A DNA stretch of 32,000 nt from Delftia acidovorans NBRC 14950 (GCF_001598795.1 NZ_BCZP01000018.1:60001-92000), one strand, 5' to 3'; shown: positions 1 to 32,000, counted from the stretch's first letter. Translations and numbers: made by a program. Notes: generated by a model not told the origin, from the sequence alone.

Positions 1-746
1 CACCGCTGACCTGGCTGTGCCTGCACGGCAGCCCCTCATGGGGCCAGCTGTTCCAGCCCATGCTGCCCGGCTGGCTCCAGGCCGGCCATCGCGTGGTGGT
101 CCCCGACCTGCCGGGCTTTGGCCGCAGCGACCAGCCCAAGAAGGAGAAGGCGCACAGCGCGGCCTGGCATGTGCAAGTGCTGCGCGAGCTGGTGCTGGCG
201 CTGGACCTGCGGAACATCGTGCTGGTCGGCCATGACGATGGCGCGCGCCTGGGCCTGGCCGTGGCGCAGGCCGAGCCCGCCCGTTTTTGCGGCGCCTGGC
301 TCATGAATGCCTGGCCCGCGGGCCAGGCGCCCGATGGCTGCGTGCAATGGTTTGCGCAGGCGGCGCGCAAGCCGTCATGGCCCGTGGGCCGCGCCATGCA
401 CGAGGTGGGCGAGGTAGGTGGGGAGGCCGGCGCACAGCCGCAGGCCTGGAACCTGCCGTTTTCCCAGCCCGGCCACCGCGCCGCGCTGCAGGCCTGGCCC
501 CGCGTGCAGGCCGAAATGCCGGCCCTGCCGATGGCGTTGCTGGCGCAGTGGAGCCAACAGCAGCGCCTGTGGGTGCAGGGCGGAGAGCACGATGCGCTGC
601 TGCCTGCGCCCGCATGGCGCCAGGCCTGGCTGCAGGCGCTGCCACAGCTGCCGCCAGCGCAACTGCGCCTATCCCCGTGCGGCCATTGGGTTCCCCTGTG
701 CGCTGCCGGCATGGTGGCCGACGCTGTGGAATACTTCCGCCCGTAG
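1..746 (+). CDS. alpha/beta-fold hydrolase (haloalkane dehalogenase/epoxide hydrolase-like), 5' end cut by window edge
   Basis: Frame 3 is open from the window edge (PLTWLCLHGSPSWGQLFQPMLPGW..., HGxPSW oxyanion-type motif). It has PDLPGFGRSD, the nucleophile elbow VLVGHDDGARLG and a C-terminal CGHWVP catalytic-His context. Stop TAG at 744-746. Confidence 0.8.
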   Translation, partial: PLTWLCLHGSPSWGQLFQPMLPGWLQAGHRVVVPDLPGFGRSDQPKKEKAHSAAWHVQVLRELVLALDLRNIVLVGHDDGARLGLAVAQAEPARFCGAWLMNAWPAGQAPDGCVQWFAQAARKPSWPVGRAMHEVGEVGGEAGAQPQAWNLPFSQPGHRAALQAWPRVQAEMPALPMALLAQWSQQQRLWVQGGEHDALLPAPAWRQAWLQALPQLPPAQLRLSPCGHWVPLCAAGMVADAVEYFRP

Positions 747-813
747 GCCTGCGCCGCCGGCCCCTTGCCGGGGCTGCGCAGCGGCAGTGCCCCGTCTTCA
801 CTCCCCTTGCAAT

Positions 814-2103
814 ATGGAGCATGCCGGCCAGGGCCGGCATGGAACCACCTTGGCCACTTCGCGCAGTTCCCGCTCTTCCAGCACGCCCGGCACACCCAGC
901 ACATCCGGCACGCCCCGCAAAAAGGCAGCCGCTGCCGCGCCTGCACCCGTTGATCATGCGCACGAACATGTGCATTCCGCCGACGGCACCTGCTGTGCCC
1001 ATGGGCACGAACATCCACATGACGATGGCGCTGCCCACAGCCACGACCACGACCACGACCACGACCACGAGCACGATCACGATCACGATCACGATCACGA
1101 TCACGGCCATGTGCATGCCGCCGACGGCAGCTGCTGCGGCCATGCGCATGACCAGGGTCCGCGCCACATCTATATCTACTCGCCCGCCGGTGCCGTGCGC
1201 GACAAGGCCGGCTTCAAGCGCGGCGTGCGCCGCCTGGAGGCCATGGGCCATCAGGTGGAGATCGATGCCGATGCACTGAGCAGCCACCAGCGCTTTGCAG
1301 GCGACGACGCCACGCGCCTGGCGGCCATCGAGCGCGCAGCGGCCAGCGGTGCCGACCTGGCGCTGCCCACGCGCGGCGGCTACGGCCTCACGCGCATCCT
1401 GCCGGGCATCAAGTACAAGGCCGTGGCCAAGGCCATCGCAGGCGGCACGCGCTTCGTGGGCCTGAGCGACTTCACGGCGCTGTCGCTGGCCCTGCTGGCC
1501 AGGACCGGCGCCACCACATGGGCCGGCCCGCTGCTGGTGCACGACTTCGGCCGCCCCGACGACGAGGGCGGCGTGGACGACATCATGCTGGACTGCTTCA
1601 ACGACCTGCTCAGCGGCCAGGGCGAGGGCGCGGGCTGGCAGATGCCGAAGATCGGCCTGCGCGAAGACGGCAAGCCTGCCGTCAAGGACTTCTACATCAG
1701 CGGCGGCGCCACGCTGTGGGGCGGCAACCTGGCCGTGCTGGTCTCCCTGCTGGGCACGCCTTACTTCCCGCAGATCAAGGGCGGCATCCTGTTCCTGGAA
1801 GACGTGGGCGAGCATCCCTACCGCGTGGAACGCATGCTGACCCAGCTGCTGCATGCCGGCGTGCTGGCCCAGCAAAAGGCCATCGTGTTCGGCCAGTTCA
1901 GCGAGTTCAAGCTCAGCTCGCATGACAAGGGCTTCAAGCTGCAGACCGTGATCGACTGGCTGCGCAGCCAGGTCAAGTGCCCCGTGCTGCAGGGCCTGCC
2001 CTACGGCCATGTGCCGACCAAGGTGATGCTGCCCGTGGGCGCGCCCGTGTCGCTGTCGGTCGAAGGGCGTGATGCGCTGATCTACTGGGGCCACGTGCAC
2101 TGA
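814..2103 (+). CDS. ldcA: LD-carboxypeptidase (peptidase S66, muramoyl-tetrapeptide carboxypeptidase) with a His-rich N-terminal extension
   Basis: ATG 814 is in frame, 67 nt after the upstream stop. The C-terminal ~300 aa carry S66 hallmarks: IYIYSPAGAV, nucleophile elbow VGLSDFTAL, FLEDVGEHPYRVERML (Glu) and LPYGHVP (His). The N-terminal ~110 aa are S/T/P-rich, then His-rich: two HVH[SA]ADG[TS]CC[AG]H[GA]H boxes flank an (HD)n run. The alternative start GTG 1111 would remove most of the His tract, so the start is less certain than the function. Confidence 0.75.
   Translation: MEHAGQGRHGTTLATSRSSRSSSTPGTPSTSGTPRKKAAAAAPAPVDHAHEHVHSADGTCCAHGHEHPHDDGAAHSHDHDHDHDHEHDHDHDHDHDHGHVHAADGSCCGHAHDQGPRHIYIYSPAGAVRDKAGFKRGVRRLEAMGHQVEIDADALSSHQRFAGDDATRLAAIERAAASGADLALPTRGGYGLTRILPGIKYKAVAKAIAGGTRFVGLSDFTALSLALLARTGATTWAGPLLVHDFGRPDDEGGVDDIMLDCFNDLLSGQGEGAGWQMPKIGLREDGKPAVKDFYISGGATLWGGNLAVLVSLLGTPYFPQIKGGILFLEDVGEHPYRVERMLTQLLHAGVLAQQKAIVFGQFSEFKLSSHDKGFKLQTVIDWLRSQVKCPVLQGLPYGHVPTKVMLPVGAPVSLSVEGRDALIYWGHVH
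1042..1101 (+). repeat. in-frame hexanucleotide microsatellite (CACGAY)x10 encoding (His-Asp)n
   Basis: Read directly: cacgac x4, cacgag x1, cacgat x5, in the reading frame of the 814..2103 CDS (CAC GAC = H D). Confidence 0.95.
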
Positions 2104-2122
2104 GCGGCAAGGAGCGGACGGC

Positions 2123-2872
2123 ATGCTGCAGATGTGGGAGTTCGCGGCCTACCCGCTGCTGGCGCTGATGTTCGTCGGCATCTTCACGCGCGAGGTGATC
2201 GCGCCGGCCTCGCGCAACCATTGCGACCGGCGCTGGCTGATCCTGTCCACGCTGCTGGGCCTGGGCACGCTGGCCACCACCTTGGCGGTAGGCCATCTGT
2301 TCTCGGACAGCATCCGCCGCCATGCGTTGCTGGACGTGGGCCGGCAATGGCCGGCCTGGGCCGTCGGCGCGCTGAGCTTTGTGCTGACCAGCTTTGTCTT
2401 TTACTGGTGGCACCGCGCCACGCACCGGTCGGACACGCTGTGGCGCCTGTTCCACCAGCTGCACCACAGCGCGCCGCGCGTGGAGGCGCTCACGGCTTTC
2501 TTCGCCCACCCCATGGACACGGCGGCCGCCGTGCTGCTGAGCGCGCTGTCCAGCTACTGGGTGCTGGGGGCCAGCCCGCTGGCTGCCGCCTTCGCCATCG
2601 GCCTCACGGGGGCGTTCGATCTGTTCCTGCATGCCGACATCCGCACGCCGCGCTGGCTGGGATACATCGTGCAGCGGCCCGAGATGCACACCGTGCACCA
2701 CCAGTACGGCCACCATGCGCAGAACTATGGCCTGCCCGTCTGGGACCTGCTGTTCGGCACCTGGGCCAATCCGGCCGAGCGGGTGGAGCGCCTGGGCTTT
2801 GATGCTGACAAGGCCGAGCGCGTGACCGACATGCTGCGCTGGCAAGACGTGCACAAGCAGAACTCCCCCTGA
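2123..2872 (+). CDS. fatty acid hydroxylase / sterol desaturase superfamily membrane di-iron enzyme
   Basis: AAGGAG sits 8 nt upstream of ATG 2123, and only 19 nt separate it from the ldcA stop, so co-transcription is likely. His boxes WWHRATH, FHQLHHS and MHTVHHQYGHH, plus several hydrophobic segments. Confidence 0.85.
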   Translation: MLQMWEFAAYPLLALMFVGIFTREVIAPASRNHCDRRWLILSTLLGLGTLATTLAVGHLFSDSIRRHALLDVGRQWPAWAVGALSFVLTSFVFYWWHRATHRSDTLWRLFHQLHHSAPRVEALTAFFAHPMDTAAAVLLSALSSYWVLGASPLAAAFAIGLTGAFDLFLHADIRTPRWLGYIVQRPEMHTVHHQYGHHAQNYGLPVWDLLFGTWANPAERVERLGFDADKAERVTDMLRWQDVHKQNSP

Positions 2873-3024
2873 GGCGCTGCGCGCCTTCCCCCTCTCGCTT
2901 CGCGGGGGGGGACGACAGCCTCGCTGCGGGGCGGCGCGGCCGGCGTAGGCCCTTGCTCGCTGTCCCTTGTTCTTGGCCGCGCCAGTTTTTGAGGCTCTGT
3001 ACGGTGGCGGTGGGTGGCTTACTG

Positions 3025-3405
3025 CTATTCGAGATACCGGCCGTTTTCCTTGCGGCGGGCGCGCATGCCGGTGCGCAGGAAGAGCACGGTGCCGCCTTGC
3101 TCGGCCAGCGGCACGCGCGTGTCGCCGGACAGGTGGGCGTCCAGGCGCTGGGGCAGGTTCTCCAGCAGGGAGTGGATGGCGGACAGGTCGGTGTCGGCCG
3201 CTTCGGGGTGGTCGCGCACGAAGCCTTCAAGGTAGGCGCGGGCGTCGGCCTCCAGCTGCTCGCGCGTGGTGGCCAGCGAGACATAGCTGACGCCGGCCTG
3301 GCCCGGCGCCTCGGTGCCCAGCAGGTAGCAGCCGATGTAGTCACCACGGGGCTGGCCCACGGGCGGGTCCTGGGTGAGCTTCTTCAAGAGGCTGAAAGGC
3401 CACAT
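3025..3405 (-). CDS. hypothetical protein (126 aa), no family recognised
   Basis: ATG at 3405 (MWPFSLLKKLTQDPP...) is preceded by a GGAAG-like SD. Good G/C third-position bias. Stop TAG (cta 3025-3027). The track ORF extends to 3537, but that extension has poor coding character. Confidence 0.5.
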   Translation of the reverse strand: MWPFSLLKKLTQDPPVGQPRGDYIGCYLLGTEAPGQAGVSYVSLATTREQLEADARAYLEGFVRDHPEAADTDLSAIHSLLENLPQRLDAHLSGDTRVPLAEQGGTVLFLRTGMRARRKENGRYLE

Positions 3406-3590
3406 TCCACGTACTTCCTGTTTCTGTCGGTTGCCCTGCATCCATGTGCGCAGGGCCGGCAGTGATTGTCGCCTGAAGCCTGCGCCCTGCAGGCGCGGCT
3501 TTCTGTCGTGAGCAATGTGAGCATGTCGCGCGCGCATATGCTACAAACTGCAACACTACGATACGAAAAAAGCAGAGGGTGGGGAAAAGA

Positions 3591-6125
3591 ATGGGAATCA
3601 TGCGAATCCTGAACTCGCGGTGGTGGGGTGTGGGCGCCGTGGCGGTGGTCGGCTCGGCCCTGCTGGCCGGCAGCGCGCTGGCCATCTATGCCGTGCGCGT
3701 GCAGCCGGTGCTTGACGGACAGCTCACGCTGGCCGGGCTGGAGCAGCCCGTGCGCGTGCGGCGCGATGATGCCGACGTCACCCATATCAGCGCCTTCTCG
3801 CCGCAGGACCTGTGGCGCGCGCTGGGCCATGTGCATGCGCAGGAACGCGGCTGGCAGCTGGAGTTCAACCGCCGCCTGATGCATGGCACGCTGTCCGAGA
3901 TCCTCGGGCCGGCCACGCTGGATACCGACAAGCTCATGCGCGCGCTGGACATACGCGGCGCGGCGCGGCGCCAGTACGCATCCCTGCCCGCCAACGCGCG
4001 CGAGGCGCTGCAGGCCTACAGCGAAGGCATTGCAGCCTTCTATGCGGCCCTGCCCATGCGCCAGCACCCGCAGGTGCCCGAGTTCATGCTGCTGGATACG
4101 TCGCCGGGCGGCGGCGACAACTCGGCCTGGGCGCCCGAGGACAGCGTGGGCTGGGCGCTGATGATGGCGCTGGACCTGGGCGGCAACTGGGGCAACGAGT
4201 TCGCGCGGCTGGCCGCGCTCTCGCAACTGGACACACAGCAGCTGTGGCAGCTGATGCCGCCTTATCCCGGCGAGGCGCCGGCCACCTCCACCGACCTTGC
4301 TGCCCTCTATCGGGGCCTGGGCGTGTACCGCCAGGAGGCACAGGCTGCGTCTGCGCCCAAGGTGGCTGCCGCCAGCGAGGCGAGCGATGCCTGGGCCCGC
4401 TGGTCCCGCGACATGGTGCGCGATGCGGGCACCAACGACGGCAAGGGCAGCAACAACTGGGTGCTGTCGGGCAGCCGCACGGCCAGCGGCAAACCCCTGC
4501 TGGCCAACGATCCCCATCTGGGCCTGAGCGCGCCCGCCATCTGGTACTACGCGCGCCTGCAGTCGCCCGCCGGCCAGGCGCAGGACGGCACGCCGCTGTC
4601 GCCCATCGACGTGGTGGGGGCCACCCTGCCGGGCCTGCCCTTCGTGGTGCTGGGGCGCACGCGCGAGGTGGCCTGGGGCTTCACCAACACCAATCCCGAT
4701 GTGCAGGATCTGTACCTGGAGCAGATCGATCCAGGCAACCCGGGCCGCTACCGCACGCCGGATGGCTGGGCGCCTTTCACCGAGCGCAGCGAGCGCATCA
4801 GGGTCAAGGGTCGGGCCGATGTGCAGCTCACGCTGCGCAGCACGCGCCACGGCCCCGTGATCAGCGATGTGCAGCCCCAGTACGAGGCCGTGCTCGACAA
4901 GCGCCGCTACGCCGTGGCCCTGCGCTGGGCGGCGCTGGACACCGACAACCTCACCGTGCAGGCGGGCCTGCGGGCCAACGAGGCGCGCAGCGTGGCCCAG
5001 CTGTTCGAGGCCTTTGCCGACTACCACTCGCCCATGCAAAGCATCGTCGCGGCCGATGTGCATGGCGCCATCGGCTTCAAGGCCGCAGGCCGGGTGCCGC
5101 TGCGTGCGGTCGACAACGACCTGCGCGGCGTGGCGCCCGCGCCGGGCTGGGAGGCACGCTACGACTGGCAGGGCTGGCTGCCCTACGACCAGGCTCCACA
5201 GGACGATGGAACGGCGCTGGGCTATCTGGCCACCGCCAACCAGCGCATCACGCGCGAGGGCTATGCCCACTTTCTCACCCAGGACTGGAGCCTGCCGTAC
5301 CGGCACCGCCGCATCTCCGAGCTCATCGAGGCGAAGGACAGGCACGACATGGTCAGTATGGCCTCCATCCAGAACGACCAGACCTCGCTGGCCGCCCGCG
5401 CCCTGCTACCGCAAATGCTCAAGGCCCTGGACGAAGCGCCGGCCACACATCCGCTGGCCCCGCAGGCGCGCCGGGTGATGGAGCAGTTCGACGGCCGCAT
5501 GGACGCTGCGCAGGCCGCGCCCCTGATCTTTGCCGCCTGGGTGGACGAACTGACGCGCGGCCTGGTGATCCCGCGCATTGGCGCCCAGACCTTTGCGGCC
5601 ACCTATGGCAAGCGCGACTACCGCGCAGGCATCGAAGGCATGCTGGAACGCCGCGACGGCTGGTGGTGCGCGGATGCAGGCTGCAGTGCCCAGGTCAGCC
5701 AGGCGCTGGACCGGGCGCTGGTGCGCCTGCAGTCCATGCAGGGCAGCGACCTGGGCCGCTGGCGCTGGGGCACGGCGCATGCGGCCCTGAGCAGCCACCG
5801 GCCGCTGGGCAGCGTGGGGCTGCTGGCAGGCATCTTCAATGTCAGCGTGCCTTCGGGTGGCGACAGCTACACCGTCAACGTGGGCCAGTACCTGCCCGGC
5901 GATGCCAGGGCGCCGTTCGCCAACCGCCATGCGGCATCCCTGCGCGCCATCTACGACCTGGCCGAGCCCGAGCGCTCGCTGTTCATCTACCAGACCGGCC
6001 AAAGCGGCGTGGCCCTGTCCAGCCGCTATGCGGACATGTCTGCCGAATGGGCCGACGGCCGCTACCGGCCGCTGCAGATGGCGCCCGCGCGCTGGCGCCA
6101 TTCCATGATGCTGCGGCCCCAGTAG
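3591..6125 (+). CDS. penicillin acylase family protein (Ntn hydrolase, peptidase S45); possible acyl-homoserine-lactone/beta-lactam acylase
   Basis: GAGGGTGGGG lies upstream of ATG 3591. N-terminal signal anchor WWGVGAVAVVGSALLAGSALAIYAV. GSNNWVLSGSRTASGKPLLANDPHL contains the beta-chain N-terminal Ser nucleophile context. Length ~845 aa is typical of the family. Alternative starts are GTG 3579 and ATG 3600. Confidence 0.85.
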   Translation: MGIMRILNSRWWGVGAVAVVGSALLAGSALAIYAVRVQPVLDGQLTLAGLEQPVRVRRDDADVTHISAFSPQDLWRALGHVHAQERGWQLEFNRRLMHGTLSEILGPATLDTDKLMRALDIRGAARRQYASLPANAREALQAYSEGIAAFYAALPMRQHPQVPEFMLLDTSPGGGDNSAWAPEDSVGWALMMALDLGGNWGNEFARLAALSQLDTQQLWQLMPPYPGEAPATSTDLAALYRGLGVYRQEAQAASAPKVAAASEASDAWARWSRDMVRDAGTNDGKGSNNWVLSGSRTASGKPLLANDPHLGLSAPAIWYYARLQSPAGQAQDGTPLSPIDVVGATLPGLPFVVLGRTREVAWGFTNTNPDVQDLYLEQIDPGNPGRYRTPDGWAPFTERSERIRVKGRADVQLTLRSTRHGPVISDVQPQYEAVLDKRRYAVALRWAALDTDNLTVQAGLRANEARSVAQLFEAFADYHSPMQSIVAADVHGAIGFKAAGRVPLRAVDNDLRGVAPAPGWEARYDWQGWLPYDQAPQDDGTALGYLATANQRITREGYAHFLTQDWSLPYRHRRISELIEAKDRHDMVSMASIQNDQTSLAARALLPQMLKALDEAPATHPLAPQARRVMEQFDGRMDAAQAAPLIFAAWVDELTRGLVIPRIGAQTFAATYGKRDYRAGIEGMLERRDGWWCADAGCSAQVSQALDRALVRLQSMQGSDLGRWRWGTAHAALSSHRPLGSVGLLAGIFNVSVPSGGDSYTVNVGQYLPGDARAPFANRHAASLRAIYDLAEPERSLFIYQTGQSGVALSSRYADMSAEWADGRYRPLQMAPARWRHSMMLRPQ

Positions 6126-6160
6126 GTTGCAATAGGCTGCAGTAGCGGCGCGCGCAGGAC

Positions 6161-7138
6161 TCAGGTGCTGAGGAATTGCTCGATCAGCCCGGCCACGGCC
6201 GCCGGCTGGTCGTGGTGCAGCATATGGCCCGCGTCCTGGACCACGGCCGTGCGGCAGTCGGCAATCTGCCCGATGCGCTCGTGGTACTCGGCCAGCGTGT
6301 AGCGGTCCTTCCACCACATGCCCAGGCTGTCGTCGCTGGCCTCGACGGCCAGTACCGGCGCCGTGATCGCCCGGTACAGGGCCAGGATTTCTTCCACGCG
6401 GAACAGCTGTGCGCTGATGAGCTTGTGCGCCGTGTCGCCCAGGATTTCCCAGCGGCCCTGCGCATTGGGCGCCGCCCAGTGGTGGGCCAGCCACAGCGCC
6501 TTGTCCCCGGGCAGGCGGCGGTTGGTCTTCATCAGCCTGCGCGCCACGTCCTGCACGCTGTCATAGCTCTTGAGCTCCATGCCGCCGCTGCGCAGCTGGC
6601 GCAGCTCGTCCATCCACTGCGCGTAGCGCGCAGGCGCCTGGTCGGGCCGGGTGGCCGGCATGCCGAAGCCCTCCAGATTGACCAGCCGGCGTATGCGCGC
6701 AGGCCGCGCACCCGCATACATCATGGACACGTTGCCGCCCATGCTGTGGCCCACCAGGTCCACGGGCGCATCGCCCACCAGGGTTTCCAGCAGATGGTCC
6801 AGGTCGCCCAGGTAGTCGGCAAAGTCATGCCGGTCGGCAGGCCAGGCCGGCCGGCTCAGGCCGAAGCCGCGCCAGTCCGGCGCGATGATGCGGCGCCCCG
6901 CCATGAAGGCCTCGCCAAAGGCATCGACCACGAACTGGTAGGAGGCCGCCACATCCATCCACCCGTGCACCAGCACCAGCGGCGCCAGGGCAGGATCGCC
7001 ATCCACAGGTCCCCACTCGCGCACGTGGTACTCCATGGTGCGCACCGGCACCATGCGCGAGCGCCAGGGGCGGCTGGCAACGTAGATGGGCGCTTCTTCA
7101 GCGGCCGTGGCGGGGAGGGAAGAGGGGGCTTGCAGCAT
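6161..7138 (-). CDS. alpha/beta-fold hydrolase
   Basis: LVLVHGWMDVAASYQF, PDWRGFGLS, nucleophile elbow VDLVGHSMGGNV and a C-terminal DAGHMLHHDQP catalytic-His context. Start chosen at ATG 7138; ATG 7054 is an alternative. The track start 7348 would run into the divergent gene's start. Confidence 0.8.
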   Translation of the reverse strand: MLQAPSSLPATAAEEAPIYVASRPWRSRMVPVRTMEYHVREWGPVDGDPALAPLVLVHGWMDVAASYQFVVDAFGEAFMAGRRIIAPDWRGFGLSRPAWPADRHDFADYLGDLDHLLETLVGDAPVDLVGHSMGGNVSMMYAGARPARIRRLVNLEGFGMPATRPDQAPARYAQWMDELRQLRSGGMELKSYDSVQDVARRLMKTNRRLPGDKALWLAHHWAAPNAQGRWEILGDTAHKLISAQLFRVEEILALYRAITAPVLAVEASDDSLGMWWKDRYTLAEYHERIGQIADCRTAVVQDAGHMLHHDQPAAVAGLIEQFLST

Positions 7139-7347
7139 CCCGCCGATTATTCCGGTTTGCTGCTGTGCAGCAGTCAGGGGCGGGACAGCGGTTGCGCGGG
7201 ATTTCCCTGTGGCGGCAGACCCGCAGGTAGTAACCCGAGCGCCGCCGCCGCTGATGCACGGCATCAGAAACAATGATTGGCCGGCCGGGCCGGCGCTGCC
7301 TACAGTGGGTTGCAGATTGACCGCACAACAACCCGAAGGAGACAGCA

Positions 7348-8676
7348 ATGCAGCAACGCAGATGGCTGACGGCCGCCATGGCCGCAGGATTGTGGGGCGC
7401 CGCCATGGCGGCCCAGGCCGGCACGGTGACGGTGCTGACCTCGTTTCCCAAGGAGCTGACCACGGCCTACCAGAAGGCCTTCGAGGCGGCCAATCCGGGG
7501 ATCAAGATAGAGATCCTGAACAAGAACACCACGGCCGCCGTGGCCTATGTGCGCGAGCTGCCCGAGGGCCAGCGGCCCGACATCATGTGGGCCAGCGCCC
7601 CTGATGCCTTCGAGGTGCTGGCGCGCAACAAGCTGCTGACCGCCGCGCCCGAGACGCGCAATCCGGCCGCGCCCGCCAAGATCGGCAACTACCCGCTCAA
7701 CGACCCGCAGGGCCTGTACTACGGCCAGGCGCTGGCCGGCTACGGAATCATGTGGAACACGCGCTACCTGAAGGCGCACAAGCTGGCGGCGCCCAAGGAG
7801 TGGAGCGATCTGACGCGGCCCGAGTACTTCGGCCACATCGCCATCTCCTCGCCCTCGCGTTCGGGCACCACGCAGCTGACGGTGGAGACCATCCTGCAGG
7901 GCGAGGGCTGGGACAAGGGCTGGCGCCAGCTGCTGTCCATGATGGGCAATGCCGCCGCCGTGACCGACCGCAGCTTTGCTGTGCCCGATGGCGTGAACAA
8001 CGGCCAGTACGGCATAGGCATCGTGATCGATTTCTTCGGGCTGGCGGGCAAGTACTCGGGCTTTCCGGTGGACTTCGCCTACCCGGCGATGACGGCCGTG
8101 GTGCCGGCCAACATCGCGCTGATCGCGGGCGCCAAGAATGCCGATGAGGCCCGCAAGTTCATGGCCTTCACCATGTCGGTGCCGGGCCAGCAGCTGCTTT
8201 TCGACCCCAAGATCAGCCGCCTGCCCATCCTGCCCTACAGCCAGCTCAAGGCGCCGGCCGGCTACCCCGTGCCGCAGGAGGTGGCGCAGCGCGCCAAGGT
8301 GCAGTTCGACGCCAATCTGTCCGAGTCGCGCTATGCCGTGGTGATCAGCCTGTTCGACCAGATGGTGACCTTCCGCCTCAAGGAGCTGCAGGCCGCCACG
8401 CGCGCCATCCAGGAGGCGCACAAGGCCCTGCAGGCCAAGCCCAATGCCAAGGGGCAGGAGCTGCTGACGCAGGCGCGCGACATCGCCTACTCGCCGCTGG
8501 TGGGCGAAGCCAATGTGAAGGACGAGCAATTCCTGGAGCTGTTCCGCAAGAGCCGGCGCGATGTGGCCGTGTCCAAGGAGCTGACGGGCCTGGAGCAGAT
8601 GTGGGCCGACAAGGCGCGTGCCAACTACGAGCGCGCGGCCAAGCTGGCCGCCGAGGCGCGCGGCCTGGCCCGGTAA
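7348..8676 (+). CDS. ABC transporter periplasmic substrate-binding protein (family-1, Fe3+/polyamine-type fold) with ~100-aa C-terminal helical extension
   Basis: GAAGGAGA SD before ATG 7348. Signal peptide MQQRRWLTAAMAAGLWGAAMAAQAG. Body resembles FbpA/PotD-class binding proteins (VTVLTSFPKEL..., PDIMWASAPDAF, GYGIMWN). The tail after ~aa 335 is charged and helical (KELQAATRAIQEAHKALQAKPNAKGQELL...ARANYERAAKLAAEARGLAR). Confidence 0.85.
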   Translation: MQQRRWLTAAMAAGLWGAAMAAQAGTVTVLTSFPKELTTAYQKAFEAANPGIKIEILNKNTTAAVAYVRELPEGQRPDIMWASAPDAFEVLARNKLLTAAPETRNPAAPAKIGNYPLNDPQGLYYGQALAGYGIMWNTRYLKAHKLAAPKEWSDLTRPEYFGHIAISSPSRSGTTQLTVETILQGEGWDKGWRQLLSMMGNAAAVTDRSFAVPDGVNNGQYGIGIVIDFFGLAGKYSGFPVDFAYPAMTAVVPANIALIAGAKNADEARKFMAFTMSVPGQQLLFDPKISRLPILPYSQLKAPAGYPVPQEVAQRAKVQFDANLSESRYAVVISLFDQMVTFRLKELQAATRAIQEAHKALQAKPNAKGQELLTQARDIAYSPLVGEANVKDEQFLELFRKSRRDVAVSKELTGLEQMWADKARANYERAAKLAAEARGLAR

Positions 8677-8753
8677 GTGGCGGGCGCAGGGGCCCGGCAC
8701 CGGGCGCCTGCATGCACTCCCCTTGACAGTCTCTTTCGCTGCGGAGCATTCGC

Positions 8754-10493
8754 ATGAGCATCGATTCCATGGCGGCGCCCGCCGCCGCCCCCCTTGCTGC
8801 GCGCGCACGGCGCATTCCGTCGGGCTGGGGGCCGTGGCTGGCCTTCGCGCTGATCCTGGCCTTTTTGCTGGCCTTTCTCATCGTGCCCGTGGGCATGGTG
8901 GTCTACACCGCCTTCGTCAATGAAGGCGGCGGGCTCACGCTGGGGCACTTCGGCAATTTCTTCGGCCAGACCGTCTTCCGCGAGTCGTTCTTCAACAGCC
9001 TGGGCGTGTCCCTGGCCAGCGTGTTCTTCGCCAGCCTGATCGCCGTGCCGCTGGCCTACCTGACCGTGCGCTTCGAGTTCCGGGGCGCGCTGCTGATACA
9101 GACGCTGGGCGTGCTGCCGCTGATCATGCCGCCCTTCGTGGGGGCGGTGGCGCTGCAGCTGATCTTCGGGCGCAGCGGCTCGGTCAACCTGCTGCTGGAC
9201 GACTGGTTCGGCTTCACCGTGCCCATCATGGAGGGGCTGACGGGCGTGATCTTCGTGGAGAGCATCCACTACTTCCCGTTCATCCTGCTCAACCTCGTGG
9301 CGGCCATGCGCAATATCGACGGGGCCATGGAGGAGTCGGCGCTGAACCTGGGCTCGCGTGGCTTTCGGCTGTTTCGGCGCGTGATCTTTCCGCTGGCCAT
9401 GCCCGGCTACCTGGCGGGCGCGGCCCTGGTGTTCGTGAAAGTGTTCGACGACCTGGGCACGCCGCTGGTGATGGGCGTGACCAATATGCTGGCGCCCCAG
9501 GCCTATCTGCGCATCACCTCGGTGGGGCTCGATGATCCGCTGGGCTATGTGATCAGCGTGATCATGATCGCGTTCTCCATCGTCGCCCTGTGGCTGGCTG
9601 CGCGGGTGATGAAGGGCAAGGACTACGCCACGCTGCAAAAGGGCGGCAGCGCGCTGCAAAAGCGCCGGCTGTCGGCCTGGGAGGCGCTGCTGGCCTATGG
9701 CTGGATCGCCCTGGTGCTGCTGGTGGTGCTGGCGCCGCACATCGGCATCTTGCTGATGTCGTTCTCCAAGGTCTGGAGCTTCTCGGTGCTGCCCGACAGC
9801 TACACGCTGGAGCACTACGCCACGGTGTTCACCGACTCGGGCTACATGATCGGCAACACGCTGCTGTACTGCCTGATGGCGGCGGGCATCGACGTGGTGA
9901 TCGGCACCGCCATCGCCTACCTGATCCTGCGCACCCGGCTGCCTGCCCGGCAGTGGCTGGACTATCTGGCCTCGGTGGCACTGGCGATTCCGGGGCTGGT
10001 GCTGGCCATCGGCTATCTGCGGCTGTTCAAGGGCGTGAACCTGCCCTTCACCGATACGCCCATCGTCACCACCTGGGTGCTGATCATGCTGGCCTATGCG
10101 GTGCGGCGGCTGCCGTATGCGCTGCGCTCGTGCATGGCGGCGCTGCAGCAGGTGCACATCTCGCTGGAGGAGGCCGCGCAAAGCTTGGGCGCGGGCCGCA
10201 CCAGCGTGATACGGCGCGTGATGGTGCCGCTGATGGCCGGCGGCATCCTGGCCGGCTTCGTCACCAGCTTCATCACGGCGGCCGTGGAACTGTCGGCCAC
10301 CATCATGCTGGCCTCGGCCCAGAGCCAGGCGCCCATGAGCTACGGCATCTACCTGTACATGCAAAGCATTTCGGGGCGCGGACCCGGTGCGGCATTGGGC
10401 GTGCTGGCCGTGGTCGTGGTCGGCCTGGGCACGTATTTCTCGCACCGCTTCGTGGAGCGCTCGCGCGCCACCGTGCAATCGACTTCGGAGTGA
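8754..10493 (+). CDS. ABC transporter permease, fused double MetI-type domain (FbpB/ThiP-like)
   Basis: 579 aa with ~12 hydrophobic segments and two EAA-loop-like regions (MEESALNLGSRGFRLFRRVIFPLAMP and LEEAAQSLGAGRTSVIRRVMVPLMAG). Confidence 0.9.
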   Translation: MSIDSMAAPAAAPLAARARRIPSGWGPWLAFALILAFLLAFLIVPVGMVVYTAFVNEGGGLTLGHFGNFFGQTVFRESFFNSLGVSLASVFFASLIAVPLAYLTVRFEFRGALLIQTLGVLPLIMPPFVGAVALQLIFGRSGSVNLLLDDWFGFTVPIMEGLTGVIFVESIHYFPFILLNLVAAMRNIDGAMEESALNLGSRGFRLFRRVIFPLAMPGYLAGAALVFVKVFDDLGTPLVMGVTNMLAPQAYLRITSVGLDDPLGYVISVIMIAFSIVALWLAARVMKGKDYATLQKGGSALQKRRLSAWEALLAYGWIALVLLVVLAPHIGILLMSFSKVWSFSVLPDSYTLEHYATVFTDSGYMIGNTLLYCLMAAGIDVVIGTAIAYLILRTRLPARQWLDYLASVALAIPGLVLAIGYLRLFKGVNLPFTDTPIVTTWVLIMLAYAVRRLPYALRSCMAALQQVHISLEEAAQSLGAGRTSVIRRVMVPLMAGGILAGFVTSFITAAVELSATIMLASAQSQAPMSYGIYLYMQSISGRGPGAALGVLAVVVVGLGTYFSHRFVERSRATVQSTSE

Positions 10494-10499
10494 AACGCC

Positions 10500-11591
10500 A
10501 TGCACCTGGACCCTGTCTCCCTCGAATGCAGGCACATCAGCCTGAGCTACGGCAGCAACGAAGTGCTGCGCGACGTCAACCTCAAGATCGAGCCCGGCGA
10601 GTTCTTCGCGCTGCTGGGGCCTTCGGGCTCGGGCAAGTCCACGCTGCTGCGGCTGATCGCGGGCTTCAACCGGCACCAGCGCGGCGAGCTGCTGGTGGGC
10701 GGGCAGGACATCACGGGGGTTCCGCCGCATGCGCGCAACATCGGCATGGTGTTCCAGAACTATGCGCTGTGGCCGCACATGACGGTGTACGACAACGTGG
10801 CCTTCGGCCTGGTCGAGCGCCGCGAAAGCCGCGACACCATCCGCCGCAAGGTGGGCGAAGTGCTGGAGCTGGTGGGCCTGTCGCAGTACGCGCAGCGCCG
10901 CCCGGGCCAGCTGTCGGGCGGGCAGCAGCAGCGCGTGGCGCTGGCGCGCACCGTGGTCATCGCGCCCAAGCTGCTGCTGTTGGACGAGCCCCTGTCCAAC
11001 CTCGACAAGCAGCTGCGCGTGCAGATGCGCGAGGAACTGCGCAGCCTGCAGCGCAAGCTGGGCCTGACCACCATCTTCGTCACCCACGACCAGGAAGAGG
11101 CCATGACCACGGCCGACCGCATGGCCGTGCTCGACAAGGGCGTGCTGCAGCAGGTGGGCTCGGCGGCGGGGCTGTACGACTATCCGGCCAACCGCTTCGT
11201 GGCGGGCTTTGTCGGCACGGCCAATGTGCTGGAGGGCGAGGTGTTGCCGACGATAGGCGAGTCGCTGGCCTTCAAGGTGCCGGGCCTGGGCACGCTGACC
11301 CTGCCGCGCCCGGCCCAGCCGCCCGCGCCGGGGCGTGCGGCGCTGGCCTTCCGGCCGCACCAGGTGCAGATTGCGGTGCGCGACGATGCGGGCGATGCCT
11401 CGCGTGTGTGGGTGGAAGGGCAGATCGAAAGCGCCGAGTTCCTGGGCGAGTTCTCGCGCTACCGCGTGCGCGTGGGCGAGGTGGCCGTGGTCGCCGACCA
11501 GGCGCACTACGCGGGCATTGCCATGTTCCCCATGGGCATGCCGGTGCGCCTGGGCATCGAGCCCACGCAGCTGCGCTACCTCGACGAGTGA
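10500..11591 (+). CDS. ABC transporter ATP-binding protein (PotA/FbpC-like with C-terminal TOBE-type domain)
   Basis: Walker A GPSGSGKST, Q-loop, signature LSGGQQQRVALAR, Walker B LLLLDEP and H-loop VTHDQEEA. Starts 6 nt after the permease stop. Confidence 0.92.
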   Translation: MHLDPVSLECRHISLSYGSNEVLRDVNLKIEPGEFFALLGPSGSGKSTLLRLIAGFNRHQRGELLVGGQDITGVPPHARNIGMVFQNYALWPHMTVYDNVAFGLVERRESRDTIRRKVGEVLELVGLSQYAQRRPGQLSGGQQQRVALARTVVIAPKLLLLDEPLSNLDKQLRVQMREELRSLQRKLGLTTIFVTHDQEEAMTTADRMAVLDKGVLQQVGSAAGLYDYPANRFVAGFVGTANVLEGEVLPTIGESLAFKVPGLGTLTLPRPAQPPAPGRAALAFRPHQVQIAVRDDAGDASRVWVEGQIESAEFLGEFSRYRVRVGEVAVVADQAHYAGIAMFPMGMPVRLGIEPTQLRYLDE

Positions 11592-11674
11592 ACGATGAGA
11601 CGGCTAGGGATGTTCCCTGAAACCCGGGCCTGCCCGGGCCGCAGGCCCTGGCGCCTGCGCTAGGCTGGCCGCCC

Positions 11675-12583
11675 ATGGAGATGTATCAGCTGCGCGCCTA
11701 CGTCACGGCGGCCACGCTGGGCAGCGTCACGCGCACGGCCGAGGCCCTGCACCTGACGCAGCCCGCTATCACGGCCCAGATCAAGGCACTGGAAGAAGAG
11801 CTGGGCGTGGCGCTGTTCGACCGGCGCCCGGGCCGCATCAGCCTTACGCGGGCCGGCGAGGCCCTGATGGAGCCCGCCCGGCAGGTGCTGGATGCTGCAG
11901 GACGCCTGCAGGGCCAGGCCCGCGAGCTGCAGGGCGAGATCACCGGCCAGCTGCTGCTGGGCACGGTGGCCGACCCCGAGGCGCTGCGCCTGGGCTCGCT
12001 GCTGCATGGCCTGGTGGAGGCGCTGCCGCTGCTGGACATCAAGACACGCCAGGGCTGGGCAGAGGAGTTGCGCGCGCAGGTCGCGGCCGGCGGCCTGCAG
12101 GGCGCGTTCTACATCGGCGCCCACATGCCGCGCGATCTGGGCGCCCTGGTGCTGCAGACGCTGCACTACCGCGTGGCGGCGCCGCCCGCGCTGCGCGAGC
12201 GCGTCCTGCAATCGGGCTGGAAAGACCTGGCGCAACTGCCCTGGATCGGTGCGCCCGCGCAGCACCATGAGCAGGCCCTGCTGCTGGCGCTGTTCGCCCG
12301 CCAGGGGCTGAGCCCCAATCAGATCGTGGAAAGCGATGCCGCCGCCGCGCCCGAGAGCCTGGTGCGCGCCGGCCTGGGCCTGGCGCTGCTGCGCGAGGAC
12401 CGCGCCCTGGCCGCGGCCGAGCATGGCTGCGTGGCCATCTGGCCGCATGCGCGCGTGGTGGCGCAACTGGGCTTCATCCACCCGCGCGAGGCCGAGCACG
12501 ACCCGGCCCTGGTGGCCACGCTGTCGCAGCTGCGCAGGGTCTGGGGGCTGACCGAGGTTCAGGCGGCGCCGCCGCTGGCCTGA
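11675..12583 (+). CDS. LysR family transcriptional regulator
   Basis: N-terminal wHTH MEMYQLRAYVTAATLGSVTRTAEALHLTQPAITAQIKALEEELGVALFDR, followed by a LysR substrate-binding-type C-terminal domain. Confidence 0.9.
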   Translation: MEMYQLRAYVTAATLGSVTRTAEALHLTQPAITAQIKALEEELGVALFDRRPGRISLTRAGEALMEPARQVLDAAGRLQGQARELQGEITGQLLLGTVADPEALRLGSLLHGLVEALPLLDIKTRQGWAEELRAQVAAGGLQGAFYIGAHMPRDLGALVLQTLHYRVAAPPALRERVLQSGWKDLAQLPWIGAPAQHHEQALLLALFARQGLSPNQIVESDAAAAPESLVRAGLGLALLREDRALAAAEHGCVAIWPHARVVAQLGFIHPREAEHDPALVATLSQLRRVWGLTEVQAAPPLA

Positions 12584-13203
12584 GGGGTGCCTGCCTGGAC
12601 GATGGCCTCGACCAGCGCATCGAGGCTGCCCTGGCGTTCCTGCTCGCCCACCTCGAACAGCTCCAGCACGCCGGTGCCGCGCAGGATGGCGAAGGCCATG
12701 GCCGCAAAGCCCTGGGGGCGGGGATGGTGGGCCGCGATCTCGGGGAAGACGTCCAGGAAGCGGGTGTAGAACACGCTGTCCACATGTACGCGGCGCGCGT
12801 CCACGCGGTCGAACAGCGAGGGGGAGGCCTTGCAGCCGAAGAACATGCTCCAGGCCGCCTGGTAGTTGGCCGCGCCGAAGATGTTGTCCCAGGCCAGGGT
12901 GACGAAGGCCTCGGCACGCTCGCGCAGGGGCAGGGCCTTGTCGGGCCAGACCGTGCCCTGGTCGCTCAGCGGCTCCATGACCTCGATGACCAGCCGCTCC
13001 ATCAGCGCATCGCGGCTCTCGAAGTGGTGCTGCAGCGCGCCCAGCGACACATCGGCGCCGCGCGCGATGGCCTGCAGCGTGGCGCTCTTGAAGCCGCCCT
13101 CGCGCAGCAGCGCCAGGGCGGAGTCGATGATCTTGCGTTGCGTTGTCTCCACACGCTCGGTCTGCGGCGTGCGTGCGCGCCGCTGCGTGGCGGACGTCGT
13201 CAT
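12559..13203 (-). CDS. TetR/AcrR family transcriptional regulator
   Basis: ATG at 13203 (MTTSATQRRAR...). TetR HTH IIDSALALLREGGFKSATLQAIARGADVSLGALQHHFESRDAL. The upstream in-frame extension to 13266 is AT-rich and non-coding in character. The 3' end overlaps the LysR 3' end by 25 nt. Confidence 0.88.
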   Translation of the reverse strand: MTTSATQRRARTPQTERVETTQRKIIDSALALLREGGFKSATLQAIARGADVSLGALQHHFESRDALMERLVIEVMEPLSDQGTVWPDKALPLRERAEAFVTLAWDNIFGAANYQAAWSMFFGCKASPSLFDRVDARRVHVDSVFYTRFLDVFPEIAAHHPRPQGFAAMAFAILRGTGVLELFEVGEQERQGSLDALVEAIVQAGTPQASGGAA

Positions 13204-13383
13204 GTTCTGGGCTCCAGAGGGCAAAAAAATAATAGTAGATTGTTTTTGTTTGTTGCGGGCGTTCAACCGTTGCCGCAGTGCGGCATGGCGGGCGGCAATG
13301 TGTCGATCGCCTTCGCTACTCCTTCTTTTTGGGCTTGTCCATAGGGATAAATTACAAGAAATAATAATTTATTGTTTTTTATA

Positions 13384-13399
13384 GTTGATACCCATCAAC
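13384..13399. promoter_or_regulatory. palindrome GTTGAT-accc-ATCAAC in the TetR/permease divergent control region (candidate operator)
   Basis: Read directly. It lies in a ~320-bp AT-rich intergenic region together with AATAAtTTATT (about 13364-13374) and CAAAAA-N15-TTTTTG (about 13222-13248). Confidence 0.3.
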
Positions 13400-13523
13400 A
13401 AGGGGCGCACAAGGCCCCGCATTCCAACAGGCACCCCACGAGGAGACATTGCCGTGAAGACCACCGAAGTGTTCCAACCCCTGCGCCGCCGCGCGCCTTG
13501 CTGAGAGCCGGAGCACCCCCTTG

Positions 13524-14948
13524 ATGCACAGTTCTTCTTCGCAGGGCCATCTGGAGCGCAGGCTCAAGAACCGCCATATCCAGCTCATCGCGCTGGGCGG
13601 CACCATCGGCACGGGCCTGTTCCTGGGCTCGGCCGGCATCATCGAGCTGGCCGGCCCGTCCGTGCTGCTCGGCTACGCCATTGGCGGGCTGATCATCTTT
13701 TTCATCATGCGTTTCCTGGGCGAGATGCTGGTCGAGGAGCCCAACGCGGGCTCGTTCAGCTATTTCGCCAACCGTTACCTGGGCCGCTTCGCGGGCTTTC
13801 TGGCGGGCTGGAACTGTGTGGCGCTGTATGTGCTCGTGGGCATGCTGGAGCTGACGGCCGCAGGCAAGTTCATCCAGTTCTGGTGGCCCGGCATACCCAC
13901 CTGGGTGACGGCGGCGGTGTTCTTCGTGCTGATCAACGGCGTGAACTTCATCAACGTCAAAGCCTATGGCGAGTTCGAGTTCTGGTTCGCGCTGATCAAG
14001 ATCGCGGCCGTGCTGGCCATGATCGCTGCGGGCGTGTATCTGCTGGCCAACGCCGACCGGCCCGAGCAGACCGTGCGCAACCTGTGGACGCACGGCGGCT
14101 TCTTCCCCAACGGCCTGTCCGGCCTGGTGATGGCCTTCGCCTTCATCATGTTCGCCTTCGGCGGCGTGGAGATGCTGGGCTTCGCGGCGGCCGAGACCGA
14201 CCAGCCGCGTACCGTCATCCCCAAGGCCGTGAACCAGCTCATCTACCGCGTGCTGGTGTTCTACATCGGCTCCATGGCCGTGCTGATGTCGCTGATGCCC
14301 TGGACCGTCCTGCTGGGCCAGCTCAAGGCCGGCGGCGACACCTACAGCAGCAGCCCCTTCGTGCTGGTGTTCTCGGGCCTGGGCGAGAACACGGCCGCCC
14401 ACCTGCTGAACTTCGTGATCCTCACGGCCACGCTGTCGGTCTACAACAGCATGGTCTACAGCAACAGCCGCCTGCTGTACGGCATGGCCAGCGAAGGCAA
14501 TGCGCCGCGCTCGCTGATGCAGGTCAACCGCCGCGGCGTGCCGGTGCGGGCCATCGTCTATCCGGCCATCTTCACGGCGCTGGCCATCGTGCTGAACTAT
14601 GTGGCGCCGGCCGGCGTGCTGGAGTTGCTGATGTCGCTGATCGTGGCGGCCCTGGTGATCACCTGGACCATCATCATCGTGGCGCACTGGCGCTTTCGCC
14701 GGGCGCATGTGGCGCGCAAGACCGTGCTGGGCTTTCCCGCACCGGCTGCGCCGCTGACCAACGCCATCGGCCTGGCCGCCATGGCCCTGGTGGTGGGCGT
14801 GATGCTGCTGACACCGTCGGTGCGGTCCTCCGCGCTGGCCATTCCGATCTGGGTCCTGGTGGTCTACGGGGCCTATCGCCTCGTGTTCCGCCAACGTCCC
14901 ACGCCTGTGCTGGAATCCGTACTGGAACCCGCGCACATCCCCCGTTGA
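13524..14948 (+). CDS. amino acid permease (APC superfamily, AroP/PheP-like; aromatic amino acid substrate inferred from context)
   Basis: KNRHIQLIALGGTIGTGLFLGSAG signature, ~12 TM segments, GGAG ~10 nt upstream. TTG 13521 immediately precedes ATG 13524. The next gene is hppD. Confidence 0.9.
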   Translation: MHSSSSQGHLERRLKNRHIQLIALGGTIGTGLFLGSAGIIELAGPSVLLGYAIGGLIIFFIMRFLGEMLVEEPNAGSFSYFANRYLGRFAGFLAGWNCVALYVLVGMLELTAAGKFIQFWWPGIPTWVTAAVFFVLINGVNFINVKAYGEFEFWFALIKIAAVLAMIAAGVYLLANADRPEQTVRNLWTHGGFFPNGLSGLVMAFAFIMFAFGGVEMLGFAAAETDQPRTVIPKAVNQLIYRVLVFYIGSMAVLMSLMPWTVLLGQLKAGGDTYSSSPFVLVFSGLGENTAAHLLNFVILTATLSVYNSMVYSNSRLLYGMASEGNAPRSLMQVNRRGVPVRAIVYPAIFTALAIVLNYVAPAGVLELLMSLIVAALVITWTIIIVAHWRFRRAHVARKTVLGFPAPAAPLTNAIGLAAMALVVGVMLLTPSVRSSALAIPIWVLVVYGAYRLVFRQRPTPVLESVLEPAHIPR

Positions 14949-14969
14949 AACCTTCAAGGAGAACCAACC

Positions 14970-16064
14970 ATGGCAGACCTGTTCGACAACCCGATGGGCC
15001 TGATGGGCTTCGAATTCGTGGAATTCGCGTCGCCCGCGCCCGGCGTGCTGGAGCCGCTGTTCGAGAAGCTGGGCTTCACCCTGGTGGCCAAGCACCGTTC
15101 CAAGAACGTGCTGCTGTACCGCCAGGGAGGCATCAACTTCATCATCAACAATGAGCCGGGGCAGGCCGCCTATTTCGCGGCCGAGCACGGCGCCTCGGCC
15201 TGCGGCCTGGCCTTCCGCGTCAAGGACGCGCACCAGGCCTACAAGCGCGCGCTGGAACTGGGCGCGCAGCCGGTGGAGATCCCCACGGGTCCCATGGAGC
15301 TGCGCCTGCCGGCCATCAAGGGCATCGGCGGCGCGCCGCTGTACCTGATCGACCGCTTCGACGAAGGCAAGTCCATCTACGACATCGACTTCGAGTTCCT
15401 GCCCGGCGTGGACCGCAACCCCAAGGGCCACGGCTTCCATGTGGTGGACCACCTGACGCACAACGTCTACCGTGGCCGCATGACCTACTGGGCGGACTTC
15501 TACAGCAAGCTGTTCAATTTCCGCGAGATCCGCTACTTCGACATCTCGGGCGAGTACACCGGCCTGGCTTCCAAGGCCATGACCGCGCCCGACGGCCTGA
15601 TCCGCATTCCGCTGAACGAGGAATCGCGCCAGGGCGGCGGCCAGATCGAGGAGTTCCTCATGCAGTTCAACGGCGAGGGCATCCAGCACATCGCGCTGCT
15701 GACGGACAATCTGCTGGACTCCATCGACCAGCTGCAGATGGCCGGCATTCCGCTGTTGACCGCGCCCAACGACATCTACTACCAGAACCTGGAAGGCCGC
15801 CTGCCCGGTCACGGCCAGCCCGTGGGCGAGCTGCAGGCACGCGGCATCCTGCTGGACGGCACGACCGAGGGCGGCCAGCCGCGCCTGCTGCTGCAGATCT
15901 TCTCCCAGCCCATGCTGGGCCCCGTGTTCTTCGAGTTCATCGAGCGCAAGGGCAACTACCGCGAAGGCTTCGGCGAAGGCAATTTCAAGGCCCTGTTCGA
16001 GTCCATGGAGCGCGACCAGATCAACCGCGGCGTGCTGCAGACCGAGGCACCGCAGGGCGCCTGA
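14970..16064 (+). CDS. hppD: 4-hydroxyphenylpyruvate dioxygenase
   Basis: [32 protein letters not shown]..., [31 protein letters not shown] and [10 protein letters not shown]...[18 protein letters not shown] are characteristic HppD motifs (two VOC-fold halves, His/His/Glu iron ligand contexts). Confidence 0.95.
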
Positions 16065-16168
16065 TTCCGGCAGACGCAGCGCGCCCGCCCGGCCCTGGCC
16101 AGGTGGGCGCGCTGTCGTCAGGGTAAACACGGGCGGCCCTACACTCGGTGCCCATGAATTCCCCCTCG

Positions 16169-17230
16169 ATGCAACCGGTGGCGCTCGGTCAAAGCGCATT
16201 GCAAGTCAGCCCCATCTGCCTGGGCACCATGACGTTCGGCGAGCAGGTCGGCGAGGCCGAGGCCTTTGCCATCATGGACCGCGCGCTGGAGCGCGGCGTG
16301 GACTTCTTCGACACGGCCGAGATGTATGCCGTGCCCGCACGCGCCGAAACCTGTGGCGCCACCGAAACCATCATCGGCCGCTGGTTCGCCCAGCGCCCCG
16401 GCGCGCGCGCCAAGGTCGTGCTGGCCACCAAGGTGGCCGGTCCTTCGCGGGGCATGCCCTGGGTGCGCGAGGGCAAGGGCATGACGGCGGCCGACATCGC
16501 CGCCTCCTGCGAAGGCAGCCTGCGCCGCCTGGGCACGGACGTGATCGACCTCTACCAGATCCATTGGCCCGAGCGCAATGTGCCGGCCTTCGGCCAGCTG
16601 TACTACGACCCGTCCAAGGAAAGCTCGCAGACCGGCATCCACGAGCAGCTCGAGGCGCTGGGCCGCCTGGTCCGGGAAGGCAAGGTGCGCCACATCGGCC
16701 TGTCCAACGAAACGCCCTGGGGCGTGCACGAATTCGTGCGCCTGGCCGAGCAGCACGGCCTGCCGCGCGTGGCCTCGGTGCAGAACGCCTACTGCCTGCT
16801 CAACCGCAGCTGGGAAAACGGCATGGACGAAAGCTGCCACCGCCTGGGCGTGCCGCTGCTGGCCTATTCGCCGCTGGCTTTCGGCCTGCTCACGGGCAAG
16901 TTCGACGTGCATGCGCCCACCGATCCCGCTGCGCCGCAGGCCGCACGCATTGCGCGCTACGAGTCCGTGCGCAAGCAGCGCTGGGGCCGGCCCGAAGCCC
17001 TGGCCGCCGCGCGCCGCTACAACGCGCTGGCGCGCGAGCACGGCATGACGCCCACGCAGCTGGCGCTGGCGTTTTGCTACACCAAGTGGCAGGTGGCCAG
17101 CACCATCATCGGCGTGACCTCGGTGGCCCAGCTCGATGAGGACCTGAACGCCTGGGGCACGCAACTGTCGCCCGAACTGCTGTCGGCCATCGACGCCATC
17201 CGCTGGGAAGTGCGCGACCCTGCGCAATAG
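16169..17230 (+). CDS. NADP(H)-dependent aldo/keto reductase, Tas-like
   Basis: Collinear with my recollection of E. coli Tas from MQ...: LGTMTFGEQ, FFDTAEMY, DLYQIHWP, IGLSNET, VQNAYCLLNRS. Upstream in-frame GTG 16148 and ATG 16154 are alternative starts. Confidence 0.9.
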   Translation: MQPVALGQSALQVSPICLGTMTFGEQVGEAEAFAIMDRALERGVDFFDTAEMYAVPARAETCGATETIIGRWFAQRPGARAKVVLATKVAGPSRGMPWVREGKGMTAADIAASCEGSLRRLGTDVIDLYQIHWPERNVPAFGQLYYDPSKESSQTGIHEQLEALGRLVREGKVRHIGLSNETPWGVHEFVRLAEQHGLPRVASVQNAYCLLNRSWENGMDESCHRLGVPLLAYSPLAFGLLTGKFDVHAPTDPAAPQAARIARYESVRKQRWGRPEALAAARRYNALAREHGMTPTQLALAFCYTKWQVASTIIGVTSVAQLDEDLNAWGTQLSPELLSAIDAIRWEVRDPAQ

Positions 17231-17254
17231 GCCTAGGCCCTGCGCAATAGGCCT
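17218..17254 (+). repeat. 20-bp-period tandem duplication (ccctgcgcaataggcct x2) spanning the reductase stop codon
   Basis: Copy 1 is 17218-17234 and includes TAG 17228-17230. Copy 2 is 17238-17254 and is identical over 17 nt. Confidence 0.9.
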
Positions 17255-17267
17255 CGCCACTGCATCT

Positions 17268-17936
17268 TCAGCGGCTGCACTCGCCCTTGAGCGCAGCGGC
17301 CGCCAGCATGGGCAGGCTCAGCAGGCCCATGCCGCCGCCCTTGAACTCGCCCTTCATGCAATCGCCCTGGGCGGCCTCACGCATGCCGCTGGCCAGCGGG
17401 TCCTCGCGCTGCGCATGGATCTGGGGCCTGACCAGGCCTTGCCGGGCCGCCGACTGCACGGCCTCGCGGCCTGCGGCCGAGTCCAGCAGGCGGCTCATGG
17501 CCCTGGCGCTGCGCGCGGTGTCCGGGACGGCCTCGGTGTCGGCGGGCACAGGCGCTTGCGGCGCGGCGGCTGTTGCGGCTTCCTCCATGGCCTTTGCCGC
17601 CCCTGCGCTTTGCCTTGAAGGCGGTGCGGCGGTGTCCGGCCGCCGCGCAGGCTTGGGCCTGGGCGCGGAACTGGGCGCGGGCGCCGGTCCGGGCCGGGCA
17701 GCCGCTGGAGCAGGAGAGGGGGCCGGCGTCGGCGTCGGCATCGGCATCGGCATCGGCATCGGCGTCTCGACCCAGACCACCTGAAGGCGGTGCGCCTCGG
17801 CCTGCCCGGTGCCGGGCCGCGCAATGTCCGGGGACAGACCCTGCCACAGCAGCGCCCCGTGCAGCAGCAGCGACAGCAGCAGGCCCGCGATCAGCCGCAG
17901 CCGTCCGCTGCTCAAGCCTCGGGCCCTGCCACCCAT
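17268..17936 (-). CDS. hypothetical membrane-anchored protein with Pro/Ala-rich linker (PMPMPMPMPTPTP)
   Basis: N-terminal anchor RLRLIAGLLLSLLLHGALLW, a long P/A-rich low-complexity middle and a C-terminal ~70 aa with two Cys. The start is ambiguous: ATG 17960, ATG 17936, or TTG 17915, which overlaps the HTH stop as cTTGAg. Last gene of the DUF2975-HTH operon. Confidence 0.5.
   Translation of the reverse strand: MGGRARGLSSGRLRLIAGLLLSLLLHGALLWQGLSPDIARPGTGQAEAHRLQVVWVETPMPMPMPMPTPTPAPSPAPAAARPGPAPAPSSAPRPKPARRPDTAAPPSRQSAGAAKAMEEAATAAAPQAPVPADTEAVPDTARSARAMSRLLDSAAGREAVQSAARQGLVRPQIHAQREDPLASGMREAAQGDCMKGEFKGGGMGLLSLPMLAAAALKGECSR
17725..17766 (-). repeat. in-frame hexanucleotide repeat (GGCRTC)x7 on + strand, encoding (Pro-Met)/(Pro-Thr) repeats on - strand
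   Basis: Read directly: ggcgtc x2, ggcatc x4, ggcgtc x1. Confidence 0.9.
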
Positions 17937-18127
17937 TCCAGCAGGTCGCCGGGCTGGCACTGCAGTGCCTCGCAGATGCGCTCCAGCGTGTCGAAGCGCA
18001 CGCCGCGCACCTTGCCGCTCTTGAGTAGGGAAATATTCTGTTCGGTGATGCCGACCATCTCGGCCAGTTCGCGCGAACGCATCTTGCGGCGCGCCAGCAT
18101 CACATCGAGGTGGACGATGATGGGCAT
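17912..18127 (-). CDS. small Cro/CI-type helix-turn-helix transcriptional regulator (YozG-like, 71 aa)
   Basis: MPIIVHLDVMLARRKMRSRELAEMVGITEQNISLLKSGKVRGVRFDTLERICEALQCQPGDLLEW matches the short XRE-family proteins that pair with DUF2975 genes. The start lies 2 nt after the upstream gene's stop. Confidence 0.8.
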   Translation of the reverse strand: MPIIVHLDVMLARRKMRSRELAEMVGITEQNISLLKSGKVRGVRFDTLERICEALQCQPGDLLEWVAGPEA

Positions 18128-18129
18128 GC

Positions 18130-18678
18130 TCAGACGAATCCCGCGTTCTCGTCGGCGATGCGCCGCGCCTGCAGCATCACATGGGCGATGGAGACCAGCA
18201 CCACGCCGAGCAGGACCAGCAGGCCATCGTGCCAGTACAGGCCCAGCGTGACGAAGCGCTGCCCTGGCGGATTGCCCATGCTGGCCGCCACCGACATCAG
18301 CGCGCGCGTGAAGGGCAGGGCCAGCGCGCCCGCCAGCACCGTCCAGGCAAAGCGCATCAGGGCGTGCTGCGCCTGCTGGCCGAAGACACGGCCCTGCAGG
18401 TATTCGCCGAACAGTGTCCACAACTGGCGCAGCGCATACAGGCCGCAGCCCACGGGCAGCAGGCTGACCAGTGCGGTGCGCCAGCGCGCAGCCATGTCCA
18501 GCGGCTGGCCGGGCGGCATGCCCAGCAGGCCTTCCGCCTGGCCCGAAAGATCTTGCGGCGACAGCAGGGCGGCTGCCGGCAGGGCCAGCAGCGCGACGGC
18601 ACCGAGCGCAATCAGGATGCGCGCCGCCTGGGAGTGGCGCCTCAGGGCGTTGCCCGCGGCGTGGGGCGTATAGTTCAT
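18130..18678 (-). CDS. DUF2975-like integral membrane protein
   Basis: 182 aa with ~4 hydrophobic segments and a C-terminal amphipathic tail (HVMLQARRIADENAGFV). Position immediately upstream of a YozG-type HTH fits the yoaS/yozG-type pair as I recall it. The family call is by context and topology only. Confidence 0.65.
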   Translation of the reverse strand: MNYTPHAAGNALRRHSQAARILIALGAVALLALPAAALLSPQDLSGQAEGLLGMPPGQPLDMAARWRTALVSLLPVGCGLYALRQLWTLFGEYLQGRVFGQQAQHALMRFAWTVLAGALALPFTRALMSVAASMGNPPGQRFVTLGLYWHDGLLVLLGVVLVSIAHVMLQARRIADENAGFV

Positions 18679-18701
18679 GGCACAGCCTTGTATTGATGAA
18701 T

Positions 18702-18734
18702 CGATAAAAAATTATTGTAAAACGATAAAAAATT
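18702..18734. promoter_or_regulatory. two perfect 12-nt direct repeats CGATAAAAAATT spaced 21 bp apart in the 57-bp divergent intergenic region
   Basis: Copies at 18702-18713 and 18723-18734. The second ends 1 nt before the ybaK ATG (18736). This is the only non-coding DNA between the DUF2975 operon and ybaK. Confidence 0.45.
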
Positions 18735-18735
18735 C

Positions 18736-19230
18736 ATGTCCAAGAAAAACTCTCATGTCAGCGAGACACCGGCCACGCAGCTGCTGCGCGCCCACAAGGT
18801 GGAGTTCACCGAGCACCCCTATGAGTACCTGGAACACGGCGGCACCGAGCACAGCGCGGCCAGCCTGGGCCTGGACGAGCACATGGTGGTCAAGACCCTG
18901 GTGATGCAGGACCAGGACGCCAGGCCGCTGATCGTGCTCATGCACGGCGACTGCAAGGTCTCCACCAAGAACCTGGCGCGGCAGATCGGCGCCAAGAGCG
19001 TGGAGCCCTGCAAGCCCGAAGTCGCCAACCGCCACAGCGGCTACCTGGTCGGCGGCACCTCGCCCTTCGGCACGCGCCGCGACATGCAGGTCTATATCGA
19101 AGAGAGCATCCTGGCGCTGCCGCGCATCGCCATCAACGGCGGGCGCCGGGGCTTTCTGGTGCAGCTGGACCCGCAGGTCTGCGTGCAGCTGCTGGATGCA
19201 CGGCCCGTGCACTGCGCGCTGGCAGAATAG
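18736..19230 (+). CDS. ybaK: Cys-tRNA(Pro)/Cys-tRNA(Cys) deacylase YbaK
   Basis: TPATQLLRAHKVEFTEHPYEY, VVKTLVM, SGYLVGGTSPFG and INGGRRGF are typical YbaK/EbsC motifs; 164 aa. Confidence 0.9.
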   Translation: MSKKNSHVSETPATQLLRAHKVEFTEHPYEYLEHGGTEHSAASLGLDEHMVVKTLVMQDQDARPLIVLMHGDCKVSTKNLARQIGAKSVEPCKPEVANRHSGYLVGGTSPFGTRRDMQVYIEESILALPRIAINGGRRGFLVQLDPQVCVQLLDARPVHCALAE

Positions 19231-19398
19231 ATGCCCTGAAGAAATGAACATGACTTGCGCACACGGGAAGGCGGCCACCGCCTCCAACGGGTTCGCGCAG
19301 GTCCTGATGAAAAACATGTGTCGGCGATCAGGGAGGGCGGGCCATCATGGCCGGCCGGATCGCGCGCCGGCGCTCCACAGACCGGCCAAGGACTTCAA

Positions 19399-20079
19399 TT
19401 GAACGCGCTCTACCCCCTTCTCGCCACCGTGGCGGCCTACCTGATCGGCTCGCTGTCGTTCGCCGTCATCGTCAGCCGGGCCATGGGCCTGAATGATCCG
19501 CGCACCTATGGCAGCGGCAACCCCGGTGCCACCAATGTGCTGCGTTCCGGCAGCAAGGCGGCCGCAGCCGTGACCCTGTTGCTGGACGCCGCCAAGGGCT
19601 GGCTGCCCGTGGCCCTGGTGCAATGGTTCGGCAGCCGCTTCGGCCTGGGCGACGGCACGGTGGCCATGGTGGCGCTGGCCGCCTTCCTGGGCCACCTGTA
19701 CCCGGTGTTCTTCCGCTTCAAGGGCGGCAAGGGCGTGGCCACAGCCCTGGGCGTGCTGCTGGGCATCAGCGTCTGGCTGGGCCTGGCGGTGGCGCTGACC
19801 TGGCTGATCATTGCCGTGTTCTTCCGCTATTCCTCGCTGGCGGCCCTGGTGGCATCCGTGTTCGCCCCCGTCTACTACCTCCTGTGCAGTGGCGTGGTCT
19901 GGTATGCCGAGACGCCGATTGCCGCCGCCATCGTCGCCATGGCTGCCCTGCTGATCTGGCGCCACCGCGAGAACATCCAGCGCCTGATGGCCGGCAAGGA
20001 ATCCAGGCTGGGCAGCAAGAAGGCCGACCCGGCAGCCGCCGCGGCCAAGCCCGGCACGGCCAAAGGCAAGCCGCATTGA
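19399..20079 (+). CDS. plsY: glycerol-3-phosphate acyltransferase PlsY
   Basis: TTG 19399 has AAGGA 6 nt upstream and gives [26 protein letters not shown]. Motifs [30 protein letters not shown]. The only upstream in-frame ATG (19255) would add a ~48-aa non-homologous extension. Confidence 0.85.
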
Positions 20080-20092
20080 CCGCCGCCACCGC

Positions 20093-20113
20093 GCTGCGCT
20101 CCACGGGCGCAGC
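20093..20113 (+). terminator. hairpin GCTGCGC-tccacgg-GCGCAGC downstream of plsY (candidate terminator, weak T tail)
   Basis: 7-bp perfect stem and 7-nt loop, 14 nt after the plsY stop, followed only by TT. Confidence 0.35.
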
Positions 20114-20177
20114 TTGCGTGAATGGCGTGGCCGGCCAGCCGCGCTCCAGGCCCTCTCACCACTGACGACCTTCCCAC

Positions 20178-21710
20178 ATGGCATCGAGTCCATCGCAGCG
20201 CGTCTACCGCGCACCTTGCCCCGGCTGCGGCGCGCCCGTGGAATTTTCCAGCGCCCAGGCCAGCTACGCCGTCTGCGAGTTCTGCCGCAGCACCGTGGTG
20301 CGCCAGGGCGATGTGCTGCAGCGCCGCGGCTCCATGGCCGAGGTCTTCGAGGACTACAGCCCCCTGCGCATCGGCGCCACGGGCCAGATGCTGCGCAACG
20401 GCAAGCCCGAGCACTTCACCCTGGTCGGGCGGCTGCAACTCAAGAGCGAGGCGGGGGCCTGGAGCGAATGGGTTGCCGCGTTCAGCGATGGTGCGCTGGG
20501 CTTTCTGAGCGAGGACAACGGCCAGTTCGTCTGGTCCTGGCCCTGGGAGGCCGAGGCCCTGCGCAACGGGCCGTTCAAGGCCTCCGACTGGCTGCTGGGC
20601 TCGCAGCGCGTGCTCGGCGGCAAGAGCTTCACGGTCAGCAGCGTGCAGAACGCGCGGCTGGTATCGGCCCAGGGCGAGCTGGCGCAGCTTCCCGAGCCCG
20701 GCACGCCGTACTGGCTGGTGGAGCTGCGCAGCGAGCAGGGCCAGGTCCTGTCCGTGGACTTCTCGGCCCAGCCGCCTGCGCTGAGCCTGGGCGAACGCGT
20801 GGTGCTGGACGACCTCAGGCTGCAGGGCCTGCGCGACGGCGCCTCGCTCAAGGGCGAGCAGGGCAGGCACTTCAACTGCCCCAAGTGCGGCGCCGTGGTG
20901 CCCGTGCGCTTCACCACCACCAAGAGCCTGAGCTGCCCCAGTTGCGGATCGCTGGTGGACCTGAGCCAGGGCATTGGCAAGGAACTGTCCTATGCCGAAC
21001 AGAACGAGCCCGTGCGCCCCGCCATCCCCCTGGGCAGCAAGGGCGCATTGGAAGGCCTGCAATGGCAGGTGGTGGGCTTTCAGCACCGCATGGGCCAGGA
21101 GCCTGGCGACGACGAGAGCTTTGGCTGGGAGGAATACCTGCTGTTCAGCCAGAAGGCCGGCTTCGCCTTCCTGGTCGATTCCTCTGATGGCTGGAGCATG
21201 GCCCGCGTGACCACGGGCGTGCCCAAGCTCTCCAAGAACCGCAGCACGGCCAAGTACATGGGCCGGCAGTACCAGCTTGAATCGCGCTACACGGCCGAGA
21301 CCACCTATGCGCTGGGCGAGTTCTACTGGCCCGTGCAGCGCGGCCAGACCACGCGCAATGTGGACTATGTGAGCGCAGGCGCGCAGAACAAGGCCTTTCT
21401 GGCCAGCGAGACCGAGAACGGCGAGACCACCTGGTCGCATGGCAGCGCCGTCTCGGCCACCACGCTGGCCACGGCCTTCGGCCTCAAGCAGCTGCGGGAC
21501 CGCTCGCAGGTCGGCGTGATGTCGGGCAGCCGCTTCGGCCTGTGGACCATCGTCATCGGCGTGGTCATCCTGTGGCTGGTGTTCGTCATGCTGCGCGGCT
21601 GCATGTCGCGCCCGAACTGCGACCCGAACACCGATCCCAACTGCAACAGCTACACCCGCAGCAGCGGCGGCTCCTGGGGTGGCTACACCTCGGGCGGCAG
21701 CCACAAGTAA
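20178..21710 (+). CDS. DUF4178-type protein: two tandem [zinc ribbon + DUF4178-like] modules, C-terminal TM anchor
   Basis: Module 1: CPGCGAPVEF...CEFCRS then ...PLRIGATGQMLRNGKPEHFTLVGRLQL...WSEWVAAFSDGALGFLSEDNGQFVW. Module 2 (from Cys234, nt 20877): CPKCGAVVPV...CPSCGS then ...LGSKGALEGLQWQVVGFQHRM...WEEYLLFSQKAGFAFLVDSSDGW. TM LWTIVIGVVILWLVFVML, then tail CMSRPNCDPNTDPNCNSY...GGSWGGYTSGGSHK. Confidence 0.8.
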   Translation: MASSPSQRVYRAPCPGCGAPVEFSSAQASYAVCEFCRSTVVRQGDVLQRRGSMAEVFEDYSPLRIGATGQMLRNGKPEHFTLVGRLQLKSEAGAWSEWVAAFSDGALGFLSEDNGQFVWSWPWEAEALRNGPFKASDWLLGSQRVLGGKSFTVSSVQNARLVSAQGELAQLPEPGTPYWLVELRSEQGQVLSVDFSAQPPALSLGERVVLDDLRLQGLRDGASLKGEQGRHFNCPKCGAVVPVRFTTTKSLSCPSCGSLVDLSQGIGKELSYAEQNEPVRPAIPLGSKGALEGLQWQVVGFQHRMGQEPGDDESFGWEEYLLFSQKAGFAFLVDSSDGWSMARVTTGVPKLSKNRSTAKYMGRQYQLESRYTAETTYALGEFYWPVQRGQTTRNVDYVSAGAQNKAFLASETENGETTWSHGSAVSATTLATAFGLKQLRDRSQVGVMSGSRFGLWTIVIGVVILWLVFVMLRGCMSRPNCDPNTDPNCNSYTRSSGGSWGGYTSGGSHK

Positions 21711-21728
21711 ACAACGGAGAAACTGATC

Positions 21729-21947
21729 ATGAACTTCGACTGGTTCAACCCCGCCGCCTTCTTCGGCTCGATCCTCTATGCGCTGGTGGGCGTGGTGGTG
21801 TTCTGGCTGTGCTTCATCATCATCGACAAGATCACGCCCGTGGACATGTGGGCCGAGATCGTCGAGAAGCACAACAAGGCGCTGGCCATGGTGGTGGCCG
21901 CCATGTGCCTGGGCATCAGCATCATCGTCGCTGCCGCCATCCACTGA
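21729..21947 (+). CDS. DUF350 domain-containing small membrane protein (72 aa)
   Basis: GGAG 9 nt upstream, 18 nt after the DUF4178 gene stop. Two hydrophobic helices (FFGSILYALVGVVVFWLCFIII; LAMVVAAMCLGISIIVAAAI) with the DKITP...E...NxA pattern I associate with DUF350/YjfL-type proteins. Confidence 0.75.
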   Translation: MNFDWFNPAAFFGSILYALVGVVVFWLCFIIIDKITPVDMWAEIVEKHNKALAMVVAAMCLGISIIVAAAIH

Positions 21948-22035
21948 ACGGGGCCGCCTGGCCCCCCCGCACTCCCCATCTCCCGCCGACACGCAGCCCG
22001 CCTGAAAAGGTGCGGCTGCGCTGCGCATGGCGGCG

Positions 22036-22052
22036 TTGTTGCGTGGCAACAA
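22036..22052 (+). terminator. perfect hairpin TTGTTGC-gtg-GCAACAA, preceded by a bulged hairpin at 21993-22019; candidate terminator(s) of the DUF4178-DUF350 unit
   Basis: Read directly: 7-bp stem, 3-nt loop, followed by attccttgtt. The upstream GCAGCC(C)GC-ctgaaaaggt-GCGGCTGC is an 8-bp stem with one bulge. Confidence 0.35.
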
Positions 22053-22074
22053 ATTCCTTGTTGATAGTGAGTTT

Positions 22075-22093
22075 GCAAATGATATTCGTTTGC
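22075..22093. promoter_or_regulatory. Fur box-like operator upstream of the TonB-dependent receptor
   Basis: gcaaatgatattcgtttgc matches 13/19 positions of GATAATGATAATCATTATC and sits inside the inverted repeat TGCAAA-N9-TTTGCA (22074-22094). It lies ~45 nt upstream of ATG 22137. A second palindrome, ATTCTA-aa-TAGAAT, is at 22094-22107. Confidence 0.6.
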
Positions 22094-22136
22094 ATTCTAA
22101 ATAGAATCGCCCCCTTCATTCGAAGAGAGGGTTTCC

Positions 22137-24296
22137 ATGACAGACCATCAAGCCGCCCGCAGGGCAAGGCTTTCAGCGGGTGTGACCGCTGGCATCATCA
22201 CCACCGCGCTGGCGGGCGCGGTCCATGCCCAGGAGGCCGCTCCAGCCGTTCCAGCCGATCCGGCCCAGGCACAGACGCAGACGCAGACGCAGCCTCAACA
22301 GGCCCACACCCTGCCCACGCTGCAGGTCAACGCCTCCCAGTACGACCCTGACGACGTGCGCCCCGAAGGCGTGACCACGGCGACCAAGACCTATCTGGCG
22401 CCCAAGGACATCCCGCAGACCATCGATACGCTGGAGGTCAACAAGTACAAGAGCTACGGCATCAACGACCTGGCCACCATGCTGGACGGCGTGCCGGGCG
22501 TGAACACCACCTACGACATGCGTGGCGAGGGCGTGTACATCCGCGGCTTCAAGGCCGACGAGAGCGACATCTACCGCGACGGCGTGCGCGAAAGCGGCCA
22601 GGTGCGCCGCAGCACGGCCAATGTGGAGCGCATCGAGATCCTCAAGGGACCGGCCTCCGTGCTCTACGGCCGCAGCGCGGGCGGCGGCGTGGTCAACATG
22701 GTGAGCAAGCAGGCGCGCTTCGACGCCAAGAGCAGCATCACGCTGCGCGGCGGCTCCTGGGACAACGTGGGCGGCACCATCGACATCAACCGCGTGCTCA
22801 ACGAGAACGTGGCCGTGCGCCTGACGGCCGACCGCGAGCAGGCCCACAGCTTCCGCGAAGGCATACGCAACCGCAACGAGATGGTCTCGCCCAGCATCCT
22901 GGTGGACACCCGCACGGGATGGCGCTGGACCGGCCAGTACACCTATGACAACGTCTGGCGCGTGCCCGATCGCGGTCCGGTCTATGACCAGTTGCCAGCC
23001 GGCGTTTCCATCCGCAAGGGCTTCGCGGCGCCGGGCGACTACGTGGAAGATCGCCTGCGCGTGCTGCGCTCCGACCTGTCCTATGACTTCAACAACCGCT
23101 GGAACCTGCGCTGGGTGGCCAGCAAGCGCGAGGCCAGCCAGGACTTCGACCACTATTTCGCCGGTACCTACCGCGCCGCCACCGGCAAGATCACGCCCAA
23201 CTACGCTTGGCAGCAGACCCGCAACACCACGCTGTCCAACACGCTGGACCTGACGGGCAAGTTCAGCACGGGCAGCATCAAGCACGATCTGCTGGTGGGC
23301 CTGGAGGCCAGCGAGGAAGAGCGCGCGCCGCGCGTCGGCCAGCCCGGCAGCACCTTCTCCTACGATCCGTTCCAGCCCATCGTCTGGCCCAGCCGTCCGG
23401 TGCAGGGCAAGCCGACCCAGGACAACTATCACAAGGGCAAGGGCCAGGCGCTGTACATGCAGGACCTGGTCAGCCTGACCGAGCAGTGGAAGCTGCTGCT
23501 GGGCCTGCGCTACGACAGCTATGACTTCCAGAGCACCAACAAGATCGCCAATCTCACGCGCAAGACCGACGGCAACGGCTTCAGCCCGCGCGTGGGCGTG
23601 GTGTGGCAGCCGGTGCGTGAGCACAGCTTCTATGCGTCCTGGAACAAGAGCTACTCGCCCTATGGCGGCCGCGGCATCCTGACCGTGGAAACCGCCGTGG
23701 GCGCGGTGCCGGACGACGAGCCCCAGTACTCGCGCCAGTCCGAGGTCGGCGTCAAGAGCGACTGGCTCGGCGGTGCGCTGTCCACCCAGGTCTCCGTCTA
23801 CCAGCTGGAGAAGTACAACATCCGCTACCGCCCCGATCCCGAGAACGATCCCTACACCTGGGCCATCCGGGGCAAGGACCGTTCGCGCGGCATCGAGTTC
23901 AGCGCGGCCGGCCGCGTGGCCAGTTCCTGGTATGTGCGAGGCGGCGTGGCCTTCATGGAGGCCAAGGTGGCTGAAGACGCGCAAAACCCCGCCAACGTGG
24001 GCCTGTACCTGCGTGACACGGCCAAGCGCAACGGCAACCTGTTCCTGCGCTATGCGCCCAAGGGCCCCTGGTATGGCGAAGTCGGCGTGACCTACACGGG
24101 CAGCCGCTTCACCAACGCCGCCAACACGGCCCTCCTGCCCGGCTACACGCGCTGGGATGCGCTGGTGGGCTGGCGCCAGGACACCTGGACGGTGACCGTG
24201 GCGCTGTCCAACCTGTTCGACAAGCAGTACTGGCGCTCCAGCTCCATGCCAGGCGCACCGCGCAGCGTTCTGGTCAGCGCCAACTACCAGTTCTGA
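22137..24296 (+). CDS. TonB-dependent (siderophore-type) outer-membrane receptor
   Basis: GAGAGGG SD. Signal peptide ...TALAGAVHAQE. Plug-domain motifs (DIPQTIDTLEV, VYIRGF, VERIEILKGPASVLYGRSAGGGVVNMVSK). Long beta-barrel with C-terminal ...VLVSANYQF. Confidence 0.92.
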   Translation: MTDHQAARRARLSAGVTAGIITTALAGAVHAQEAAPAVPADPAQAQTQTQTQPQQAHTLPTLQVNASQYDPDDVRPEGVTTATKTYLAPKDIPQTIDTLEVNKYKSYGINDLATMLDGVPGVNTTYDMRGEGVYIRGFKADESDIYRDGVRESGQVRRSTANVERIEILKGPASVLYGRSAGGGVVNMVSKQARFDAKSSITLRGGSWDNVGGTIDINRVLNENVAVRLTADREQAHSFREGIRNRNEMVSPSILVDTRTGWRWTGQYTYDNVWRVPDRGPVYDQLPAGVSIRKGFAAPGDYVEDRLRVLRSDLSYDFNNRWNLRWVASKREASQDFDHYFAGTYRAATGKITPNYAWQQTRNTTLSNTLDLTGKFSTGSIKHDLLVGLEASEEERAPRVGQPGSTFSYDPFQPIVWPSRPVQGKPTQDNYHKGKGQALYMQDLVSLTEQWKLLLGLRYDSYDFQSTNKIANLTRKTDGNGFSPRVGVVWQPVREHSFYASWNKSYSPYGGRGILTVETAVGAVPDDEPQYSRQSEVGVKSDWLGGALSTQVSVYQLEKYNIRYRPDPENDPYTWAIRGKDRSRGIEFSAAGRVASSWYVRGGVAFMEAKVAEDAQNPANVGLYLRDTAKRNGNLFLRYAPKGPWYGEVGVTYTGSRFTNAANTALLPGYTRWDALVGWRQDTWTVTVALSNLFDKQYWRSSSMPGAPRSVLVSANYQF

Positions 24297-24320
24297 CGGC
24301 GGAGCCCGAGGCGCTGCGCT

Positions 24321-24359
24321 CCTTCCCGCTTTGCACGGTGTCCGTTGCACGCGGGAAGG
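24321..24359 (+). terminator. 9-bp-stem hairpin CCTTCCCGC-N21-GCGGGAAGG after the receptor stop (terminator or processing/attenuation element, no U tract)
   Basis: Read directly. The loop itself is partly self-complementary (gcacgg/ccgttgc). It starts 25 nt after the stop at 24296 and covers the TTG 24345 candidate start of the next gene. Confidence 0.4.
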
Positions 24360-24383
24360 GGCGCATCGCGCACAATACCGGCC

Positions 24384-25928
24384 GTGCAAACCTCAGCCCC
24401 TCTTGCCGGCGCGCAGCCGGCGCGTCCCATCGACATCGCCCTGCTGGTCAGCGTCTTCGTGATCGCGGCCTGCGGCCTGCTTTACGAACTGGCTGCGGGT
24501 GCGCTGGCTTCCTATCTGCTGGGCGATTCGGTCCTGCAGTTCTCCACCATCATCGGCAGCTACCTGTTCGCCATGGGCATCGGCTCATGGCTTTCGCGCT
24601 ATTTCGAGGACCATCTGCCCGCGCACTTTCTGCGCATCGAGCTGATGGTGGCCCTGGTCGGCGGCGCGCTGCCGGCCACGCTGTTCATTGCCAATGCCTA
24701 CGCGCCCGGCGCGTTCCGCTTTCTGCTGTACGGCATGGTGCTGGTGGTGGGCACGCTGGTGGGGCTGGAGATTCCGCTGGTGATGCGCATCCTCAAGCGC
24801 AATGTGACGCTCAAGGACCTGGTGTCCCAGGTGCTGACCTTCGACTACCTGGGCGCGCTGGCCGTGTCGCTGGCATTTCCGCTGCTGCTGGTGCCCAAGC
24901 TGGGCCTGGTGCGCACGGGGCTGCTGTTCGGCTTCATGAATGCGGCGGTGGCGGTCTGGGCACTGCTGCTGTTTCGGCATGAGCTGCGGCGCCCGCGTGC
25001 CCATGCCCTGGCCTGCGCTGCCGTGCTGGCCTTGCTGGGCACGGGCATCTGGGGCGCCGACCATCTGACGCGCCTGGCCGACGACCATTTCTACCAGGAC
25101 CGCATCGTGCTCTCCAGCAGCTCGCCCTACCAGCGCATCGTGGTGACGCAGGGGCGCCAGGGCGCGCGGCTGTACCTCAACGGCAACCTGCAGTTCGCCC
25201 AAAGCGACGAGTACCGCTACCACGAGGCCCTGGTCCACCCCGTGATGGCCGCGCATGGCGCGCCCAAGCGCGTGGCCGTGCTGGGCGGCGGCGACGGCAT
25301 GGCCGTGCGCGAGGTGCTCAAGTACCCCTCGGTGGAGTCGGTCACCCTGGTGGAGCTGGACCCGGCCATGACCGACCTGTTCAAGGACAACGCCATGCTG
25401 CGCCGGCTCAACGGCGAAGCGCTCAGCGATGCGCGCGTGCACATCCTCAATACCGATGCCTTCCACTGGCTGCAGCAGGGCGGCGATACCTTCGACGTGG
25501 TCATCGTCGATTTCCCCGACCCGACCAATTTCGCCATCGGCAAGCTGTTCACCAACAGCTTCTATGCCTTGCTGGACAAGCGCCTGGCGGCCAGCGGCTA
25601 CGCCGTGGTGCAGACCACCTCGCCCCTGATCGCACGCAAGAGCTACTGGACCGTGGTGCAGACCATCGAATCCATCGGCCTGCAGGCCACGCCCTACCAC
25701 GCCCATGTGCCCAGTTTTGGCGAATGGGGCTTCGTCATCGCCAGCCACCGGCCTTGGCGCGAGCCCGATGCCCTGCCTGCGGGCCTGCGCTTTCTGAGCG
25801 CGCAGACCATGGCGCTGATGTTCGACTTCCCGCTGGACATGGCGCGTGTGCCGGCCGAGGTCAACCGCCTGTCGAACCAGGTGCTGGTCAACACCTACGA
25901 GCGCGAATGGGGCAGGGTGGAGCGTTGA
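24384..25928 (+). CDS. polyamine aminopropyltransferase-like protein (spermidine synthase fold) fused to an N-terminal ~7-TM domain
   Basis: No in-frame ATG near the 5' end. Candidates are GTG 24384 (preferred, outside the hairpin) and TTG 24345. Seven hydrophobic segments, then SPYQRIVVTQ, VLGGGDGMAVREVL, LVELDPAM, NTDAFHWL and VIVDFPDPTNFAIGKLFTNSFY, i.e. intact dcSAM/AdoMet-binding and catalytic-Asp motifs of spermidine synthases. Confidence 0.85.
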   Translation: MQTSAPLAGAQPARPIDIALLVSVFVIAACGLLYELAAGALASYLLGDSVLQFSTIIGSYLFAMGIGSWLSRYFEDHLPAHFLRIELMVALVGGALPATLFIANAYAPGAFRFLLYGMVLVVGTLVGLEIPLVMRILKRNVTLKDLVSQVLTFDYLGALAVSLAFPLLLVPKLGLVRTGLLFGFMNAAVAVWALLLFRHELRRPRAHALACAAVLALLGTGIWGADHLTRLADDHFYQDRIVLSSSSPYQRIVVTQGRQGARLYLNGNLQFAQSDEYRYHEALVHPVMAAHGAPKRVAVLGGGDGMAVREVLKYPSVESVTLVELDPAMTDLFKDNAMLRRLNGEALSDARVHILNTDAFHWLQQGGDTFDVVIVDFPDPTNFAIGKLFTNSFYALLDKRLAASGYAVVQTTSPLIARKSYWTVVQTIESIGLQATPYHAHVPSFGEWGFVIASHRPWREPDALPAGLRFLSAQTMALMFDFPLDMARVPAEVNRLSNQVLVNTYEREWGRVER

Positions 25929-27661
25929 GCACCGGCCTCTCGCCCCTGTGGAGCCGGCGCCAATGGCTGCAGGGCCTGGCCGGCGGCGCGGCCCTGGGCC
26001 TGTCCGGCTGCACGCCAACGCCACCGCGGCTTGAGAACCTGCCCGGCGGATTCAGCGGCGTGGCGCTGGAGCGCGGCCATGCCTTGCGCGCTTTCTGGCA
26101 GCGCCTGGGCCAGGGCCTGGCGCTGCCGGCGCCGGCCGTGGTGCACCGTGCCAAGGTGGTGATTGCCGGCGGCGGCATGGCAGGCCTGGCCGCCGCGCGC
26201 GCACTGGAGCTGGCGGGTGTGCAGGGCGTGGCCCTGCTGGACACGCAGCAGGCCATGGGCGGCAACAGCCAGGGCGGCAGCATTGCGGGCCTGCCCTGTC
26301 CGCTGGGTGCCCACTATCTGCCCCTGCCCAGCGACGATGCGGCCGAGGTGCAGGACTGGCTGGAGGCCCTGGGCCTGCGCCAGCGCCGCGCGGGCCGCTG
26401 GCAGTACGACGAGCGCCATCTGTGCCACAGCCCGCAGGAGCGCCTGTTCTGGCAGGGCGCCTGGCATGAGGGCCTGCTGCCCGTCGATGGCGTGGCGCCG
26501 CGCACGCTGGAGCAGTACGAACTCTTTGCGCGCAGCGTGGCCCAGGAGATGGACAGGGCGGCCTTTGCCATGCCGTCCATCCGTGTCTGGCAGCGCGAGG
26601 GCCGGCTGCCCGCCGCCCATGCCGCGCTGGACGGCCAGACCATGCAGGCCTGGCTGACCAGCCAGGGCATCGATGATGCGCAGCTGATCTGGTATCTGGA
26701 GTACTGCTGCCGCGACGACTTTGGCGCGGGCCTGGCGCGCGTATCGGCCTGGGCAGGCATTCACTATTTCGCCAGCCGCCATGGCTTCTCGGCCCCGCGC
26801 CGCCAGGACGAGCGCACGGCCGAAGACGCCGGCGACGCCGTGCTGACCTGGCCCCAGGGCAATGGCTGGCTGTCGCAGCAGCTGGTGGCAGGGCTGGGCT
26901 CCACCGACCTGCAGACGGATTGCAGCGTGCTATCCATCGCCGAAGGTGCCGACGGTGTGGAGATCGACGTCTACCACCATGGCCGCCAGCAGCACGAGCG
27001 CTGGCTGGCCGCGCGCTGCGTCGTGGCCCTGCCCAGCTTCATCGCGGCACGCGTGGTACGCGATGCGCCGGATTTCCTGCGCGCGGTGGCGGGCCGGCTG
27101 GACTGGGCGCCCTGGCTGGTGGCCAACATCCATCTGCAGCGGCCGCTGGCCGACCGGCCCGGCGCCGATCCGGCCTGGGACAACGTGCTGTTTGCCGATC
27201 CGAATGCGGGCGGTCTGGGCTACGTGGACGCGGGCCACCAGGGCCTGGACCGGCTCACGCCCCGTCCCACGGTGCTCAGTTACTACCAGGCGCTGGGCGA
27301 CTGGCCTGACGGGCGCGCGCAACTGCTGGGCCAGCCCTTCGGCTTCTGGCGGGACCGCATCGTCGGCAGCCTGCTCGTCCCCCATCCCGACCTGCTGCAC
27401 AAGGCCACGCGCATGGAGATCACGCGCTACGGCCACGCCATGGCCATTCCCCGGCCTGGCGACCAGCAACTGCTCAGCCAGGTGGCGCTGCAGTCGCACC
27501 ACCGGGGCCGCAGCGCGCAGTGCGCCGGCGAGCGCGTGGCCCTGCTGCCCACGCCGGGCACGAGACGCCTGTGGTTCGCGCATTCCGACTGGGCCGGCTA
27601 CTCGGTACTGGAGGAGGCCTTCACGCGCGGCCACCATGCGGGCCTGTGGGCTGGCGCCTGA
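25907..27661 (+). CDS. Tat-signal, lipobox-bearing NAD(P)/FAD-dependent oxidoreductase (flavin amine-oxidase-like)
   Basis: SRRQWLQGLAGGAALGLSGC is a twin-arginine motif plus L-S-G-C lipobox. Rossmann fingerprint VVIAGGGMAGLAAARALELAG. Start is either ATG 25907 (22-nt overlap with the upstream gene) or TTG 25925 (gcgTTGAgc overlap with stop TGA 25926-25928). Either implies translational coupling. Confidence 0.8.
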   Translation: MGQGGALSTGLSPLWSRRQWLQGLAGGAALGLSGCTPTPPRLENLPGGFSGVALERGHALRAFWQRLGQGLALPAPAVVHRAKVVIAGGGMAGLAAARALELAGVQGVALLDTQQAMGGNSQGGSIAGLPCPLGAHYLPLPSDDAAEVQDWLEALGLRQRRAGRWQYDERHLCHSPQERLFWQGAWHEGLLPVDGVAPRTLEQYELFARSVAQEMDRAAFAMPSIRVWQREGRLPAAHAALDGQTMQAWLTSQGIDDAQLIWYLEYCCRDDFGAGLARVSAWAGIHYFASRHGFSAPRRQDERTAEDAGDAVLTWPQGNGWLSQQLVAGLGSTDLQTDCSVLSIAEGADGVEIDVYHHGRQQHERWLAARCVVALPSFIAARVVRDAPDFLRAVAGRLDWAPWLVANIHLQRPLADRPGADPAWDNVLFADPNAGGLGYVDAGHQGLDRLTPRPTVLSYYQALGDWPDGRAQLLGQPFGFWRDRIVGSLLVPHPDLLHKATRMEITRYGHAMAIPRPGDQQLLSQVALQSHHRGRSAQCAGERVALLPTPGTRRLWFAHSDWAGYSVLEEAFTRGHHAGLWAGA

Positions 27662-27721
27662 TCTCCATACCGACCTCTTTCGTGGATTCCTGATCGCCGG
27701 GCAAGCTGCTGCCGGTTCGTC

Positions 27722-27740
27722 GCTGGCCGCGTCCGCCAGC
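27722..27740 (+). terminator. hairpin GCTGGC-cgcgtcc-GCCAGC followed by gggTTTg (weak candidate terminator)
   Basis: Read directly, 60 nt after the oxidoreductase stop. Confidence 0.3.
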
Positions 27741-27779
27741 GGGTTTGCCCTTGTCCGTGTGCCGTAGATGCCTGGCTAT

Positions 27780-27818
27780 AGTTCTATTTGATAGATCTTG
27801 ATTCTGTTGGATAGAACT
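27780..27818. promoter_or_regulatory. inverted repeat AGTTCTAT-N23-ATAGAACT with internal TTGATAGA/TTGATTCT/TTGGATAGA repeats upstream of the amidohydrolase gene
   Basis: Read directly in an AT-rich patch 20-60 nt upstream of ATG 27841. Candidate operator/promoter; no cognate regulator gene is adjacent. Confidence 0.3.
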
Positions 27819-27840
27819 TTGAAAAGGGTACGAAACGCAC

Positions 27841-28887
27841 ATGGGCAACTATCTACCGGTGAGGCCGGATTGGCTGGGCCTGCACGAGGAGGAGATCCTT
27901 GAGCCATCGCTGGCCATCGTCGATGCCCACCACCATTTCTACGATCGACCGGGCTGGCGCTACCTGGCGGACGAGTACCTGGCCGACGCGGGCTCGGGCC
28001 ACAGGGTCCGTGCCTCGGTCTACATGCAGGCGCTGACGCGCTACCGCACTGCCGGCCCGCAGGCGATGCAGCCGGTGGGCGAGACCGAGTTCGTGGTGCA
28101 GGCGGCGGAGGGCGTGCAGGACGTGCAAGAGCACAGGCAAGGCCATGCGGCCTGTGCCCTTGCGCAGGGCATCGTCGGATATGCGGACCTGCGCGCCGGT
28201 GCGGCGGTGCGCGAGGTGTTGCTGGCCCATCTGGAGGCCGGCAAGGGGCGCTTTCGTGGCATCCGGCACCTGGTGACCTGGGACGCGGACAGTTCCCTGG
28301 TCAATCCCCTGACCGCCGCGCCGCAGGGCCTGCTGCTGGACCGGTCCTACCGGCAGGGCGTGGCGCAGTTGGCGCCGTTGGGGCTTTCCTTCGATGCCTG
28401 GCTGCTTTTTCCGCAGCTGCCGGAGCTGCTGGACCTGGCACTGGCCTTTCCGCAGACGGCCGTGATCATCAACCACTGCGGGGGCGTGGCGCGCATCGGC
28501 GCCTATGAAGGCCGGCATGCCGAGGTGTTCGAGCGCTGGAAGACCTCCATGCAGGCCCTGGCCCGGCTGCCCAATGTGTACGTGAAGCTCGGCGGGCTGG
28601 GCATGCGCATCAACGGATTCGGCTTCGAGAAAGCGGACAGGCCTGCGGCCTCGGAGCAACTGGCTGCGGCCTGGAGACCGTGGATGGAGACCTGCATCGA
28701 GGCATTCGGCGCCGACCGCTGCATGTTCGAGAGCAATTTCCCGGTGGACAAGGGCTCCTTCAGCTACGCCACCTGCTGGAACGCCTTCAAGCGGCTGGCG
28801 GCGGGCGCAAGTGCCGCCGAGCGCCAGGCCCTTTTCGAAGGAACGGCAAGCCGCGTGTACCGGCTGGGCCAGGCGCAGCGCGAATGA
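27841..28887 (+). CDS. amidohydrolase family protein (Amidohydro_2/metal-dependent hydrolase-decarboxylase type)
   Basis: LAIVDAHHHFYDRPGWRY (HxH metal motif at the first beta-strand), VIINHCGG and FESNFPVDK are typical of the amidohydrolase-2 TIM-barrel family. Confidence 0.8.
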   Translation: MGNYLPVRPDWLGLHEEEILEPSLAIVDAHHHFYDRPGWRYLADEYLADAGSGHRVRASVYMQALTRYRTAGPQAMQPVGETEFVVQAAEGVQDVQEHRQGHAACALAQGIVGYADLRAGAAVREVLLAHLEAGKGRFRGIRHLVTWDADSSLVNPLTAAPQGLLLDRSYRQGVAQLAPLGLSFDAWLLFPQLPELLDLALAFPQTAVIINHCGGVARIGAYEGRHAEVFERWKTSMQALARLPNVYVKLGGLGMRINGFGFEKADRPAASEQLAAAWRPWMETCIEAFGADRCMFESNFPVDKGSFSYATCWNAFKRLAAGASAAERQALFEGTASRVYRLGQAQRE

Positions 28888-28979
28888 CGCTGCGTCACAG
28901 GAGCCATCTGCCTCGCCTGCCCCATCGATCCCATCTCACCCGACTTATTCGTCCAAGCCATCATTCCAAGGAGACCGCC

Positions 28980-29948
28980 ATGCCATCCCTCATCTCTCGT
29001 CGCGCCATGCTGGCGCTGGCCGGCACAGCCTGCCTAGCCCCCGCCTGGGCGGCGGCCCAGGGCAAGCCCGTGACCATCATCGTGCCGTATGCGCCGGGCG
29101 GCAGCGCCGATCTGGTGACGCGCGTGATCGCGCAGTTCGCCGCGCCGGGACTGGGCTCTGCCTTGGTGGTGGACAACCGCACCGGCGGTGGCGGCGTGGT
29201 GGGCTGGAGCGCGGCCGCGCGTGCCGCGCCCGACGGCCAGACGCTGCTGACCGTGGAGCTGTCCTATGCCATTGCAGCCGGCCTGATGCCGAACCTGCCC
29301 TTCGATCCGCGCAAGGCGTTCACCCAGGTCACCACGGTGGTGAAGGTGCCCCATGTGCTGGTGGTCAACCCCCAGGTGCAGGCGCGCAGCGTGGGCGAGT
29401 TCATTGCGCTGGCCAGGGCGCAGCCCGGCAAGCTCAACTACGGCTCTGGCGGCAACGGCACCAACACCCACCTGGCCGGCGAGCTGTTCAAAAGCGCAAC
29501 GGGCGCCGACCTGGTCCATGTGCCGTACAAGGGCGCGGGCGCCGTGCTGGCCGACCTGATGGGCAACCAGGTGCAGGCCCTGATCACCTCGGTCCCCACG
29601 GCGCTGCCCTACATCCGAAGCGGCAAGCTCAGGGCACTGATGGTGACGGGCTCGGAGCGCAATGTAACGCTGCCTGATGTGCCTTGTGCCAAAGAGGCCG
29701 GCATCCCCGCCATGGACATCGACTACTGGATTGGCATAGGCGCCCCGGCCGGCACGCCTGCGGCCGCCGTTGCCCGGTTGAACAAGGAATTCAACGCGGC
29801 ACTGGCCCAGCCGCAGGCCAGCCGGAAGATGGCGGAGATGGGGCTGTCCGTGGTGGCGAACACGCCCGAGCAGGCCACGCAATGGGTGCAGAACGAGATA
29901 CAGCGCTGGAGCGCCGTGATCCGGCAGGCGGGCATCAAGGCCGATTGA
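28980..29948 (+). CDS. tripartite tricarboxylate transporter substrate-binding protein (Bug/TctC family)
   Basis: AAGGAGAC SD before ATG 28980. Signal MPSLISRRAMLALAGTACLAPAWAAAQ. KPVTIIVPYAPGGSADLVTR, VDNRTGGGG, NYGSGGNGTNTHL and VPYKGAGAVLADLMGNQV are the classic Bug-family pattern. Confidence 0.9.
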   Translation: MPSLISRRAMLALAGTACLAPAWAAAQGKPVTIIVPYAPGGSADLVTRVIAQFAAPGLGSALVVDNRTGGGGVVGWSAAARAAPDGQTLLTVELSYAIAAGLMPNLPFDPRKAFTQVTTVVKVPHVLVVNPQVQARSVGEFIALARAQPGKLNYGSGGNGTNTHLAGELFKSATGADLVHVPYKGAGAVLADLMGNQVQALITSVPTALPYIRSGKLRALMVTGSERNVTLPDVPCAKEAGIPAMDIDYWIGIGAPAGTPAAAVARLNKEFNAALAQPQASRKMAEMGLSVVANTPEQATQWVQNEIQRWSAVIRQAGIKAD

Positions 29949-29986
29949 CGACCGATTTAAGGCCGATGGCCGGCCTGCAGGACGCG

Positions 29987-30976
29987 CTACAGCGGACCCG
30001 GCACCTGCACCATGCGGTACAGCGATTGGCTGCCGCGTGCGGCCAGCACGCCCAGCTGCGCCAGCGTGCGCGGGTCCAGCTCCAGCGTGATGGCGGCGCG
30101 CGCCAGTGCCGAGCGGATGCGGGGGCCGTCCTCGCCTTCATGGATGACGGGCGGGTAGAGGCTGGCGCCGTCGGCGCCGATCACGCTGGCTACCAGCGGC
30201 GGCTGCGGCGGCTCGCCACGGCGCAGCACCACGGCGATGTCGCCGTTGTCCAGCCGCACGTAGGTGCCGGGCGGGCACAGGCCCACGGCGCGCACCAGCG
30301 CGAAGCCCACCTCGTCGGAGTAGCGCTGCTGCTGGGTGAGCGCGCGCAGCGACTCGGCGGCGCTGCGGCCTTCGCGTGACTTGCGCGGGCTGATCAGGGC
30401 CGCGTAGCGGTCCACCGTGCCCAGGATGCGCACCAGGCGCTGCACCGGGGGCAGTGTGGCCAAGGGCTGCTGGGGCACGGCTTCATGGTGTCGGGCCACC
30501 AGTTCCAGCCACAGCGCGTCGTTGACGAACAGACGCGCCAGCAGGGCCTGGCTTTGCAGCGGATGGCGCTGCACGGCCTGCTGCTGGGCGGGGGTCAGCG
30601 GCTCGCGCTGCAGCGCCAGTTCGTCCTGCAGCGCGTTCATGCCGATGTTCATGGTCAGCGCGCCGCGTACCAGGGTGCGGTGCTCGGTCTCGTTCAGGCG
30701 CAGCTCGCGCGCCAGCACATGGCACAGGCAGGCGCAGACCAGGGCATGGGAGGCGCTGTAGCCCACGGTGGAGGAGCAGGCGCGCTGGAACATCAGGTAC
30801 AGCGCGGCATCGCTGTCGTGGGCGATCAACTCCTGCAGCCACAGGTCGATCTGCTGCAGCTTGACCAGGAAGCCCTGCACCTGCAGCGGCGCGGACAGCA
30901 GCACGGACAGCGCGGCCTCCAGGTCGGACCACAGGCCCAGCAGGTCTTCGTAGGAATCGTCGGGGCGTCGGCTCAT
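29987..30976 (-). CDS. HD-GYP-like (HD superfamily) protein with degenerate catalytic motifs
   Basis: Collinear with the HD-GYP layout: SASHALVCACLCHVLARELRL (HSxxVA region); LVRGALTMNIGMNAL where LHDIGK is expected (HD replaced by MN); LTPAQQQAVQRHP; VARHHEAVPQQP (HHE kept, DGxGYP missing); RLVRILGTVDRYAALISPR. An extra ~100-aa C-terminal domain follows. Confidence 0.7.
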   Translation of the reverse strand: MSRRPDDSYEDLLGLWSDLEAALSVLLSAPLQVQGFLVKLQQIDLWLQELIAHDSDAALYLMFQRACSSTVGYSASHALVCACLCHVLARELRLNETEHRTLVRGALTMNIGMNALQDELALQREPLTPAQQQAVQRHPLQSQALLARLFVNDALWLELVARHHEAVPQQPLATLPPVQRLVRILGTVDRYAALISPRKSREGRSAAESLRALTQQQRYSDEVGFALVRAVGLCPPGTYVRLDNGDIAVVLRRGEPPQPPLVASVIGADGASLYPPVIHEGEDGPRIRSALARAAITLELDPRTLAQLGVLAARGSQSLYRMVQVPGPL

Positions 30977-31016
30977 CGGTGGCGGGGTGCGGAAAACGGG
31001 GCGCGTGCAGGCCGCA

Positions 31017-31682
31017 TCAGCGCCGCTCCAGCACCATCTCGCTGCCCTGGCGGGTCATCTGGACGTGGGCAAGAAAGCTGTTTCCCAGCAGCACATAGGG
31101 CATGGCAAGAGGGGCGACCACGGCGTCCACGCCAAAGACCTCGACATCGCCCACGCGCACCGAGTCCAGCCGCAGGCTCCAGCCCTGGGCGTCGCCGTTG
31201 GCGGTGCGCATCATCACGGGCTGGCCCTTGAGAAAGGGCAGGCCCATGCGTTCGGCGTCGGACCGGCCTATGGCGACCGAGCTGGCGCCCGTGTCCACCA
31301 TGTAGACCATGGTCTTGCCATTGATCTGGCCGCGTTCGATGAAATGGCCCCGGTTGTCGGCCTTGAGCACCACGCGCCGGCCAAGCGCGGGATCGCCCGC
31401 TGCCGCGCCCCGGCCGCCCAGGCTGATGGGCGCTTCGCCCAGGCGCAATGTCTGGCGGCGGCCCTTGATTTCCACCTCGGCCGTGTCGCCCGATACCTGC
31501 AGCACGCGCACGTCCTGCAGGCTGTCGCCGGCCGCCAGAGCGCGTGGCGTGCCGCCGTCGATGACCAGCAGGGCCTTGTTGCCCAGCACGCCGCGGAGTG
31601 CCACGGACTGCGCTGTCGCCGGTGGCGGAGCCAGCACGGCCACGCCGGCCAGGCTCAGAAGTACGGCACGCAGGTGGCGCAT
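31017..31682 (-). CDS. retropepsin-like (clan AA) aspartic protease, TIGR02281-like
   Basis: Signal/anchor MRHLRAVLLSLAGVAVLAPPPATAQS. GHFIERGQINGKTMVYMVDTGASSVAI carries the D-T-G active site. LLGNSFL near the C-terminus. Confidence 0.75.
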   Translation of the reverse strand: MRHLRAVLLSLAGVAVLAPPPATAQSVALRGVLGNKALLVIDGGTPRALAAGDSLQDVRVLQVSGDTAEVEIKGRRQTLRLGEAPISLGGRGAAAGDPALGRRVVLKADNRGHFIERGQINGKTMVYMVDTGASSVAIGRSDAERMGLPFLKGQPVMMRTANGDAQGWSLRLDSVRVGDVEVFGVDAVVAPLAMPYVLLGNSFLAHVQMTRQGSEMVLERR

Positions 31683-31715
31683 GGGGCTTGTGGTGCAGGG
31701 GCGGAGGCCGGGCGT

Positions 31716-32000
31716 TCAGTCGCGGAAGTTGTTGAAGGACAGGGGATGGTCGGCCAGGTCCTTGCGGATCAGGGCCATGGCCGCCTGCAGGTCGTCGCGC
31801 TTGGCGCCCGTGACGCGCACGGCGTCGCCCTGGATGGCGGCCTGCACCTTGAGCTTGCTGTCCTTGATCAGCTTTTGCAGCTTCTTGCCCAGCTCGGCCT
31901 CGATGCCGTTCTTGACCTTGATGGTCTGCTTGAGCTTGTCGCCGCCGATCTTCTGGGCCTTCTGGATGTCCAGGAAGCGCACGTCCACGCTGCGCTTGGT
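31716..32000 (-). CDS. yajQ: YajQ family nucleotide/cyclic-di-GMP-binding protein, N-terminus beyond window
   Basis: ...[52 protein letters not shown] matches the YajQ C-terminal half ([24 protein letters not shown]...F.NFRD). The frame stays open to the window edge. Confidence 0.85.

Follow-up and report, generated by a model that had tools for sequence, protein, structure and literature searches.

A putative membrane polyamine-enzyme operon in Delftia acidovorans, interrupted by a siderophore receptor gene

Ravi et al. (2024, mSystems, PMC11237479) described PSP-associated polyamine operons that are headed by a Band-7–SHOCT gene or by a CesT/Tir–PspA gene pair, and these are the closest described relatives of the locus analysed here. 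That study was purely computational and left aside whether the synthase domain faces the cytoplasm or the periplasm (PMC11237479). In Pseudomonas aeruginosa, SpdH carries a Tat signal and was proposed to be the partner of SpeE2 in making a surface-associated polyamine that protects the outer membrane (PMC11107197). Among the M. tuberculosis proteins Rv2597–Rv2601, only Rv2599 has been found experimentally to be exported. An earlier note on the present DNA, made from the sequence alone, held that DUF4178, DUF350 and membrane-fused SpeE-like proteins have no experimentally defined function; our literature search likewise met no tested function for any component of the module.

We analysed a 32,000-nucleotide stretch of Delftia acidovorans DNA (the window). 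ORF and profile scans confirmed the five plus-strand ORFs that the earlier note had read between positions 20178 and 27661, and found their domains and motifs each in place. The features of the locus are as follows.

20178–21710, + strand: DUF4178 protein, 510 aa (Pfam DUF4178 twice, two Cys4 zinc ribbons)
21729–21947, + strand: DUF350 (YjfL-type) protein, 72 aa, two TM helices (Pfam E 3.2e-13)
21950–21965, 21983–22033 and 22036–22052, + strand: three stem-loops after the DUF350 gene (MFE -52 kcal/mol, z -2.4)
22075–22107, + strand: Fur-like box GCAAATGATATTCGTTTGC with sigma-70-like -35/-10 elements (consensus match, promoter scan)
22137–24296, + strand: TonB-dependent siderophore receptor, 719 aa, Fiu/catecholate-like (Plug and TonB barrel; TIGR01783)
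24311–24371, + strand: strong 19-pair stem-loop separating the receptor gene from the SpeE gene (MFE -51 kcal/mol, z -4.3)
24384–25928, + strand: 7TM-fused polyamine aminopropyltransferase (SpeE), 514 aa from GTG 24384 (NF002956, AlphaFold2 model)
25907 (ATG) or 25925 (TTG)–27661, + strand: Tat-exported lipoprotein, flavin amine-oxidase-family enzyme (AO; Pfam Amino_oxidase, NAD_binding_8)

Judged by their sequences, the DUF4178, DUF350, 7TM-SpeE and Tat-AO genes represent, in Delftia, a membrane polyamine-enzyme operon that is widespread in bacteria. The gene association is already known from the computational work of Ravi et al. (PMC11237479). The new point is that both enzymes, the SpeE domain and the Tat oxidase, are predicted to act outside the cytoplasm and on the same side. 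On balance we favour the view that the region comprises two unrelated things, a four-gene envelope module with a proposed periplasmic polyamine pathway and an inserted siderophore receptor.

Gene content and conservation of the four-gene order

The first gene encodes two tandem modules of zinc ribbon plus DUF4178, as had been proposed. Both Cys4 ribbons, CPGC..CEFC (residues 14–37) and CPKC..CPSC (residues 234–257), can be read from the sequence, and both matches to the DUF4178 profile are significant (residues 79–208, E 8.6e-8; residues 285–426, with E 2.4e-29 for the whole protein). The two halves align weakly with each other over the ribbon (E 0.001), and in Acidobacteriota each module has a gene of its own. 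A single TM helix (approximately residues 454–472) and a 35-aa Cys/Asn/Gly-rich tail, both also read from the sequence, end the protein, whose 450 N-terminal residues are predicted to be cytoplasmic. The DUF350 gene starts 18 nt past the DUF4178 gene with its own GGAG, and K/R counts predict that the loop of its product lies inside. The stem-loops at 21950–22052, of which only two had been noticed before, close the DUF4178–DUF350 unit; the last of them (22036–22052) is terminator-like and has a T-rich tail.

The SpeE ORF opens at TTG 24345, with the GTG start at 24384. The spermidine-synthase fold suggested for this product withstood the profile-HMM check, with a score of 688 bits against NF002956 (PRK03612; cut-off 472), and by sequence the protein is a member of the polyamine aminopropyltransferase family. 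The motifs GGGDG (301–305), VELD (323–326), with the acidic residue that follows strand 2, and DFPDP (376–380), with the catalytic/amine-binding pair D-x-x-D-P, are present; G301, G303, D326, D376 and D379 do not vary among 83 homologues, and conservation is at least 90% for G302, D304 and G305. A Foldseek search with the AlphaFold2 model (pLDDT 87) returned 1UIR and 6BQ2 as top matches, with TM-scores normalised to the target of ∼0.7–0.8. The protein thus combines a complete aminopropyltransferase fold, including all dcAdoMet-binding and catalytic motifs, with a highly conserved seven-helix membrane domain, in which E35, E129 and D154 are conserved among homologues at ≥ 35% identity.

The oxidase gene starts either at ATG 25907, as in the Delftia annotation, or at TTG 25925, which lies behind GGTGGAG. 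Since both candidate starts overlap the end of speE, translational coupling of the two genes is probable. The product matches Pfam Amino_oxidase (PF01593; 39.7 bits, cut-off 19.8) as well as NAD_binding_8, and its N-terminus, SRRQWLQGLAGGAALGLSGC (SRRQWLQG...LSGC), shows a twin-arginine motif, then a hydrophobic segment and the Cys of a lipobox. The twin-arginine motif recurs in 56 of 61 orthologues, and the lipobox, seen in Proteobacteria, in 38 of 61. Given the Tat signal, the enzyme is predicted to be exported folded and with its flavin. The family profile is nearest to MAO and putrescine oxidase (E 1e-14 to 1e-13, profile positions 57–359); the alignment of the C-terminal FAHSD...SGY...EEA falls below significance (-0.5 bits), and the substrate domain is strongly diverged from solved enzymes. 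Amine oxidation is a family-level assignment, because solved amine oxidases match the FAD-binding part and part of the substrate domain only. The Tat lipoprotein, the 7TM fusion and the small membrane proteins agree with the envelope location that had been suggested for the products.

The order DUF4178 > DUF350 > 7TM-SpeE > Tat-AO, all on the same strand, was found in 49 of 62 assessable SpeE-anchored loci, which span Burkholderiales to Acidobacteriota and Myxococcota; median gaps across the four-gene loci are 61, 87 and 27 nt. DUF4178 lies 5′ of SpeE in 60/68 loci, DUF350 is found in 58/68 and the two occur as a pair 5′ of SpeE in 58/68, while AO lies 3′ of SpeE in 63/71. With DUF4178 as the reverse anchor in an independent metagenome set, DUF350 was present in 51/52 loci, SpeE in 31/36 and AO in 25/36. 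The co-occurrence of the two pairs, which the earlier note had put forward for checking, is therefore seen from either anchor, and the DUF4178–DUF350–aminopropyltransferase–FAD neighbourhoods it mentioned do occur, with gene order and strand shared across phyla. These comparisons of gene neighbourhoods indicate that the DUF4178/DUF350 and SpeE-like/FAD pairs are one strongly conserved unit.

Predicted membrane side of the two enzymes

The AlphaFold2 model of SpeE has seven TM helices and no eighth. K/R residues number 10.6 in the N-terminus plus even loops versus 0.9 in the odd loops, a bias shared by 83/83 homologues. Under the positive-inside rule, the seven helices and this bias predict that the aminopropyltransferase domain is periplasmic, that is, that it faces the same side as the Tat oxidase. 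Such a location is biochemically awkward, since dcAdoMet synthesis is cytoplasmic and export signals are absent from the linked decarboxylases; we know of no precedent for a periplasmic AdoMet-type transferase.

Alternatively, SpeE could be membrane-tethered with its catalytic domain in the cytoplasm, where both dcAdoMet and the linked AdoMet decarboxylase (AdoMetDC) reside. In this synthase–exporter scheme, the enzyme would draw on the usual pool of dcAdoMet, its product would leave the cell interior through the 7TM domain, and the periplasmic Tat oxidase would degrade or recycle that product. We regard this arrangement as possible but rather unlikely. It accords with the canonical SpeE enzymes in the PDB, which are all soluble and cytoplasmic, but with seven TM helices and no eighth in the model it needs an N-out topology, and it would put ∼8.7 K/R per protein in periplasmic loops and ∼0.9 in cytoplasmic ones, in 83/83 homologues. 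The M. tuberculosis homologue Rv2601 is not listed in the exported set of the EXIT screen, which could be taken in favour of a cytoplasmic domain; this absence is uninformative, however, because fusions in the screen are expressed only if the cloned DNA brings along the native promoter, and even the extracytoplasmic loops of Rv2601 went unscored.

In the periplasmic pathway that we prefer, the SpeE aminopropyltransferase domain would face the periplasm, as the helix number and the positive-inside rule suggest, and the 7TM domain, with its three conserved membrane-embedded carboxylates, may supply it with a cationic substrate from the other side of the membrane. This substrate could be either the polyamine acceptor or dcAdoMet that a linked decarboxylase makes in the cytoplasm. 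By analogy to P. aeruginosa SpeE2 and Tat-SpdH, SpeE would lengthen a polyamine at the periplasmic surface of the inner membrane, and the oxidase would cleave or trim it to yield an envelope-associated polyamine or aldehyde. The membrane-anchored DUF4178 protein with its cytoplasmic zinc ribbons, DUF350 and Band-7 might act as membrane scaffold or regulators.

Accessory genes and the inserted receptor gene

A Band-7/SPFH-SHOCT gene lies directly 5′ of the module in 39/62 loci, and Band-7/SHOCT was found in 53 SpeE-anchored loci and in 52/55 metagenome loci. HMM searches placed an AdoMetDC gene, whose product has no signal peptide, within 10 kb of the module in 36/84 related loci. Neither gene occurs within ±10 kb of the Delftia or C. 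testosteroni loci: the Band-7 HMM had no match in the window, and none was found among the annotated genes of locus L088 or the scanned window genes; the AdoMetDC HMM had no match in the window or in C. testosteroni, and AdoMet_dc was absent from the L088 annotated genes. The Delftia locus is a reduced member of this known kind of operon, in which the usual Band-7/SPFH-SHOCT and small AdoMet decarboxylase genes are missing from the window. The earlier note was thus right that the window has no AdoMet decarboxylase, and the aminopropyl-donor supply that it found unexplained is answered by linkage in the relatives, though not for Delftia.

The Delftia/Comamonas module may have decayed in part, or other regions of the genome may supply what it lacks. 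We think it improbable that the loss of Band-7/SHOCT and AdoMetDC, together with the split made by an insertion, has left a decaying remnant that has ceased to function as a system, its genes persisting individually or being lost. Besides the two genes missing within ±10 kb in Delftia and C. testosteroni, such decay would fit the presence of PlsY directly 5′ of DUF4178, in the window as in the PlsY-headed Comamonas-group loci (4/62), and the polyamines of Comamonadaceae, reportedly for the most part putrescine and 2-hydroxyputrescine, not spermidine. It is at odds with four intact ORFs, a retained SpeE–oxidase overlap and catalytic and TM residues that are all kept, at 80–95% identity across Comamonas, Delftia and Acidovorax; moreover, AdoMetDC genes of the same family are common in Comamonadaceae genomes at sites not linked to the module.

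The receptor matches TIGR01783 (E 4.6e-88, 296 bits, cut-off 223) and belongs to the family with a Plug and a 22-strand barrel. Upstream of it, the -35/-10 elements (ATGATA...TAGAAT), in a stretch of 57–70% A+T, overlap the Fur-like box and form the sole promoter-like site of the scanned region 19900–28000. The Fur-like box of the earlier note (22075–22093) is present, although just 13/19 positions equal the E. coli consensus and this score alone is not unique in the window; in its favour, it overlaps the promoter, and its core is kept in locus L087, where the flanks have diverged. We read 22075–22107 as the receptor's own putative promoter with a Fur-like box, and the receptor is probably under Fur control. 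The stem-loop that follows the gene (24311–24371) has 19 pairs, where a 9-bp stem had been described; 0/200 shuffles were equally stable, and there is no U tract.

At the DUF350/SpeE junction, a receptor was found in 2/84 and 2/80 loci, plus L087, all from Delftia and a few other Comamonadaceae. Same-junction orthologues are limited to L087 (89% identity), L107 (72%) and one Acidovorax, and the C. testosteroni and Ottowia loci have no receptor at the junction. Elsewhere this site holds restriction systems, Fic, PLD or chemoreceptor genes. Because of this narrow distribution and the unrelated cargo in other genomes, the receptor is to be seen as a passenger rather than an arm of the system. It appears to be a separate siderophore-uptake gene, inserted where the two gene pairs meet, within a Comamonadaceae sub-lineage. 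Of the two roles that had been offered for it, uptake arm or later insertion, the second is upheld by restricted distribution, own promoter and variable junction cargo; the five-gene system falls on the same grounds, and the suggested link to iron falls with it. To the question whether a TonB receptor usually lies between the pairs, a few Comamonadaceae among ∼160 related loci give a negative answer.

It is very improbable, and largely refuted by the receptor distribution, that all five genes are one iron-linked system whose receptor imports a polyamine siderophore or iron–polyamine complex made or processed by SpeE and the oxidase: spermidine-based catecholate siderophores do exist, and the Fiu/catecholate-like receptor with its Fur-like box sits within the module and has 72–89% identical orthologues at the equivalent site in three further lineages, but the junction is free of a receptor in all but a handful of ∼160 related loci, including C. 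testosteroni, and carries restriction, Fic, PLD or chemoreceptor genes instead, strong hairpins lie on both sides of the receptor, which also has a promoter to itself, and no siderophore synthetase is among the window genes.

A receptor orthologue has been retained at the junction across considerable divergence (72% identity). Given this retention, a loose functional tie between receptor and module is conceivable, if unlikely.

Comparison with described systems

The window has the same four core families in the same arrangement as the operons of Ravi et al. (PMC11237479), with 7TM-SpeE, adjacent same-strand DUF4178–DUF350 and a polyamine-oxidase-like gene, and its relatives carry Band-7/SHOCT and AdoMetDC exactly as described there. 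It differs in having neither head gene nor linked AdoMet decarboxylase: PspA, CesT/Tir, Band-7/SHOCT, the Ctha_1186 lipoprotein and AdoMetDC are all absent, and the receptor interrupts the arrangement.

In P. aeruginosa, the PmrAB-controlled speD2–speE2 genes (PA4773–PA4774) and SpdH provide a thermospermine-type aminopropyltransferase that is paired functionally with a polyamine-cleaving Tat flavoprotein. The window SpeE domain, like SpeE2, is nearest to thermospermine and Thermus-type enzymes; SpeE2 is not known to carry a membrane domain. The FAD/heme protein SpdH matches the window's oxidase at the FAD-binding N-terminus only, and the speE2 and spdH genes are not adjacent and lack DUF4178 and DUF350.

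The E. coli yjfIJKLMC operon, cited as a precedent in the earlier note, resembles the window in that a DUF350 gene (yjfL) adjoins a polyamine-related enzyme in a membrane-stress context. DUF350 is, however, all that the two share. In place of SpeE, E. coli has a homologue of the ATP-grasp enzyme glutathionylspermidine synthetase; the operon also encodes DUF2491, DUF1190 and a paralogue of PspA and lacks DUF4178, amine oxidase and 7TM-SpeE, and neither a PspA/IM30 paralogue nor an ATP-grasp glutathionylspermidine-synthetase homologue is among the window genes.

In M. tuberculosis, we take Rv2601 to be of the 7TM-fused type and Rv2597 to be a DUF4178 protein. Rv2601 is annotated as spermidine synthase (speE) and Rv2600 as an integral membrane protein. 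DUF4247 and DUF2617 replace Band-7 in Rv2597–Rv2601, and no Tat amine oxidase is mentioned (PMC11237479).

Finally, the catalytic fold and motifs of the soluble SpeE/thermospermine synthases (T. thermophilus 1UIR, Medicago TSPS 6BQ2 and T. maritima 1JQ3) match those of the window SpeE at ∼30% identity, with an rmsd of 1.9–3.5 Å and TM-scores normalised to the target of ∼0.7–0.8, and F replaces the Y of their VPSY-type motif. These canonical enzymes are cytoplasmic and have no membrane domain, whereas the window SpeE carries a 225-aa N-terminal domain of seven TM helices.

Conservation of the four-gene module

All five plus-strand reading frames described in the earlier note were found in the window:

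20178-21710, + strand: P1, a 510-aa protein with two Cys4 ribbons and two DUF4178 matches
21729-21947, + strand: P2, a two-helix DUF350 protein
22137-24296, + strand: P3, a TonB-dependent siderophore receptor (TIGR01783, E 4.6e-88)
24384-25928 (ORF opens at 24345), + strand: P4, NF002956/PRK03612 "polyamine aminopropyltransferase", a seven-helix membrane domain fused to a SpeE domain (7TM-SpeE)
25907 or 25925-27661, + strand: P5, a protein with Amino_oxidase and NAD_binding_8 matches

The DUF4178 matches of P1 cover residues 79-208 (E 8.6e-8) and 285-426 (E 2.4e-29 for the whole protein) and are followed by a single transmembrane (TM) helix at ∼454-472 and a short Cys/Asn/Gly-rich tail.

To determine how often these genes travel together, we fetched 80 genomic loci anchored on SpeE, from Comamonadaceae, other Burkholderiales, Rhodocyclales, Competibacteraceae, Acidobacteriota and one myxobacterium, and screened the ORFs of all six frames with HMMs built iteratively from the window's proteins. 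DUF4178 and DUF350 were present in 58/68 loci with sufficient upstream DNA, and the oxidase in 63/71 with sufficient downstream DNA. All four genes occurred in 49 of the 62 loci assessable on both sides, with order and strand identical every time and median gaps of 61, 87 and 27 nt. A DUF4178-anchored metagenome scan, seeded with the betaproteobacterial subset (the 35-sequence DUF4178 alignment being too diverse as a seed), agreed with the SpeE anchor: on contigs that were long enough, DUF350 was found in 51/52, SpeE in 31/36 and the oxidase in 25/36 cases. The earlier note had proposed a five-gene envelope polyamine system, possibly linked to iron, and had named co-occurrence of the DUF4178/DUF350 and SpeE-like/FAD pairs as the point on which this could fail. 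Co-occurrence was overwhelmingly positive in the loci as well as in the independent metagenome set, which bears out a module of four genes; the count of five and the tie to iron did not survive, given the distribution of the receptor. The module is very widespread. Specifically, 1,317 clusters of 7TM-SpeE (50% identity level) were recovered at E ≤ 1e-30, across Proteobacteria, Acidobacteriota and Myxococcota, usually under the bare annotation "spermidine synthase".

The module varies in composition. The two DUF4178 modules are encoded by separate genes in Acidobacteriota and certain Betaproteobacteria, where the second has an extra domain flanked by two TM helices. In these groups, DUF4178 and DUF350 are also separated by a conserved membrane ORF of 60-62 aa (L079, 9592-9777; L077, 9486-9671; ∼20 other loci). 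This ORF encodes a hydrophobic helix at its N-terminus and a GQYRG motif; it had no Pfam match, and the window lacks it. In five loci, ORFs that looked like DUF350-SpeE fusions were rejected as out-of-frame upstream extensions.

The gene directly upstream of DUF4178 encodes a Band-7/SPFH-SHOCT fusion in 39/62 loci and a small AdoMet decarboxylase (AdoMetDC) in 11/62, with Band-7 one gene further up in all 11. Within 10 kb, AdoMetDC of the small self-cleaving type was found in 36 of 84 loci, with an LLAESH motif and without a signal peptide, placed upstream on the same strand in Acidobacteriota and downstream on the opposite strand in Burkholderiales. It lies 3′ of the oxidase in 6/49 loci, and no other downstream gene was conserved. 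The module is repeatedly wired to membrane-stress machinery (Band-7/SPFH, PspA, flotillin). In Delftia/Comamonas, the module is reduced to its minimal form: PlsY is encoded directly upstream of DUF4178, and neither Band-7 nor AdoMetDC was found in the window or within 10 kb on either side in these loci. No AdoMetDC bearing a Comamonas or Delftia name was among the best 120 homologues, which is not evidence of absence.

Several neighbouring genes were also recorded. Amidohydro_2 and TctC/Bug-family binding-protein genes (27841-29948) separate the oxidase from an HD_5 gene in the window; they are missing here from C. testosteroni and from the close relative L087, which points to a second lineage-specific insertion beside the module. 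In Delftia and C. testosteroni, the HD_5 protein gene is the first conserved gene past the oxidase, on the opposite strand. The junction between speE and oxidase carries a hybrid sensor kinase and a response regulator-HD pair in three genera, within ∼5.7-6.2 kb of same-strand genes in Simplicispira, Comamonas badia and Melaminivora (L012, 11645-17243; L017, 13047-17755; L024, 11561-17155). All three include a gene of hybrid sensor kinase size (∼1240 aa) and a 330-aa gene, which by Pfam are, in L012, MHYT-PAS-HK-receiver-Hpt and receiver-HD_5, followed by a 287-aa gene without assignment. The HD_5 genes near the oxidase in both arrangements may reflect a regulatory link. Further upstream in the window, an ABC importer (7348-11591; SBP_bac_6/1 solute-binding protein, fused double permease of 579 aa, ATPase with TOBE_2) is read from its architecture as iron(III)-type (FbpABC-like) or polyamine-type (PotD-like). 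A putative coding ORF of 230 aa at 17268-17960 (− strand), Pro/Ala-rich with a (PM)4-(PT)2 repeat, lies between an aldo-keto reductase gene and an HTH_26/DUF2975 pair; the codon-bias gene caller did not call it, and the matching place in L087 holds an annotated 210-aa gene with no Pfam match.

The TonB receptor at the DUF350/speE junction

The best named relative of P3 is Fiu. Whether the receptor forms an arm of the module was decided by its distribution. In C. testosteroni, C. guangdongensis and Ottowia, DUF350 is followed directly by SpeE, without a receptor. A P3 homologue was present in 2/84 SpeE-anchored loci (the window and one Acidovorax, where receptor and SpeE are further separated by a type I restriction island) and in 2/80 DUF4178-anchored loci; orthologues at the same junction were seen in the relatives L087 (89% identity) and L107 (72%). 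Thus, a TonB receptor does not usually stand between the two gene pairs, and its reading as part of the module was rejected; the alternative in the earlier note, a later insertion, agrees with its presence at the junction in only a few of the related loci. Other loci carry DNA methylase, Schlafen and ResIII genes, Fic, phospholipase D (PLD) or a chemoreceptor between DUF350 and SpeE, and this variety marks the junction as a cargo-tolerant boundary. The PLD (HKD) gene was seen in one Ottowia MAG (L031, 8226-9923); since PLD genes are mentioned in related flotillin/PspA operons (Ravi et al., 2024; PMC11237479), this cargo may be non-random. P3 is a passenger, inherited within one Comamonadaceae sub-lineage, with its own promoter and flanking hairpins. 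In practical terms, the TonB receptor of the window is not to be read as part of the module.

Three hairpins, rather than two, were found 3′ of DUF350. The stem-loop that follows the receptor (24311-24371), previously described with a 9-bp stem, is unusually strong (19 pairs, z −4.3) but lacks a U tract; possible readings are a Rho-independent terminator variant, an mRNA-stabilizing element and an insertion scar. The Fur-like box agrees with the E. coli consensus at only 13/19 positions and, judged on score, is not the only such site in the window; no match to the consensus with ≤ 3 mismatches was found. The box overlaps the sole promoter-like site in the scanned region 19900-28000 and is itself located in a stretch of 57-70% A+T. 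Its core, TGCAAATGATATTCGTTTGCATTCTAAATAGAATCGCC, is almost identical in a relative with diverged flanks, where 4 of 38 bases are substituted.

Predicted location of the aminopropyltransferase and oxidase

P4 scored 688 bits against NF002956/PRK03612 (cut-off 472) and retains the GGGDG, VELD and DFPDP motifs, confirming the spermidine-synthase fold that had been read from the sequence. Its catalytic half is closest to the Medicago thermospermine synthase and the Thermus triamine/agmatine enzyme, in sequence (E 5e-33 and 3e-32) and in Foldseek comparison (TM-score ∼0.7-0.8, normalized to target). In an alignment of 83 diverse full-length homologues (35-66% identity), G301, G303, D326, D358, D376 and D379 are invariant, and G302, D304 and G305 are kept in ≥ 90%. 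This half is predicted to be a complete aminopropyltransferase. Conservation is equally high in the membrane half, where P131 and D154 do not vary and Y34, E35, G47, E129 and Y155 occur in ≥ 90% of these homologues.

An AlphaFold2 model of P4 from a shallow alignment (26 sequences, 80-93% identity) reached pLDDT 57 and was discarded; a deeper alignment gave pLDDT 87. The latter model has seven TM helices (15-46, 49-73, 78-106, 108-138, 143-173, 175-196 and 204-223), which a short linker helix connects to the catalytic domain, and has no eighth TM helix. Lys+Arg counts in the 83 homologues average 10.6 for the N-terminus together with loops 2-3, 4-5 and 6-7, compared with 0.9 for loops 1-2, 3-4 and 5-6, and the bias has the same sign in 83/83. 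By the positive-inside rule, the N-terminus would be cytoplasmic, and with seven helices the aminopropyltransferase domain is predicted to face the periplasm, the side to which the oxidase is exported by Tat. No additional Pfam domain that could settle the topology was found in longer homologues (557-936 aa). We take Rv2601 to be the mycobacterial homologue of P4, of the 7TM-fused type. The EXIT export screen of M. tuberculosis lists Rv2599 as exported and does not list Rv2601; this absence is uninformative because fusions need a native promoter on the cloned fragment and even the external loops of Rv2601 went unscored.

P5 begins with SRRQWLQGLAGGAALGLSGC, a twin-arginine signal followed by a lipobox. 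The twin-arginine motif precedes a conserved GH-x-LR block in 56/61 orthologues, which suggests that export of the flavoprotein is a conserved property. The lipobox Cys occurs in 38/61, mainly Proteobacteria, and most orthologues without it (mainly Acidobacteriota) still have the Tat motif. The enzymes nearest to the family profile are MAO, putrescine oxidase and cyclohexylamine oxidase (E 1e-14 to 1e-13 over profile positions 57-359). Alignment of the region around the C-terminal FAD motif stays below significance, and the match to P. aeruginosa spermidine dehydrogenase is confined to the FAD-binding start.

A periplasmic catalytic domain poses a problem, because the aminopropyl donor, dcAdoMet, and the linked decarboxylase are in the cytoplasm. 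This would be resolved most simply if the conserved 7TM domain acted as a conduit for the cationic donor or acceptor. Of its carboxylates, E129 and D154 are located close to where TM4 and TM5 end on the cytoplasmic side, and E35 is halfway along TM1. It is conceivable, though we consider it rather unlikely, that the seven-helix domain with these three buried carboxylates ferries dcAdoMet or the polyamine acceptor to the periplasmic SpeE domain, and that the Tat-exported flavin oxidase then trims the product. If so, the envelope would be served by a pathway that both synthesizes and edits polyamines outside the cytoplasm, and this would be the first known case of a periplasmic AdoMet-derived group transfer.

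Relation to known systems

Ravi et al. (2024; PMC11237479) described operons in which DUF350 and DUF4178 accompany a 7TM-fused spermine/spermidine synthase, including an M. tuberculosis variant, proposed that PspA-type membrane dynamics are linked to polyamines or that other substrates are aminopropylated, and credited Li et al. (2019) for the AdoMetDC linkage. The cluster in the window is a reduced copy of this published gene association, and what is left as new is the extracytoplasmic location predicted here for the aminopropyltransferase. In Acidovorax facilis (L090, 10001-14753), a member of the small AdoMetDC family described above, with an NTP_transferase gene behind it, adjoins a convergent operon (169-aa gene, PspA, YqiJ, flotillin) at a site apart from the SpeE module, an arrangement that fits the theme of Ravi et al.

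A functional analogue of the module's SpeE and Tat oxidase is the SpeE2/SpdH pair of P. aeruginosa. SpeE2 is a thermospermine synthase and SpdH a spermidine dehydrogenase with a strong Tat signal, and the two were proposed to jointly yield surface norspermidine (Li et al., 2024; PMC11107197). If both enzymes of the module were periplasmic, the envelope would be a site of polyamine synthesis or remodelling instead of receiving polyamines exported in finished form, which would bear on how the outer membrane is protected from cationic antibiotics, as it is in P. aeruginosa. In contrast, the E. coli yjf operon has DUF350 as its sole feature in common with the module.
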